A stretch of DNA of 64,000 bases from Candidatus Spongiihabitans sp. (GCA_965206355.1 OZ242212.1:2014814-2078813), one strand, 5' to 3'; shown: positions 1 to 64,000, numbered from the stretch's first letter. The notes: generated by a model from the sequence alone, not told the origin. Program-made: numbers and translations.

Positions 1-111
1 TTCAGACGTTTATTAGACATAGTAGATTCTCTTATTTTCAATTTAGTTTGGTTTGTTAAATATCCCCCACCGTTGGCAAATCACCCATAGTGCCAAAGTG
101 GAAAGGTCAGA

Positions 112-1482
112 TTATGAGACATCGAAAATCTGAAGTGCTTCTTCGATACGTCGCGGTGCGATAATCTTGATGTTGGACATACCAGACTTGGGTTTGTTCG
201 CCACTGGAATCAATGCGCGGGTGAATCCCAGTTTTTCTGCTTCTTTGAGGCGTTCCAGACCACGTTGTACCGGTCGCAGCTCACCAGACAAACCGACTTC
301 ACCGAATACAATCAGGTCGCTACCGACTGCCCGGTCTTTAACGCTTGACAGAATCGCCATCAACACCGCCAAATCTGCCGCTGGTTCACCGACCCGGACA
401 CCACCAGTAACATTGGTAAACACATCATAACTGTTCAAAGAAATTCCAGCGTGTCGATGTGCAATCGCCAATAACATTGCCAAGCGATTTTGTTCAAGAC
501 CAACGCATAACCGTCTGGGGTTTGCCAATACGCTATCGTCTGTTAATGCCTGAATTTCAACCAGCAATGGGCGACTCCCCTCTTGTGTCGCCAGCACCAC
601 GCTACCCGGTGTTTCCGCGCCATGCTTACTGACAAACATCGCTGAGGGATTACTTACGTCTTTTAACCCTTGTTCGGTCATTGCGAAAACACCGATTTCA
701 TTAACCGCGCCAAAGCGATTTTTAATAGCGCGAATCAAACGAAAGCTATTTGAACCCTCTCCCTCAAAATATAAAACACTATCAACCATGTGTTCCAAAA
801 TCCGTGGTCCTGCCAGTGCCCCCTCTTTGGTCACATGACCAACCAGAATCACGCAACAGCCACTTTGTTTGGCATATCGTACCAATCTGGCGGCACTTTC
901 TTTCACCTGTGAAACACTGCCCGGTGCTGCACTCAGCAGATCACTGTAAAAGGTCTGAATAGAATCGGCAACCAACACCGCTGGAGATTTTTTTTGGGCA
1001 ACATCCAACAGCGTTTCAAGACGATTTTCTGCCATTATTTGCATATCAGCACCATCCAGACGCAGACGGTGAGCGCGTAATGCAATTTGTTCCGTAGATT
1101 CTTCACCCGTAACGTATAACACCTGAGTATGTTGAGCGATATGACACAGATACTGCAATAACAATGTCGATTTACCGATGCCGGGATCACCGCCAATGAG
1201 GATAACAGAACCCAGTACCAGCCCGCCTCCCAACACGCGGTCGAATTCCGCACTACCACTGGAGATGCGTTTGATATTCTCAATCGCCACCTGCCCGAGC
1301 AGTTGCACATCCACACGCGGTGCAAAACCGGAGAAACGCTCGGTCAATGATGAATGTCGCTGCAACGGTTGTTGCACAAGCGTATTCCATTCCCCACATT
1401 CATTACACTGACCCGACCATTTTAGACTCTCTCCCCCACATTGCGAGCAAAAATAGCCGTATTTTTCTTTAGTTTTAGCCAC
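112..1482 (-). CDS. radA: DNA repair protein RadA/Sms
   Basis: 456-aa ORF with N-terminal zinc ribbon CSQCGGESLKWSGQCNECGEW, Walker A GGDPGIGKST, KNRFG motif (IKNRFGAVNE) and a Lon-protease-like C-terminal domain. Confidence 0.95.
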   Translation of the reverse strand: MAKTKEKYGYFCSQCGGESLKWSGQCNECGEWNTLVQQPLQRHSSLTERFSGFAPRVDVQLLGQVAIENIKRISSGSAEFDRVLGGGLVLGSVILIGGDPGIGKSTLLLQYLCHIAQHTQVLYVTGEESTEQIALRAHRLRLDGADMQIMAENRLETLLDVAQKKSPAVLVADSIQTFYSDLLSAAPGSVSQVKESAARLVRYAKQSGCCVILVGHVTKEGALAGPRILEHMVDSVLYFEGEGSNSFRLIRAIKNRFGAVNEIGVFAMTEQGLKDVSNPSAMFVSKHGAETPGSVVLATQEGSRPLLVEIQALTDDSVLANPRRLCVGLEQNRLAMLLAIAHRHAGISLNSYDVFTNVTGGVRVGEPAADLAVLMAILSSVKDRAVGSDLIVFGEVGLSGELRPVQRGLERLKEAEKLGFTRALIPVANKPKSGMSNIKIIAPRRIEEALQIFDVS

Positions 1483-1486
1483 CCTG

Positions 1487-2569
1487 TTAATTCACCGTTA
1501 CTCTTGGAACACGCGCCGTTACTTGACAAAGCAGCTCATAGGGTACGGTGTTTGCCCATTGCGCCACATCTTCAACAGCCAAGCCATGCCCCCACACCGT
1601 CACCTCATCACCAGCTTTAATGCCCTCCAAATCAGTCACATCAACCGTTATCATATCCATAGAAACCCGTCCAATAATCGTTGCCCGCTGATTGCCAATC
1701 AGCACAGTTGCGCGCGAATCTTCTAATCGGGGATAGCCATCACCATAGCCAAGACCGAGCATGGCAATTCTTGAAGTGCGGCGGCTACGAAAAATACCCC
1801 CATAACCAACCACTTGATTAGCCGCGATTGTTTTAACCGCAATCAAACGTGTCTGTAACTGCATGACTGGCTTCAAATCAAACTTTGCCGTTTTGTCATC
1901 TTGCTGTTGACAGGGGTTCACACCATAGAGCATCAGCCCCGGTCTGACCCATGAAAAATGTGTCGCTTGCCAGCGCATCACGCCGGCAGAATTTGCCAGA
2001 CTCTTTTCACATTTGAATCTATCCGTAGCACGATTAAACACTTGTAGTTGGGTGAGGGTAAAATCATCGTCAATTATATCCGCATTAGCAAGATGAGACA
2101 TTATCCGTACCTCTTTAATAGAACCCATATTCTCAAATTTTTTATAGATGGTTTCCAGTGCTTCTGCACTAACACCGAGTCGGTTCATACCACTATCAAA
2201 TTTAATCCATACTGACAGCGGCTTGCCCTGATATTGCTCCAGCCACCTAACCTGCTGTTGAGTATGCACCACCACATGCAGACGATATTGCTCAAAATAG
2301 TGGAGGTCAGCTTGCCATAATTCGGATAACACCACAATCGGTTTATCGTCCTGCACATGCCGACAGCGAATACCTTCATCAATGCTGGCAACCGCGAAAG
2401 CATCGACCTGATTGTGCAGTGCGGCGCAAATGTTTTCGAGCCCGTGCCCGTAGGCATCGGCCTTAATCACCGCCATCACTCGTGCCTGTGTCGCCTGCCT
2501 AATCTGATTTATGTTGTGTCGTAATGAATCCAGATCAATTAACGCTCTACTGCGCCACGAAGAATTCAT
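1487..2569 (-). CDS. alr: alanine racemase
   Basis: 360-aa ORF with PLP-lysine motif AVIKADAYGHG and C-terminal GYGDGYPR / VSMDM motifs typical of Alr. Confidence 0.9.
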   Translation of the reverse strand: MNSSWRSRALIDLDSLRHNINQIRQATQARVMAVIKADAYGHGLENICAALHNQVDAFAVASIDEGIRCRHVQDDKPIVVLSELWQADLHYFEQYRLHVVVHTQQQVRWLEQYQGKPLSVWIKFDSGMNRLGVSAEALETIYKKFENMGSIKEVRIMSHLANADIIDDDFTLTQLQVFNRATDRFKCEKSLANSAGVMRWQATHFSWVRPGLMLYGVNPCQQQDDKTAKFDLKPVMQLQTRLIAVKTIAANQVVGYGGIFRSRRTSRIAMLGLGYGDGYPRLEDSRATVLIGNQRATIIGRVSMDMITVDVTDLEGIKAGDEVTVWGHGLAVEDVAQWANTVPYELLCQVTARVPRVTVN

Positions 2570-2665
2570 TGATCGGAGAGAATCAAGTAGGTTGATGAGA
2601 AATTATTGGTTTTACCACGCTCCATTGTGCCATGATATTCCATCAATCCGAGTTACTCGGTACTA

Positions 2666-4042
2666 CTACGCGTAGTCACTAAAATCTGATTTGGCCAAGT
2701 TCTCAAAGCGAGTAAACTCCCCAAGAAACGCCAGTCTTGTCGTGCCAATCGGACCGTTTCGTTGTTTACCAATCACCACCTCGGCAATGCCTTTTTGCTC
2801 GGTATCCTCGTTATACACTTCATCCCGATAGATAAAGAAGATAACATCGGCATCCTGTTCAATCGCACCCGATTCCCTGAGATCGGACATAATCGGTCGT
2901 TTATTCGGGCGTTGTTCCAGACTGCGATTTAACTGTGACAAAGCAACCACTGGAACCTTCAACTCCCGCGCCAGCATTTTCAAGGCACGGGTAATTCCGG
3001 ATATTTCCGTAGCACGATTTTCAGTACTTTCCGATGCCTGCATAAGCTGAATATAATCCACCACTATTAAGCCTAATTGCCCCTGTTCAATCGCCATTCT
3101 GCGCGCTCTTGAGCGCAAATCAAGCGCATTGAGACCGCCTGAATCATCCACAAATATCGATACTTGATCCAACAATGCCATAGCAGACGTTAATCGTGTC
3201 CAGTCCAGATCATTGAGGCGACCGGTGCGGATTTTATTGGAATTGATTCTTCCCAGCGATGCCAGCATCCGCATCGCTAGTTGTTCTGCCGGCATTTCCA
3301 TACTGAATATAGCGACCGGCAATTTTTGCTCAACCGCGACATATTCGGCAATATTCATCGCAAAAGAGGTTTTACCCATAGACGGTCGCCCTGCCACAAT
3401 AACTAAATCCCCCGGCTGCAATCCCGCGGTCTTCTCATCAAGGTCAATAAAGCCAGTTGCAATACCGGTTATCGCATCTTTTGAGTTAGCCAGTTCGTGA
3501 ATACGATCAATGGAGCGCGACAGTAAATCCTGAATAGAAGCGAAGCCTTTTTGACTGTGACCATCGCGCTCAGAAATTTCAAACACCAGATGCTCCGCCT
3601 TATCGAGAATCTCACGCGGCGTTCGCCCTTGTGGATGATACGCACTGGTAGAAATATCATTGGCTGCGGTAATCAGTGAACGCAAGATAGCACGTTCCCT
3701 AACAATCTTCGCATACGTTAAAATATTTGCCGCACTGGGGGTGTTATTCGCCAATGTACCGATATAGGCAAGACCGCCAGCATTGTCCAACTTGTCTTCA
3801 GACTCCAGCCGTTCAGATGTGGTAACTACATCGGCTGGCTCCCCAGCATCCTGCAAAGCAGAAATAGCCGCAAAAATCAGTTGGTGACTTTGACTGTAAA
3901 AATCATGGACATGCACTTCATCAATAACCTCATGCCACTTATAATTATCCAACAACAAACCACCCAACAAAGACTGCTCTGCCTCCAGTGACTGGGGTGG
4001 CAATTTCGGCGAATTGGTTATAAATGATACGGTTTCAGGCAA
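2666..4042 (-). CDS. dnaB: replicative DNA helicase DnaB
   Basis: 458-aa ORF with N-terminal PPQSLEAEQSLLGGLL motif, Walker A GRPSMGKTSFA and Walker B LIVVDYIQLM. Confidence 0.95.
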   Translation of the reverse strand: MPETVSFITNSPKLPPQSLEAEQSLLGGLLLDNYKWHEVIDEVHVHDFYSQSHQLIFAAISALQDAGEPADVVTTSERLESEDKLDNAGGLAYIGTLANNTPSAANILTYAKIVRERAILRSLITAANDISTSAYHPQGRTPREILDKAEHLVFEISERDGHSQKGFASIQDLLSRSIDRIHELANSKDAITGIATGFIDLDEKTAGLQPGDLVIVAGRPSMGKTSFAMNIAEYVAVEQKLPVAIFSMEMPAEQLAMRMLASLGRINSNKIRTGRLNDLDWTRLTSAMALLDQVSIFVDDSGGLNALDLRSRARRMAIEQGQLGLIVVDYIQLMQASESTENRATEISGITRALKMLARELKVPVVALSQLNRSLEQRPNKRPIMSDLRESGAIEQDADVIFFIYRDEVYNEDTEQKGIAEVVIGKQRNGPIGTTRLAFLGEFTRFENLAKSDFSDYA

Positions 4043-4145
4043 TGGACAATGAACAGATTGGTCGGTGATTATTCAGATAATTGTTTAGGTGTTTATGGTA
4101 TCAGTAACGATCTGTTGTAACACTACCGAAACACGAAAAAGACGC

Positions 4146-4177
4146 AAAAAAAAAGCACCACAATTGCGATGCTTTTT
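4146..4177 (-). terminator. probable rho-independent terminator after rplI
   Basis: On the minus strand an imperfect hairpin (AGCATCGCAATTGTGGTGCT) is followed by a run of 9 T, about 75 nt downstream of the rplI stop. Confidence 0.5.
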
Positions 4178-4252
4178 CTGATAGGTTTGTTACTTTTTTC
4201 TTCTAATTTACTTAAAAAATATGCGCTATCCTATTATTTTTTAATAAAACAA

Positions 4253-4747
4253 TCATTCACTATCACTGATATCATCAGCTACAGTAGTGCTTGTATCACC
4301 CGCACGTTCACCTTGTACTGTGATTTTGACAGTAAAACGCACTTGCGGGTGCAGTATGACATCCGCCTCAAACTCACCGACATTTTTTATCGGCCCATCA
4401 GGCTGGGTGATTTCAGATTTCTCGATGCGGGTTCCCGCTTCGGTTAAGGCTTCCGCAATATCAATTGGAGACACCGATCCATAAAGTTGTCCCTCTTCAC
4501 CACATAATCGCGTCAGCGTAATGGCTTTCACCGCAAAATCTGCACGCGCTTTCGCACCATCCAGACGTTTACCCTCCTCTGCGGCTAATTGTCGCCGCCT
4601 CTCTTCCACGATAGCTCTTGCATCAGCGGTAGCAAGCACTGCCTTTTTATGAGGAATTAAAAAATTACGCGCATAGCCATTTTTTACATTAGCAACATCA
4701 CCAATCTCGCCGATATTTTGGATTCTTTCTAACAGAATAATTTCCAT
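4253..4747 (-). CDS. rplI: 50S ribosomal protein L9
   Basis: 164-aa ORF starting MEIILLERIQNIGEIGDVANVKNGYARNFLIP, the classic L9 N-terminus; sits in rpsF-rpsR-rplI order. Confidence 0.9.
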   Translation of the reverse strand: MEIILLERIQNIGEIGDVANVKNGYARNFLIPHKKAVLATADARAIVEERRRQLAAEEGKRLDGAKARADFAVKAITLTRLCGEEGQLYGSVSPIDIAEALTEAGTRIEKSEITQPDGPIKNVGEFEADVILHPQVRFTVKITVQGERAGDTSTTVADDISDSE

Positions 4748-4758
4748 AGCAACTCTCC

Positions 4759-4992
4759 TTAATTGTCGTGTTGATCAGTATAAGGGATTAACGCAAGAAA
4801 TCTGGCGCGTTTAATCGCTGTCGCTAACTGCCGCTGAAAATGTGCTTTGGTACCAGTACTACGACGCGACAAAATTTTCCCAGTCTCTCCAATATTCGCA
4901 GTCAGAATATCCATATCTTTATAATCGATAGCGTGAACACCCTCTACGGTGAACTTGCAGAATCGTGGTCGTCTTTGAAATTTACGCATCAT
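4759..4992 (-). CDS. rpsR: 30S ribosomal protein S18
   Basis: 77-aa ORF with IDYKD...[19 protein letters not shown] and [11 protein letters not shown] motifs. Confidence 0.9.
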
Positions 4993-5570
4993 ACTATTCC
5001 TCCATTTTTAAGTGCCGCATCTTTGATAGACTCTTCTTCAAGACTATCCTCTTCAAGGGCATATTCATCAAGAACGGCGTCATCAAGAACGGAGTCATCA
5101 AGAACGGAGTCATCAAGAGCTACCTCATCAGGCGGCAACTTCGCCAAATCATTTTCAGCCAATTTTGCAACATCCTTGTCTAATGTATCATCGCCATCAA
5201 CAGCGGATGTCAATTTGGCTACTTTTTCAGCCTCCACGACATCCTCCCGCGCTTTCTCTCTGGCTATCGGCGACTCCTCTGTCACGGCTGCCTTTCTGCG
5301 AATAACCAAGTGTCGTAAAATGAAGTCGTTAAACTTGAAGTTATTCTCGATCTCTCCTAGAACCTTGAGATCACATTCAATATTCAGCATCACATAATGC
5401 GCTTTATGCACATCATTGATTATATACGCCAAACGTCTGCGACCCCAGTTTTCAACGCGATGAACCTGACCCTGACCGGATATAACCACATTCCGATAAC
5501 GCTCAATCATGGCGGGGACTTGTTCACCCTGATCCGGATGGACCAGAAAGGTAATTTCGTAATGTCTCAT
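4989..5570 (-). CDS. rpsF: 30S ribosomal protein S6 with a long acidic repeat-containing C-terminal extension
   Basis: Starts [14 protein letters not shown] (S6 signature). At 193 aa it is longer than the ~130 aa I expect for bacterial S6; the tail contains [18 protein letters not shown] repeats. Confidence 0.9.
5066..5119. repeat. 15-bp tandem repeat (about 3.6 units) inside the rpsF 3' region
   Basis: CATCAAGAACGGNGT occurs at 5066, 5081 and 5096, with a partial unit at 5111. The repeat is in frame and encodes (V/A)LDDS pentapeptides. Confidence 0.85.
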
Positions 5571-5775
5571 TATTGCTCCCTATGGTTAGGTATCTTCCCG
5601 CTCGCCACACTTTTAGGCAACAAACACTGGAGTGGTGAAGAAAGGAGTTAGTAAACGGTGCGCGGGCGATTCTATATCAAGCATTTCGCTTATACAATAG
5701 CAATATCGTCAGAAATGTTGCTAGTGTAAACCCAAAAGCCGTCATGTTCAGTCGCGTTCGGGTTTAACACTATTA

Positions 5776-5914
5776 GAGACCTTTGCACGGAAGATGATTT
5801 CGCTTTTAGGCAAGGCAAAAACGCACGGAATGAGGGAGTTTATGCTTATAAATGACCGATTGAGTACGATTTTAACGCAGCATGCAGGTGAAATGGCTTT
5901 CGTGCAAAGGTCTC
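5776..5914 (-). mobile_element. MITE copy 1 (139 bp, short variant)
   Basis: Terminal inverted repeats GAGACCTTTGCACG...CGTGCAAAGGTCTC, flanked by a 5-bp direct duplication TATTA (5771-5775 and 5915-5919). Confidence 0.85.
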
Positions 5915-6162
5915 TATTAGACATAAACAGATACCCTCAACATTGAGGAGAGAAAAATCATGGACACCCACATCCCCCTGCGTGATAACTGTGTTATGAT
6001 GATTACTGTTGTTATGATCAGATGGTACTTGTGCTGAAACTCAAGATAACAAAATTGTCTAGTAATTAGCCAAAACAACTTGATTTTTAAGAATATATGG
6101 TCAGCGGATAACTTTGGTTGTTGCCTGTTGCAATGCTCCATTTTCAATTTTCAAGCGTTTGT

Positions 6163-7311
6163 TTAACCTGCCTGAAAATGACGCAGTGCTGCTCCGTTTA
6201 CAATTACCTTTCTGGCGCGCTCCGCGCCATCCGCCAGAGTTGAAGCTAGTCCAACGTGTCTGAGACCGATAGCCACGCCATAGATTAAACTGTCACGCAT
6301 GGGACCAGTGTTATTTGCCAGCGCATCCAGTCCTAGCTGCAGATTATGCTCCACTACCGCATGCAATTTATCGCTGTTCTGAAAGCCGGTTTGTTTGATG
6401 GCTTCTGCATACCGTTGTGGGATAGCAAGCATACGCACATCCTGCTCAATCCCCAGTTGTTTGGGGTCAAGCTGATGTAATTCTATGAGCGCATTGTCGG
6501 CATCATCAGCGTACTCGCTCTGATAGCCGAAATATCGAGATAATTGACTTAGCGAGGGAATACAACCACCTTCGGTGCCACGCACAATCATCGCCGAATC
6601 AAATCCGCTCTGCTTTGCCAGCATCGCATAAATAGGTGGATAAGCCTTATGCACAAATCCGCTCATCAGATGAGTACTTCGGCAACCTGACAACGGTTTC
6701 AACACCACCTCAAGTGTTGACAAGCAACTGCGCTTGACTATCGCCTCACGCAGTTCAAGCAGATTGTGCAACTCGGGGATATAGTGCCTCTGATCGAGAT
6801 AGCTCCAACCCACCTTGCCATCATCCAGACAAGAAACACTATCCGTCAGGTTTCTGTCAACATTTTTTCCTGCCGCTTCCAACACCAAACGTGTGGTAAT
6901 ACCGTATTTCGGGCCGACTGCCTCAAGCCCATGGGTATAGGTGGGCAAACCCGATGCCGCAAATACCGCAGGCAGAAAGGGGGTTGCGCTCAAGCCGCGC
7001 AAATAGCCATTAAAAGGATCGGCTATCGCCAGAATTTGCGCGGCTGTTGTTTGTTGCGTGCGTGTTTTCTTGATTAAGGCAGTTAAAATACCCCGATTTT
7101 CTGCCTCGCTCTCGCGTTTCATGCGCAATACGATAAGAAATAATCCTGCACGAACCGCATCAATCTCACCATTAAGAATCATCGACATAGCGTCTTCAGC
7201 CTGTGCCTGATTCAGTGATTTACTCAATTCCGGTCCGGTGGCAACACGTTGCAGATAGGCGCGCATCCGCGCTTGCGGGTTGGTTGTCTTGTTCACGGTA
7301 TCGGCGCTCAT
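6163..7311 (-). CDS. glycosyl transferase family 3 / anthranilate phosphoribosyltransferase-like (TrpD2-type) protein
   Basis: N-terminal helical region (LSKSLNQAQAEDAMSMILNGEIDAVRAGLFLIVLRMKRES) and a G-rich core resemble the TrpD fold. The ORF is open to 7422, but the MSADTV start at 7311 avoids abutting etfA; the start is uncertain. Confidence 0.5.
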   Translation of the reverse strand: MSADTVNKTTNPQARMRAYLQRVATGPELSKSLNQAQAEDAMSMILNGEIDAVRAGLFLIVLRMKRESEAENRGILTALIKKTRTQQTTAAQILAIADPFNGYLRGLSATPFLPAVFAASGLPTYTHGLEAVGPKYGITTRLVLEAAGKNVDRNLTDSVSCLDDGKVGWSYLDQRHYIPELHNLLELREAIVKRSCLSTLEVVLKPLSGCRSTHLMSGFVHKAYPPIYAMLAKQSGFDSAMIVRGTEGGCIPSLSQLSRYFGYQSEYADDADNALIELHQLDPKQLGIEQDVRMLAIPQRYAEAIKQTGFQNSDKLHAVVEHNLQLGLDALANNTGPMRDSLIYGVAIGLRHVGLASTLADGAERARKVIVNGAALRHFQAG

Positions 7312-7422
7312 TTCCCCGCGCTTGCCATTCACATCAAATCGCCTATAATCACCGCCCTGATCCAACGAAAGCCGCCAAACTCTAGCCAACTCTGACAAAC
7401 TTGGGCAAGCGTAATACCACAA

Positions 7423-8382
7423 CTATTTTTCTAGCTCTGCCTGTAACGCCGGCACAGCCACAAACAAATCCTCATTCCAGCCATAGTCAGCAATCTGAAA
7501 GATGGGAGCTTCGGCATCATTATTGATGGCAACGATGACTTTTGAGTCTTTCATTCCAGCCAGATGCTGAATCGCACCCGAAATACCCACTGCCATATAC
7601 AAATCTGGTGCAACTACTTTTCCGGTTTGTCCAACCTGATAGTCATTGGGGACAAATCCGGCATCAACCGCTGCCCGCGATGCACCAACGGCACCGCCAA
7701 GCTGATCAGCCAGTTTTTCAAGTATCGAAAAGTTCTCTCCGCTTTGCATCCCACGCCCACCCGAAACAACCACTCGGGCAGAAGTTAATTCTGGTCGTTC
7801 AGTGGCACTCAGTGCCTGTCCAACAAACTGCACCGCAGTGGTCGCACCGACCTCATCCAGCTTTTCAATGTCAGCACCGTCGTCGGCACTTTCAGCATCA
7901 GCCGCTTCAAATGCCGTGGTGCGGACGGTAATCATTTTCACCGCATCAGCAGATTTCACCTTTGACAACGCATTACCCGCATAAATTGATCGCACAAAGG
8001 TATCGCCATCAACCACCTCGCTAATATCCGAGATTGCCTGTACATCACACAGTGCAGCTGCATAGGGAATCAATGCCTTGCCAAAGGTTGAAGCGGCTGC
8101 CAGCACATGACTGTAAGCCGTGCTATCAACCACTGATTTCACCAGTGCCGCGGTGTTTTCAGTAATCTCATTGGCATAAGCAGCACAATCACACAGTCGT
8201 ACCTGACTAACCCCGACTATTTTCGCTGCCGCTTCGGCAACACCCGTGCAGTCCTGACCGACAACCAAAACATGCACATCGCCACCCACTGCTGTGGCAA
8301 TTTTTGTGGCAGCGGTTACGGTATTGAGGGTTGCTAATGCTAATACCGATTTATCGTGCTCTGCTATTACCAGAATACTCAT
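7423..8382 (-). CDS. etfA: electron transfer flavoprotein subunit alpha
   Basis: 319-aa ORF with C-terminal FAD-binding motifs VVSGGRG, GASRAAVDAG and QVGQTGKVVAPDLYMAVGISGAIQH. Confidence 0.9.
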   Translation of the reverse strand: MSILVIAEHDKSVLALATLNTVTAATKIATAVGGDVHVLVVGQDCTGVAEAAAKIVGVSQVRLCDCAAYANEITENTAALVKSVVDSTAYSHVLAAASTFGKALIPYAAALCDVQAISDISEVVDGDTFVRSIYAGNALSKVKSADAVKMITVRTTAFEAADAESADDGADIEKLDEVGATTAVQFVGQALSATERPELTSARVVVSGGRGMQSGENFSILEKLADQLGGAVGASRAAVDAGFVPNDYQVGQTGKVVAPDLYMAVGISGAIQHLAGMKDSKVIVAINNDAEAPIFQIADYGWNEDLFVAVPALQAELEK

Positions 8383-9132
8383 TTAAATCACCTTCGCTTC
8401 GTTTTTTAGTTTATCAACCAATTCAGCCGCACTTGCAACCATAATACCCGCATCTCGCTCCGCCGGTTCGGTGACTTGTAGCACTTCAATACGATTACTG
8501 ACATCCACCGCCAACTGTTCGGGCGTTATCATATCAATGGGTTTCTTCTTCGCCTTCATAATATTCGGCAAGGAAGCATATCGCGGCTCGTTCAGTCGCA
8601 AGTCAGTGGTCACCACCGCAGGACAGGTTATTTGTAATTGTTCCAATCCGGCATCAATTTCCCGAGTAATCGCAAATCCGCCGTCATTCTTTTCTATTTT
8701 AGAAATATAACTTCCCAGTGGTCGTTGCATAATCGCAGCCAGCATCTGACCGGTTTGATTATTGTCGTCATCAATAGATTGTTTACCGAGAATAATCAGA
8801 TCGGTTGCTTCTTGTTCTGCGACCGCTTTAATCATTTTAGCAATCACCAGCGGTTCCAATATGGCATCAGTATTGATATGAATGCCACGGTCAGCACCCA
8901 TTGCCAGACCCGAACGAATCGTTTCTTGACATTTTTCAGGACCGGCAGAAAGCAGAATAACCTCTTCAGCATGTCCGGCTTCTTTCAGACGCAACGCTTC
9001 CTCCACCGCAATTTCGCAAAACGGGTTCATCGCCATTTTAACATTAGCTGTTTCAACACCTGTTTGGTCAGCCTTAACTCTAACCCTGATGTTTGCGTCA
9101 ATGACGCGTTTGATAGGTACCAGTATCTTCAT
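8383..9132 (-). CDS. etfB: electron transfer flavoprotein subunit beta
   Basis: 249-aa ORF starting MKILVPIKRVID, with NPFCEIAVEEALRLKE; directly upstream of and adjacent to etfA. Confidence 0.9.
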   Translation of the reverse strand: MKILVPIKRVIDANIRVRVKADQTGVETANVKMAMNPFCEIAVEEALRLKEAGHAEEVILLSAGPEKCQETIRSGLAMGADRGIHINTDAILEPLVIAKMIKAVAEQEATDLIILGKQSIDDDNNQTGQMLAAIMQRPLGSYISKIEKNDGGFAITREIDAGLEQLQITCPAVVTTDLRLNEPRYASLPNIMKAKKKPIDMITPEQLAVDVSNRIEVLQVTEPAERDAGIMVASAAELVDKLKNEAKVI

Positions 9133-9348
9133 TTCGTTGATTCTCCTCGAAACAATGGATGGATAGCGAAAATTGGCGCGGATTTTACCCTAATATTAAT
9201 ATGGTGAGTAGTCGCTTATCCACTTAAATTAGCATAAATTTCACATCATAAAAAGATGACATTGTGCCGACCATTGGGACGATCATTAAGGTAAGATACA
9301 CCCTATTTTTGTACAGTTTTGTACGGGATAGCCCGTCATTAGCGCATT

Positions 9349-10140
9349 ATGCCAGAAAAACAATCTGTCGCCTTAGAACAATATGTGCAAACTGCCATTG
9401 AGGCAGCCGATCAGGCGCGTATTATCACCCGAAAATGGTTCCGTTCGGAGATGACCGTTGCTAACAAGCAGGACAAAACGCCAGTAACGATTGCTGACCA
9501 GCAAACCGAGCAGGTAATCAAAGACATCATCCTCAATCGCTATCCGCAGCACGGTTTTTTCGGTGAGGAAAGCGGTCAGCAGTTAAACCATGCTGAATGG
9601 CAATGGGTTGTTGATCCTATTGACGGCACCAAATGTTTCGCAACTGGCATGCCTACTTTTGGCACCTTGATTGGCTTGTTGTATCAGCAAGTGCCGGTCA
9701 TCGGCATCATTGATCATGCGCTACTGGACGAAAGATGGATTGGCATTCAGGGTTGCGAAACGACTCATAACGGCACGGTTTGTCGCACCCGCTCGACTGA
9801 CTCGCTGGCTAATGCGACCGCCTACATCACCACCGTGGATATGTTTGACGAAAGCAACAGCGAACGCGCCCATTCGCTCACTAAAAGCTGTCAATTCCGG
9901 GTATTTGGCGGCGATAGTTACAGTTATGGACTGCTCGCATCCGGCTATAATGATCTAGTGTGCGAAGCCGATCTCAAGCCGTATGATTATTGCGCCCTGA
10001 TAGCGGTGATAAACGGTGCCGGTGGCATAATAACCGACTGGCAAGGCAAGCCACTGACCTTGGCATCGGCTGGCGAAGTGCTGGCATCGGCAAATGCGTC
10101 ATTACATCAGCTTGCCCTAGAAAAACTGATGCAACCGTAA
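9349..10140 (+). CDS. inositol monophosphatase family protein (SuhB/HisN-like)
   Basis: 263-aa ORF with metal-binding motifs FFGEESG and WVVDPIDGTKCF. Confidence 0.8.
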   Translation: MPEKQSVALEQYVQTAIEAADQARIITRKWFRSEMTVANKQDKTPVTIADQQTEQVIKDIILNRYPQHGFFGEESGQQLNHAEWQWVVDPIDGTKCFATGMPTFGTLIGLLYQQVPVIGIIDHALLDERWIGIQGCETTHNGTVCRTRSTDSLANATAYITTVDMFDESNSERAHSLTKSCQFRVFGGDSYSYGLLASGYNDLVCEADLKPYDYCALIAVINGAGGIITDWQGKPLTLASAGEVLASANASLHQLALEKLMQP

Positions 10141-10219
10141 GCGGAATCAAAATCACCATTACTGCCACTCACATTTAGCGGTAAGACATGAACATAAAAA
10201 CAATTGAGGACTCTAATCA

Positions 10220-11881
10220 ATGGCGCAATACGTTTTCACCATGAATGGCGTGGGCAAAGTCGTCCCGCCGAATCGACAGATACTGAAAGATATTTATCTG
10301 AACTTTTTCCCCGGTGCAAAAATCGGTGTACTGGGCTATAACGGCGGCGGCAAATCGACACTACTCAAAATCATGGCTGGCATTGACACTAATATCATCG
10401 GCGAAGCGCGACCGCGAGCCGATGTGCGCATTGGCTATCTGGCGCAAGAACCCGAATTAGATGAATCCAAAGATGTTCGCGGTAATGTTGAAGAAGGCAT
10501 GGCAGACATTAACCGTGCTAAACAACAACTGGAAGCAGTGTATGCCGCTTATGCGGAGGCCGATGCTGATTTTGATGCACTGGCAAAGCAACAGGCACAT
10601 TTGGAAGACATTGTGCAGGCGGCAGACGCGCACAACCTTGAGCATAAATTTGAAATTGCCGCTGATGCGTTGCGGTTACCGCCCTGGGATACGCCTATCA
10701 AAACACTTTCGGGTGGTGAAAGACGACGGGTCGCACTCTGCCGATTGCTGTTATCCAATCCGGATATGTTGATTCTGGATGAACCAACCAACCACCTTGA
10801 TGCCGAATCCATCGCCTGGCTGGAGAGATTTTTGCTTGAATTTGAGGGTACCGTAGTTGCGGTTACCCATGATCGTTATTTTCTTGACAATGTTGCCGGC
10901 TGGATTCTTGAACTTGACCGTGGTGCAGGCATCCCTTGGGAAGGCAATTATTCTTCATGGCTTGAACAAAAAGAAACCCGACTAGCGCAGGAACAAAAGA
11001 GCGAGCAGGCTCGAATTAAAAGCATCAAAAACGAGCTGGAATGGGTTCGTTCCAACCCTAAAGGACGACACGCCAAAAGCAAGGCGCGTATTAAACGCTT
11101 CGAGGAAATTTGCTCAAGCGACTACCAAAAACGCGCTGAAACGAATGAAATTTATATTCCACCAGGACCACGCCTCGGCGATCTGGTCATTGAAGCCAAG
11201 CAGATTTCTAAATCTTTCGGCGACAACCTGCTGTATGAAAACTTGAGTTTCAGCCTACCCAAAGGTGGCATAGTCGGCATTATCGGTGCTAATGGTGCGG
11301 GCAAGACAACGCTCTTTCGTATGATGACGCAACAGCAACAACCGACATCGGGAGAGTTTCGGGTTGGCGAGACGGTCAAAGTTGCCTATGTTGATCAATC
11401 ACGAGATACGTTGGATGCCAATAAAAGTGTTTTTGAAGAGGTCTCCAACGGTCTGGATTTGATGCTAGTCAACGGTCACCAAGTACAATCGCGGCGTTAC
11501 CTCGGTCGTTTTAATTTCAAAAGTACCGACCAGCAAAAAAAGGTGGGGACTTTATCTGGTGGTGAACGTAATCGCGTACATTTAGCCAAAGTCCTCGCCA
11601 GTGGTGGTAATTTACTGCTACTTGATGAACCGACTAATGATCTGGATGTAGAAACGCTGCGCGCATTGGAAGAAGCCATCTTGAATTATCCGGGTTGTGT
11701 CGCTGTTATTGCTCACGACCGCTGGTTTCTGGACAGAATCGCAACCCACATCCTCGCTTTTGAAGGTCATTCTCAAGTTACTTGGTTTGACGGAAATTAT
11801 AGCGACTACGCCGAAGACTACAAACGCCGCCACGGCGGCACCATCAAGCCGCAGCGGATGCGTTATAAGCGATTAAAGTAA
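10220..11881 (+). CDS. ettA: energy-dependent translational throttle protein EttA (ABC-F ATPase)
   Basis: 553-aa ORF with two ABC cassettes (GYNGGGKST / LSGGERRRV; GANGAGKTT / LSGGERNRV) and N-terminus MAQYVFTMNGVGKVVPP, typical of EttA/YjjK. Confidence 0.9.
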   Translation: MAQYVFTMNGVGKVVPPNRQILKDIYLNFFPGAKIGVLGYNGGGKSTLLKIMAGIDTNIIGEARPRADVRIGYLAQEPELDESKDVRGNVEEGMADINRAKQQLEAVYAAYAEADADFDALAKQQAHLEDIVQAADAHNLEHKFEIAADALRLPPWDTPIKTLSGGERRRVALCRLLLSNPDMLILDEPTNHLDAESIAWLERFLLEFEGTVVAVTHDRYFLDNVAGWILELDRGAGIPWEGNYSSWLEQKETRLAQEQKSEQARIKSIKNELEWVRSNPKGRHAKSKARIKRFEEICSSDYQKRAETNEIYIPPGPRLGDLVIEAKQISKSFGDNLLYENLSFSLPKGGIVGIIGANGAGKTTLFRMMTQQQQPTSGEFRVGETVKVAYVDQSRDTLDANKSVFEEVSNGLDLMLVNGHQVQSRRYLGRFNFKSTDQQKKVGTLSGGERNRVHLAKVLASGGNLLLLDEPTNDLDVETLRALEEAILNYPGCVAVIAHDRWFLDRIATHILAFEGHSQVTWFDGNYSDYAEDYKRRHGGTIKPQRMRYKRLK

Positions 11882-11884
11882 ATT

Positions 11885-11964
11885 GAGACTTTTGCACGAA
11901 AGCCATTTCACCTGCATGTTGCGTTAAAATCGTACTCAATCGGTCATTTATAAGCATAAACTCC
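11885..11964 (+). mobile_element. MITE copy 2 (truncated, left half only)
   Basis: GAGACTTTTGCACGAAAGCCATTTCACCTGCATG... matches the first ~80 bp of the family. Homology stops after TTCCGT. Starts 4 nt after the ettA stop. Confidence 0.7.
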
Positions 11965-11999
11965 CTAATTCCGTAATTCGAATGAATACCAACCACCAG

Positions 12000-12383
12000 C
12001 TATGGCTGGTCAATGCGTTGTATGGTTATGGGTTTTCGATTTTTGTCTATGCAGACATAGGTATATGTTGCCTCGGTTACCTTCATATCCTGTTGCGGCG
12101 ATCGCTTGCGTCTAACCCAAGTTTCGATGTGTATGGAAATTGAGCTCGTGCCAATGTGTGTGGTTTTGCAAAAACAACTCACCTGATCACCGACAAACAC
12201 GGGCAGGTGGAAGGTCATACCTTCTACTGCCACAGTAACAATTCGCTCCTTGACGATATAGCTGGTATGGATTGCGCCGGCCAAATCCATTTGCGCCATA
12301 ATCCATCCGCCAAAAATATCACCGCTCGGATTCGCATCCGCTGGCATGGCGATGGTACGCAATGATGGAAACTGTTCGTTCAC
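12000..12383 (-). CDS. yciA: acyl-CoA thioesterase (YciA-like hotdog fold)
   Basis: 127-aa ORF with MPADANPSGDIFGGWIMAQMDLAG, characteristic of YciA-type thioesterases. Confidence 0.8.
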   Translation of the reverse strand: MNEQFPSLRTIAMPADANPSGDIFGGWIMAQMDLAGAIHTSYIVKERIVTVAVEGMTFHLPVFVGDQVSCFCKTTHIGTSSISIHIETWVRRKRSPQQDMKVTEATYTYVCIDKNRKPITIQRIDQP

Positions 12384-12437
12384 AAGCTCGGCTTGTACAG
12401 GCGGGTTGTTGTCATTTGCTCGATATGGCGCATTACG

Positions 12438-13079
12438 TTAGATTATCGGATTGAAATAGTGTCGCCCGGATGAAATGGCAGCTATTTCCTGTAACAACAG
12501 CTCAAAGTATTCCTCATTATGCAGAAAACTTAGACTTTCCGCATTGACCATCAACAGTGCCGAATTGCGGTATGACAGAAAATATCTGGCATATGATTCG
12601 GTTAACTGATCCAAATAATCACGCTCCATATTGCGTTCAAATAACACCCCTCTTCTGCGTATCCGACTAATCAACACATCAGTCGGTGCTTGTAAATAAA
12701 CCACTAAGTCCGGATCAGGAACCTCTGGCGAGAGTTGTCGGTAAACTTGATCGTACAGGTATAATTCGTCTTCATCCAGCGTGATATGTGCAAACAAGGG
12801 ATCCTTATCCAACATAAAATCAGCAATCCGTAGCGGTGTGAATAAATCTCCCTGACGTAACTCTTTTAATTGATGTACCCGTTGGAAAAGGAAATATAAC
12901 TGGGTTTGTAGCGCATACTGTTCTGGAAATTTATAAAATCGTTCCAGAAACGGATTCTCAGCAGGTTGTTCCAGCATCACAGTGCCACCCAGGGACGATG
13001 CGATTTTTCTGGCAAGGGTTGTCTTCCCTACTCCAATCGGCCCCTCTATAACAATGTATTTCTTGTTTATTTTTTTCAC
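12438..13079 (-). CDS. deoxynucleoside kinase
   Basis: 213-aa ORF with P-loop IVIEGPIGVGKTTLA and an ISRIRRRGVLFE (LID-like) motif. Confidence 0.75.
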   Translation of the reverse strand: MKKINKKYIVIEGPIGVGKTTLARKIASSLGGTVMLEQPAENPFLERFYKFPEQYALQTQLYFLFQRVHQLKELRQGDLFTPLRIADFMLDKDPLFAHITLDEDELYLYDQVYRQLSPEVPDPDLVVYLQAPTDVLISRIRRRGVLFERNMERDYLDQLTESYARYFLSYRNSALLMVNAESLSFLHNEEYFELLLQEIAAISSGRHYFNPII

Positions 13080-13261
13080 CTTGTTGTTTATATTGTCTGG
13101 TAATCGTTGCGGATCACCATAGTAACCCGAACAAAACTATAATCGGCACAAAAAGAGTTGCCAACATTGCGGAAAACCCCCTGATTATTATAGATGTTCC
13201 CTTAATTTTTTCTGTCAATCCGATATACTCCTGCAGATACCACAACCAACATACCACGATT

Positions 13262-13831
13262 ATGAAGCTTCTGTTTGACCTGTTTCCCCTGCTGATATTT
13301 TTTAGCGCATTCAAATTTTACGATATTTATGTCGCCACTGCGGCAACAATTATTGCCACATTCATCCAAGTTACCATATTCTGGATCAAAAATCGCTGCT
13401 TTGAATCGATGCACATCATGACGCTGGTAATTATCACCTTTTTTGGTGGTTTAACCATACTTTTACAAGATGATATATTTATAAAATGGAAACCTACTGT
13501 TATCAATTGGCTGTTTTCCGCTATCATTATCGGGATGTTGCTGTTTACCAGAAAATCTGCTTTGGAATACATCATGGGCAAGCAAATCACTTTGCCCGAT
13601 GCGATCTGGAAAAACCTGAACCGTGCCTGGGCAGGGTTCTTTCTGGTATTAGGCTTTCTTAATCTGTATATTGCATTTTACTACAATTTAGATGCCGAGC
13701 CAGCACACCGTACCGCAACATGGGTAAACTTCAAGGTATTCGGATTGCTCGGGCTGACGCTGATTTTTGCCCTTGGGCAGATGCTTTTTCTCGCCAAACA
13801 TATAAAAATGAAGAGCAGTGAGGATAACTAA
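13262..13831 (+). CDS. yciB: intracellular septation protein A (YciB)
   Basis: 189-aa polytopic membrane ORF starting [23 protein letters not shown]; sits in yciA/yciB/yciI neighbourhood. Confidence 0.85.
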
Positions 13832-14130
13832 TGTATTACAGCATTTACGCAACCGATGTCACAAATAGTCTGGAAAATCGCCTCAAAACGCGCATCGCCC
13901 ATATTGAACGCTTAAAAGAATTAGTCAATCAGGGGCGATTACTGGTTGCCGGACCCAGTCCCGCGATTGATAGTGAAGAGCCGGGAGCCGCCGGCTTTAG
14001 CGGCAGTGTAATCATCGCCGAATTTGATTCATTAGAAGCCGCCCAAAGCTGGGCAGAAACCGACCCATATTGGGCTGCGGGTGTTTATGAAAGCGTGGAA
14101 GTAAAACCCTATAAAAAAGTGCTACCTTGA
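13831..14130 (+). CDS. yciI: YciI family protein
   Basis: 99-aa ORF with [22 protein letters not shown] and DPYWAAGVY motifs; its start overlaps the yciB stop (ATG within TAATG). Confidence 0.8.
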
Positions 14131-14183
14131 GATTTAGCTTGTTTTGATTGCCACAAGGGTGAATAATTAAACATTCATAATTC

Positions 14184-14345
14184 GAGACCTTTGCACGAAA
14201 GCCATTTCACCTGCATGCTGCGTCGCCTAAAAGCGCCTACTGTTGGTAAAATCGTACTCAATCGGTCATTTATAAGCATAAACTCCCTCATTCCGTGCGT
14301 TTTTGCCTGGCCTGAAAGCGAAATCATCTTCCGTGCAAAGATCTC
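14184..14345 (+). mobile_element. MITE copy 3 (162 bp, long variant)
   Basis: Same termini as the other copies, plus a 23-bp internal insert CGCCTAAAAGCGCCTACTGTTGG. 5-bp duplication AATTC (14179-14183 and 14346-14350). Confidence 0.85.
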
Positions 14346-14514
14346 AATTCGTAATTACTCTCCCCTCTGTCGCTATTTTTTCTTCCTGACTTCGCGGTCT
14401 ACTGTTTCTAAATCGCTGACGGCCCAGTAAATACAGGAGTCTTTTGTTGAGATCGGTTTGCAATGCCTAGGTATTCTTTCTTTCCTTTATAAATCAATAG
14501 GTTAGACAACGAGT

Positions 14515-17500
14515 TTAGAGCCGGATGATGCCTTTCAGCAGGATGGCGTGCTCGGCACCGCCAGCGCTTTCGCTACGCTCGCCCACCAAGTTCAGATCGA
14601 ACAACGAATCTACCCCCCAATTCATCCCCAAACGGTAACGCTGGGCGGAGTTACTGGAGGTCATCTCGGCGTAAGGTGCCAGCAGCCCATGCCCGCCAGG
14701 TGCAGTCAGCCCGTAGCCGAGGCGCGTCTCCATCCGCATATCGTTATCCTGCTCGTCACTGATCTCTTCGAACAAGCCATCCTGCCACAGGGTTTGCGTG
14801 CCGCTGGCAGCGTTGCCGTAGACCGGACTCATACTGAACGATAGCCCTCGCCCGTCGCTACCCGTCTGTAGAAGTATTCGCCCAGAAACACCCCATTCCT
14901 GATAATCGGCCCGACCCAGCAGGGTGCGCACATTGCCTTCCACATTTAGCCCAACCGCAGGGTCGGCGTAGCACCAACCGGTCCCTAGCTCAAACCCGAA
15001 ACCAGTATCGCCGCCGCCGTCATAGCGCGCACCAGCCTCGAAACTCTGCTCCAGGTACGCCTCGCCAGACAACATCTGCCTGTGAGACCCTTCCAGAGCC
15101 ATCCGCAACAAGCTGGAATCCGTCTTCAGCGCCGCTATGCGACCGTTGCCCTTGACTTCCGAGTCGCTCAGCACACCTGAACCCTTTAGCCGGAAGATGG
15201 TCGTGCCCGGTAACTGATAATTGCCGCCTGCGCCCAGCATGCGCGTCTCGACATCGCTGGATGCTCGACCTTGTCCATCGGTGATTTCCAGATCGCCTTG
15301 ACCGAAACCAGCGGTAGCCCACAGGTCCAGCCCGGACAGCGTCTCCCAACTCGCGTAAGGATGGAGGGTGGTGATCTCCAACTGGTGCTCGCCGTGACCA
15401 GAGTCGCCTCGGTAATCAATATCGCTCTCGCTCCAGGAGGCCGCCACACCAATCAGCAGATCATCACGGAGTTTGCCATCTACGCCCAGCTGGGCACTGA
15501 ATAAATCGCCATCGAAATCCACGCCATTGCCGGAACCCTCGAAATCACGGTAGTCACCACCGCCCCAGAAGGTCAGGGAGGAGCCGCCGATGCCGCCGCT
15601 TGTGCCGCCGCCGCCAGTGCCATCCACAGCGTTCAAGGGCAAGGCGAAGCCGGAATTGCCGAGCATGGCCTTCACGTCCAACGTGCCATCAACTATGCCT
15701 TGTCCGTGCGCGGTTGCCACCCCAGCCAAGCTGGACTGCCCAGCGAAGGTGAGCGACTGGTTCGCACCAGTCCGGACTTGATCCATGCGCTGGGTTATCG
15801 CATCCACCGTCTGGTTGGTCAGGGCGCGCGCCACTTCCGGCAGAATCGTGTTGTTGAGATCGGTGAAGGCCTGTGTTTTGCTGGTGGTGATGGTAACGGT
15901 ATCCGCTACCGAGTCACTCACGCCATCGTTCACGGTCAAGGAGAACACCAGCACCACATTGGTCAGCAGATTGGCAGGTGCAGTGAAGGTCGGTGCGAAG
16001 GTGTCCGCGCCGGTCAGGGTCACTGTTGGTGTGCCGACCTGCCTCCAGGCGCAGATCAAAGCGCTGTTATCACCATCCGGATCGTCACTTCGACTGCCGT
16101 CCAGGGTGACGCTCGCGCCCTCGGCGACGGTCTGGTCAAGACCGGCATCGGCGGTGGGCGCGTCATTGGCCTGATTAACGCTCACGGTTGCCGTGGCCGT
16201 GACACTAAAATCAGTGCCGTCGGAGACGCTGAAGGTGAAGGTCGCATCGCCGTTGACATTGAGCGCCGGGGTATAGACCAGATTCGGAATACCGGCAACG
16301 GGAATCACTTGCCTCGCGGTAACCGCTGTGCCGTTCAGTGCCAGGCTGCCGCTGGTGCTGGCGGGTAGGGTATCGATACGCACTGCTTGCAGGCTGCCGC
16401 TAGCGCCCCCATTCCTAAAGGTGAAGTCCGCCTCCTTAAAGGTATAGGCGGTATCCTCAAGCGTCGTGACCGTCAGATCGCGGGTGGTGGGGGTACCCGT
16501 AGCAACGATGTTCAGGGTGGCCGTAGCGGGCGCGGCACTGAAGTCAGTGCCGTCAAAGACGCTGTAGGTAAAGGTATCTACTGTGCCAGCGGAATTCATG
16601 GCCGGGTGATAGAACAGGATGCCGAGCAGGTTAACGGGAAGCACTTGCCCCGCGATCACTGGTGTGTTGTTCAGGGATAGTAAACCGGCAGCGGGCAGGC
16701 TATCAATGCGCAGGCTGTGTAGCGTGGCACCGTCCGCATCGGCAAAGTTAAACTCGGCCACCCCCAAGTTATGGGCGGTACCCTCGAAGACTGTGACCGC
16801 CAACCCACTCGAGGTCGGCGGGCTATCCGTAGTAACGATGTTCAGGGTGCCCATAGCGGGCGCGACACTGAAGTCAGTGCCGTCGGAGACGCTGTAGGTA
16901 AAGGTCGCTGTGCCAGTGGTATCGGCCGCCGGGGTATAGACCAGAGTCGGAATATCGGCAACGGCAATCACTTGGGCCACGGTGACCGGCGCACCGTTCA
17001 GGCGCAGGTCGCCCAGGTTGGCGGGGGCGGGCAGGCTATCGATGCGCACTTGTTGCAGGCTATCGCCGATGTCCACATCGTTAAAGTTGAAATCATCCGC
17101 CAGGTTAAAGCCGGGATTACCCGCCGCAAAGGTATAGGGGGTATTCTCGAAGACTGTGACCTCCAGCCCGCTGGTGGTGGGCGGGGTATTGGTCCTTCTC
17201 ACCACTGGTAGCCCTCCCAACGCTGCTAGAAGCAGATCCTCAGCGTTATTCTGAAGATCAGTAAATCTGATGTCCAGATAGATAGGACCGCCGACATTGT
17301 CCTCTGTCAGCGTGTAGGTAGTGGAGTTCGCATTCGCGATCGGCGTCAGCCCTAATGCAAGCCACTGGTAGCTAAAGGCGGACGCATCGGTGGGCAGACC
17401 ATCAGCATCTTCTATGGTAGATATATCCGCCGTCAGGGTCGCGCCCACGCGCCTATCATCACCAATGACCGCGCCACCCGTGGCCTTGGTATTCTGCGCC

Positions 17501-17691
17501 ATGGCCTCGGTTGTCGAGAACAGCGATACCAGCAGAACCGTCAGCAGGCAACACCAGAACGGTCCTGAGTGTCCCTGAGAGTGGCCTTGTGGCCCAAAAA
17601 TCGGGGGGGGGGGGGGGGGGGGGGGGGTACTGGTGTGCCTGGTTTTGACGGGCTTATGGATGGTTGTACTCATGGCTGTATATGTGTGCAT
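14515..17691 (-). CDS. autotransporter-type outer-membrane adhesin (four cadherin-like ~110-aa repeats, a PKD-like domain and a C-terminal beta-barrel)
   Basis: 1058-aa ORF with signal-like segment FWCCLLTVLLVSLFSTTEAMA|Q. Four repeats of the pattern V.E.T.Y.F...F.F.D....L..VRIDSLP..G.L.LNG..V...Q.I....I..LVYTP...G...F.YSV.DG.DFS. The PKD-like block reads ANDAPTADAGLDQTVAEGASVTLDGSRSDDPDGD. A Gly/aromatic-rich C-terminal ~450 aa is typical of autotransporter barrels. The gene is visibly more GC-rich than its neighbours. Confidence 0.7.
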   Translation of the reverse strand: MHTYTAMSTTIHKPVKTRHTSTPPPPPPPPIFGPQGHSQGHSGPFWCCLLTVLLVSLFSTTEAMAQNTKATGGAVIGDDRRVGATLTADISTIEDADGLPTDASAFSYQWLALGLTPIANANSTTYTLTEDNVGGPIYLDIRFTDLQNNAEDLLLAALGGLPVVRRTNTPPTTSGLEVTVFENTPYTFAAGNPGFNLADDFNFNDVDIGDSLQQVRIDSLPAPANLGDLRLNGAPVTVAQVIAVADIPTLVYTPAADTTGTATFTYSVSDGTDFSVAPAMGTLNIVTTDSPPTSSGLAVTVFEGTAHNLGVAEFNFADADGATLHSLRIDSLPAAGLLSLNNTPVIAGQVLPVNLLGILFYHPAMNSAGTVDTFTYSVFDGTDFSAAPATATLNIVATGTPTTRDLTVTTLEDTAYTFKEADFTFRNGGASGSLQAVRIDTLPASTSGSLALNGTAVTARQVIPVAGIPNLVYTPALNVNGDATFTFSVSDGTDFSVTATATVSVNQANDAPTADAGLDQTVAEGASVTLDGSRSDDPDGDNSALICAWRQVGTPTVTLTGADTFAPTFTAPANLLTNVVLVFSLTVNDGVSDSVADTVTITTSKTQAFTDLNNTILPEVARALTNQTVDAITQRMDQVRTGANQSLTFAGQSSLAGVATAHGQGIVDGTLDVKAMLGNSGFALPLNAVDGTGGGGTSGGIGGSSLTFWGGGDYRDFEGSGNGVDFDGDLFSAQLGVDGKLRDDLLIGVAASWSESDIDYRGDSGHGEHQLEITTLHPYASWETLSGLDLWATAGFGQGDLEITDGQGRASSDVETRMLGAGGNYQLPGTTIFRLKGSGVLSDSEVKGNGRIAALKTDSSLLRMALEGSHRQMLSGEAYLEQSFEAGARYDGGGDTGFGFELGTGWCYADPAVGLNVEGNVRTLLGRADYQEWGVSGRILLQTGSDGRGLSFSMSPVYGNAASGTQTLWQDGLFEEISDEQDNDMRMETRLGYGLTAPGGHGLLAPYAEMTSSNSAQRYRLGMNWGVDSLFDLNLVGERSESAGGAEHAILLKGIIRL
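17603..17627. repeat. 25-nt homopolymeric G tract (poly-C on the coding strand)
   Basis: Counted directly in the sequence. It lies 64 nt downstream of the autotransporter ATG and encodes the poly-proline run between the start codon and the signal-like segment. Confidence 0.9.
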
Positions 17692-17694
17692 AAT

Positions 17695-18483
17695 CTATTC
17701 CTCCTCGTGCTTGTGACTGTACTCATGTTTGTATTGATATTTGATGCTACTAGATATTGGACAAATTTTCAACTCCTCGCCAACGCCCTCAGCGGAACCC
17801 GACGTAACGACTGCCACCTGTTCGACAACCGCAGCACCAATACGTGATGCTTGCGCCGACAAATCAGCCGAATTAAGCGCATATTGAATATTAAGCATCT
17901 CGGTTTCGCTGGTGAGATGCGTTTGCGCATAATTACGCGCAAACTCGGTTGATCTTAACAACTCCGATTTATCAACCACCGTGGATAGGCGTACTTTTGC
18001 GCGGTCATGATCCAGAGCTTGTCCACCAATGCGGGCGGCGGCAAAGCCTGCTCCCAGAAGCCCTCAAAATCGTCCCTTTGATGCTCCTAAGCGTTTACTG
18101 GCGGCATCGCGTTTTTCTATTGCCCGCTTTCGGCGTTGTAGCTTTTTAAGAGAAGCAGAAAGCCGATCATGCTCTTTGATGACAGAACCGATCTCAATCC
18201 CATAGGCACGTGCCTCACGTTTAGCCTGTCGATATTTTTGTTCGACCACCTCAATACCTGCCGCCAATCGCTGGCTTGATCCGCCCACAGCGGCTTGCTT
18301 GGCTTTTAAGTCGGTGAGCGTCTTTTTATAATGAATAACCCCTTTAGCCGCCCTGAGCTTGACATCCGTTTTGGTGACGGTTTCGCCAATTTGTGCTATA
18401 TTCTTGTGAACAGCACCAACAATCTGTTTGAATTTACCACCCAGAGCGGCTCCGATGACAATACCCAGTGATAAAGTTTTCAT
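17695..18483 (-). pseudogene. phage tail tape-measure protein remnant (5' part only, in-frame TGA at 18064-18066)
   Basis: ORFs 18064..18483 and 17695..17979 are in the same frame and separated only by one TGA. The sequence is coiled-coil and Ala/Gly-rich (LGASKGRF*GLLGAGFAAARIGGQALDHDRAKVRLSTVVDKSELL) and follows gpE/E' as in P2-like phages. It stops after ~260 codons, directly against the autotransporter start. Confidence 0.55.
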
Positions 18484-18820
18484 AATTATCTACTACCTTT
18501 CCTGTTACGCTATCATGTTTTATTTTAGTGATAGAAGCCTTCACCTTGACTACCTCATTGTATTAGCCATCCCGGCCATCATCTTGTCCGTGGTGTTATT
18601 GCCCGTACTGTGGTTCATCTTGATGACTTATGTTGTCATCGTTCATGTTTTGGCAGATATGGTGCGTTTTATCAGGATTGTTTATGTTGCAATTTCTGGT
18701 AGGCTGACACGGCATCTGCCCAATCATTCAGATTCTTAAGCAACATCGGCATAAAGTCTGACAATGGCCACCCCGTCACACTCGCCACGGCCACAATCAA
18801 TAAGCGGATATCGGACGGGT

Positions 18821-19090
18821 TTAATCTAAAAAATCCTGATACTGTGCCTGCAGTCGTAAATAGTCTTTCATATGTAATTCCTCAATCAGTGCTGGGGGTT
18901 GCCCAGTCAATGCGGCAAACACGGCAACCTCCGCATCTGCGGCTGTCATAGCGACTGTTTGAGCGGGTAGCACATCTTTTACACGCGGCTCACGCATCTG
19001 CAAAGTAGTTATCTGCTCGCCCTCAAATGTAAACGGATGTGCCAACATCACGTCTTTCTTTGGGCTTTTATTCGGTATTGTTTTACTCAT
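18821..19090 (-). CDS. phage tail assembly chaperone (P2 gpE-like)
   Basis: 89-aa ORF matching the pattern L.HPFTFEGEQITTLQMREPRVKDV.....A..TGQPPALIEELHMKDYLRLQ of the E/41/14 tail chaperone family; followed by a tape-measure remnant. Confidence 0.65.
   Translation of the reverse strand: MSKTIPNKSPKKDVMLAHPFTFEGEQITTLQMREPRVKDVLPAQTVAMTAADAEVAVFAALTGQPPALIEELHMKDYLRLQAQYQDFLD
18827..18833 (-). promoter_or_regulatory. candidate -1 programmed frameshift site (TTTTTTA) giving a gpE+E' fusion
   Basis: The canonical slippery heptamer T TTT TTA sits just before the gpE stop. The -1 frame stays open for 51 more codons (RLNPSDIRLLIVAVASVTGWPLSDFMPMLLKNLNDWADAVSAYQKLQHKQS) to a TGA at 18672, giving a ~140-aa product like P2 E+E'. 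Confidence 0.5.
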
Positions 19091-19177
19091 CGTTATTCTC
19101 CTAAAAATTGTGGGTTAAATGATTTATAGTCCGGCATTAGTGCGCGTCCGCTTGCTAGACAAGCCACTACCTTTAGA

Positions 19178-19663
19178 TTGGAATCTGAACGTCAACATTC
19201 AACCGACCCTCTCGCATATTTGATAACAGCTGGTATTGCCATAGAACTCTATATGAAGGCTTTAATGATATGTGCAAGAAATGGAACGATCACAAAGGGC
19301 CATGACCTTACAAAGTTGTACTCTGAGTTTCCCGAATTCCTTAAAACTCCATTAAATCAAAAATACCAACAGCAACTAGAATACAGGCAGATGGATTTAC
19401 AAAGCTACGCCTACACACTTTCCGAAGCCCAACCCGAGAGGCCAAGCGATAACATACCCTCCAACGATTACAGGAGTATGAACTCTGCCTTGTTGAGCTT
19501 ATCCGATATATTTACACGGTCTCGTTACTTTTTTGAAAAAAATCACGAAGGAGACTACGCCATATTCGAATTTCCTAAAGTTCAGATTGAGGCCATTTTC
19601 ACTTCTTTCGATAGCGTATATATTGAATACATGGAGGGAGTTTATGCGACTCGGACTAGGTAA
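19178..19663 (+). CDS. HEPN-like domain protein (cassette 1); start uncertain (TTG)
   Basis: AIELYMKALMICARNGTITKGHDLTKLY resembles the HEPN helix pattern A.E..lKAl....G.....HDL..L, and an Rx6H candidate RYFFEKNH lies near the C-terminus. No ATG start, so the gene may be 5'-truncated. Confidence 0.4.
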   Translation: MESERQHSTDPLAYLITAGIAIELYMKALMICARNGTITKGHDLTKLYSEFPEFLKTPLNQKYQQQLEYRQMDLQSYAYTLSEAQPERPSDNIPSNDYRSMNSALLSLSDIFTRSRYFFEKNHEGDYAIFEFPKVQIEAIFTSFDSVYIEYMEGVYATRTR

Positions 19664-19674
19664 AAACTAGTGCC

Positions 19675-19730
19675 GCCTAACAAAGTACTCCAGCGGACGG
19701 CTACGCCGCCGCTGAGTTTAATCGTTAGAA
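19675..19730 (+). other. attC site 1 (56 bp)
   Basis: Inverse core GCCTAAC (19675-19681), core GTTAGAA (19724-19730), internal pairing CAGCGGACGG / CCGCCGCTG. Confidence 0.8.
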
Positions 19731-19742
19731 CTCATAAGAATA

Positions 19743-20071
19743 ATGATGAAGAAACTACATATTGCAATTTCTACAAATAAGATAAACGAGACAATAAACG
19801 ATTACACTATTCGCCTAGGTGTCGAACCGTGTCTATTTGTTCCGAACGAATACGCATTATGGAGAACGGACTCGCTGAATGTATCGATTTGCCAAGATTT
19901 TTCTTGTACACTTGGAGACCTTCGACATTTAGGTTGGGAAGATGATTCCGCTCAAGAATTTAGCAAGATACTGACGTAAACGGAATTATTTGGGAATATT
20001 TTAATGCTCAACAACAAGCTGACGAAATTAACGAACTATGGTCAGAAATAAATTATCAGCCAGCAGATTGA
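19743..20071 (+). pseudogene. VOC/glyoxalase-like cassette gene with an apparent frameshift (cassette 2)
   Basis: The 78-aa ORF stops at 19979, but another frame continues NGIIWEYFNAQQQADEINELWSEINYQPAD* to 20071, ending exactly at the attC inverse core. The joined ..DVNGIIWEYF resembles the C-terminal D.dG..iE motif of VOC proteins. Confidence 0.35.
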
Positions 20072-20072
20072 G

Positions 20073-20129
20073 TTCTAACAAATTATTCCAGCCGACCGCT
20101 AACGCGGCGGCTGAATTCTAGCGTTATAC
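20073..20129 (+). other. attC site 2 (57 bp)
   Basis: Inverse core (GAG)TTCTAAC and core GTTATAC. The cassette starts TTAGAACTC, which is the reverse complement of GAGTTCTAA. Confidence 0.8.
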
Positions 20130-20144
20130 GCATAAGGAAATAAA

Positions 20145-20615
20145 ATGAAGAGAGTTCTAATTTTACCACTGCTGTTTTTTACATTATCAACTCATACTAT
20201 GGCTCAAGAAACGCCTGTTGATGAAATGTTTAGAGTTATGTCTATGGATAAACAAATAACGGGTGGTTTCGAAGCTATGATGCCTGTGATTGATCAAATG
20301 ACTTCTAAATTCAATTTAGATTCCGAAGGTAAGGAAGAGTTACGGGGGATTTTTCGCACATGGTTTAATGAAGATATTGACCGTGAAAAAATTATTCGGG
20401 AAGTTAAAAAACTGTATTCTCAAACTTTTACTAATGACGAACTTCGTGAAGTAACGAAATTTTATCAATCATCTGTAGGCAAAAAATTCTTAGAAAAATC
20501 AGCTTTACTAATACAAACCGGAACACAAATAGGTATGAAAGAAGCGCAAACTAAACAAGTTAAATTAATAGAACGTGTAAAACCTTTCTTAGAAAAACAT
20601 GGCATCAAGCAGTAA
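20145..20615 (+). CDS. secreted DUF2059-like protein (cassette 3)
   Basis: Signal peptide MKRVLILPLLFFTLSTHTMA|QE and RBS AAGGAA. The segment YSQTFTNDELREVTKFYQSSVGKKFLEKSALL matches my recollection of the DUF2059 family pattern. Confidence 0.55.
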   Translation: MKRVLILPLLFFTLSTHTMAQETPVDEMFRVMSMDKQITGGFEAMMPVIDQMTSKFNLDSEGKEELRGIFRTWFNEDIDREKIIREVKKLYSQTFTNDELREVTKFYQSSVGKKFLEKSALLIQTGTQIGMKEAQTKQVKLIERVKPFLEKHGIKQ

Positions 20616-20617
20616 GC

Positions 20618-20718
20618 GTATAACAAGCCATTCAAGCAGGACTTTTAACAGTTGGCTAGGTTCCGCTTCGCTTCACATTTTAGCCAACAATTAAAAGCCT
20701 CTTATTGGGCCGTTAGAC
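20618..20718 (+). other. attC site 3 (101 bp, long type)
   Basis: Inverse core GTATAAC and core GTTAGAC, with internal pairings CTTTTAA/TTAAAAG and TTGGCTA/TAGCCAA. The cassette starts TTATACGC, the reverse complement of GCGTATAA. Confidence 0.8.
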
Positions 20719-20735
20719 AACAGAAGAGGATAACG

Positions 20736-20987
20736 ATGAAATTTAATTTAACGACACCAAAGGCTATTTTGATAAGCTCCCTTATTATTACATTAGTGAT
20801 AACCCTCAAAACGGAAAATAGATTATCTTTTGTCCCAGAAGCAAAAGCGGAAGTTGCTGGTATGGGTTACCGTGATTTAAGAAGGGATAGAGATTTTAAA
20901 AAAGCAGTAAAATATATCGTAGAAAACTGTACCGTTAATGGATATGTAGAAGATGGCTATCTCTACAATTCACAAATATCTTGTTAA
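20736..20987 (+). CDS. small membrane-anchored hypothetical protein (cassette 4, first ORF)
   Basis: 83 aa from the ATG at 20736, preceded by AAGAGGA. One N-terminal TM helix (AILISSLIITLVITL). The longer ORF from 20652 would start inside attC 3. Confidence 0.45.
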   Translation: MKFNLTTPKAILISSLIITLVITLKTENRLSFVPEAKAEVAGMGYRDLRRDRDFKKAVKYIVENCTVNGYVEDGYLYNSQISC

Positions 20988-21007
20988 TCAAATCAAGGAG
21001 AAAAATT

Positions 21008-21214
21008 ATGTCTCAATACTATGTAAATAAAAATGCTCAATCAAATGGAGATCATGAAGTCCATACAACTGGCTGTTCATATCTGCCTGAACAGCAAAAT
21101 AGAGTATATCTAGGTGACTTCAGTAGTTGCCATTATGCAATAACTGAAGCACGGAAACACTATTCTCAAGTTAATGGATGCTATTATTGCTGTAATGCCT
21201 GTCACACTCAATAG
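21008..21214 (+). CDS. small Cys/His-rich hypothetical protein (cassette 4, second ORF)
   Basis: 68 aa from the ATG at 21008, preceded by AAGGAG: MSQYYVNKNAQSNGDHEVHTTGCSYLP...GCYYCCNACH. No attC separates it from the upstream ORF. Confidence 0.5.
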   Translation: MSQYYVNKNAQSNGDHEVHTTGCSYLPEQQNRVYLGDFSSCHYAITEARKHYSQVNGCYYCCNACHTQ

Positions 21215-21223
21215 ACAGCGATT

Positions 21224-21298
21224 GTCTAACAAGCACCTGCACTGGATGTCTTTTTCGCACTTCGTGCTCCAAAGTCACCAGTGAGGTGAACGTTAGCA
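21224..21298 (+). other. attC site 4 (75 bp)
   Basis: Inverse core GTCTAAC and core GTTAGCA, with internal pairing CACCTGCACTGG / CCAGTGAGGTG. The cassette starts TTAGACAA, the reverse complement of TTGTCTAA. Confidence 0.8.
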
Positions 21299-21894
21299 GT
21301 ACATGGAGTTTAGGTGCTTTGGGCAAGTTAATTATTAAAATTCTAAAGATATCGCTACTTTTGTTAGTTGCTATTGCTCTTATTATTGGAGCGTATTTCG
21401 GTTACCTAGACTACGAAAAATCTCAAAAACTAAAAGCCGAGTTAAGTTACAAATCTAAACATGAATGGATATGGCACGATGAATATGAACGTATTCAAAT
21501 AAGACATATTGATGCTATTGGCAAAAGTATGCTTCGCAAAGTTTATACTCATAAAAATCATGTTATTTATGCGTATAAAAATGACGACTATTCACTTCAA
21601 GCAACAGTTTTATTTTTTGTACCTTGTGAGCCACAAAGTGAAATCATAACATCACAAGAGTTTAGTTCGGGTGAACCCAAAAAACTTGTATGCAACTCAG
21701 ACGGTGAAGCTCTTCGTTTTGGTGTTAGTTGGTCAGATAAAAGTAGTGATAAGCTTTGGGAAGAAAAGCTTGATGGGTTTAGTTTAAGAGTTGATTTCTC
21801 AGATTGGGACTTTACGAAATTAGATCAAGAAGTAACTTTATCAAAAGCTGAGCCAAAAAGTACTGCTAACAAGTCGCTCAAGCGGACGCGCTAA
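21286..21894 (+). CDS. hypothetical membrane-anchored protein (cassette 5); start uncertain (GTG inside attC 4)
   Basis: 202-aa ORF with one N-terminal TM helix (ISLLLLVAIALIIGAYFGY). I recognise no motif. Its 3' end runs into attC 5. Confidence 0.45.
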   Translation: MNVSSTWSLGALGKLIIKILKISLLLLVAIALIIGAYFGYLDYEKSQKLKAELSYKSKHEWIWHDEYERIQIRHIDAIGKSMLRKVYTHKNHVIYAYKNDDYSLQATVLFFVPCEPQSEIITSQEFSSGEPKKLVCNSDGEALRFGVSWSDKSSDKLWEEKLDGFSLRVDFSDWDFTKLDQEVTLSKAEPKSTANKSLKRTR

Positions 21895-21919
21895 TCGCTC
21901 GCTTAGCAAGGCATTAGAT
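21864..21919 (+). other. attC site 5 (56 bp)
   Basis: Inverse core TGCTAAC and degenerate core ATTAGAT. The cassette starts TTAGCAGTA, the reverse complement of TACTGCTAA. Confidence 0.7.
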
Positions 21920-21937
21920 GACAAAAGGAAAATAACC

Positions 21938-22627
21938 ATGTTTTGGGATTCCGTTCTTGGTGGCCTTAAAGTGTTGACTTATTGGGAAGTGTATGTTGCC
22001 GGACTTGCGTATCTTGCAATATTTTTTATTCCGATGGCCATAATTAGCATGGTTATGGAAAAAGATGAAGGTCGTGGAGCATTTACAGGTTGTCTCAGTA
22101 AATTTTTAATACCTTTGCCTAAAGCAGTAGCAATGGCAATTATGATTCTTACCATCGCGCCGATAATCTTTGGCCTTTCCGAGGACGCAGCATGGAGTTT
22201 TCCATGGCAATTTATAGTTATGGAACCGGGCGTTTTTTTAATGCTTTTGAGTGTCCTAGCCGTCGTACATACAGCTATTCCAGGATTTGTACCAATCAAC
22301 CCGGTGCAATCATTACAAACGCTTGTGCTTGGCGGAATCACACTCGTGATTGTTCTCAACGGTATTCTTGATTCAATTAGTCCGGGCATAGTCAAAGATC
22401 GCGTAGATTTTATTCCTGGGTTCTGGTTTTCGACAAGCCTAATCGTATTGGGGTACGTTCTGTCAGGGGTTGGCATGATAGTAGGAACCATAATAGGATC
22501 GGTGTTTGCAATGGGCAAAAAAAATATCGGTGAGTTAATTGTGATCCCTATCTCAGAAATATTCGGTTTTGTTCCAGTATTTATGTATGGCGCATGGATA
22601 GGCGCACAAGTCCGAGGCGGTTTCTAA
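21938..22627 (+). CDS. hypothetical polytopic membrane protein (cassette 6)
   Basis: 229-aa ORF with about 6-7 hydrophobic helices and RBS AAAGGAA. No motif recognised. Confidence 0.5.
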   Translation: MFWDSVLGGLKVLTYWEVYVAGLAYLAIFFIPMAIISMVMEKDEGRGAFTGCLSKFLIPLPKAVAMAIMILTIAPIIFGLSEDAAWSFPWQFIVMEPGVFLMLLSVLAVVHTAIPGFVPINPVQSLQTLVLGGITLVIVLNGILDSISPGIVKDRVDFIPGFWFSTSLIVLGYVLSGVGMIVGTIIGSVFAMGKKNIGELIVIPISEIFGFVPVFMYGAWIGAQVRGGF

Positions 22628-22633
22628 TATGTC

Positions 22634-22694
22634 ATCTAACAAGGCGTAGAAAGCGAATTGCCAAAACGCTACGCACTTTATTAACCAGTTAACC
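22634..22694 (+). other. attC site 6 (61 bp)
   Basis: Inverse core ATCTAAC and core-like GTTAACC, with internal pairing GGCGTAG / CTACGC(A)C. The cassette starts TTAGATGAC, the reverse complement of GTCATCTAA. Confidence 0.75.
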
Positions 22695-22860
22695 TAGCAC
22701 TATATTTAGACCGATCCTGGATACTAATTTAGATGAATCTTAACCCATTTTTTTAATTAAAATGAGACCTTTGCACGAAACCACAAGAATCTGCGTTGAG
22801 AATTTGCGATAATAGGTTCAAGCACTATACCCCACCACACTACCCCCTGGAGGAGAAGAA

Positions 22861-24003
22861 ATGGCCTGGAAAAACCTCACGCAACGCAGTTTGGCGGATG
22901 GCATGTTGATCGAGCATGATGCCCTCAAAGAACTGGATGGTGTGCACGAATTAATCGATTGGTCGCGCCTTGAGCAACTGCTTTCAGGTATTCATGCAAG
23001 CCCTCGGGGCGAGAAGGCCTGGCCGCCATTGATGATGGTTAAAGCGTTGTTGCTGCAAAGCTGGTACGGGCTCAGTGATCCGGCACTGGAAAAGCAATTG
23101 GCGCGAGACCTGCTGTTTCGTCGCTTCACCGGTCTGGACATTTCAGAATCGGTGCCGGATCACACGACGTTGTGGCGGTTTAGACAAACGCTGGAGCGCT
23201 TATCCTTGATGGATGCGTGCCTGGGTGAGATCAACACGCAATTGAGCGAACAAGGGCTTTACATCCAATCGGGAGGGGTCAGTATTGTTGATGCCAGTGT
23301 GATTGAAGCGAAGCCATGTCGTCCCTACAAGGGTCGTCCCCATAAGAACCAGGAAGGTCATTCGACCCAAGACCCCGAGGCCAGCTGGAATGTGAAAGCC
23401 GGGTCGGATGGAAAGCGCAAAAGCACATATGGGTATAAGGCGCACATAAATGTGGATGAAGATGGGTTCATCAAGTCAACCGACTACAGCCCGGGTAATG
23501 TGCATGATTCCAATTGCTTTACGGATTTATTAGGCGGCGATGAGACGGCGGTTTATGCGGATAGTGCTTATCGTAGTCGGGCTCACGACCAGTGGCTGGC
23601 GGAGCGACAGATAGATAGAGACCTTTGCACGAAAGCCATTTCACCTGCATACTGCGTTAAAAACGTACTCAATCGGTCATTTATAAGCATAAACTCCCTC
23701 ATTCCGTGCGTTTTTGCCTTGCCTGAAAGCGAAATCATCTTCCGTGCAAAGGTCTCAGATAACCGGGTCATCAAACGTGGCTATCGGAACAAGCCGTTGG
23801 ATGCACAGGGGAGGAAGTTTAATCGGCTTCATTCTGGGGTACGCTGTACGGTGGAACGTGTCTTTGGGGTGCTCAAGCTACACTACGGGATGGGCAAAGC
23901 CCGCTACCTGGGTCTTGGCCGTAACCGCACGCGCTTTGAGTTGATGTGCGTCGCCCACAATATCAAGCGGGGTTTATCGCTTCAGCAGGCAAGTTGCGCC
24001 TAA
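22861..24003 (+). CDS. IS5-family DDE transposase with an in-frame 144-bp MITE+duplication insertion (probably inactive)
   Basis: WPPLMMVKALLLQSWYGLSDPALE, VDASVIEA, YADSAYRS and VERVFGVLK match the IS5/DDE_Tnp_1 pattern. Residues RDLCTKAISPAYCVKNVLNRSFISINSLIPCVFALPESEIIFRAKVSD are MITE-encoded, between the second D and the E. Confidence 0.8.
   Translation: MAWKNLTQRSLADGMLIEHDALKELDGVHELIDWSRLEQLLSGIHASPRGEKAWPPLMMVKALLLQSWYGLSDPALEKQLARDLLFRRFTGLDISESVPDHTTLWRFRQTLERLSLMDACLGEINTQLSEQGLYIQSGGVSIVDASVIEAKPCRPYKGRPHKNQEGHSTQDPEASWNVKAGSDGKRKSTYGYKAHINVDEDGFIKSTDYSPGNVHDSNCFTDLLGGDETAVYADSAYRSRAHDQWLAERQIDRDLCTKAISPAYCVKNVLNRSFISINSLIPCVFALPESEIIFRAKVSDNRVIKRGYRNKPLDAQGRKFNRLHSGVRCTVERVFGVLKLHYGMGKARYLGLGRNRTRFELMCVAHNIKRGLSLQQASCA
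23618..23756 (+). mobile_element. MITE copy 4 (139 bp) inside the IS5-family transposase gene
   Basis: Full termini are present. 5-bp duplication AGATA (23613-23617 and 23757-23761). Confidence 0.85.
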
Positions 24004-24011
24004 AAAATGAA

Positions 24012-24729
24012 GGGGCTGTCCTAGATAACACTGAAAGAGTGCTATCATGGGATCAATGAGAAAGAGTCGTTTAAGCCGTTATAAACAAGGTCGTCTTATC
24101 GAGCATTTTGTGTCGGGTTCAACCGCCCGCACGGCAGCGTTGCTGGTTGGGATCAACAAGTCCACATCGGCGTATTTTTATCACCGGTTGCGCGAGATTA
24201 TCGCATATGAGCTTGAACAAGAAAGCCATGAGGTTTTTGACGGGGAGATTGAAGTCGATGAAAGTTATTTTGGCGGTGGTCGCAAAGGCAAACGAGGTCG
24301 GGGAGCGGCGGGGAAAATCCCGGTGTTTGGCTTACTCAAACGGGGCGGGAGGGTTTACACCAAGATTATCCCGGATGCCTGTTCAGCAACCTTGATGCCA
24401 ATTATTGAGCGTAAAGTGGTTCCGGACAGCATCGTTTATTCCGACTGTTGGAGCGGTTATAATGTGCTGGACGTGAGCGATTTCAAGCACCACCGCATCA
24501 ACCATTCCCAACGCTTCGCGGAGCAGGGGAATCACATCAACGGCATTGAGAACTTTTGGAGTCAGGCGAAGCGTCATATGCACAAATTCAACGGTGTTCC
24601 CAAGGCGCATTTTGGGCTGTTTTTGAAGGAGTGCGAGTGGCGTTTTAACAACAGCGACCCAATATCTCAATTATTTCAATTAAAACAATGGGTTGGAGTT
24701 CATTTAAACTAGTTATCTAGGACAGCCCC
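24012..24729 (+). mobile_element. IS1595-family (IS1016-like, 718 bp) insertion sequence nested in the IS5-family element
   Basis: 18-bp perfect terminal inverted repeats GGGGCTGTCCTAGATAAC / GTTATCTAGGACAGCCCC. 8-bp target duplication AAAATGAA (24004-24011 and 24730-24737). Confidence 0.85.
24047..24712 (+). CDS. IS1595-family transposase (ISXO2-like DDE domain)
   Basis: 221-aa ORF. EVDESYFGG, IVYSDCWSGY, HHRINHS and INGIENFWSQAKR match my recollection of IS1595/IS1016 transposases. Confidence 0.8.
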   Translation: MGSMRKSRLSRYKQGRLIEHFVSGSTARTAALLVGINKSTSAYFYHRLREIIAYELEQESHEVFDGEIEVDESYFGGGRKGKRGRGAAGKIPVFGLLKRGGRVYTKIIPDACSATLMPIIERKVVPDSIVYSDCWSGYNVLDVSDFKHHRINHSQRFAEQGNHINGIENFWSQAKRHMHKFNGVPKAHFGLFLKECEWRFNNSDPISQLFQLKQWVGVHLN

Positions 24730-24861
24730 AAAATGAAAAAGGGGTGAAAGATGGGCTAATCGGCCAACCAATACGGCTGATTGAGTGCTTTTTGGGCATC
24801 TTTCTCAAAAAAAGCCCGTTTGGAGAACTGAGAAACCCTACAATGTGCCCGTGCAAAGGTT

Positions 24862-26652
24862 TCATTTTTTCTTAGGCATATACAAATCAGTAATCGTACC
24901 CTCAAAGGCTTCGGCAGCAAATCCTAATGTTTCTGCCAGAGTCGGGTGAGCGTGGATTGATAATCCAATATCAGCGGCATCCGCGTTCATCTCAATAGCG
25001 AGTACCGCTTCGGCGATGAGATCTCCGGCATTATTGCCAGTTATCCCAGCACCGATAATGCGATCATTGCCTTTATTAAAAAGTAATTTAGTTATACCTT
25101 CGTTGCGACCCTGAGACAGTGATCTACCGCTGGCTACCCAGGGGAAAACCCCTTTCCCATAATTCAAACCTTGTGCCTTGGCTTCGGTTTCGGTGATGCC
25201 AACCCAGGCTATCTCCGGATCGGTATAGGCAACATTCGGTATCACTTTGGCATCAAACCCGCTCTTTAATCCTGCTGCTACTTCTGCGGCAACTTTCCCT
25301 TCATGGGATGCTTTATGCGCCAGCATCGGTTGCCCGACGGTGTCGCCAATCGCAAAGATATGCGGGATATTGGTCTGTTGTTGGTTATTGACTTCAATAA
25401 AGCCACGCTCTGAGACGATAATACCTGCCGCTTCGGCGTTAATACGCTTGCCATTCGGAGTACGCCCAACCGCAACCAAAACACCATCAAAAGTGCTATG
25501 TGGCGGGGCTTTATCACCCTCAAAAGTTACTTTGATGCCGCTTTTTAATGCCTTCATTCCGGTTACTCTGGTTTTCAGCCAGATGTTTTGGTATTGCGCT
25601 TTAATACGTTTTAACAATGGGCGCACCAAGTCCACATCAGTACCCTGCATCAGACCATCAAGCATTTCCACAACGCTGATTTTACTGCCCAGCGCATGAT
25701 ATACCGTTGCCATTTCCAGACCAATAATGCCGCCGCCGACAATGAGTAATTTTTCAGGAATATTATTGAGTGCCAATGCCGCGGTAGAATCCATCACTCT
25801 GGCATCATGGTGAGGAAAGTCGGCAATCTCGACTGACTCCGAGCCGACGGCAATAATCATTTTGTCAAAGGAAATGGTCTCAGAGCCAGTGCTTGACGAC
25901 ACCTCAATCATATTTGCCGTTTGCAGTTGTCCGACACCTTGAATGACGGTTACCTTGCGTTTTTTTGCAAGCCCTGACAATCCCTGAGTTAATTGATTAA
26001 CGAGAGCGTTTTTCCAACTCAGGGTTTGTTTAATGTCGATTTTCGGTGCCGCGAAAGTCAAACCAACATGCTCGGCCTGCTCGCTTTCAGCAATCACTCT
26101 CGCCACATGCAGCAAGGCTTTTGAAGGGATACAACCGACATTGAGACAAACCCCACCCAAGCGTTGGTGTTTTTCAACAAGTGTAACCTGCAATCCGAGG
26201 TCGGCTGCCCGAAATGCCGCAGTATAACCACCCGGTCCCGCACCCAATACCAGCAACTCGGTATGTTTGTCGGCATTGTGTCCAACCGCCGCTCGTGATG
26301 AGGCGGGGGATGCGGGTGCGTCTCCTGCATCGGCTGGGGTGGATGAATTCGGGAATTCAGCGGCTTGTTCTGGCGGCGGTTGTGCGGGGAGCGTTTTTTG
26401 CTGAATCTGTGGGTCAGCTTCAATAATAAACAGCACCTGACCGCTGCAAATCCGATCACCCACCGCAATGTTCACTACCTTAACAACACCACCGTTGCTG
26501 GCGGGAATTTCCATAGTCGCCTTATCACTCTCAATAGCGAGCAATGGCTCATCGGTCGCTATAACATCACCAACCTGCACGAAAATCTCGATAATGGGAA
26601 CATTTTCAAATTCCCCTAAATCGGGGGTTTTGAGCTCAATTTGATTGGACAT
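24862..26652 (-). CDS. lpdA: dihydrolipoyl dehydrogenase (E3) with an N-terminal lipoyl domain
   Basis: 596-aa ORF with an N-terminal lipoyl motif (IESDKATMEIPA), FAD motif GAGPGGY, redox-active GGVCLNVGCIPSK, and a C-terminus ending ..TDLYMPKKK as in Lpd. Confidence 0.9.
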   Translation of the reverse strand: MSNQIELKTPDLGEFENVPIIEIFVQVGDVIATDEPLLAIESDKATMEIPASNGGVVKVVNIAVGDRICSGQVLFIIEADPQIQQKTLPAQPPPEQAAEFPNSSTPADAGDAPASPASSRAAVGHNADKHTELLVLGAGPGGYTAAFRAADLGLQVTLVEKHQRLGGVCLNVGCIPSKALLHVARVIAESEQAEHVGLTFAAPKIDIKQTLSWKNALVNQLTQGLSGLAKKRKVTVIQGVGQLQTANMIEVSSSTGSETISFDKMIIAVGSESVEIADFPHHDARVMDSTAALALNNIPEKLLIVGGGIIGLEMATVYHALGSKISVVEMLDGLMQGTDVDLVRPLLKRIKAQYQNIWLKTRVTGMKALKSGIKVTFEGDKAPPHSTFDGVLVAVGRTPNGKRINAEAAGIIVSERGFIEVNNQQQTNIPHIFAIGDTVGQPMLAHKASHEGKVAAEVAAGLKSGFDAKVIPNVAYTDPEIAWVGITETEAKAQGLNYGKGVFPWVASGRSLSQGRNEGITKLLFNKGNDRIIGAGITGNNAGDLIAEAVLAIEMNADAADIGLSIHAHPTLAETLGFAAEAFEGTITDLYMPKKK

Positions 26653-26705
26653 TGCCGTAGAAATTTTGAGTGGGTTTATCGGTGGCAGACATTAACAACT
26701 ATAAA

Positions 26706-26866
26706 GAGATTTTTGCACGAAAGCCATTTCACCTGCAGGCTACGTCGCCTAAAAGCACCTACTGTTGGTAAAATCGTACTCAATCGGTCATTTACAAGCA
26801 TAAACTCCCTCATTCCGTGCGTTTTTGCCTGTCTGAAAGCGAAATCATCTTCCGTGCAAAGATCTC
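26706..26866 (+). mobile_element. MITE copy 5 (161 bp, long variant) between lpdA and aceF
   Basis: Termini are GAGATTTTTGCACG...CGTGCAAAGATCTC. 5-bp duplication ATAAA (26701-26705 and 26867-26871). Its last two bases form part of the aceF stop codon. Confidence 0.85.
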
Positions 26867-28160
26867 ATAAAGACAACCTTCGGACATCCCCGAAAGACTG
26901 GATCAGAAAGGCAACAAATCGGGCCGCTTCTGCACCATCAATAACGCGATGATCATAAGACAAATCTAGGGGTAACATAAGTCTTGGCTGAAAAGATTGC
27001 CCATCCCAGAGCGCGCTCATTTTCGCTCTGGTTATGCCCAGTATCGCAACCTCTGGTGCATTGACGATAGGGGTAAAAGCACTTCCGCCAATGCCACCGA
27101 GACTAGAAATAGTGATGCACCCGCCCTTGAGGTCATCGGGTGTTAGTTTGCCCTCTCTGGAACGCACACTGATATCCGCCATCTCTTGCGCCAAATCAAA
27201 AACACTCTTGCGCTCAACCTCCCGAATCACTGGAACAACCAGCCCATTGGGCGTATCCACCGCGATACCGATGTTGTAGTATTTCTTGAGTAGCAAGTGC
27301 ACACCGTCAGTAGCCAGCGAGGCATTGACATTGGGATATTTTTTAAGTGCGCCAACCAATGCTTTCATCACGAACGACAGCAATGTGATTCTTACGCCAT
27401 CTTTGTCCGCTTCCTCTTTTAGCGACTGACGAAAGGCTTCAAGTTCGGTAATATCTGCTTCATCATGGTGGGTCACATGGGGAATATTTAGCCAAGCGCG
27501 TTGCAGATGGAGAGCGGATAACTTTTTAATTCGAGATAATTCAATAGTCTCAACTTCCCCAAATTGAGAGAAATCAACTTCAGGTATGAGTGGAATGCCC
27601 TGCCCTTTTAATGGCTTGGCAGTTGTCGTGCTTGGTGCGGAAAGTTTTTGCTTGACCCAGGCGATGACATCCTCTTTCATAATGCGTGCTTTTCGCCCGC
27701 TACCCGTAATTTGAGCTAAATCCGCACCCATTTCTCTGGCAAATCGGCGCACCCCCGGACCGGCATGAGGCAGAATGCCATCAGCTTGCACCTCTGAAGC
27801 GGGCAAGCCCGGCAACGGCGCGTGTTCATGCGTGATCGCTGGCTTTTGTGGCGCGGGATTGGCTTTGCCAACAGCTACAGCGTTATTCTCGCTGATATTT
27901 TGCTCGGCATTGTCACTCGCAGGAGTATCTTCAGCAGCAATACGCATTATCACCATCCCTTCGGACACACTATCACCAACGGCAACATCAATGGCAGTGA
28001 TGGTGCCATTATCCGGTGCCGGTATCTCCATCGTTGCCTTATCACTTTCCAGTGTCAATAGCGAATCCTCTGCCACAACCGTATCACCAACACGCACTAA
28101 AATTTCAATAATCTCAACCGTATCGAAATCACCAATATCAGGAACTTTTACTTCAGCCAT
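26865..28160 (-). CDS. aceF: dihydrolipoyllysine-residue acetyltransferase (pyruvate dehydrogenase E2), single lipoyl domain
   Basis: 431-aa ORF with lipoyl motif LESDKATMEIPA, a subunit-binding domain (GPGVRRFAREMGADL) and catalytic DHRVIDGA. Confidence 0.9.
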   Translation of the reverse strand: MAEVKVPDIGDFDTVEIIEILVRVGDTVVAEDSLLTLESDKATMEIPAPDNGTITAIDVAVGDSVSEGMVIMRIAAEDTPASDNAEQNISENNAVAVGKANPAPQKPAITHEHAPLPGLPASEVQADGILPHAGPGVRRFAREMGADLAQITGSGRKARIMKEDVIAWVKQKLSAPSTTTAKPLKGQGIPLIPEVDFSQFGEVETIELSRIKKLSALHLQRAWLNIPHVTHHDEADITELEAFRQSLKEEADKDGVRITLLSFVMKALVGALKKYPNVNASLATDGVHLLLKKYYNIGIAVDTPNGLVVPVIREVERKSVFDLAQEMADISVRSREGKLTPDDLKGGCITISSLGGIGGSAFTPIVNAPEVAILGITRAKMSALWDGQSFQPRLMLPLDLSYDHRVIDGAEAARFVAFLIQSFGDVRRLSL

Positions 28161-28166
28161 GACTTT

Positions 28167-30836
28167 TTACACCGTGACAGGGTTAGGTTTTTCCGGATCG
28201 ATGCCATATTTGGTAATAGCCTGTTTAACCTGTTTATTGGTTATTGACTCTTGATCCGCCAGTGCTTTCAATGCCGCCACCGTAACATGATGACGGTCAA
28301 CCTCAAAAAACTTTCTTAATTGTTGGCGCGTATCACTTCTGCCATAACCATCGGTGCCAAGCACATGGTATTGATTCGGAACAAAAGCACGAATCTGCTC
28401 AGCATACAGGCGTATGTAATCGGTTGCGGAAATCACCGGTCCTGCTGTATTTCCCAAACACATTTCCACATAATTCTGTTTCGGAGGTTTATCGGGATGC
28501 AAACGATTGTAACGCTCCACATGTTGCCCATCACGGCTTAATTCGTTGAAACTGGTCACGCTCCAGATATCAGCACCGATGTTAAATTCTGCATCCAGCA
28601 TGACTGCCGCCGCTTCAACCTCTCTTAATATCGCTCCACTGCCCAGCAACTGCACTTTGGTTTTATGTTTGCCACCCACTCGCCGCAACAAATACATACC
28701 CCGCAGGATACCTTCATTGGCATTTTTTGGCATTTCAGGATGGCTATAATTTTCATTCATTACCGTGATGTAGTAATAAACGCTCTCCTGTTGCTGATAC
28801 ATTCGTCGCAAACCATCATAGATAATAATTGCCAGCTCATAGCAATAAGTCGGATCATAGGAAATACAATTCGGTATCGTTGATGCCAAAATCAGACTAT
28901 GCCCATCCTGATGTTGCAGACCTTCTCCTGCCAGTGTCGTTCGCCCGGCAGTCCCGCCCATGATAAATCCACGCGCTCTGCTGTCGCCTGCTGCCCAACA
29001 TAAATCACCGATGCGCTGGAAACCGAACATAGAATAAAGAATATAAAACGGAATAGTACACAGATCATGGTTGCTATACGAGGTAGCCGCAGCAATCCAC
29101 GATGACATTGCGCCAGCTTCATTGATACCCTCCTGCAACACCTGTCCATTTTTGTCTTCACGGTAGAACATCAACTGCTCGGAATCCACTGGTTCATATA
29201 ACTGTCCTTTCGGCGAATAGATACCGAGCTGTCTAAACATTCCCTCCATACCAAATGTCCGCGATTCATCAGGGATAATTGGCACAATAACATCTTTAAG
29301 GGTTTTATCTCGCACCAACGCAGAGAGGATACGCACGAATGACATAGTCGTAGAAATTTCACGATCACCCGTGCCCGCCAACTGAGATTTGAAAATCGAC
29401 GGTGGTGGCAATGTAAGTGCCAACGCACTCATACTCCGCCGAGCCGGTAGAAAACCGCCCAGCGTATTTCTACGTTCCAGCAAATATTCGGTTTCCCGAG
29501 AATTTTTTTCCGGACGATAAAAGGGCGCATGAGCGACTTCTTCATCGGTCAAAGGAATGTTAAAACGATCACGAAATGCCAGTAGCGCTTCTTCGCCCAT
29601 TTTTTTTTGTTGGTGGGTGGTGTTCTGCCCCTCACCCGCCTCACCCATACCATAACCTTTTACCGTTTTAGCCAGAATCACCGTTGGCTGACCACCGTGC
29701 CGGATTGCGCTATAATAGGCAGCATAGATTTTATGCGGGTCGTGCCCACCCCGATTTAATCGCCAAATATCCTCATCGGTCATATTCGCAACCATTGCCT
29801 TTAACTCAGGATTAACCCCAAAGAACTTCTCCCGCACATAAGCTCCGTCATTCGCCTTGAACGTCTGATATTCGCCATCAACCGCCTCCTCCATACGCTT
29901 TTTCAGCAATCCTTTATCATCGCGCTGTAACAATTTATCCCAATACCCCCCCCAAATCACTTTGATGACATTCCAACCCGCACCACGAAAATCGCTTTCC
30001 AGCTCCTGAATTATTTTGCCATTACCACGCACCGGTCCATCGAGTCGCTGGAGGTTGCAGTTGACCACGAAAATCAAGTTGTCCAGGTTTTCCCTGCCAG
30101 CGATGGCCAGCGCACCCGTGGATTCAGGTTCATCCATTTCGCCATCACCTAGAAATGCCCAGACCTTACGATCTTGGGCATCAATCAAGCCGCGATTATG
30201 TAAATATTTCATATACCGCGCCTGATAGATTGCCATAATCGGCCCCAGTCCCATAGACACAGTAGGAAATTGCCAGAAGTCTGGCATCAACCACGGGTGC
30301 GGATAGGAGGCAAGCCCCGCCCCATCCACTTCCTGACGAAACAGTCGCAAGTCCTCTTTATTCAAGCGTCGTTCCAGATAGGCACGCGCATAAATTCCCG
30401 GCGCAGAATGTCCCTGAATAAACAGCATATCGCCGGCATGTTCGGCTGTGCTGGCGCGCCAGAAGTGATTAAAGCCAACGTCATAAAGGGTCGCCGCTGA
30501 GGCAAAACTAGCGATATGCCCGCCTAATTCTGAGGAGATTCGATTTGCGCGCACCACCATCGCCATCGCATTCCAGCGTATCAAGGCACGAATGCGCTGC
30601 TCCAGCCCATGATCCCCCGGACTCGGTTGCTCCTTATGCACTGGAATGGTATTTAAGTAAGCGGTATTAGCACGATACGGGATATGCGCTCCAGAGCGGC
30701 GCGCCGCATCAATCAATGATTCAAGCAGAAAATGAGCGCGTTCATGTCCCTGCGTTCCGATAACAGACGAAAGTGCATCAAGCCACTCCCCGGTTTCCGT
30801 CTCATCGGTGTCCATCAACCTCTCTTTAGCAACCAT
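28167..30836 (-). CDS. aceE: pyruvate dehydrogenase E1 component
   Basis: 889-aa homodimeric-type E1 with thiamine-diphosphate motif GDGEMDEPES...NLQRLDGPVRGN; sits in aceE-aceF-lpdA order. Confidence 0.95.
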   Translation of the reverse strand: MVAKERLMDTDETETGEWLDALSSVIGTQGHERAHFLLESLIDAARRSGAHIPYRANTAYLNTIPVHKEQPSPGDHGLEQRIRALIRWNAMAMVVRANRISSELGGHIASFASAATLYDVGFNHFWRASTAEHAGDMLFIQGHSAPGIYARAYLERRLNKEDLRLFRQEVDGAGLASYPHPWLMPDFWQFPTVSMGLGPIMAIYQARYMKYLHNRGLIDAQDRKVWAFLGDGEMDEPESTGALAIAGRENLDNLIFVVNCNLQRLDGPVRGNGKIIQELESDFRGAGWNVIKVIWGGYWDKLLQRDDKGLLKKRMEEAVDGEYQTFKANDGAYVREKFFGVNPELKAMVANMTDEDIWRLNRGGHDPHKIYAAYYSAIRHGGQPTVILAKTVKGYGMGEAGEGQNTTHQQKKMGEEALLAFRDRFNIPLTDEEVAHAPFYRPEKNSRETEYLLERRNTLGGFLPARRSMSALALTLPPPSIFKSQLAGTGDREISTTMSFVRILSALVRDKTLKDVIVPIIPDESRTFGMEGMFRQLGIYSPKGQLYEPVDSEQLMFYREDKNGQVLQEGINEAGAMSSWIAAATSYSNHDLCTIPFYILYSMFGFQRIGDLCWAAGDSRARGFIMGGTAGRTTLAGEGLQHQDGHSLILASTIPNCISYDPTYCYELAIIIYDGLRRMYQQQESVYYYITVMNENYSHPEMPKNANEGILRGMYLLRRVGGKHKTKVQLLGSGAILREVEAAAVMLDAEFNIGADIWSVTSFNELSRDGQHVERYNRLHPDKPPKQNYVEMCLGNTAGPVISATDYIRLYAEQIRAFVPNQYHVLGTDGYGRSDTRQQLRKFFEVDRHHVTVAALKALADQESITNKQVKQAITKYGIDPEKPNPVTV

Positions 30837-30998
30837 ACCGTTACACTATTCTGTTGTTCAACATGAATAACAGTGTAACACGTTACTCGAAAATTATGGC
30901 TGCTTCAAATAAAGATTGTTAGCCGAAAGCGAAAATGTCTCCTTTGAGTCATTCAGGAGGCATTTGGTGATTACCTATGGGTAGCTATTCCCCACAGC

Positions 30999-31745
30999 TT
31001 AAAAACGGTAGCGAATACCTAGCGACAAGGCCGGGTAGATTTTGAAACTTTTCAGATCGTCTTGTAACTCGTCATGTTCAACTTCAATATCTGTTTTGAA
31101 AGTAGCTTGATTCACATTCACGGCACATATCGAACTTCCTGTCACTGTTGCGATACCCGTCGTATTGATGCTGAAATTACAAGTATTGCCTGCATTGGTC
31201 GCAACACCATTGCCACTTAACCTCGGCACACCTTGGAACAGCGCGCCGACCTCAAAATCGACACTCAGTCCGCTCTGTTTCTGGCTACTCCAGCCCAAAC
31301 CAAAATAGGGAGCCAGTGATTTAAAATCCAACAATATATTAGCTCGACCGGTATATTGTTGATTATTGTACTCAAACTCCCCACCCTCAGTGCTGGCATT
31401 CAGTTCATTTTTATTGGAGAGAAAACCAACACTGAATCGAAAACTACCGCCCGTGGGGTGCCAATCACCAATCAGACCAACGCTATTCAGTTTCAACTCT
31501 CCCACGTTTCGATTGCCAGCGTCGGTTTCTGCATAACTTTTGTCATACTTGTTAAACACCAGCCTGCCGTTAATTTTTTCATGGAACGGATATTTAAGTT
31601 CAACACCGAGACCGAGTGTGCTGACTTTACCAGCCATACTGATATCTACTGCGCTTGCCACATTGGCAACACTCGCAATACTGATAGCAACAAACAAGGT
31701 ACAAAGGCTGAGTATGGTTTTAGCAATGCGCGTAATGTTGTTCAT
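30999..31745 (-). CDS. outer-membrane beta-barrel protein
   Basis: Signal peptide ...VANVASA|VD, alternating beta-strand pattern, C-terminal ..SLGIRYRF. The ORF is open to 31757; the MNNITR start is preferred. Confidence 0.55.
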   Translation of the reverse strand: MNNITRIAKTILSLCTLFVAISIASVANVASAVDISMAGKVSTLGLGVELKYPFHEKINGRLVFNKYDKSYAETDAGNRNVGELKLNSVGLIGDWHPTGGSFRFSVGFLSNKNELNASTEGGEFEYNNQQYTGRANILLDFKSLAPYFGLGWSSQKQSGLSVDFEVGALFQGVPRLSGNGVATNAGNTCNFSINTTGIATVTGSSICAVNVNQATFKTDIEVEHDELQDDLKSFKIYPALSLGIRYRF

Positions 31746-31950
31746 ATGTCCTCTCATAATGTTTGATGTTGTGAATAAGTCGCTGATGTCGCATGATGAA
31801 TAGAGTGCCGTGGTGCTTATGTTTGCAGTACGACGAATACCGTTACCATCTGAGGTAGCTGTTTGTAGTTAAATACGATGTGTCGTTTGACGTGGTCACA
31901 CAAAATGCTATAAATGCAAATGATTTTTCGTGTATACCGCAATTCTTATA

Positions 31951-33057
31951 TCATGAAAAAAAATTACCTCGACAATAATCTAACACTTCATCTCGGATAA
32001 TTGTTTGACTTTTCGCACATACTTTTTCTTTTTGTGCTTTTGAGGTATGTCGCCGCCAGTGCTTGATGGCGTATTTGAAATAATCCATGCCCCACATTAG
32101 TTTTGTGTGCTCGGATGCGCGGTTCAGAATTTTAAGTTGTTTAACTGCGGTTTTTAGCAAATCCGCATAGACCAAATCCTGGTAACCTTGACGCTCCAGT
32201 CTTTCCCAGTTCGACGAATAAACCAGCCAGCGCGTCAGGGTTGTTAGTAAATTTGGAAATGCCAGATAAAAACTGCCCACGCCTAAATAAGGCTCCAGAG
32301 TGAGCACTTTGTGGGTTAAATGTCCCGGCATAAACAGGGTTTGACCGCTTTCGATTGTGAACCAGTACGCGCTTTTTAACGATAACCACGTGTCCATATC
32401 AAAGGCACATTTTCCTTTTATTTTTTGTCGGTCCAGATCTTCCAGCCCGTTGGCAATACCTTCGTTGGTGTCCCAAGCAAGCCATAATTTCTTGCCGATG
32501 AAACAGTGGTTGCTGCCATCGGAATCATCGGAATGGGAATCAGAGACTGCCGCGCTACTGCTGATGACCAAGGTCATCATTTCCAGCCAAGCAGTGCGTG
32601 CTGTTGAACGTGGATAAAGGTTGAATTGACTCAAGCGTTTTGCATCTATGACTTTTTCAACCTGACTATCTCGAAAATGCAGATCCGTAACATTGATGAT
32701 CGCTTTGTTGCGTTGCCATTTTTCAGCGAGCTGGTCAATGGTCAAATATTTCCAAATTTCTTTTTTTCCGGTTTTGGTGCGGATTCGATATTCAATATCG
32801 GCATAGTTAAGGGCGTTCAATATCAACGCCGCTGGATTGGTTAGGTTGCGTTGCTTTTGCGTTCTAAGTGGCGATGGAAAATCTTCAAACAGAGATATAC
32901 GGGCTAATGCCATATTTTTGAACAGATGCTGTCGATTATAGCTACCGACTTTTATCTCCAGATTGGATAATTTTGGCAATAAATGCGGTTTTATTGCGAG
33001 TGTTGGGTCAATATTTTCGGCATCCTGAAATAACCGTGCGATGTCGCGGCTAGCCAT
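31951..33057 (-). CDS. JmjC/cupin-like putative Fe(II)/2-oxoglutarate oxygenase
   Basis: SDSHSDDSDGSNHCFIGKKLWLAWD (HxD...G.K.W) followed by GQTLFMPGHLTHKVLTLEPYLGVGSFY resembles the JmjC cupin core. Starts 9 nt after the upstream cyclase gene ends. Confidence 0.4.
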   Translation of the reverse strand: MASRDIARLFQDAENIDPTLAIKPHLLPKLSNLEIKVGSYNRQHLFKNMALARISLFEDFPSPLRTQKQRNLTNPAALILNALNYADIEYRIRTKTGKKEIWKYLTIDQLAEKWQRNKAIINVTDLHFRDSQVEKVIDAKRLSQFNLYPRSTARTAWLEMMTLVISSSAAVSDSHSDDSDGSNHCFIGKKLWLAWDTNEGIANGLEDLDRQKIKGKCAFDMDTWLSLKSAYWFTIESGQTLFMPGHLTHKVLTLEPYLGVGSFYLAFPNLLTTLTRWLVYSSNWERLERQGYQDLVYADLLKTAVKQLKILNRASEHTKLMWGMDYFKYAIKHWRRHTSKAQKEKVCAKSQTIIRDEVLDYCRGNFFS

Positions 33058-33066
33058 GCGTAATAC

Positions 33067-36000
33067 TCATGCCTGAATGGCTTCTGCGGTGTGATTGATT
33101 TTATCAATCCACCCTTGCGCTTTTTGTCGTCTGGCAATTTTCAGGGCTTGATTGAGATAAGATTTTGCCTCCGTCAGATAATTTTTATGATATTTTTTAC
33201 CGATGCGGCTGGCAATAACCCGTTCAGCTTTAAGACGATATAATTCTGCCTGATAAAATAATTCTTCGTTCTTCTCGCTCAGTGTTAATGCACGTTGCAG
33301 GGATTCTTGTGCTGCCGCATAGTCGCCCACAGCAATTTGTATCTCTGCGGTCATACCTAGCAAATAGGTTAAATCAATTTCTTCTTTGGACTCAAACAAG
33401 GTATTGGTCGCTTGCACCACTTGCTGCAATGCCTGTACATCTTGACGGCTACTGGCAATGGCAAGATTCTGAAATAACAACCCGCGTTTGATAAACATAT
33501 CTTGTCCCCGAGTACGCGCCAGCTCAATAACCTCTGCACTATACGCCAGTACCGTTGCCGTATCGCCTAACAGCATCTGCGTGAAACAACTGTTACTTAA
33601 CGCAGAGACTGTCGCGTAATCTGATTCCTGACGCGCACTTTCGATGGCTTGACGACACAGCAACCTGGCAGACTTCCGCTCACCGATAAAAAACTTCACA
33701 TAGGACAGGTAATCCAGACTCATGCTCGGATAACAATTCAGACCACTTACCTCTTGCCCTTTAATGTCCAGTGCCGATTCCAGATGTTGCTGTGCCTTGT
33801 TGAGTTCGCCCAGTACACAATGCGCTATACCCAGCACTTGCTGTCCGCTGATTTTTGCCGCCAGATGGTTATTGTCAATGCCAATATCTAAAATAGTTTG
33901 TGCCGAACTCAACGATTTTCGTATCATACCGGCATTAAAAGTAATACCAAACTCAAAATCCAGCGCATCAATTTCCTTTTCAATATCACCCATCTGAGCG
34001 GCAATTAACACGGCGTTACGAAAGCAGTCATGCGCATCTTCAGAGACCGCACCCAAGGTCGCATTCAAAGCACGCCCTCTGCTCATAGACAGGCGGTATC
34101 GCTGATTGAGGTCGGTGTATTGGCTAATTTTAGGCAGATGCGCCGTGGCATTATTAAGCAGACCCACTGCCTCAATGGTCGCTCCGGAATTGAATGCGCT
34201 TTCTCCAGCATCAAGCCAATAGCGGAAACCGTTTATGTCATCTCCGGCCTGATCGTAGTGGTAGGCTATCACTTGCTTATCTAATGCATGTGTTGGTACG
34301 GCCATCGATGGATCAGGATGAGAGAGATATTGCGCAATCATTGCGTGAATTTTTCTGCGGTTTTTCTTGAGCAGGCTTTCATAGGCGGCATCTCGTAACA
34401 AGATGTGTCGGAATTGAAAACCACAATATGAGACATCTGATTGCGCGTAGATAATGTCTTGCTTAATCAGGTTCTCCAGCCCGGCTTCAATCGTTTCATG
34501 CTGCTGTCCACAAATGTGATATAATAGTGATTTTGTGAATGATTCGCCAATGACAGCGGCACATTGCACCAGATATTTTGCTTCGCCCAGCCCATCTAAC
34601 CTTGACAACAAAGAGGCTTGCAGTGTATCTGGAACGTGTATGGGTTGACTCGAGTTTTGTTGTCGGTTGGGCGCGGAATAATTACTGTCCAGCATGACTT
34701 TGGTGACTTCCTCAATGAAGAGCGGGACACCCGCACCTTTGTCACTGATGCTATCCACTATGGATTCATCTAGCTCGCTCATCGCACTGTTTTTCGATAT
34801 TTCTTCAATCAAGCGATGTGATTGCTGAACCGTCAATTTCATCAACGAAAGATGGGTGACATGGGATTGCGGATAGGACAGCGGTTTATTTAAGCGATGA
34901 CTCACAAGCAACATTATTGAGTGGTTATGATTTCTGCGTACCAACATATCCAACACGTTGAGCGTTGTCGGATCAACCCAGTGCGTGTCTTCGATAATCA
35001 GCAATACCGATTCGCTATTGGATAATTCAATGATAAAGTTTGTCAAACTCTCCTGCGCTAACTGCAATTGGTGTTGTGAGTCAACATCAGGTTTTCTCTC
35101 GTCATTCACTTGTAGCGCGATCAGCGATGTTACGGTATGCAGAAAGTTTTCATCCAATTTGTATTTTTTCAACAACAATTCCTTGAGCTTTAAATACTGT
35201 ATTTGATCATCGTCGTTGGGAAATATCCCGGACTCCCACATCAGACTGACCAGATAGGGATAGAGTGGACTACGTGAATGATAGGGAGAGCCATGAATTC
35301 TTAACAGGTGATACGGTTCTTTTAACTGTTCAAGCAAGGAATCAATGAGTCGGGTTTTGCCAATTCCGGCTTCACCAGACAGCAACACCACCTGTCCTTT
35401 GTTCTGACAGGTCTGTTGCCAGCAATCAAGCAACAAAGTCAGTTCATTTTCGCGATTGATTAGTGATGTTAAATGCTTGTCTGTTTCCTTGCGAAAATAT
35501 TGTTTGATCGGCTGTTCCCGCCGCACCTGCCAGAGTCGAATCGGTTCGGCATAACCTTTTATCGGCTGCTCACCTAACTCGGTAAATTCAAATGTATTGA
35601 CGATAAGTCGATGGGTATCGGGTGCAACGACAATGGCATTCGGTGAAGCTAATCTCTGTAGTCTTGCCGCCAGATTAGGTGCTTCACCAACCACCGCATT
35701 TTCTTTGGTTATATCATCACCGATGGTTTCGATCACCACATATCCTGTGGCAATACCAATCCTAACCGACAGCGTCATATCGTTTGAGCAGGAAAATATC
35801 TTGTTGAGTTGATCAACCTGACGAACGATTTCCAAGCCTGCCCACACCGCCCGCTCGGCATCATCCTCCAGCATGAGCGGATATCCAAAATACACCAGCA
35901 AGCCATCACCCATGTAGCGGGCTATGTATCCACCAAATTTCTTGATGGCTCTGGCGCAACCCTCTTGATAAGCCCGATAAAGATCATGTATATCTTCAAT

Positions 36001-36318
36001 ATCAAACCCGCTCGCAATCCTGATTGAGTCCACAAGATCGCAAAACATTAATGTCATATATCGCCGCTCCGGATCAATATGAATGGGTTGCAGATTCGGT
36101 GATATATTTGACAGTGGCTGGTTTATTCGCTCTGCCTCATTGTTAAGTTTTCTGAGTGCTTTGAGTATTTTTTTACGATGTCCGAGGGAAACATTCAGTA
36201 TCGCAAGATCCGCTTCTGAAAGCTCACCGAGCACATCCATATCAATATCATTTGCCATAAATTTTTCGGTGTATTGCACCAGCCCAAGCTCTGACAACCA
36301 CTTATTGACCTCTGACAT
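33067..36318 (-). CDS. SAM-domain / class III adenylate-guanylate cyclase / STAND-type AAA ATPase / TPR multidomain protein
   Basis: The N-terminal SAM-like domain reads VNKWLSELGLVQYTEKFMANDIDMDVLGELSEADLAILNVSLGHRKKILKAL. Cyclase motifs are LMFCDLVDS, RYMGDGLLVYFG and GEAPNLAARLQ. The P-loop is LLSGEAGIGKTRL. The C-terminal ~450 aa is helical-repeat (TPR-like). Confidence 0.75.
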   Translation of the reverse strand: MSEVNKWLSELGLVQYTEKFMANDIDMDVLGELSEADLAILNVSLGHRKKILKALRKLNNEAERINQPLSNISPNLQPIHIDPERRYMTLMFCDLVDSIRIASGFDIEDIHDLYRAYQEGCARAIKKFGGYIARYMGDGLLVYFGYPLMLEDDAERAVWAGLEIVRQVDQLNKIFSCSNDMTLSVRIGIATGYVVIETIGDDITKENAVVGEAPNLAARLQRLASPNAIVVAPDTHRLIVNTFEFTELGEQPIKGYAEPIRLWQVRREQPIKQYFRKETDKHLTSLINRENELTLLLDCWQQTCQNKGQVVLLSGEAGIGKTRLIDSLLEQLKEPYHLLRIHGSPYHSRSPLYPYLVSLMWESGIFPNDDDQIQYLKLKELLLKKYKLDENFLHTVTSLIALQVNDERKPDVDSQHQLQLAQESLTNFIIELSNSESVLLIIEDTHWVDPTTLNVLDMLVRRNHNHSIMLLVSHRLNKPLSYPQSHVTHLSLMKLTVQQSHRLIEEISKNSAMSELDESIVDSISDKGAGVPLFIEEVTKVMLDSNYSAPNRQQNSSQPIHVPDTLQASLLSRLDGLGEAKYLVQCAAVIGESFTKSLLYHICGQQHETIEAGLENLIKQDIIYAQSDVSYCGFQFRHILLRDAAYESLLKKNRRKIHAMIAQYLSHPDPSMAVPTHALDKQVIAYHYDQAGDDINGFRYWLDAGESAFNSGATIEAVGLLNNATAHLPKISQYTDLNQRYRLSMSRGRALNATLGAVSEDAHDCFRNAVLIAAQMGDIEKEIDALDFEFGITFNAGMIRKSLSSAQTILDIGIDNNHLAAKISGQQVLGIAHCVLGELNKAQQHLESALDIKGQEVSGLNCYPSMSLDYLSYVKFFIGERKSARLLCRQAIESARQESDYATVSALSNSCFTQMLLGDTATVLAYSAEVIELARTRGQDMFIKRGLLFQNLAIASSRQDVQALQQVVQATNTLFESKEEIDLTYLLGMTAEIQIAVGDYAAAQESLQRALTLSEKNEELFYQAELYRLKAERVIASRIGKKYHKNYLTEAKSYLNQALKIARRQKAQGWIDKINHTAEAIQA

Positions 36319-36427
36319 ACGCGAAATAAATTATCTGTAAGAGCGCTTTGCATCATTGCCGATACCGAGATTGGGCGGCTCAATTTGAATGATGCAAGTT
36401 GAATGATGCAAGCGTCTCTTAGTACCA

Positions 36428-37921
36428 TTAAAAAGAGCTTGAAAACGGTGCAATCAAATATTTTTCGTTTAACCGATCTAATAATGCAACAGCTATTTTC
36501 AAATCTCCAGCGATCATATTCACTGCCTTTTTATCCGCATTATTATAGTCATAGCCCGAACCACCGAAAGCCTGTTGCATTTTCTCTTGGGCGAGATCAA
36601 TAATTTCTGCCGAGACCTCGCTATGTGTTTGCCGTAGTCGGGAATACATCGCGGATAAAACAGTAACTGCCACATATTCAGCATGCCATTCCCGAACACC
36701 GCTGAACGCATAACAGTGAATCCCATTGAACTCCTTCCAAATTTGTCGTTTCGCCTGCTCTGATGTCAAGCGTTTTCCCTGCTCACATATTCGTCGGGCA
36801 ATGGTCGCCAGCTCACAGTTTTTATAAATTTCAACGGGCACAAATTCTTCTTCATCATGATTAACATAGCCGTAATCCGGCAGTTCATCTTTAACCTTAC
36901 TGGTGTTAATTTGCCATCCAAGCTGATTGACATAAGCGACAAAGGCAGTCGGTTGCTGGTGCCTGTTATGCGCCAGCAATGCGGTCTGATTTTGTGGGTA
37001 GTCCATGGCGTTTTGCAGCACATGTGTCCATTCATGAATTACCGTCATCAAGGTCGCTATGCGATTGGCGGGGCTTGCTGAAATATCGCTTATGCTTTTC
37101 CGATAGATAATGATTTGCCCATTCACTGGCGACACTTCGGCAACGACACTATCATCAGAAACAACATCATATTGCAGTGCTGTGGTAACACTCCGAGCAT
37201 TCGCTTTCAGATTATATTTCGGGTACTGACCAGCAAAGATATTCAACACATCATTCACCAGATCAGCAATTTCAGGTGTGAATCTATAATCATTCTGCAC
37301 ATAAACAAGACCATATTGCTTGAATACTGAAAGTTGGGCATCAATCAAGTCGTGATTTTTTTGTTTTACGAAATCAAAGCGGTTGCTATTTGACCAATCC
37401 AGATGGTCTGGTAAGCCATCCTGATCTGCATCATTTTTATCTATTTTGTCCTGAATGGGTGCTGCTGTTTGCGGTCTCGGATCAAATAAATTACTGATAC
37501 CATCATTATCTGCATCGGTATCATTGGCTAAAAATGCCCCTTCCCCCTTGATTCTAAAATCCAGAACACCATCACCATCGCTATCCAGAAATGCCAGCAT
37601 CCTTAACATTTTCGGCTTGAAATACGTCTTGAAAAACAGCTGATCGTTACGTTTCAATTGATCAAACCGGTGTTGTGCCCGTTCATATTGAGCCGCCGTC
37701 ATACAAGTGAGTCGTGTTTTTTCTGCGACAGACTTGTTTCCACCATGATAGACATTGAGCAAACTTTTTAGCTGTTGTGTCGTCTGTTCAGTCCAATCAA
37801 GACACTTCGTCAAGGCAGAGGTTGTTGAATTTAGCAATCCACTCTCTGCCATCATCGGACTTGTAAGACATAAAAAAGCAATCATTGCCGAGATTGAAAA
37901 GGTTACGCAGTAATTACTCAT
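36428..37921 (-). CDS. secreted putative zinc metalloprotease with thrombospondin type 3-like Ca-binding repeats
   Basis: Signal-like N-terminus; Asp-rich repeats DSDGDGVLD, DTDADNDGISNLFD and DKNDADQDGLPD; HExxH motif VIHEWTHVLQ. The ORF is open to 37951; the MSNYCV start is preferred. Confidence 0.5.
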   Translation of the reverse strand: MSNYCVTFSISAMIAFLCLTSPMMAESGLLNSTTSALTKCLDWTEQTTQQLKSLLNVYHGGNKSVAEKTRLTCMTAAQYERAQHRFDQLKRNDQLFFKTYFKPKMLRMLAFLDSDGDGVLDFRIKGEGAFLANDTDADNDGISNLFDPRPQTAAPIQDKIDKNDADQDGLPDHLDWSNSNRFDFVKQKNHDLIDAQLSVFKQYGLVYVQNDYRFTPEIADLVNDVLNIFAGQYPKYNLKANARSVTTALQYDVVSDDSVVAEVSPVNGQIIIYRKSISDISASPANRIATLMTVIHEWTHVLQNAMDYPQNQTALLAHNRHQQPTAFVAYVNQLGWQINTSKVKDELPDYGYVNHDEEEFVPVEIYKNCELATIARRICEQGKRLTSEQAKRQIWKEFNGIHCYAFSGVREWHAEYVAVTVLSAMYSRLRQTHSEVSAEIIDLAQEKMQQAFGGSGYDYNNADKKAVNMIAGDLKIAVALLDRLNEKYLIAPFSSSF

Positions 37922-38367
37922 AGACCGTATCTTACACCTACATTTGTACATTGGCAGTATTTTTCGTTTTTATCCTTACCATCTTTCACAGTAATTTGTT
38001 GAGTTATAACCGAATCTGGTATCTGATGGGTTGAAAAAAAGCGGCGTATCTGGTTGATTGGAAGTTATCAAACAAGAAAATGTAGTACCCCCACAAATCA
38101 ACCGAAAGGCCACCGAGAAAATCAGGACGCCCTCACCTGACACAAAACAGCTATAAAAATCACGATAAATTGAGGAAATTTTGATGTAAAAAAAGTCAAA
38201 ATTAGGTTAATATTCATTGGACTTGGTGCGGTTGATTGTTTACTATCCGTCCGTCCAAATTTATCTAAATCTGCACAGCGATATTTAAGCTCTATTTATT
38301 TAGAGATAATAAAGTATCCAACAGCGCAGCGAAAAATCCACTCATCAATCCGGAGGTTAAAACTCGA

Positions 38368-38610
38368 ATGAGCGATATTGAAGAACGTGTAAAAAAAGTT
38401 GTTATTGAACAGCTTGGTGTCAATGAAGATCAAGTTACTCTGGAGGCATCTTTTGTTGATGACCTCGGTGCAGATTCGCTGGATACAGTAGAATTGGTCA
38501 TGGCATTGGAAGAGGAATTTGATGCTGAAATTCCTGATGATAAAGCAGAAACGATCACCCGAGTAAAAGATGCAGTAGATTACATTAAGGCTTCAATCGC
38601 CAGCGCATGA
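38368..38610 (+). CDS. acpP: acyl carrier protein
   Basis: 80-aa ORF starting [12 protein letters not shown], with phosphopantetheine site [21 protein letters not shown]. Confidence 0.95.
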
Positions 38611-38676
38611 ACAGTCCACTATTGCTCAAATCAAACCGTATTTGATAACCCCGTATTTGAGGCTGCAAATCAAATC

Positions 38677-38712
38677 AAACCGCTACCCGCTACGTCTCGG
38701 GTAGCGGTTTTT
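38677..38712 (+). terminator. rho-independent terminator downstream of acpP
   Basis: Perfect 12-bp stem AAACCGCTACCC / GGGTAGCGGTTT with a 10-nt loop, running into a T tract. Confidence 0.7.
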
Positions 38713-38896
38713 GCGTTCTGATCTTCGCCCATTAAGATTGACAGCGTTTTTTCCGAGCGCGAAGGCTCTGCAAACAACGTTGATTGACTATTGGAATAAT
38801 AGCATCAAGACCGGGCATGTCTGCGTTTGCTGGCCGACCATATCCGTACTAAACAACCTGCATCGCCCGGCATAACAGTCAAAATCATATGACAGT

Positions 38897-39035
38897 GAGA
38901 CCTTTGCACGGAAGATGGTTTCGCTTTCAGGCAAGGCAAAAACGCACGGAATGAGGGAGTTTATGCTTATAAATGACCGATTGAGTACGATTTTAACGCA
39001 GCATGCAGGTGAAATGGCTTTCGTGCAAAGGTCTC
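38897..39035 (-). mobile_element. MITE copy 6 (139 bp)
   Basis: Full termini are present, in the opposite orientation to copy 7. The flanks ACAGT / AGTAG do not form a clean 5-bp duplication. Confidence 0.85.
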
Positions 39036-39079
39036 AGTAGATTAAAAACCCTTAAATCGCTACCACGACCGCTTTATTT

Positions 39080-39088
39080 TGCTATAAT
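39080..39088 (+). promoter_or_regulatory. candidate extended -10 promoter element for ssrA
   Basis: TGCTATAAT (TGnTATAAT) lies 18 nt upstream of the tmRNA 5' end. No good -35 was seen. Confidence 0.4.
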
Positions 39089-39105
39089 CAGGACTCTTTC
39101 TTTTT

Positions 39106-39462
39106 GGGGGTGACTGGCTTCGACGTTGGTCGCGAAACCATTGGAGCATGTCGAGGTGTAGAGTTCCTCGTAAATCCAGCTACACAACATTAGTTGCCAA
39201 CGACGACAACTACGCACTAGCCGCTTAAGCCGGTTAGTCCTTTCGCTTGGCTCGCTTTTAGGCTGAGGTTTGAAAGGTCATCTTATAAAAGCTCGCTAGT
39301 CAGTTCTGCTCGTTAGCTGACGGTTAAAACCAATCGGGCTCGCCGACCTGTTTGCTTCGTCTGCCTGCTGGCAAGTCGGTTAACTTAAAGTGCAGACTAA
39401 GCATGTAGTGCCGATGTGTGTAGGATCTGCGGACGCGGGTTCAATTCCCGCCACCTCCACCA
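39106..39462 (+). ncRNA. ssrA: transfer-messenger RNA (tmRNA)
   Basis: 5' GGGGGTGACTGGCTTCGACG. Tag reading frame at 39196-39228: GCC AAC GAC GAC AAC TAC GCA CTA GCC GCT TAA, giving ANDDNYALAA. 3' tRNA-like end GGACGCGGGTTCAATTCCCGCCACCTCCACCA. Confidence 0.9.
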
Positions 39463-39467
39463 TAATC

Positions 39468-39494
39468 ACTGGTTTTTGTTCCTGAAAAACCAGT
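39468..39494 (+). terminator. stem-loop after ssrA (possible terminator)
   Basis: 10-bp stem ACTGGTTTTT / AAAAACCAGT with a 7-nt loop, 6 nt after the tmRNA CCA end. No trailing T tract. Confidence 0.35.
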
Positions 39495-39682
39495 ATTCCC
39501 GATCTCCACAGTGGAGACGATGCGGGAAACAAACACCGTCTTAGCCCGAAAAGCGAAGGCGGTTTTTTGTTTTGATTAGTGGTTGTTAGAGGATATAGCC
39601 AACCGTAATGACATAACATTATCCATCACATTCTGACTGTGGACAGGTTTGTTCAAAAGTTCAAGCACTATAGTGCATCCTC

Positions 39683-41935
39683 TCAACGCTTGGTAATATC
39701 AAACCCGAGTTTATCTTTATCCCGTTTAACGACAACATGCCCACCTTTTGCCAGTTTTCCAAATAACAGTTCTTCGGCAAGAGGTTGTTTAATTTGTTGC
39801 TGGATTAGTCGCGCCATGGGTCGCGCTCCCATCGCTGAATCATAGCCCTGTTCGGCTAACCAAGCGATGGCATCGTCATTCACTTCCAGTACGACATCTT
39901 TTTCTACAAGTTGTTGTCCCAGTTCCAGAACAAATTTTTTAACGACATGGATAATGGTTTTATTGTCGAGTCCGTTGAAGCGAATGATGTTGTCCAAGCG
40001 ATTGCGAAACTCAGGAGAGAACATTTTTTTAACCACTTCCATATCATCAACACTATGATCCTGAGTAACAAAACCGATGGTCTCGTGCGCCGACTGCGCT
40101 GCTCCGGCATTGGTGGTCATGACCATGATGACATTGCGAAAATCGGATTTACGCCCATTGTTATCGGTCAAACTGCCGTAATCCATTACCTGCAACAGTA
40201 CATTAAACACATCCGGGTGAGCTTTTTCAATTTCATCGAATAATAGTACCGCATGGGGATGCTTGTTTATGGAGTCGGTAAGTAATCCGCCCTGATCAAA
40301 TCCCACATAACCCGGCGGGGCACCGATTAACCGGGCAACGGTGTGGCGTTCCATATACTCCGACATATCAAAGCGTATAAATTCTATCCCCAATGCATTG
40401 GCGAGTTGTTTGGTTACTTCGGTTTTACCGACACCAGTAGGTCCGGAAAACAAAAAGGAGGCAATCGGTTTATCGGCAGTACCGATTCCGGCCCGTGCCA
40501 TTTTGATAGATGATGCCAGTGCGCTTATTGCCGTGTCCTGACCAAATATCAGCATTTTCAGATCGCGTTCGAGATTTTTCAGCGACTTCAAATCCGATGC
40601 CGAAACATGCTTGGGTGGAATTCGGGCAATATCCGCAATCATACTTTCTATTTCTTTAACCCCGATGGTTTTCTTACGCGACTTCTCATCACTCAAGCGC
40701 GTTTTCGCACCCGCCTCATCAATGACATCAATCGCGGTGTCTGGCAACTGTCGTTCGGACAAATGACGTGCCGACAGTTCAACAGCGGAGCGTAACGCCG
40801 GATTGGTATATTTAACGCCGTGGTGTTGCTCAAAGGCACGCTTTAGACCTCGTAAAATATCTACTGCCTCATCAATGCTCGGTTCAACAATATCAATCTT
40901 CTGGAAGCGGCGCGACAAGGCGCGGTCTTTTTCAAAAATATGACGATATTCACTGTAGGTGGTCGAACCAATACATTTCAATTCTCCCGATGCCAGCATC
41001 GGCTTGAGCAGGTTGGACGCATCCAACACACCCCCAGAAACCGCGCCTGCCCCGATGATGGTATGAATCTCATCAATGAACAGAATTGATCCCGTCTGTT
41101 GCTCTAATGCCTTCAAGACCGCTTTCAGTCTTTGCTCAAAATCCCCGCGATATTTCGCACCTGCTAACAATGCACCCATGTCCAGGCTATAAATTGTGCA
41201 TTCTGATAATATATTCGGTACTTGTTTTTCAACGATTTTTCGCGCCAGCCCTTCCGCCATGGCGGTTTTTCCGACTCCGGCTTCTCCGACAAACAACGGG
41301 TTGTTTTTACGGCGACGGCACAGTATCTGAACCGTTCTTTCCAATTCCTTCTGCCTGCCAATCAGTGAATCTATTTTGCCATCAACGGCGAGTTGATTCA
41401 GGTTCAGGGTATATGCTTGCAGAGGCACGTCAATATCATCCTGCTCCTGATGATCACCCTCCTCTTCATCTGGCGCAGGTAAACGATCACCTTGCGGCAC
41501 TTTGCTTATACCGTGCGAAAGATAATTCACGACATCGTATCGGGTAATTTCCTGCTGGCTAAGAAAATAAACCGCATAGGATTCTTTTTCACTAAAAACG
41601 GCTACCAGCACATTGTTTCCCTTCACTTCCAGAGTGCCGGAACTCTGGCTGGAATTTTGTACATGTATAATGGCGCGTTGTAAAACTCGTTGAAAACCAA
41701 GCCCTGGCTGCGGCTCGGCATCCTCTGGAATCAATGGAATTGCGTTGTTCAGATACTCTGCCAGAGACTTGCCAAGAATGTCGGTATTGCCGCCGCATGA
41801 GGTGATAGTCTTTCTGGTTTCCTTATCGTCAAGCAGTGAATACAGCAGATGCTCAACCGTAATAATTTCATGGTGTTCTTTGCGCGCCAATGTAACGGCG
41901 TTGCCAAGGGCAATTTCCAATTGTTCTGAAAACAT
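39683..41935 (-). CDS. clpA: ATP-dependent Clp protease ATP-binding subunit ClpA
   Basis: 750-aa ORF with two AAA+ modules (GEAGVGKTA and GPTGVGKTE) and an N-terminal Clp repeat; lies downstream of clpS. Confidence 0.95.
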
Positions 41936-41971
41936 TTCGTCAAGACTCCAACGGTATAAGCGGGAAAGGCA

Positions 41972-42358
41972 TCAGTTTTTTTCCATCGTACACTGTAACG
42001 GATGCTGATTTTCGCCGGCAAAATCAGTTACGATGCGCACCTTTGTTTCGGCAATTTCTTTTGGGAAAACCCCGCAGACACCCATGCCTTTAGTATGCAC
42101 ATGAATCATAACGCGTTCAGCTTGCTCCTGACTCATACTGAAAAAACGTATCAGTATAATCACCACAAACTCCATAGGCGTATAATCATCATTCAATAAC
42201 AGCACTTTATACAGTGGCGGTTTTTTAGGTTTTGGTTTCGACTTCTCTGCAACCAGATCGGTTACGATGATAGCACCCTGCCCCGTCCTCGCGCCTGAGT
42301 GCTGACCCGTATTATCTCCGCCACAATGCGGTGGCGTTTTCGATGGCTGTTTGTTCAT
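41972..42358 (-). CDS. clpS: ATP-dependent Clp protease adaptor ClpS
   Basis: Core sequence [47 protein letters not shown]. The N-terminal extension makes the start uncertain. Confidence 0.9.
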
Positions 42359-42396
42359 TAGCTGTTATTGCCTGATAATTTGACGGCACCTAGCCA

Positions 42397-42768
42397 CTAG
42401 GCGGCACCGCTACCACAGCCACCACACGCACCACTACCACCGACAGCTTGAAAAACATTGTTAAACACAAAAGTAGCGTTGACGCCATCATCGGCATAGT
42501 CAATTTCAGCGCCACGGAGAAAACTTAACGCAACCGGATCAACCACCAATCTGAAACCGTTTTCGCCACTCATCGTACTATCACTGACGACATCATTTTC
42601 GGCAAATGTCATGCCATAATTCATTCCGGAACAACCGCCACCCGAAACAAAAATACGCACCGCTGAAGCATCTCCATGGGTGTCGTTAATCAAATTCGCT
42701 ATTTTGCTTCTCGCACTCTCAGTAACCGACAGGTCTGATTCAGCAAGAATCTGTTTGTATTCATTCAT
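42397..42768 (-). CDS. iron-sulfur cluster insertion protein (IscA/ErpA/HesB family)
   Basis: VRIFVSGGGCSGMNYGMTF plus a C-terminal Cys pair ACGGCG. Confidence 0.75.
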   Translation of the reverse strand: MNEYKQILAESDLSVTESARSKIANLINDTHGDASAVRIFVSGGGCSGMNYGMTFAENDVVSDSTMSGENGFRLVVDPVALSFLRGAEIDYADDGVNATFVFNNVFQAVGGSGACGGCGSGAA

Positions 42769-42917
42769 TTGTTTAGTACCTCGTGCTGCTGTTAAAACGG
42801 TTATCTATTAAAAAATCACATCAATACAGATGGCGACCTTATACCCATAATCAAGGCATCGCCATAGGTATGACCTCAAGGAAAGCAACTTAATTCCCCA
42901 GCCATTCAACATAAGCC

Positions 42918-43691
42918 CTACCTGCGCGCTGTCGAAAATAGCTGGAAAAAATTATCGGTGGTCGTGGCTGCCAGTTGCTCAATCGGCTCATTACGAATTT
43001 GCGCCAATAATTCAGCGGTATGTTTGATATAGCTCGGTTCATTGGTTTTACCGCGAACCGGTACTGGAGCCAGATAAGGTGCATCAGTCTCTATTAACAG
43101 GTACTCCAGCGGTATTTTTTTTGCCAAATCTCGTAAAGATTTGGCATTTTTGAAAGTAACAATACCCGAAAAAGAAATGTAAAAACCGATGTTCAGGGCA
43201 CGTTTTGCGGTAGGCCAATCTTCGCCGAAACAGTGCATCACCCCACCGCAGGATGCTGCGCCACAACCTTCAAGCATATCCATCGTCTCATTTGCTGCCG
43301 CTCTGGTATGGATAATCAATGGTTTTTGAGCGGTTTTTGCAGCTTCAATGTGGTTTTCAAAGCGTTGTCGTTGCCTGTCTAATCCAGCTTCGCTACGGAA
43401 GTAATCCAATCCAGTTTCGCCGATGGCGACCACATTCGGATTTTCTGCCAATGCTACAAGTGTCTCGCAATCGGGGTCATGGCATTCGCTGGCATTCGGA
43501 TGTACACCGACTGATGAAAAAATATGTGCATAATTTGCCGACAGTTTTTCAATCTGCGGATAGTCCTCCAGATTAACGGCGACACATAACATATAGTCAA
43601 CATGATTGCTGCGCGCCCGCTCCAGCACGCCGTCCAAGTCTTGCGATAGGGCTTCAAAATTGATATGACAGTGAGAATCGACCAGTTGCAT
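42918..43691 (-). CDS. TatD-family metal-dependent hydrolase (YcfH-like)
   Basis: Starts MQLVDSHCHINF, with IGETGLDY, HTR and ETDAPYL motifs; sits in the conserved position after holB. Confidence 0.85.
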   Translation of the reverse strand: MQLVDSHCHINFEALSQDLDGVLERARSNHVDYMLCVAVNLEDYPQIEKLSANYAHIFSSVGVHPNASECHDPDCETLVALAENPNVVAIGETGLDYFRSEAGLDRQRQRFENHIEAAKTAQKPLIIHTRAAANETMDMLEGCGAASCGGVMHCFGEDWPTAKRALNIGFYISFSGIVTFKNAKSLRDLAKKIPLEYLLIETDAPYLAPVPVRGKTNEPSYIKHTAELLAQIRNEPIEQLAATTTDNFFQLFSTARR

Positions 43692-43727
43692 CTTTAATCG
43701 CGGTTTGACAGGGTTCTGAATATTCGC

Positions 43728-44825
43728 TCAATGCCGAGCAAGGGCGGTGGTTACAGCACAAGCCGTTACCACAACCCGTTGAAAAATCAACACCAAATCT
43801 TCAAGAGCAAGTTGCTCATTAAGTGGCTCGCGAGCAATACGCCGATAATAACTTATTCTATCATAAAGGCGATACAGTCTTTCAACAGAGGTTTTACGGA
43901 CATCAATACCCATACCCTTCGGCCAATGCGCTTCGACATTGCTCACGCAGCACTTTATCAGTCTGGCAACAAAACGATGTAGCCAGAGTAATAGCGGCTC
44001 AAAATCCAATTTGTTAAGCTGAGCGGCAAGATCGACCGCACTAATCTGCCCTGCCACTATCTCGGAAAAGCCTTTAAGACACTGTTGATGGTGTTGCAAA
44101 AAGCCATTGTCCACTAATTGTCGCGCCTCCAGCGGGCATCCATTTGCCAGCGTTAATGCCAATTCAGCCTGCTCTTCGTTAAGGTCTTGTGCGAGCAACG
44201 CCAAGGCACTTTCCCAATCTGGGACAGTCAGATTATGTGTCATGCAGCGACTGCGAATGGTTGCTGGCAAGTGGCTGGGGTTTGCAGTAACCAGAATAAA
44301 AATTGAACCCGGTGGTGGTTCTTCAAGTAATTTTAACAAAGCATTCGCCGCATTGATATTCAGACAATCCGCTGGCAGGATGAGGGCAACTCTGATACTC
44401 GAAATATGTGCATGAGTGGTGAACCGTTCTATCAATTCCCGCACCTGATCAATGGCAATAATGCGACTGTATTTTTTCTTTTTTTCTCTTTCCTTGCTAT
44501 CCAAATAACGGTTACTGTATGCCCCTAACAGTGGCAAGCGACCTTCGGTAGCTTCCAACTCACTGCTTAAAACATGCAAGTCGGGATGGCTTCCAGCAGC
44601 AAATAATTGGCAATTCTGACACTGCCCACACACGACATTGCGCGCTGATTGCGTTGACGAATCGATCTCTTCTGTCACTTCAGAACATAACAGGTATTGA
44701 CATAGTGCAAGCGCAAATTCGCGCTTGCCGATACCCGATTGTCCGCTTATTAAAAGACCATGATGCAACCTGCTCTTGTCTTTGCTGAGCTGTTTCCAAT
44801 CCGATTGTTGCCACGAAAAGATCAT
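43728..44825 (-). CDS. holB: DNA polymerase III subunit delta'
   Basis: HHGLLISGQSGIGKREFA, zinc module CGQCQNCQLFAAGSHPDL, and LLKLLEEPP. Confidence 0.8.
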   Translation of the reverse strand: MIFSWQQSDWKQLSKDKSRLHHGLLISGQSGIGKREFALALCQYLLCSEVTEEIDSSTQSARNVVCGQCQNCQLFAAGSHPDLHVLSSELEATEGRLPLLGAYSNRYLDSKEREKKKKYSRIIAIDQVRELIERFTTHAHISSIRVALILPADCLNINAANALLKLLEEPPPGSIFILVTANPSHLPATIRSRCMTHNLTVPDWESALALLAQDLNEEQAELALTLANGCPLEARQLVDNGFLQHHQQCLKGFSEIVAGQISAVDLAAQLNKLDFEPLLLWLHRFVARLIKCCVSNVEAHWPKGMGIDVRKTSVERLYRLYDRISYYRRIAREPLNEQLALEDLVLIFQRVVVTACAVTTALARH

Positions 44826-45520
44826 TTGTTACAAGCATGCCGTGTCATTAAAAATGCCTCAACGCTGACAATTAAATCACGTTCAACCTCCGTAATCGTC
44901 CTGTTAGCATCAAGCAACTTGATTCTTTTCGGATATTTTTTTGCACGTTGCAAATAGCGCTGACGAACCGCCTCTTTGAACGCAATGTGCTGTTGTTCAA
45001 AGCGATCACCTTTGCTGCCACGTTGTCGAGCTCGCTGCAATCCGATATCAACCGGCACATCAAGCATAATAGTGAGATCAGGTTGCAATCCATTTTGCAC
45101 CCAGTCTTCAAGCTGTTGTATGCGCCGCTCGCTAATACCTCGCCCACCTCCCTGATAGGCATAGGTCGCATCAGTAAAACGGTCGCAAAGCACATATTGA
45201 CCGGCTGCCATCGCCGGCAAAATCACCTCGTGCAGATGCTGCATCCGCGCCGCAAACATTAACATCAGCTCCGTATCATCACTTATTCTGGCACTGTTGC
45301 GGGTGTTTTTTCCGAGCTTATTGTCATACTCATCATCGTCATCAAGTAAAATTTTTCGCAGTGATTCACCCAACCGTGTTCCACCCGGTTCACGGCTGGC
45401 AATAACATCAAACTTTTTATTTATCAGCCAGTTCTGTAGATATTCAACAAGGGTGGTTTTACCCGCTCCATCAGCACCTTCAATAGTAATGAGTACACCT
45501 TTTTTGACGGTATTATTCAT
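44822..45520 (-). CDS. tmk: dTMP kinase (with an acidic ~20-aa insertion)
   Basis: P-loop ITIEGADGAGKTT, CDRFTDATYAYQGGGRG, and an extra DDDDEYDNKLGKNTRNSARISDD segment. Confidence 0.9.
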   Translation of the reverse strand: MNNTVKKGVLITIEGADGAGKTTLVEYLQNWLINKKFDVIASREPGGTRLGESLRKILLDDDDEYDNKLGKNTRNSARISDDTELMLMFAARMQHLHEVILPAMAAGQYVLCDRFTDATYAYQGGGRGISERRIQQLEDWVQNGLQPDLTIMLDVPVDIGLQRARQRGSKGDRFEQQHIAFKEAVRQRYLQRAKKYPKRIKLLDANRTITEVERDLIVSVEAFLMTRHACNK

Positions 45521-45522
45521 TA

Positions 45523-46566
45523 TTAATTCTGCTTGAAAATATATTTTCGCACTGCCGCATTGTGCTGTTTCAGCGTCTCGGAAAATTTATGCTTACCTGC
45601 ACCCATCGCCACAAAATAAAGCGACCGGGTTGTTTTCGGATGGACTGCCGCACGCAATGAATCATGTCCAGGCAGACTAATCGGCGTAGGCGGCAACCCA
45701 TATCTCGTATAGGTATTATAGGGAGTGTCTGTCTTCAGATGTTTGCGCGTGATATTACCTTTATATTCGCGTCCCAGCCCATAGATAACCGTTGGATCGG
45801 TTTGCAGACGCATACCGATTCTTAATCGGTTATTGAATACGCCAGCGATATGGGATTGCTCACTTCGATCCTGCGTTTCTTTTTCAATAATTGAAGCCAG
45901 AATCAGTGCCTGATAGCGATTTTTTATTTGCAGGTTGTCTGCGCGATTCGCCCACACTCGATCCAACTCCTCCTGCATCAGCTTAAAGGCTTCTTTATAA
46001 ACACTAATATCACTATCGCCCCTGTGGTAATGATAGGTTTCCGGGTAAAACTGCCCCTCTGGATGCAACTGCGGATGCCCCATCGCCTGCATGATTTGTT
46101 GATCGCTCCAAGACAAAGTTGTCTTTTCCAACTTCGGTGCCGCATTAATGAACGCCCGCATCTGCGCGAAGGTCCAGCCTTCAATGATAGTGATTTTTAT
46201 GCCTACCTGCCCTTTACCGCTCACCAGCCTGTGCATAAGCTCTGCCACTGAAATACCATCAGGGAAACGATATTCACCCGCTTTAACTCGGGTTTCCAGC
46301 GCATGCAATCGTGCGTATATTCTTAAACTGTAAGGTTCGTCAATAACCTGATGATCAACTAGCCGATTGACGATAGAAGTCAGCGATTCACCACGCGCAA
46401 CCAAAAAAGTCTGATTAGTAAACTTGAGCGGTTTCGATATGGTCGAGTTGTAATACCAAAATAAGCACAGCACAACAATGACTGCCAACAGGGCAACCAG
46501 CACACTGGTTTTTTTATGCCACGAGTCCAACATTGTCACCAACCCGATTATTGACCTACGTAGCAA
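45523..46566 (-). CDS. mltG: endolytic murein transglycosylase MltG (YceG-like)
   Basis: N-terminal TM anchor; motifs LASIIEKET, VFNNRL and LQTDPTVIYG; sits in mltG-tmk-holB order. Confidence 0.85.
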   Translation of the reverse strand: MLRRSIIGLVTMLDSWHKKTSVLVALLAVIVVLCLFWYYNSTISKPLKFTNQTFLVARGESLTSIVNRLVDHQVIDEPYSLRIYARLHALETRVKAGEYRFPDGISVAELMHRLVSGKGQVGIKITIIEGWTFAQMRAFINAAPKLEKTTLSWSDQQIMQAMGHPQLHPEGQFYPETYHYHRGDSDISVYKEAFKLMQEELDRVWANRADNLQIKNRYQALILASIIEKETQDRSEQSHIAGVFNNRLRIGMRLQTDPTVIYGLGREYKGNITRKHLKTDTPYNTYTRYGLPPTPISLPGHDSLRAAVHPKTTRSLYFVAMGAGKHKFSETLKQHNAAVRKYIFKQN

Positions 46567-46596
46567 TCAACAACTCCAAAGCAGCGACAGCGCTCA

Positions 46597-47835
46597 TCAA
46601 ATCCTGCGGAACACCAAGGTACCATTAGTCCCTCCGAATCCAAATGAATTACTCAGTGCAACTTCAATTTTATGCGTTCTAGCCTCACCCGGCACATAAT
46701 CGAGATCACATTCGGGATCTTGATCCAGCAGATTGATGGTTGGCGGAATCGCCTGTTCATAAATTGACATCACCGTCATTGCCGCTTCCACCCCCCCCGC
46801 CGCACCCAACAAATGCCCAATCATTGACTTGTTGGAACTAATTAGCAGTTTTTTCGCATGCGCACCAAAAGACCTTTTTACTGCCCGCGTTTCGATAACA
46901 TCACCCAGCGGTGTGGAAGTACCATGGGCGTTCAAATATTGAACCTGCGTGGCTTCGACTTTGGCATTACTCAGCGCGTTATTCATACATCTGGACGCAC
47001 CTTCACCATCCGGAGACGGGCTGGTTATATGATAAGCATCACCGCTCAGACCAAAACCGATTAGCTCTGCATAAATTCGTGCCCCACGTTTTTTGGCATG
47101 CTCATATTCTTCCAGCACCAAAACCCCAGCCCCTTCACCCATAACAAACCCGTCCCTACCCGTATCCCAAGGACGGCTTGCAGATTCGGGGTCATCGTTA
47201 CGGGAGCTCAATGCCCGCGCCGAGGCAAATCCTGCCAGCGCAGTCGGCGAGATGGGTGCTTCGGCACCGCCCGCAATCATAACATCGGCATCACCGTATT
47301 CAATCAATCGCCCAGCCTCACCAATAGCATGCGTACCGGTGCTACAGGCCGTTACCATAGACAGGTTTGGTCCCTGCAAACCATGTACAATGGATAGGTT
47401 ACCCGAAATCATATTGGTGATGGTCATAGGAATATAAAAGGGCGATATGCGGCGCGCACCCTTTTCCCGCAACAGCTCTGTAGTTGATTCAATGGTATTA
47501 ACCCCGCCAATACCCGAGCCGATATACGCCCCTACTCGTGGCGCATTGCTTGCGGTGATTACAAGTGCAGAATCCCTGATCGCCTCATTGCCACACGCCA
47601 GACCGATCTGCATAAACCGATCCATTTTTCGGGTAGTTTTCTCAGGAAAATGTTCGCCGAGTACAAAATTATCAACCTCGCCAGCAACAGAACATGGAAA
47701 CGAGGATGCGTCAAAATGGCTAATATGCGAAATACCGTTTTTGCCGTTCAACATCCCTTGCCAAGATGCCGTCAAACCAATACCAATAGGCGTGATTGCG
47801 CCCATACCCGTAACTACTACACGTCTATTATTCAT
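46597..47835 (-). CDS. fabF: 3-oxoacyl-ACP synthase II
   Basis: Starts RRVVVTGMGAITPIG, with active-site TACSTG, HGTSTPLGD and GHLLGAAG. The MNNRR start is preferred over the ORF start at 47859. Confidence 0.9.
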   Translation of the reverse strand: MNNRRVVVTGMGAITPIGIGLTASWQGMLNGKNGISHISHFDASSFPCSVAGEVDNFVLGEHFPEKTTRKMDRFMQIGLACGNEAIRDSALVITASNAPRVGAYIGSGIGGVNTIESTTELLREKGARRISPFYIPMTITNMISGNLSIVHGLQGPNLSMVTACSTGTHAIGEAGRLIEYGDADVMIAGGAEAPISPTALAGFASARALSSRNDDPESASRPWDTGRDGFVMGEGAGVLVLEEYEHAKKRGARIYAELIGFGLSGDAYHITSPSPDGEGASRCMNNALSNAKVEATQVQYLNAHGTSTPLGDVIETRAVKRSFGAHAKKLLISSNKSMIGHLLGAAGGVEAAMTVMSIYEQAIPPTINLLDQDPECDLDYVPGEARTHKIEVALSNSFGFGGTNGTLVFRRI

Positions 47836-47987
47836 TAAATATTCTACCTTTTTAAGCAAGCTGTATTATACAAGACAAAATTTTTAAGAACATCGGTTCA
47901 GCGTGATTTTTTCGTAGCCGGTTTTTGTTAGTGCAGGTGATGGACTCATACACCGTATTCCTAAACTTTCGCGGATAATGATATTAT

Positions 47988-48125
47988 GAGACCTTTGCAC
48001 GAAAGCCATTCACCTGCATGCTGCGTTAAAAACGTACTCAATCGGTCATTTATAAGCATAAACTCCCTCATTCCGTGCGTTTTTGCCTTACCTGAAAGCG
48101 AAATCATCTTCCGTGCAAAGGTCTC
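47988..48125 (+). mobile_element. MITE copy 7 (138 bp)
   Basis: Full termini are present. Perfect 5-bp duplication ATTAT (47983-47987 and 48126-48130). Confidence 0.85.
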
Positions 48126-48208
48126 ATTATTGACCATAAATCAGACATGATATAAATGTAGAGGCTATACCCTTAAAAGCCTTAAACAATAACGACTGTT
48201 GACACGCG

Positions 48209-48790
48209 ATGCTCAAAAACATTAATAAAAAACGAGTTCTGCAACTCGCCTTTTTTCATATCAGCATCATCGCACTGGCAAATTACACGGTACAGTTTTC
48301 TGCAACCTTTATAGGTTATTCTTTTACTTGGGCGATGTTCGTCTTTCCACTGGTTATTCTGGCGACCGATATGACCGTGCGCTTATCCAATAAGTCCAAT
48401 GCCCGTGTTATTGTCGGCATCGCCTACATTCCGGCAATATTGATTAGTGCATGGCTGGCGAATTGGCGGATTGGTCTTGCCAGCGGTAGCGCCTATCTGG
48501 TCGGGCAATTACTGGATATTACGGTTTTTCAACGAGTACGCGAGCGCACAATATCCTGGTGGCCAGCGCCACTACTATCCACTTTTTTCGCTAACATCAT
48601 AGACACTTATACCTTCTTTTTCGCCGCCTTTTACCAATCTGCCGATGAATTTATGGCAGCAAACTGGGTCGAAGTCGCAACTGTGGATTTAGCCTTCAAA
48701 GTGGTTGTCTCTATCGTGCTGTTCCTCCCCGCTTATGGTATTTTATTGAATTTTCTGCTTCGCAAAAGTGGTGCCGAGGTTAAAAATTAG
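48209..48790 (+). CDS. yhhQ: queuosine-precursor transporter (YhhQ/DUF165 family)
   Basis: 193-aa polytopic ORF. ANYTVQF, FTWAMFVFPLVILATDMTVR and YLVGQLLDITVFQRVR match my recollection of YhhQ. Confidence 0.75.
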   Translation: MLKNINKKRVLQLAFFHISIIALANYTVQFSATFIGYSFTWAMFVFPLVILATDMTVRLSNKSNARVIVGIAYIPAILISAWLANWRIGLASGSAYLVGQLLDITVFQRVRERTISWWPAPLLSTFFANIIDTYTFFFAAFYQSADEFMAANWVEVATVDLAFKVVVSIVLFLPAYGILLNFLLRKSGAEVKN

Positions 48791-48798
48791 ATCGTAAA

Positions 48799-48999
48799 TT
48801 ACGACAAATCTTCCGTTTTGCCGTCAACAGCGGGCCAGCGCACAAACGCAAATACCCAGAGCATGATGAGATTAACAACTGGGATAAATGCCAATATCCC
48901 CCACCATTTAGATAAGCCGGTTCTGCCTATAATTTTAAAATATGGGTAAACAAGCAAACACACAAATAAAGCAATCAATATTATTGACACAATGTCCAT
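48799..48999 (-). CDS. small two-helix membrane protein (hypothetical)
   Basis: 66-aa ORF with two clear hydrophobic helices. No motif recognised. Confidence 0.35.
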   Translation of the reverse strand: MDIVSIILIALFVCLLVYPYFKIIGRTGLSKWWGILAFIPVVNLIMLWVFAFVRWPAVDGKTEDLS

Positions 49000-49158
49000 C
49001 TTACACCTCGCGATTTCAATTTGGTGGTCGAGTATAGCATTATCAATTTCTTCGTTGTGTTTTTAAGGCAAAGACCAAACAAATGGGTTAGAATAGGCGT
49101 GGTCATATCAGCGATTCATGCGCTGATAACCGATAACTAATCTATAGCGTTAAAACGT

Positions 49159-49515
49159 ATGCTGACCAATTATGTTCCGATTTTACTGTTCATCCTGATG
49201 GGCTTGGGTCTGGGTGCCGTGGCAATCGCTGTGGGTAAGGTGCTTGCTCCCAATAACCCTGACGACCAAAAACTCTCACCCTATGAATGTGGGTTTGAGG
49301 CTTTTGAGGATTCCAGAATGAAGTTTGATGTACGTTATTATCTGGTCGCGATTCTGTTTATTATTTTTGATCTTGAAATTGCGTTTCTATTTCCATGGGC
49401 GATTGTGTTGGATGAGATAGGTGTTTTCGGGTTTTGGGCAATGATGTTATTTCTTGGCATTTTGGTTATCGGCTTCATCTACGAGTGGAAAAAAGGCGCG
49501 TTGGAATGGGAGTAA
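49159..49515 (+). CDS. nuoA: NADH-quinone oxidoreductase subunit A
   Basis: [43 protein letters not shown]. Confidence 0.95.
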
Positions 49516-49521
49516 GTCAAT

Positions 49522-49998
49522 ATGGCTCTTGAAGGCAAGTTGTCGGCAGGTTTTGCTACGGCAAAACTTGATGACCTGATAAACTGGGCGCGTACCGGCT
49601 CAATGTGGCCGATGACCTTTGGTCTCGCCTGTTGTGCGGTGGAAATGATGCAAGCGGGAGCTGCACGTTATGACCTTGATCGTTTTGGCATTATATTTCG
49701 TCCCAGCCCCAGACAATCCGATGTTATGATTGTTGCTGGCACGCTGACCAATAAAATGGCACCGGCTTTACGCAAGGTTTACGATCAGATGGCAGAACCG
49801 CGTTGGGTCATTTCTATGGGTTCGTGTGCCAACGGGGGTGGCTACTACCATTATTCCTATTCCGTAGTACGCGGTTGCGATCGCATTGTGCCTGTGGATG
49901 TTTATGTACCCGGTTGCCCACCAACCGCGGAAGCCCTTATTTATGGTATTTTACAGTTGCAGAAGAAAATAAAGAAAACCAATACCATTGCCCGATAG
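49522..49998 (+). CDS. nuoB: NADH-quinone oxidoreductase subunit B
   Basis: [26 protein letters not shown] and PGCPP (N2 cluster ligands). Confidence 0.95.
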
Positions 49999-50075
49999 TC
50001 GCCATTTAATGCGCAGCAGATAACCCACTAACCGCCGTCTGCACCGCTATCAATACCTGTGCCCTACTTACAAAT

Positions 50076-50837
50076 ATGGCTACAACATGCCCACAATATA
50101 TCCGCGAGATGAATGAGTTACGATTAAGAGAAGCCTTGCCCACCCTGTTGGGCGATGTGCTGTTGTCTGATCGGCTGGAGTTTGGCGAACTGACCTGCGA
50201 AATAAAATATCAGGACATCAAAAGCGTCTGTCAAACACTGCGCGATCACCCCGACACCCAATTTGATCAGCTTATTGATTTGTGTGGCATAGATTATTCC
50301 ACCTATGCTGTCGAGGACAATACCCACGCTCATCAAAGCAGCAGTCATAAAGGTTCAATCCAAACAGAAGCAGACCAGACAGAAACAGATCAGACAAAAG
50401 CAAACCATAAAAAGGCAAAGAACCATAGTCGCTATGCGGTGGTGTATCATCTGCTGTCATTAAACCACAATTTCCGCCTGCGCTTACGCACCACATTGGA
50501 CGCTGAAAAATCAGGGGGGCAGCCAAGTACCGAATCGGTCATTGATATTTGGGCAACTGCAAATTGGTTTGAACGAGAAGCCTTTGACTTGCTGGGCATT
50601 ATGTTCACTGGACACCCCGATCTGCGGCGTTTGCTGACCGACTACGGTTTCATTGGTCATCCGTTTCGCAAGGATTTCCCCTTATTCGGTCAGGTTGAAA
50701 TGCGTTACGATGAGGAACAAGGTCGGGTCATTTATCAACCCGTGACCATAGAGGAGCGAATATTGACACCCCGAACCATCAGAAAAGACAGTTTTGTCAA
50801 GACTGCCCATAATGGCGCGGATGAGGCATCAAAATAA
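50076..50837 (+). CDS. nuoC: NADH-quinone oxidoreductase subunit C (with a low-complexity insertion)
   Basis: [41 protein letters not shown], plus an inserted His/Gln/Thr/Asp/Lys-rich segment. Confidence 0.9.
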
Positions 50838-52090
50838 TGGCAGAAATCAGAAACTATACGATGAATTTTGGGCCGCAGCACCCGGCTGCCCACGGTGTCC
50901 TGCGGGTTATTATGGAAATGGACGGAGAGGTTATTGAACGTTGCGACCCGCACATCGGGCTACTCCATCGCGCCACCGAAAAACTCGCCGAGTCCAAGCC
51001 CTATAACCAGAGCATCGGCTATATGGATCGGCTTGATTATGTGTCAATGATGTGCAATGAACACGCCTATGTGTTAGCCATTGAAAAAATGCTGGGGGTA
51101 ACGCCGCCCATTCGAGCGCAGTATATCCGCGTCCTATTTGATGAAATTACCCGTATCCTCAATCACTGTTTATGGCTTGGGGCACATGCGTTGGATGTCG
51201 GGGCAATGACGGTATTTTTATATTGTTTCCGCGAACGTGAAGATTTGATGGATTGTTATGAGGCGGTTTCTGGTGCGCGTATGCACGCGACTTATTATCG
51301 TCCGGGTGGTGTCTATCGGGATCTACCCGGGCAAATGCCGAAATATGCACCAACGCAACGTCATTCCGATGAACAAACCAAAGCACGCAATGCCGACCGC
51401 GAAGGTTCCTTACTCGATTTCATTGAAGCCTTTAGCACGCGATTTCCGCACTATGTTGACGAATATGAAACATTGTTAAGCGACAATCGTATCTGGAAAC
51501 AACGTACTGTTGATATTGGCATTGTCAGCCCGGAACGTGCTAAGGCACTGGGTTTTACCGGGCCGATGTTGCGCGGTTCTGGTGTTGAATGGGATTTGCG
51601 GAAAAAACAACCGTATGAAGTTTACGCACAGATGGATTTTGATATTCCGGTCGGCAACAACGGCGACTGTTATGATCGCTATCTGGTTCGTGTGGAAGAG
51701 ATGCGACAATCGAACCGGATTATAAAACAATGTGTGGACTGGTTACGCAAAAATCCGGGAGCGGTTATTGTTGATGACCATAAGTTGATTCCACCGTCCC
51801 GAGAAAATATGAAAGGCGATATGGAATCGCTGATTCACCATTTCAAATTGTTTACCGAAGGCTATTGTGTGCCCGCGGGAGAGGCTTATGCCGCCATTGA
51901 ACACCCGAAAGGTGAGTTCGGTATTTATCTGCTTTCCGATGGTAGCAACAAACCTTATCGGCTAAAAATTCGGGCCCCGGGCTTTCCGCATTTGGCCGCA
52001 TTGCATGAAATGTCGCAGGGGCATATGCTAGCGGATATGGTGGCCATCATCGGTTCTCAGGATATTGTTTTCGGGGAGATCGACCGCTGA
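50837..52090 (+). CDS. nuoD: NADH-quinone oxidoreductase subunit D
   Basis: [15 protein letters not shown] and a C-terminus ..[14 protein letters not shown]. Confidence 0.95.
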
Positions 52091-52557
52091 TGCTCTCCGA
52101 CGCATCTCTCGCGGCGATCGAACGGGAACTCGCCAAATACCCCGAAGACCGGCGCCAGTCGGCATTGATGGCGGCGCTGCGCATCGCTCAGGATGAACAT
52201 AACTGGTTGAGTGATGCGCTTATTGAATATGTTGCCGAGGTCATTCAGGTGGCACCGATTCGTGCTTATGAAGTCGCCACATTTTATTCGATGTATGAAC
52301 TAAAACCGGTCGGCAAACATAAAATCAATGTCTGCACCAATATTTCCTGTCTGTTGCGTGGTTGTGATGAGGTGGTCAGCCATTTACAGCATAAATTGGG
52401 TATCGGTTTTGGTGAAACAACTGCAGACGGTAAGTTTACGCTGAAAGAAGTAGAATGTCTGGCCGCCTGCGCGGGTGCGCCGATGATGCAGGTTGACCAC
52501 GACTACCACGAAAACCTCACCCCCGCGCGCATTGACGAGATTTTGGACGGGGTTTGA
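52090..52557 (+). CDS. nuoE: NADH-quinone oxidoreductase subunit E
   Basis: 2Fe-2S ligand pattern VCTNISCLLRGC ... ECLAACAGAPMMQVD. Confidence 0.95.
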   Translation: MLSDASLAAIERELAKYPEDRRQSALMAALRIAQDEHNWLSDALIEYVAEVIQVAPIRAYEVATFYSMYELKPVGKHKINVCTNISCLLRGCDEVVSHLQHKLGIGFGETTADGKFTLKEVECLAACAGAPMMQVDHDYHENLTPARIDEILDGV

Positions 52558-52613
52558 TTCGAGCAAGTATTTACAAGTATCAAATGCATTCCAACAGCCT
52601 ACGAAACTAAAAA

Positions 52614-53756
52614 ATGTCGACTGACAATAGCGCAGTATTTACGGCAATCCACACGGAATTGCTTGATGAGTACCAGCAAAACCACAACCATCCATGGGTT
52701 GTTGGTTATTCCGGCGGCAAAGATAGCACGCTGGTAGCACACCTGGTGTTCGAGATGTTATTATCCCTGCCACCAAGTATGCGAACGCGGCATGTACACA
52801 TAGTGTCCAATGACACATTGGTTGAAAGCCCGTTGGTTATTCGCCACACCACCAAAAGTTTGCGTGAAATCGGTACAGCAGCAACAGTATTTCGGTTACC
52901 TGTCAAAACCCATATGACACGCCCGGATGCCAATCAGTCTTTTTGGGTAAATTTGATTGGGCGAGGATATCCATCACCAAACCGATCATTCCGATGGTGC
53001 ACTGACCGTATGAAAATTCAACCCACCAGCCGATATATCAAAGAGCGCATCAATGTCTCCGGTGAAGTGATACTGCTGTTGGGCGTACGACGCTCCGAAA
53101 GTGCGTCTCGCAGCAGGTCGGTGGCGCGCTACGATAATGGTGGGCGACTTAATCCACATGGTGATCTGGCCAAATGCATGGTATTTCGTCCCATCGTTGA
53201 TCTTTCGACCGATGAGGTATGGGAGTACTTGGCGAACAACGATTCACCGTGGGGCGGTTCGCATGCTAATTTAATCAAACTATACCGCGACGCTGGCGGC
53301 GGCGAGTGCCCGGTGGTCACGCAAAAATCGGACACCCCTTCATGCGGGACACGGTCATCGCGATTTGGTTGCTGGACATGCACGGTGGTGGATAAAGATC
53401 GCAGCCTTGCGGGGTTCGTAGAAGCCGGGTTTGGTGAGTTTGAACCGCTTATGGATTTTCGCGATTGGCTGGTGTCTATTCGCAACGATCCGAACAGGCG
53501 ACAAGCCCGCAGGCGAAACGGGCGCATTACAATGACCCGAGATGGTACTTTTGTGCCGGGCCCCTTTACAATCCAAGCCCGGTCTGAAATTATGGGGCGC
53601 CTGCAAGCATTACAAACCGAAACCAATCAAACATTGATTAGCGATGATGAAATTGATGCCATCCATAAAATTTGGGTCGAGGATATCGTTCGATCAACCG
53701 ACACACAGCCCATGCAAGTGTGTGTAATCAACAAGAGAAAAACAAATGTCGCATAA
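52614..53756 (+). CDS. dndC: DndC-like PAPS-reductase/PP-loop ATP pyrophosphatase (DNA sulfur-modification type)
   Basis: 380-aa ORF with PP-loop VVGYSGGKDSTL, RWCTDRMKIQP, and cysteine cluster GECPVVTQKSDTPSCGTRSSRFGCWTCT typical of DndC. It is shorter than the DndC proteins I recall. Confidence 0.75.
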   Translation: MSTDNSAVFTAIHTELLDEYQQNHNHPWVVGYSGGKDSTLVAHLVFEMLLSLPPSMRTRHVHIVSNDTLVESPLVIRHTTKSLREIGTAATVFRLPVKTHMTRPDANQSFWVNLIGRGYPSPNRSFRWCTDRMKIQPTSRYIKERINVSGEVILLLGVRRSESASRSRSVARYDNGGRLNPHGDLAKCMVFRPIVDLSTDEVWEYLANNDSPWGGSHANLIKLYRDAGGGECPVVTQKSDTPSCGTRSSRFGCWTCTVVDKDRSLAGFVEAGFGEFEPLMDFRDWLVSIRNDPNRRQARRRNGRITMTRDGTFVPGPFTIQARSEIMGRLQALQTETNQTLISDDEIDAIHKIWVEDIVRSTDTQPMQVCVINKRKTNVA

Positions 53757-53943
53757 TCACATCGTGCTGTTGAATAATCCGGAAAGCCGCGAAATGGTCG
53801 AGAGATTGTGCGCAGAACATGGGTTTGAATTTACGGTGTTTGAGGAGTTGATTGAGGCCGAGATGAAGCAAATCGGCAAACTAAAAAAGCATGGACTGTG
53901 GTTAGATTTTGACGAGATACTTGACCGTATTGAAATAGAATAA
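53746..53943 (+). CDS. 65-aa acidic hypothetical protein, translationally coupled to the DndC-like gene
   Basis: The ATG overlaps the upstream stop by 11 nt (ATGTCGCATAA). The frame is closed 18 nt upstream (TAA at 53725-53727), so it is not a frameshifted DndC C-terminus. No motif recognised. Confidence 0.5.
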   Translation: MSHNHIVLLNNPESREMVERLCAEHGFEFTVFEELIEAEMKQIGKLKKHGLWLDFDEILDRIEIE

Positions 53944-53950
53944 TGCTGCC

Positions 53951-56014
53951 ATGTATATTCGCCGAATAGAACTAAATAACTGGAAAGCATACCAATCTGC
54001 TGTTTTTGAATTTCCAGCACCCTCCGACAATCAAAATATTGTTTTGATTGGGGCACGCAATGGTTATGGGAAGACCAGTTTGTTTCAAGCAATTTTACTT
54101 GGCATGTATGGCAAGGACGGCTTTGATTTGATAAAACGATCGCTGTTGTCTGGCAGGGATGGACAATACAGTTCGTACTCCAACTTTCTCAAAAGTGTTT
54201 TGCATAAAAATGCCATTGGTGAAGGGGCGAGATCATGTGCGATTAAAATTAAATTTGTTAATGGCAGCCAAACTCCGATAGAGATTGACAGGCGTTGGTA
54301 TTTTAGTTCTGCGGGTGTTCATCTTGCGAAAGACGATCAGGTGGACATATTCGAATCCGATAACCGTACCCCAGTGGGACCAGCGAATAAAAATGAAGAT
54401 CCTATCGTTTGGAAGCGTAATTATATCGAACGCGCTCTGCTTCCTCCTAATCTGTCGTCATTCTTTTTGTTTGATGGTGAAAAAGCAAGCATTTTTGCTG
54501 ACCACGATATGGCAGTACAAGTCAAAATGGGGATCACTGGATTGCTTGGCATCCCCATCATTCAAGAACTAGCGGAAGATTTACGATCATATGTAATCGC
54601 TCGTAAGCCGAAAGCCCCGAATGTGTCAGACGATACTATTGCGGAGTCAGAAAATACTCGCACCCAACTAAAAAAACAGTTGGACCAACAAGAAAAGCTT
54701 TGGAATGATGCCCAATGTGAATTAACACAACTCAAACACGACAGAGACAGTATTTTGCAAGAACTTATGTCCTTTGGTGTTGACTCACAAACGAACATCC
54801 GCCAAAAAACAGAACAACTTTCTAAGTTGGAAAATGAAATAGCCAATAAAGAAGAACAACTATCCAATTTGCTCGCCACCGACATAGCGCTTGCATTAGC
54901 GGGAAGGAGCTTGCGGAAAAATCTGGCTACGCGACTAAAAAGCGAAAGCACGCTCAACAAATGGGAAGCCGGCAAACAACAAGGAGATAGCCGGATAGAT
55001 GCTTTCATTGACGCGCTGAGCAAAGGAATGACTGAAATTGCGCCGCCTATCTATGCTAGTCAGCGCACACGTATTTTGGAAATCGCCCGCGCAGCATGGG
55101 AGAAATTGTGGTTTCCTCCGCCTGAAAATTGCGCTCGTGACTATTTGCATCCCTATTTAACTGAAGGGGAACGGGGAACGGTCACACAACACTTGGAAAA
55201 ATTAAATACGGTTAGCGCACCGCAGATCATATCATTGCTCGCGTCTATCAAGTCCGCCGGAATAAAACAGAAGGAGTTGAGGGCTGAAGTCAACCGTCTT
55301 GCCGCAATAGAACCTCATTTACAAGAAAAGCGAAATCTGCTGACTCCTCTGAACAAGAATATCGACGCTCTGAATCAACAAATTGGAGAAATACGTCGTA
55401 AAAAAACCTCATTGGACGCAAAAATTAACAGCAAGAATGAGGAGTTGGGTCGACTCTACACAAAAAAAGACAGTGCAAAGCCGCATGCTCGGAGAAATTA
55501 TCGTGCTACTAAAGTAGCAAACATGATCGATGCAATTGTGAACGATGCTGTGCCCAGTCAGATAAATGCGATCGCCGGAGCAATGACAAGCGCGTATAAG
55601 GATATTGCACACAAAGGACTTGTGGAAAAAATTGATATTGATGACCAATGCGGTGTCAAATTGCTGAATGGAGATGGGGAGGATGTACGCGATCTTGATA
55701 CATCAGCTGGTGAGAAACAAATATTCACTCAAGCGTTAATTTCTGCGATTTCGGCGGTATCGGGTCGTGCCTTCCCGATGGTCATAGACACGCCGCTTGG
55801 CAGACTAGATAAACGGCACCGAGTGGGCGTCCTACGACATTTGGTAAAACCACACAGACAAGTGATACTGCTGTCTACTGACACCGAAGTAGTCCAGGAG
55901 TACTTGTGTGCAATTGAATCACAAATTCAGAAAAAGTACTTGATTAACCACGATGTTGTGACTGGTACATCAACCGCAACGGTCGGGTATTTTGACTCGG
56001 AGGTGACGGAATGA
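53951..56014 (+). CDS. dndD: DndD-like SMC/ABC-type ATPase
   Basis: 687-aa ORF with Walker A at the extreme N-terminus (LIGARNGYGKTSLFQAI), a long central coiled coil, signature SAGEKQ and Walker B/D-loop PMVIDTPLGRLD. Confidence 0.75.
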   Translation: MYIRRIELNNWKAYQSAVFEFPAPSDNQNIVLIGARNGYGKTSLFQAILLGMYGKDGFDLIKRSLLSGRDGQYSSYSNFLKSVLHKNAIGEGARSCAIKIKFVNGSQTPIEIDRRWYFSSAGVHLAKDDQVDIFESDNRTPVGPANKNEDPIVWKRNYIERALLPPNLSSFFLFDGEKASIFADHDMAVQVKMGITGLLGIPIIQELAEDLRSYVIARKPKAPNVSDDTIAESENTRTQLKKQLDQQEKLWNDAQCELTQLKHDRDSILQELMSFGVDSQTNIRQKTEQLSKLENEIANKEEQLSNLLATDIALALAGRSLRKNLATRLKSESTLNKWEAGKQQGDSRIDAFIDALSKGMTEIAPPIYASQRTRILEIARAAWEKLWFPPPENCARDYLHPYLTEGERGTVTQHLEKLNTVSAPQIISLLASIKSAGIKQKELRAEVNRLAAIEPHLQEKRNLLTPLNKNIDALNQQIGEIRRKKTSLDAKINSKNEELGRLYTKKDSAKPHARRNYRATKVANMIDAIVNDAVPSQINAIAGAMTSAYKDIAHKGLVEKIDIDDQCGVKLLNGDGEDVRDLDTSAGEKQIFTQALISAISAVSGRAFPMVIDTPLGRLDKRHRVGVLRHLVKPHRQVILLSTDTEVVQEYLCAIESQIQKKYLINHDVVTGTSTATVGYFDSEVTE

Positions 56015-57570
56015 GTATTTCAATGGTGGAGGTTACTGGTGCGAATTTTCGCACCGATGGTAAAAGCGACAACACCAACACCCAGTTCATGGATCACCTT
56101 GGGATGCGGTTGCGTTATCTACCCGCCCGCCTTGCCATTTCCAGATCACTATCAATAGTTTCTCCAGTGACGACATTTAGCGGGAAAAACGATGGAAAGA
56201 CCATCAAAGGCGATACCCTGTTCGGTAACGATGCAACCCTACTGGTTTGGGTTTCACTTATCGTGGAACATGCCGGTGATCGCGATATGGACATAAAAAA
56301 ATTAATTGATTTAGTCGCCGGACATTGGCGCAGGGGCATCGACATCCTTGATAAGGAATGGAAACAGTCTAACGACATTGAGGAATTTGTAGCTAGATTA
56401 GTGGATGTAGCAGAGTTGCCGCGCGATGGTGGGCATACAACCGTTGTCCCTGACAACTACGGCGATGCGATTGCTCTTCCTGCATCAAACATCACCGTGC
56501 CTATCGGCGAAGTTTCCAAAGACACTACAACCAATAAAAACGTGTTGTGGAATTTGAACGGGGCGGGTGGGTCGCCGCATAGCGCGATTATGGGCGGGGT
56601 CGGTTCGGGCAAAACCCGAACGGCGGTTGCCATGCTGAAAAGCATTCGCGAACAAACACAGGTGCCTTTAATCGCCTTTGACTTTAAGGGTGACCTGGGC
56701 ACCGATGACAATGGCAATGGCTATCACATTGAGAAAATTTTTAATGCGGACATTTCTGCACCGCCACGACGACCCATACCATTGAATGTTTTTTTATTAA
56801 ATTCAAGAGATGACATAGATATCGCAGAAGCAGCGTCACGTTTCCGTGATGCATTTGATCACTTAAAAGTCGGGCAATTTGGCGCGAAACAGAGGGACGC
56901 AATACACGAAGCTGCAACAGCCGCATTAACAACACACGAAGTGTGCGAGATCACACATATACGAGATGCGTTAGAGAGAGTGTACGAAGAACGGGAATAC
57001 AAAGAAGACGGTGCCATTTCCACGATGCGAGACATTTGCCGCTTCCCATTGTTTGAGCCTAGATTTACTCCTTCAGCTTTTTTTACAAATAATCATTTAA
57101 TTAAACTGCCGCCTAATATAGCGGGAGACAACCGAAAATTGATTGTCAATCTAGTATTAAACGCTTTGGATCAATACCTTAACAGTCTAGCAGATTCTCA
57201 AACCAATGATGACGGAGCACGAGCATTGCGAGTTTTGTGTATGGTGGACGAAGCGCATCAAATTTTAGGACAAAAACTACCCTCTCTTTCCAATCTTATG
57301 CGCATGAGCAGATCCAAAGGTGGCGCAATTATGCTGGTTTCGCAATCACCGGATGATTTTTCTGGTGTGGAAGATGATTTCTTGAACGAGATGGGATTGA
57401 TCGTCGCCTTCAACACCAACGCTTCGCCACGAAATGTAGGTCGTATTCTTGGCGGAAAGGCTAAATTAACTGGATTGAAAACCGGACAGTGTTTTGTAAA
57501 ACGACGGGAAGACTCGAATAGTAAACGAGTAGTCGCGTGGTCAAACGAAAACCGATCTGATACAGAATAA
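56011..57570 (+). CDS. DndE-like N-terminal domain fused to a HerA/FtsK-type P-loop ATPase (DndEi-like)
   Basis: 519-aa ORF whose start overlaps the DndD-like stop (ATGA). Residues ~10-130 (LGMRLRYLPARLAISRSLS...DGKTIKGDTLFG...GHWRRGIDIL) resemble DndE. It has Walker A GGVGSGKTRTA, Walker B LCMVDEAHQIL and a downstream LVSQSPDDF. Confidence 0.6.
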   Translation: MSISMVEVTGANFRTDGKSDNTNTQFMDHLGMRLRYLPARLAISRSLSIVSPVTTFSGKNDGKTIKGDTLFGNDATLLVWVSLIVEHAGDRDMDIKKLIDLVAGHWRRGIDILDKEWKQSNDIEEFVARLVDVAELPRDGGHTTVVPDNYGDAIALPASNITVPIGEVSKDTTTNKNVLWNLNGAGGSPHSAIMGGVGSGKTRTAVAMLKSIREQTQVPLIAFDFKGDLGTDDNGNGYHIEKIFNADISAPPRRPIPLNVFLLNSRDDIDIAEAASRFRDAFDHLKVGQFGAKQRDAIHEAATAALTTHEVCEITHIRDALERVYEEREYKEDGAISTMRDICRFPLFEPRFTPSAFFTNNHLIKLPPNIAGDNRKLIVNLVLNALDQYLNSLADSQTNDDGARALRVLCMVDEAHQILGQKLPSLSNLMRMSRSKGGAIMLVSQSPDDFSGVEDDFLNEMGLIVAFNTNASPRNVGRILGGKAKLTGLKTGQCFVKRREDSNSKRVVAWSNENRSDTE

Positions 57571-57588
57571 CTGCGACCGACTGGCCAA

Positions 57589-58995
57589 ATGAACACTTTA
57601 AACACCATGCGCATCTGCCACGGCGTTTGTCTGCCCACCGAGCATGACCGTTGCTGGACGCTGGCAAGCTATAAAGCGAATGGCGGATATCATGCCCTTG
57701 AAAAAATCCTCAAAGAGCATATCCCGGCAACCGACATCAATGAAGCCTTAAAAGAAGCCAACCTGCGCGGGCGTGGTGGTGCCGGTTTTCCGGTTGGCGT
57801 TAAATGGAGCTTTATGCCACGTGATGCCGATGTGCAAAAATATGTGGTGTGTAATTCTGACGAGGGCGAGCCCGGAACCTGTAAAGATCGTGACATCCTG
57901 CGCTACAACCCCCACGCGCTCATCGAAGGCATGGCCATCGGCGGCTACGCGATGGGTGCGACGGTGGGCTACAACTACATCCGCGGCGAGTTTTGGGAGC
58001 CCTATCAGCAGATGGAAGCCGCCATGGCTGAAGCCTACGACACCGGCTTGTTGGGTAAAAACTTGCTCGGTTCAGGGTTTGATTTTGACCTGTACAGTCA
58101 TTTGGGGGCGGGGGCCTATATTTGTGGAGAAGAAACTGCCCTGCTTAATTCTCTGGAAGGCTTAAAAGGGCAACCCCGCTTCAAACCGCCTTTCCCCGCT
58201 ACCTTCGGCTTATACGGTAAGCCGACCACCATTAACAATACCGAATCTTTTGCATCCATTCCAGCTATTTTGCGTGGTAACGGCAAATGGATGGATAGCC
58301 AGTGGTTCAAGGGTCTGGGTGTCGAAAACTCAGGCGGTGTGAAAATATTTTCGGTGACTGGTCATGTTGAATTACCGGGAAACTATGAAATCAAGATGGG
58401 TACGCCATTTAGTGAACTGTTGCAGATGGCAGGCGGGGTCTGGAAAAATCGAAAATTGAAGGCGGTTATCCCCGGCGGCTCTTCAGTACCAGTGATGCCT
58501 GCCGAAAATATTATGCAAGCGAATATGGATTATGATTCGCTACAAAAAAACGGTTCTGCGGTCGGTGCCGGTTCGGTTATTGTCATGGATGAAAACACCG
58601 ATATGGTCAAAGTGTTAGAACGCATTTCCTATTTTTATTTTGAAGAATCATGTGGGCAATGTACGCCGTGTCGGGAAGGCACTGGCTGGCTATATCGTAT
58701 CATTAGACGTATTAATAATGGACAAGGGGTGCGCTCAGATCTGGATACCTTGCTGGATGTTGCCAATCGCATTGAAGGGCGCACCATCTGTGCATTAGGG
58801 GATGCCGCCGCTTGGCCAGTGCAGAGTTTTCTGAAACATTTCCGCCATGAGTTTGAAGCGAAGATAAGCAAAAGCCTGCACCCTGTCGTTAATAATCAGT
58901 CCCATGACCCTGCCGATGACCATACCGACAATGTCGCGTCAGACGACCACCTTGCCGAGCAAGCGCAATCTCGGGCAGAGCAAATAACCATATGA
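57589..58995 (+). CDS. nuoF: NADH-quinone oxidoreductase subunit F
   Basis: [25 protein letters not shown], and N3 cluster motif [12 protein letters not shown]; ~40-aa C-terminal extension. Confidence 0.95.
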
Positions 58996-61526
58996 GTAGC
59001 ATTACCATAGAAGTGGACGGCAAAGCGTTGCAAGCGCAGGCTGGCGAAATGCTGATTGTTGTTACCGACAGAAACGCTATTGAGATTCCCCGATTCTGCT
59101 ATCACGAAAAATTGTCGGTCGCTGCCAACTGTCGCATGTGTCTGGTTGAAGTGGAAAAAGCACCCAAACCGCTACCCGCCTGCGCTACGCCGGTGATGGA
59201 TGGCATGAAAGTGTTTACCCGTTCACAATACGCCCGCGCAGCACAACAGGGCACGATGGAATTTCTGCTCATCAATCATCCGCTTGATTGCCCGGTTTGT
59301 GATCAGGGCGGGGAATGCCCGTTACAGGATCAGGCCATGGCTTATGGCAACGATGGCTCCAGATTTCTGGAGCGAAAACGCAGTGTGCCCAGTCACCACA
59401 TCGGACCACTGATTGCCACCGAGATGACCCGCTGTATTCACTGTACCCGCTGTGTGCGCTTTGGTGATGAAGTGGCAGGGATGACTGAAATGGGTGCGCC
59501 CGGTCGGGGTGAGTTTATGAGCATCAGCACATTTCTTAATCATTCGATAGATTCGGAAGTTTCCGGCAACATGATCGATTTATGCCCGGTGGGCGCACTA
59601 ACCTCCAAGCCCTACCGCTTCGCCGCGCGCTCGTGGGAACTGCAAAATCATCGCGGCATCAGCCCGCACGACTGCGTCGGCGCCAACCTTAACATCCAAA
59701 CCTTGCGTGATCGAGTTGAACGGGTATTGCCGATTGACAATCATGAGATTAACCAATGCTGGCTCGCCGACCGAGATCGTTATAGTTATGAAGCCGTCAA
59801 CAGCGATCAGCGCTTAACCGAACCGATGATTAAAACCGATGGGGTATGGTGCGAAGTGGACTGGGAAACGGCACTGCTTCACACCGCTAGCGCGATAACA
59901 ACCGTCCGTGATTGTGCCCCTGGTAGCGAGCTCGGCGGCTTAGCCGCAGCGACCTCGACTTTAGAAGAATTTTATTTATTGCAGAAACTGATGCGTGCTC
60001 TGGGTAGTGAGAATGTCGATCACCGCTTACAGCAATGCGACTTCAGAGACGATAGCATTGCGCCGCACTTCCCATTGTCGGAAGTGCCGATTCAACAATA
60101 CAATGATCTGGCATCGGTCCTATTGGTCGGCTCCAATATCCGCAAAGAACAACCACTACTCGCATTACGACTGCGCGATGGTTGCAACAACAGGGGTACG
60201 AAAATAAGCGTGATCAATCCTATTGCGTTTGATTTTAATTTTGATACGGTTGCAACATACGCCGGTGCTGGCAGGCAAATGCTTGAGAGTTTAGCCACAC
60301 TGGCGTGCTGTGTGGCAGAACTGAAATCTGCCACCTCGCCGACTCCCCTGCCCGATGAAATCCAGCGTCTGGCTGGCAACAAAGCAAGTCGCTCCGCAAC
60401 CGTTATGTCCAAAACAGCCACGCATCTTGTTGATGGTGCTGAAAACACCTTGATTATTATTGGCGGTATTGCGCAACAACATGCGGATGCCAGCCTGCTC
60501 AAGGCAATTTGCCATTGGATTTGCCAAGCTAGCGGATGCAAATTGGCAGTTTTACCTGTCGGCAACAGTGCGGCTGCTTGGATAGCGCATTGCATACCCG
60601 GCAATCAGGGTATGAATGCCGGGCAAATGCTCGGGCAAACAAGCCGTTATGTGCCGAAACATCGGTCTGCCGAAAAAACGGCTGTCGGACTACGCGCCAT
60701 GATACTCCTTGCGACTGAACCTGAGCTGGATAGTATAGAAGGCCAGGCCGCATTGACTGCCCTGCACAATGCCAAATTGGTGGTGCAGATTAGCGCATTC
60801 AAAAGCGCATCGGTTATGCAATATGCCGATGTCTTATTGCCTATGGCCGCTTTTACCGAGTCGGCAGGCACCTTTATCAACTGCGAAGGTCGCAGACAAC
60901 GTGCAGAAGTGGCAGCCTCTCCACAAGGTCAAGCGCGCCCGGCATGGAAAATTCTGCGGGTATTAGCTAACTTTCTTGAACTTGAGGGTTTTGATTATAT
61001 TACGCTGGATGACGTTAGTGCGGAGATCAACGCGCAGATTAGTGATGTTGCAGGCGAGGAACCGCCTACAAACCGTTGCACACAAGACCCGGTGCAATTT
61101 GCCAAATGGGACACCCTTAAATCCGCACCTAACAATCCCGACAGCAATTGCTTGCAACGCATTGCCGATATGCCGATGTACCGCGGCGACAGCACGCTGC
61201 GCCACGCCCATGCACTCCAGCAAACTGCCGACAATCCGCCAGTAGCCGCCAATCTCAACCCGGCCACTATGGCAAAATTGAATCTCAATGCAGGCGACAA
61301 GGTGCGGGTACGCCACATATCCGAACAGCCCGGGCAAACAGAAGCCGCAGACAGCACGTTGCCGCTACGGCTAAACAGTGGCATACCCGATGACTGTGTT
61401 TATATTCCCGCAGGATTCAGCGAAAGCGCAACTCTGGGCCGACATGCTATGCTCTGCTTGCTACCCTGTCAAGATGATACGCAGAGAAATGGTACGCACA
61501 GCGAACAGGTAGCGACCGAACCGTGA
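58992..61526 (+). CDS. nuoG: NADH-quinone oxidoreductase subunit G
   Basis: N-terminal 2Fe-2S/4Fe-4S motifs ([46 protein letters not shown]) and a molybdopterin-like domain. Confidence 0.95.
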
Positions 61527-62572
61527 TATACACATTTTATCTTTCTGCGACTGAATGGCTACCTCAGGTAATCCGGGAAAGCCTCTGGATTGTCATTAAA
61601 ATTATGGCAATTTTGTTACCGCTGATGCTGAGTGTCGCCTATTTCACCTTTGCCGAACGTAAGCTGATTGGTTATATGCAAACCCGAGTCGGACCCAATC
61701 GGGTCGGACCGAAAGGCTGGCTTCAGCCGATTGCCGATGCCTTGAAATTACTGATGAAGGAAATCATCCTGCCGAGTAAATCCAATAAGTTTCTGTTTTT
61801 GATTGCGCCGATTCTCTCGCTGGCACCAGCGCTCGCCGCCTGGGCAGTGATTCCATTTACCGATTTTCTGGTGCTGGCGGATATTGATGCCAGCTTACTG
61901 TATGTTCTTGCGCTCACATCTATGGGCGTGTACGGGGTCATTATTGCTGGCTGGGCTTCAAATTCAAAATACGCTTTTCTGGGGGCGATGCGCTCGGCGG
62001 CACAAATTGTCGCTTATGAAATTGCCATGGGTTTTGCGCTGGTCGGAGTGTTAATGGTAGCAGGTAGTCTCAACTTGCGGGAGATTGTGCTTCATCAGGC
62101 AGGTGGCTTCTGGCACTGGTACTTTTTACCCTTGTTTCCTTTGTTTATTGTGTATTTTATTTCAGGTGTGGCAGAAACCAACCGTGCGCCGTTTGATGTT
62201 GCCGAAGGTGAGTCAGAAATCGTTGCTGGTTTTCATGTTGAATATTCGGGCATGGCGTTTGCAGTGTTCTTTTTAGCCGAATATGCCAACATGATATTGA
62301 TTGCTGCCCTGACCGTGCTGATGTTTTTAGGCGGCTGGTTACCTCCCGTTGAGTCGGCACCGTTTATCTGGATGCCACCGTTATTTTGGTTTGCCGTTAA
62401 AACCGCTTTCGTTTCTTTTTTCTTTTTATGGCTCAGAGCCACTTTCCCGCGCTACCGCTATGATCAAATTATGCGCTTGGGTTGGAAAGTGTTAATCCCG
62501 GTAACGCTGGTTTGGATTGTGGTCATCGGTCTGGGTAAGTTTTACACACCTTTTGGCAGCATATTTCAATAA
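61523..62572 (+). CDS. nuoH: NADH-quinone oxidoreductase subunit H
   Basis: [21 protein letters not shown] and [27 protein letters not shown]. Confidence 0.95.
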
Positions 62573-62591
62573 CCGATATAGGCACGACATT

Positions 62592-63083
62592 ATGGGGCTG
62601 GACATTAAACAACTGTATAAAACCTTTTCACTACAAGAGTTAAGAAAGGGACTCTGGGTGACCGGTCGTCAATTGTTACACAAAAAAACGACCATTATGT
62701 ATCCCGAAGAAAAAACCCCGAAATCACCTCGCTTTCGGGGACTGCACGCATTGCGGCGTTATGCCAACGGTGAAGAGCGTTGCATTGCCTGTAAATTGTG
62801 TGAAGTCGTTTGTCCGGCTTTGGCGATCACCATTGACTCCGAAGAACGCGAAGATGGTAGCCGTCGGACAACACGGTATGATATTGATTTGTTCATGTGT
62901 GTTTATTGCGGTTTTTGTGAAGAAGCCTGTCCGGTTGATGCGATCGTAATGACCGATATTCACGAATTCCACATGGAAGAAAATAATGAACGCATTATTG
63001 ACAAACAACATTTGCTTGAACTAGGTGATAAGTATGAAAAGGACATTGCAGCAGCACGTAAACAAGATGCCCCTTACCGATAA
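62592..63083 (+). CDS. nuoI: NADH-quinone oxidoreductase subunit I
   Basis: Two ferredoxin motifs, [12 protein letters not shown] and [12 protein letters not shown]. The MGLDIKQ start at 62592 is preferred over the ORF start at 62517, which overlaps nuoH. Confidence 0.9.
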
Positions 63084-63130
63084 CCTGCCCGATAACCTAT
63101 CATACCTGACCAACAACCTATCCGATATCA

Positions 63131-63784
63131 ATGACATTTCTACAACTTAGCTTTTATGGGTTCAGTGCGCTACTGATTTTTGCCGCCATCATGGTAGTGC
63201 TAATTCGTAACCCGGTGCAATCTGCCCTGTTTCTGGTGCTGGCATTTTTCAGTGCTGCCTGTGTCTGGATCACATTACAAGCCGAATTTTTAGCCATCGT
63301 GCTGGTTCTGGTCTATGTCGGCGCAGTCATGGTCTTGTTTTTGTTTGTGGTGATGATGCTAGACATTGATCTGGCGAAATTACGCGCTGGATTTACCCGT
63401 TATCTACCAGTTGGCGGTTTAATCGCGATATTGCTGGTTGTGGAAATTGCACTGGTCATGCACGCTTCTTTTGATGCCGGAAAATACAGCAATCCTACCG
63501 TATATGGGATTGAATACAGCAATACCAAAGTCCTAGGGCGGCAGATTTATACCGATTATGTGTATGCTTTTGAAATTGCCGCTTTCATTTTACTGGTTGC
63601 CATCATTGCCGCTATTGCCGTAACCATGCGGCGGCGACCCAATAGTAAATACAACAGTCCGGCAGCGCAGGTGCAAGTCAAGCGCGAACATCGCTTGCGC
63701 ATTGTCAGTATGGATGCCGTACCCACTGCACCAAGCGCCAGCGCATCAACACCAGCAACAACAACCGAAGAGGACGAATCATGA
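63131..63784 (+). CDS. nuoJ: NADH-quinone oxidoreductase subunit J
   Basis: Polytopic membrane ORF ([20 protein letters not shown]) with a Ser/Thr/Ala-rich C-terminal tail. Confidence 0.9.
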
Positions 63785-64000
63785 TTCCTTTATCGCATTA
63801 TTTGATACTCGGCGCACTATTGTTTGCCATTGGCGTGGTCGGGATTTTCCTCAATCGAAAGAATCTAATTATTTTGTTGATGTCCATTGAATTACTGCTG
63901 TTGGCAGTGAATATCAACTTCATCGCCTTTTCGCATTATCTTCAGGACATTGCCGGTCAGGTGTTTGTATTTTTTATTTTAACTGTTGCTGCCGCAGAAG
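63781..64000 (+). CDS. nuoK: NADH-quinone oxidoreductase subunit K (3' end outside the window)
   Basis: The ATG overlaps the nuoJ stop (ATGA). The translation [47 protein letters not shown] is typical NuoK. Confidence 0.9.

Follow-up and report, generated by a model that had tools for sequence, protein, structure and literature searches.

Organization of the dnd cassette

The stretch of DNA analysed here (the window; 64,000 nt from Candidatus Spongiihabitans sp., GCA_965206355.1 OZ242212.1:2014814-2078813) carries a cassette of four co-directional, closely packed genes. Together with the genes that flank it, the cassette is organized as follows:

52090 to 52557, plus strand: nuoE, upstream flank (Pfam 2Fe-2S_thioredx, E=3.9e-57), 56 nt before the cassette
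52614 to 53756, plus strand: dndC, short form, encoding a 380-aa PP-loop/PAPS-reductase-type sulfurtransferase (TIGR03183, 390.7 bits; cut-off 290.4)
53746 to 53943, plus strand: gene for a 65-aa small protein, overlapping dndC by 11 nt
53951 to 56014, plus strand: dndD, encoding a 687-aa ABC/SMC-like ATPase (TIGR03185 over its full length, 258.1 bits; cut-off 245.85)
56011 to 57570, plus strand: gene for a DndE::HerA/FtsK-type ATPase fusion (probable DndEi type), 519 aa, ATG start
57589 to 58995, plus strand: nuoF, downstream flank (Pfam Complex1_51K, NADH_4Fe-4S), 18 nt past the fusion gene

Both DndC and DndD exceed their NCBIfam equivalog cut-offs, and the translations contain Walker motifs as well as, in DndC, an SGGKDS PP-loop and an RFGCWTC cysteine motif. 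The TIGR03183 match of DndC spans profile positions 9-373 of 447. A strong PADLOC match to PbeC was also obtained for DndD, but this assignment is contradicted by the above-cut-off equivalog score with TIGR03185. The order dndC, small gene, dndD and fusion gene is syntenic in most of 80 genome loci, distributed among Alpha-, Beta- and Gammaproteobacteria and one Poribacteria MAG, and the cassette genes evolve under purifying selection (dN/dS = 0.09-0.32). The fusion ORF, which shares its first 4 nt with the end of dndD, is the fourth and final gene of the cassette, as the initial annotation had proposed, and all the motifs quoted there (LGMRLRYLPARLAISRSLS, DGKTIKGDTLFG, GHWRRGIDIL, GGVGSGKTRTA, MVDEAHQIL and LVSQSPDDF) occur in the translation of 56011-57570.

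Domain architecture of the fusion protein

The product of the fusion gene is probably a DNA-sulfur-modification protein of known type, with a DndE DNA-binding domain and a predicted ring-ATPase motor. The following features were recognized along its coding sequence:

56011 to 56415, plus strand: DndE domain, residues 1-135, with two tandem ribbon-helix-helix units, a long H2b helix and a C-terminal helix
56416 to 56475, plus strand: flexible linker, residues 136-155, with pLDDT <50 in the full-length model; the most variable, gap-rich stretch of the alignment
56488 to 57552, plus strand: HerA/FtsK-superfamily P-loop ATPase domain, residues ~160-514 (Pfam TrwB_AAD_bind, DUF87 and HerA_C)
56593 to 56616, plus strand: Walker A, G195-T202 (GGVGSGKT), with G195, G196, G198, G200, K201 and T202 invariant in 58 sequences
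57247 to 57252, plus strand: Walker B acidic pair, D413-E414 (MVDEAH), invariant in 58 sequences
57301 to 57345, plus strand: candidate arginine finger (R431, R434) and sensor-1 glutamine (Q445), invariant in 58 sequences, with roles assigned by position only

Full-length homologues measure 506-523 aa and are 55-77% identical end to end; against relatives, the fusion gene has a dN/dS of 0.14-0.16. A profile of the family searched against 1.84 billion 50%-identity representatives recovered 1213 matches at E<=1e-3, including 143 at E<=1e-30. Taken together, these results mark the ORF as genuine and not a chance reading frame. Within its own family the fusion architecture is ordinary, with hundreds of homologues that several sources name "DndE family protein". 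The AlphaFold model of the full-length protein has a mean pLDDT of 86.

The first ~135 residues are DndE-like, in agreement with the ~130 residues initially assigned to this domain, and both profile and structure searches bear this out. Pfam DndE (PF08870) matches residues 26-118 of the window protein at 20.3 bits for the full protein and 23.3 bits for the domain alone (gathering cut-off 25), and TIGR03184 scores 17.6 bits against a cut-off of 71.85. Across the family, PF08870 is matched by all 30 members searched at E<=0.01 (best E=1e-10), and the family profile retrieves the DndE structure 7x4e as its best PDB match (E=7e-4). The AlphaFold model of the domain (pLDDT 84) has a strand at 12-14, helices at 17-30 and 36-47, a 16-residue linker, a strand at 64-66 and helices at 74-88, 95-120 and 123-133. 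This is the layout of two tandem ribbon-helix-helix units with a long H2b and a C-terminal helix that has been described for DndE (PMC10853773). The top 15 Foldseek matches of the model in the PDB are all DndE crystal structures (target TM-scores 0.69-0.82, e.g. 0.81 for 7x4e, and 0.80 with an rmsd of 2.1 A for 4lrv). The next match is TraY of the F-plasmid relaxosome, an order that agrees with the DndE-TraY similarity reported earlier (PMC10853773). Another trait of the DndE family, operonic pairing with a DndD/CxC ABC ATPase, is present as well, with dndD directly upstream here and in nearly all related loci. The domain shares with the canonical stand-alone DndE of E. coli B7A (4lrv) and Natronorubrum bangense (7x4e) its fold (target TM-score ~0.8, rmsd 2.1-2.8 A) and its operonic pairing with DndD, whereas the canonical proteins are ~110-130 aa long, lack a motor and are only 19-22% identical to the window domain.

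The C-terminal remainder is, as first proposed, a P-loop NTPase of the HerA/VirB4/FtsK superfamily. Besides the Pfam families listed above, its PDB sequence matches are HerA (8wiv, 4d2i), YjgR and DptH (7es4), and its best PADLOC matches are mad8 (4e-17) and the DndH C-terminus (3e-15). With Foldseek the best match is the C-terminal domain of DndH (7es4; E=3.9e-16, target TM-score 0.76, 384 aligned columns), and further matches include HerA (4d2i, 1.5e-11), Sir2-HerA, VirB4 (4ag6, target TM-score 0.68) and TrwB. A sensor-1 glutamine and an upstream arginine finger have been described as marks of the HerA/FtsK clade (PMC10853773), and Q445 stands at the end of strand 438-444 in the AlphaFold model. 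As judged from the alignment, the ATPase motifs are intact; the domain would probably form a hexameric ring capable of ATP-driven DNA translocation. Despite the common superfamily and the top structural match, sequence identity to the motor of DndH/DptH is 16%, and DndH, a restriction protein of ~1700 aa, combines its motor with a nuclease and many further domains, whereas the window motor is joined to the DNA-recognition subunit of a modification module. Nor does the protein belong with unrelated DUF87 ATPases that never occur beside DndC and DndD, since the fusion always co-occurs with both.

Relationship to known fusions and proposed function

Fusions of this type are already known, both as DndEi of Riemerella and as the "HerA/FtsK fused to DndE" group of Rakesh, Aravind and Krishnan 2024 (PMC10853773). 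DndEi has been described in Riemerella anatipestifer and other Bacteroidota (Zheng et al. 2016, J Biol Chem 291:1492, as cited in PMC6435447; Barbier et al. 2013). In Riemerella, phosphorothioate (PT) modification depends on the extra domain acting as a helicase, and the ATPase activity is stimulated by DNA bearing the GAAC/GTTC motif (PMC6435447). The precedent invoked by the initial annotation fits, in that the window protein has collinear homologues of ~525 aa among the 'DndE family proteins' of Bacteroidota. One Bacteroidota representative matches the profile of the window family at E=3.8e-38 over profile positions 12-482, and its relatives are 'DndE family proteins' of Flavobacteriaceae, Flavobacterium, Chryseobacterium, Prevotellaceae and Parabacteroides. 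The window protein itself aligns with the Chryseobacterium protein over residues 39-497 (26% identity, E=8e-28). The link to DndEi, as drawn from sequence comparison, goes through these other Bacteroidota homologues, which come from taxa where DndEi has been reported. Common to both are a single polypeptide with DndE and ATPase/'helicase' domains and a gene placed after dndC and dndD. In addition, the Chryseobacterium cluster has a DndB-like gene downstream, as do about a quarter of the proteobacterial loci. In contrast, the Bacteroidota cluster examined encodes an unsplit 446-aa DndC and no small gene, while DndC is always split in the proteobacterial family; also, the window copy lies inside the nuo operon, and identity is only ~26%.

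The group of Rakesh, Aravind and Krishnan, in which DndE-fused HerA/FtsK motors are placed with the clade-3 motors of DndH (PMC10853773), resembles the window protein, whose motor finds its top structural match in the C-terminal domain of DndH (7es4). Structure and profile matches suggest that the window motor belongs to clade 3. Its DndE domain is a double ribbon-helix-helix with short, clade-1-like loops in the terms of that work (H1a-H2a ~5 residues, H1b-H2b ~6). The available portion of the main text makes no mention of a split DndC or of a nuo context.

A further comparison is provided by plasmid pRphaN831b of Rhizobium phaseoli, which carries a cassette syntenic with that of the window: dndC (379 aa), a small protein (Pfam Sp-DndD, E=1e-12), dndD and a DndE-motor fusion (WP_064823497.1, DndE+FtsK_alpha+FtsK/SpoIIIE, annotated 'DNA translocase FtsK'). 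The DndE domains of both fusions are 34% identical, but the motor in Rhizobium belongs to FtsK/SpoIIIE proper and comes with an FtsK alpha domain (133.5 bits), and its locus additionally encodes TusA, a methyltransferase, a DGQHR protein and an HNH endonuclease. Since the two motors align only at the P-loop motifs, the ATPase has been exchanged within the superfamily.

Taken together, the domain identities, the intact motifs, the synteny with dndC, the small gene and dndD, the purifying selection and the homology to Bacteroidota DndEi make it probable that the window gene encodes a DndEi-type subunit of a PT modification module, in which a ribbon-helix-helix DndE domain is connected by a ~20-residue disordered linker to a catalytically intact HerA/FtsK ATPase. 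The ATPase would assemble as a ring, probably a hexamer, on double-stranded DNA, and ATP hydrolysis would drive movement along the DNA or its local unwinding, presumably through a translocase or helicase activity. Target sites may be located jointly by the tethered DndE domains and the co-evolving ABC ATPase DndD; there DndC, as a 380-aa enzyme plus a 65-aa C-terminal module, would insert sulfur to yield the predicted PT product. No cysteine desulfurase occurs in the cassette or among the 20 largest other ORFs of the window, and no recurrent desulfurase was found beside related cassettes. IscS is documented to stand in for DndA, and the sulfur would probably be supplied here by a housekeeping cysteine desulfurase such as IscS.

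Restriction partners and the role of the motor

No restriction component (DndFGH, PbeABCD, SspE or a PT-reading nuclease) was found adjacent to the cassette, which is flanked directly by nuoE and nuoF, and no nuclease family was detected among 20 large ORFs scanned in the window. The absence of restriction genes had been regarded as unusual; Dnd modification modules of this kind are, however, common (PMC10853773).

The initial annotation had also offered the ATPase as a possible effector arm. The closest structural relative of the motor sits in the restriction protein DndH, which formally leaves room for a role other than in modification. In that case the ATPase could serve a self-contained defence system as its effector or restriction arm and, in the manner of a DndH motor, intercept or pump the DNA of invaders. 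The C-terminal domain of DndH is among the best matches in both the structural and the PADLOC searches, and captured HerA/FtsK motors have been proposed to localise defence complexes to invader DNA (PMC10853773). Also, about 23 of the 80 related loci contain two additional genes directly downstream of the fusion gene which could be effectors, the first encoding either a membrane protein of ~180 aa or a protein of ~170 aa in which a GIY-YIG-like motif was seen by eye (no Pfam match), and the second a DndB/DGQHR protein. However, the cassette of the window clade, between nuoE and nuoF, has no such downstream neighbours, the fusion partner DndE is the DNA-recognition subunit of the modification core, and in Riemerella the extra domain is required for modification itself (PMC6435447). 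With a fusion protein devoid of nuclease or other effector domains, and a module housed in a housekeeping operon, an effector role is unlikely.

Insertion in the nuo operon

What is new at this locus is its genomic context, which the initial annotation of the fusion gene did not mention. With nuoE immediately upstream and nuoF immediately downstream, the four-gene module is unexpectedly lodged within the nuoA-N operon for respiratory complex I and, from this position, is most likely transcribed with it. No terminator-like sites were detected on the plus strand in the nuoE-dndC or fusion-nuoF gaps, and their number in the region is within the range of shuffled sequences. The same nuoE/nuoF position is occupied in at least three related metagenomic lineages besides the window (L001, L003 and L096/L097), while the nearest relatives by NuoF have an empty site, with nuoE and nuoF overlapping by 4 nt. 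In L002, which carries a cassette of the same clade, the cassette lies outside the nuo operon. Between nearly identical hosts, dS reaches 1.1-2.8 in the cassette genes as compared to 0.10 in nuoD and nuoE, a ~10-fold contrast indicating that cassette alleles have been swapped among these hosts, the pattern of a mobile, diversifying module. Other nuo junctions in related operons are occupied by unrelated DNA methyltransferase genes, which suggests that modification genes settle in the operon opportunistically.

One tentative reading, for which we would claim no better than a minority chance, is that the nuoE/nuoF junction of this uncultured gammaproteobacterial lineage constitutes a dedicated and recurrently used docking site for a restriction-less PT modification cassette, which is transcribed with complex I and whose alleles pass between strains while selection keeps them different, in a way comparable to specificity alleles in restriction-modification systems.

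Alternatively, the module could have been recruited to a role linked with respiration, either housekeeping or regulatory, in which self-marking of the defence type would not be the main purpose. It might, for instance, set PT marks with a redox-protective or gene-regulatory effect, coordinated with the expression of complex I. Recurrence of the insertion at one junction and the lack of a nearby restriction partner would be in line with such a role, as would the antioxidant and transcriptional functions reported for PT (PMC5316992, PMC9239176). Yet the exchange of alleles between nearly identical hosts, the empty site of the nearest relatives, the L002 cassette outside the operon and the methyltransferases at other junctions all argue against it, and we consider it improbable, somewhat more so than an effector function of the motor.

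A split DndC

The short 380-aa DndC and the extra 65-aa gene, initially singled out as unusual, proved to be the norm of the family: wherever both were detected (71 loci), they are encoded by separate ORFs. The small protein is conserved in 78 loci (dN/dS 0.12-0.16), and its positional equivalent in a related cassette is named 'DNA modification system-associated small protein' by PGAP and matches Pfam PF20306; the window protein gives a weak match to Pfam Sp-DndD (E=0.016). The C-terminal end of a PADLOC DndC profile is matched by 15 of 25 small-protein members, and hhalign places the small protein on residues 389-435 of the unsplit 446-aa DndC of Chryseobacterium (E=0.0013). Judging by these alignments, the 65-aa protein, which matches the last ~50 residues of unsplit DndC, is a detached C-terminal module of that enzyme.

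That the cassette is a decaying, non-working remnant, with the short DndC and the 65-aa ORF reflecting a frameshifted pseudogene, might be suggested by this C-terminal match and by a dndC ORF that stops 11 nt past the start of a small ORF in a different frame. This reading is effectively refuted: the two ORFs are separate at each of the 71 loci, where all three relative frames occur (35, 16 and 20 loci); the small protein is conserved and has a low dN/dS; and every catalytic motif is intact in DndC, in DndD and in the fusion protein.

Implications

For the fusion itself little changes, as the window gene adds a proteobacterial member to a type already described. [quoted passage not shown] Two other results should aid annotation as well as experiments on how DndCDE finds its sites. 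One is the invariable division of DndC, throughout this branch, into an enzyme of ~375 aa and a C-terminal module of ~65 aa; the other is at least one exchange of the DndE-fused motor, which is HerA-like here and FtsK-like in Rhizobium. A modification module in the complex I operon, with a history decoupled from that of its flanks, offers a tractable case for the spread and persistence of such modules without a restriction partner. If the nuoE/nuoF junction were indeed a docking site, then it and the orphan methyltransferases would mean that genes for DNA modification have a 'safe harbour' in a respiratory operon that is essential and constitutively expressed, and epigenetic or redox-active DNA marks might be tied to respiration.

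Organization of the dnd cassette and its surroundings

The gene encoding the fusion protein is the last of a tight, co-directional run of four genes, located between two genes of the respiratory complex I operon:

52090-52557, nuoE, upstream flank, ending 56 nt before dndC
52558-57588, cassette insert between nuoE and nuoF
52614-53756, co-directional with the fusion gene, dndC, 380 aa (TIGR03183)
53746-53943, co-directional with the fusion gene, small gene, 65 aa, 11-nt overlap with dndC
53951-56014, co-directional with the fusion gene, dndD, 687 aa (TIGR03185)
56011-57570, + strand, fusion gene with ATG start, 519 aa, overlapping the dndD stop by 4 nt
57589-58995, nuoF, downstream flank, starting 18 nt after the fusion gene

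DndC and DndD score above the cut-offs of their NCBIfam equivalogs (390.7 bits against 290.4 for TIGR03183 and 258.1 bits against 245.85 for TIGR03185, respectively). The DndD protein also matches the PADLOC model PDLC02736 ("PbeC") with 799.5 bits, a label that was dropped on account of the NCBIfam DndD score; automatic defence-system callers could mislabel this gene. Housekeeping functions (RadA, alanine racemase, DnaB, ETF, pyruvate dehydrogenase complex, ClpB, FabF) predominate among the 20 largest other ORFs of the window, and no restriction-type family was found among these ORFs. The initial annotation had regarded the missing restriction genes as unusual, which they are not, modules without DndFGH being common according to the abstract of Rakesh, Aravind and Krishnan (2024, PMC10853773).

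Elsewhere in the window, a tmRNA gene (39106-39462), a DDE transposase (DUF772/DDE_Tnp_1; 22861-24003) and a 1083-aa protein with SAM-domain, adenylate/guanylate cyclase, AAA_16 and TPR regions (33067-36318) were identified. Also, a GC-rich stretch (0.56-0.58) includes the gene for a 1058-aa autotransporter carrying Ig and cadherin-like domains (14515-17691), and a GC-poor stretch (0.36) spans 20001-22000.

Domain architecture of the fusion protein

All six motifs quoted in the initial annotation are present in the 519-aa translation, and its core interpretation, a DndE domain joined to a HerA/FtsK-type ATPase, is right. Taken individually, the protein matches DndE profiles weakly, with 20.3 bits (whole protein) and 23.3 bits (isolated domain) to Pfam PF08870, for which the cut-off is 25, and E-values of 0.004 and 0.0016 to TIGR03184 and PADLOC DndE. 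Despite these weak single-protein scores, family-wide profile matches and structure identify the N-terminal domain as DndE, and it is the family as a whole that settles the point. The N-terminal domains of 30 diverse homologues all matched PF08870 (best E=1e-10), and the profile built from these domains has Natronorubrum DndE (7x4e) as its top PDB match (E=7e-4). The AlphaFold model of residues 1-140 (pLDDT 84) displays a strand-helix-helix unit, a linker, a strand-helix-long-helix unit and a C-terminal helix, the same layout that is given for DndE by Rakesh et al. (PMC10853773). In Foldseek searches of the PDB the best 15 matches of this model are all DndE crystal structures, including 7x4e (target TM-score 0.81, rmsd 2.8 A) and 4lrv (target TM-score ~0.80, rmsd 2.1 A), and the first non-DndE match is TraY of the F relaxosome. 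In addition, residues 3-122 share 43% identity with a stand-alone "DndE family protein" encoded on a Rhizobium plasmid.

In the full-length model (pLDDT 86) a disordered linker (residues 136-155) connects this domain to a compact P-loop domain at residues ~160-514. The nucleotide-binding motifs are intact, Walker A (G195-T202) and Walker B (D413-E414) being invariant in 58 sequences, together with Q445, located after the core strand that follows Walker B, and R431 and R434, located upstream of Q445. A glutamine after the core strand and an upstream arginine are marks distinguishing HerA/FtsK from RecA ATPases according to Rakesh et al. (PMC10853773), and Q445 and R431/R434 are candidates for these marks as judged by position. 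Sequence matches of the motor include the TrwB, DUF87 and HerA families, CedB, PADLOC mad8 and the C-terminus of DndH, as well as HerA, YjgR and DptH in the PDB. Structurally, the motor is closest to the DndH C-domain 7es4 (E=3.9e-16, target TM-score 0.76), followed by HerA, Sir2-HerA, VirB4, TrwB and TdpAB. This DndH-like match agrees with the grouping of DndE-fused HerA/FtsK domains with clade-3 DndH motors by Rakesh et al. (PMC10853773).

Family distribution and relation to DndEi

Full-length homologues are numerous (506-523 aa, 55-77% identity) and appear under the names "DndE family protein", "ATP-binding protein" or "helicase HerA domain-containing protein". Of 1.84 billion representatives searched by profile, 1213 matched at E<=1e-3; the number falls to 445 with a limit of E<=1e-10 and to 143 with a limit of E<=1e-30. 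Many of the matches are ~500-535 aa long and aligned end-to-end. A search of JGI metagenomes for closer relatives gave none above 63% identity, and in the plasmid collection a single full-length homologue was found, encoded by the Methylorubrum extorquens AM1 megaplasmid (53% identity). The order dndC-small gene-dndD-fusion gene is conserved nearly throughout 80 reference-genome loci from Alpha-, Beta- and Gammaproteobacteria (including Xanthomonas and Stenotrophomonas) and one Poribacteria MAG. Such synteny clearly contradicts the alternative raised in the initial annotation, namely a DUF87 ATPase that never co-occurs with DndC/DndD.

The DndEi proteins of Riemerella, Flavobacterium and Kordia consist of DndE and a domain with helicase/ATPase activity; this helicase activity is required for DNA phosphorothioate (PT) modification, and the ATPase is stimulated by DNA bearing GAAC/GTTC (review PMC6435447). 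A 526-aa Bacteroidota protein (P0353) matches the profile of the window family over positions 12-482 (E=3.8e-38), and proteins related to P0353 carry the name "DndE family protein" and come from Flavobacteriaceae, Chryseobacterium, Flavobacterium, Prevotellaceae, Parabacteroides and Butyricimonas. Also, a Chryseobacterium protein is collinear with the window protein over residues 39-497 (26% identity, E=8e-28). The link to DndEi of Riemerella is made via these Bacteroidota homologues. Considering the work on Riemerella-type DndEi and that of Rakesh et al., the fusion has therefore been described previously, both experimentally and computationally, and the precedent first invoked for it holds.

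A split DndC

The short DndC and the extra 65-aa gene, initially considered unusual, are the norm of the family, occurring as separate ORFs in 71 of the 71 loci where both were found. In these loci the two genes lie in the same frame with an intervening stop (35 loci), in the +1 relation (16 loci) or in the +2 relation (20 loci), and on this ground a frameshifted DndC pseudogene or a programmed frameshift was rejected. Conservation of the small protein extends over 78 loci, following the pattern C...L..E..Q.G...R..GL..FD.I.D, and the protein evolves under purifying selection (dN/dS 0.12-0.16). Its matches to several DndC profiles fall within their C-terminal ~50 positions, and 15 of 25 members show such a match at E<=0.01. 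In contrast, a Chryseobacterium DndEi-type cluster (L106 4564-5904) encodes an unsplit 446-aa DndC and has no small gene; hhalign places the profile of the small protein on residues 389-435 of this DndC (E=0.0013). On the basis of these alignments, the 65-aa gene is the counterpart of the C-terminal ~50 residues of unsplit DndC. Assignment to Pfam Sp-DndD is less well supported, with a weak match for the window protein (E=0.016) and matches in 2 of 25 members. Separate ORFs, conservation and the match to unsplit DndC therefore indicate an ancient DndC split, fixed in the proteobacterial branch and neither a defect nor an oddity of the window genome.

Motor replacement and partner genes

A syntenic but more distant cassette occurs on the Rhizobium phaseoli plasmid pRphaN831b, where the fusion gene (L105 7995-9521) encodes a DndE domain 34% identical to that of the window. 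Here, however, the fusion partner of DndE consists of an FtsK alpha domain and a true FtsK/SpoIIIE ATPase (133.5 bits); P-loop motifs excepted, this ATPase does not align with the HerA-like motor of the window. Thus, the motor joined to DndE has been replaced within the HerA/FtsK superfamily, paralleling the "HerA/FtsK capture" described for DndH by Rakesh et al. (PMC10853773). The product of the positional equivalent of the small gene in R. phaseoli matches Pfam Sp-DndD (E=1e-12) and is named "DNA modification system-associated small protein" by PGAP, and the locus also encodes TusA, a SAM methyltransferase, a DGQHR protein and an HNH endonuclease.

Two extra genes lie directly downstream of the cassette in about 23 of the 80 loci (examples: L057 9564-11344; L074 10106-11383; L006 9584-10099; L106 9582-11946). 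One encodes either a membrane protein of ~180 aa or a protein of ~170 aa in which a GIY-YIG-like motif was recognized by eye and which has no Pfam match; the other encodes a DndB/DGQHR protein of ~411-425 aa. Neither is present in the window clade. Their products are possible regulator or effector partners.

Proposed role of the fusion protein

The window protein most likely belongs to a PT-modification complex, as the subunit that both recognizes DNA and provides the motor. In such a model the HerA/FtsK domain would form a ring on duplex DNA and drive its translocation or local opening with ATP, while the flexible linker would present the DndE domains. DndE and DndD would select sites to be modified by DndC and its detached C-terminal module, the sulfur of DndC presumably being loaded by a housekeeping desulfurase. 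What the analysis demonstrates directly is the identity of the domains, the integrity of their motifs, the conserved gene order and purifying selection; ring assembly, enzymatic activity, PT as the product, the source of sulfur and co-transcription with nuo are inferences.

Insertion in the nuo operon

The complex I operon (nuoA-N) is interrupted by the cassette, with nuoA-E upstream and nuoF followed by nuoG-J downstream. Uncultured Gammaproteobacteria are the source of the nearest NuoF homologues (84-86% identity), and in the two closest relatives among them the site is empty, nuoE and nuoF sharing a 4-nt overlap. The window NuoF has 468 aa and its homologues 422-472 aa (most 434-451), covering only about 90% of it. 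NuoC (50076-50837) is also long, with 253 aa versus 220-228 aa in relatives, and contains a stretch of low complexity in which T, D, Q and K are abundant.

This location between nuoE and nuoF is shared with at least three further metagenomic lineages, whose fusion proteins are 64-77% identical to that of the window. Contigs L001 and L003 carry the cassette between nuoE and nuoF (75% and 64% identity, respectively) and L096/L097 carry it followed by the start of nuoF (77%); in L002 it lies outside the nuo operon (72%). No nuo gene was found near the cassette in any of the 80 reference-genome loci, and nothing relevant on dnd genes inside nuo operons was found in the literature searched. The nuo-embedded copies group into a single clade of a neighbour-joining tree, and L002 is nested within it. 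Consensus-like promoter and terminator sites in the region do not exceed shuffle expectation, with none on the + strand in the border gaps. The cassette is probably co-transcribed with nuo. Mobile-element ends were also considered, and no direct or inverted repeats pairing the two cassette borders were found.

Four 5.1-5.5 kb metagenomic contigs (L096, L097, L099, L100) consist of the cassette and little else, with their breaks near its edges, which would fit population-level variation there.

Apparent turnover of cassette alleles

Contigs L001 and L003 derive from one metagenome and are 96.5-98% identical over nuoA-E, yet identity drops exactly at the nuoE stop to 57-83% over the cassette (L001 6553-11577 versus L003 6521-11580). 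Between them dS is 0.10 for nuoD and nuoE and 1.1-2.8 for the cassette genes, the latter with dN/dS of 0.09-0.19. A comparison of the window with L001 gives the opposite relation, with dS of 0.7-1.5 for the cassette, 1.96 for nuoE and saturation for nuoD, although values this high are unreliable. These contrasts between cassette and nuo genes show, therefore, that the history of the cassette is decoupled from that of its flanks, and they fit old, divergent cassette alleles that seem to be exchanged at a fixed site.

Different DNA-modification genes occupy further junctions in related gammaproteobacterial nuo operons. An N6_N4 DNA methyltransferase and a 222-aa protein lie between nuoI and nuoJ (L003 16923-18613, L101 13288-14942), and an N6_Mtase/Eco57I-type gene between nuoD and nuoE (L103 5568-7121). 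Extras unrelated to DNA are a glyoxalase and a 197-aa ORF between nuoB and nuoC in L001 and L003; in L003, nuoC and nuoD are additionally separated by an SDH_protease/NfeD-type gene.

The fusion protein is of a known type and its companions are the norm of the family; the parts worth following up are the embedding of the cassette in the nuo operon and the turnover of its alleles.
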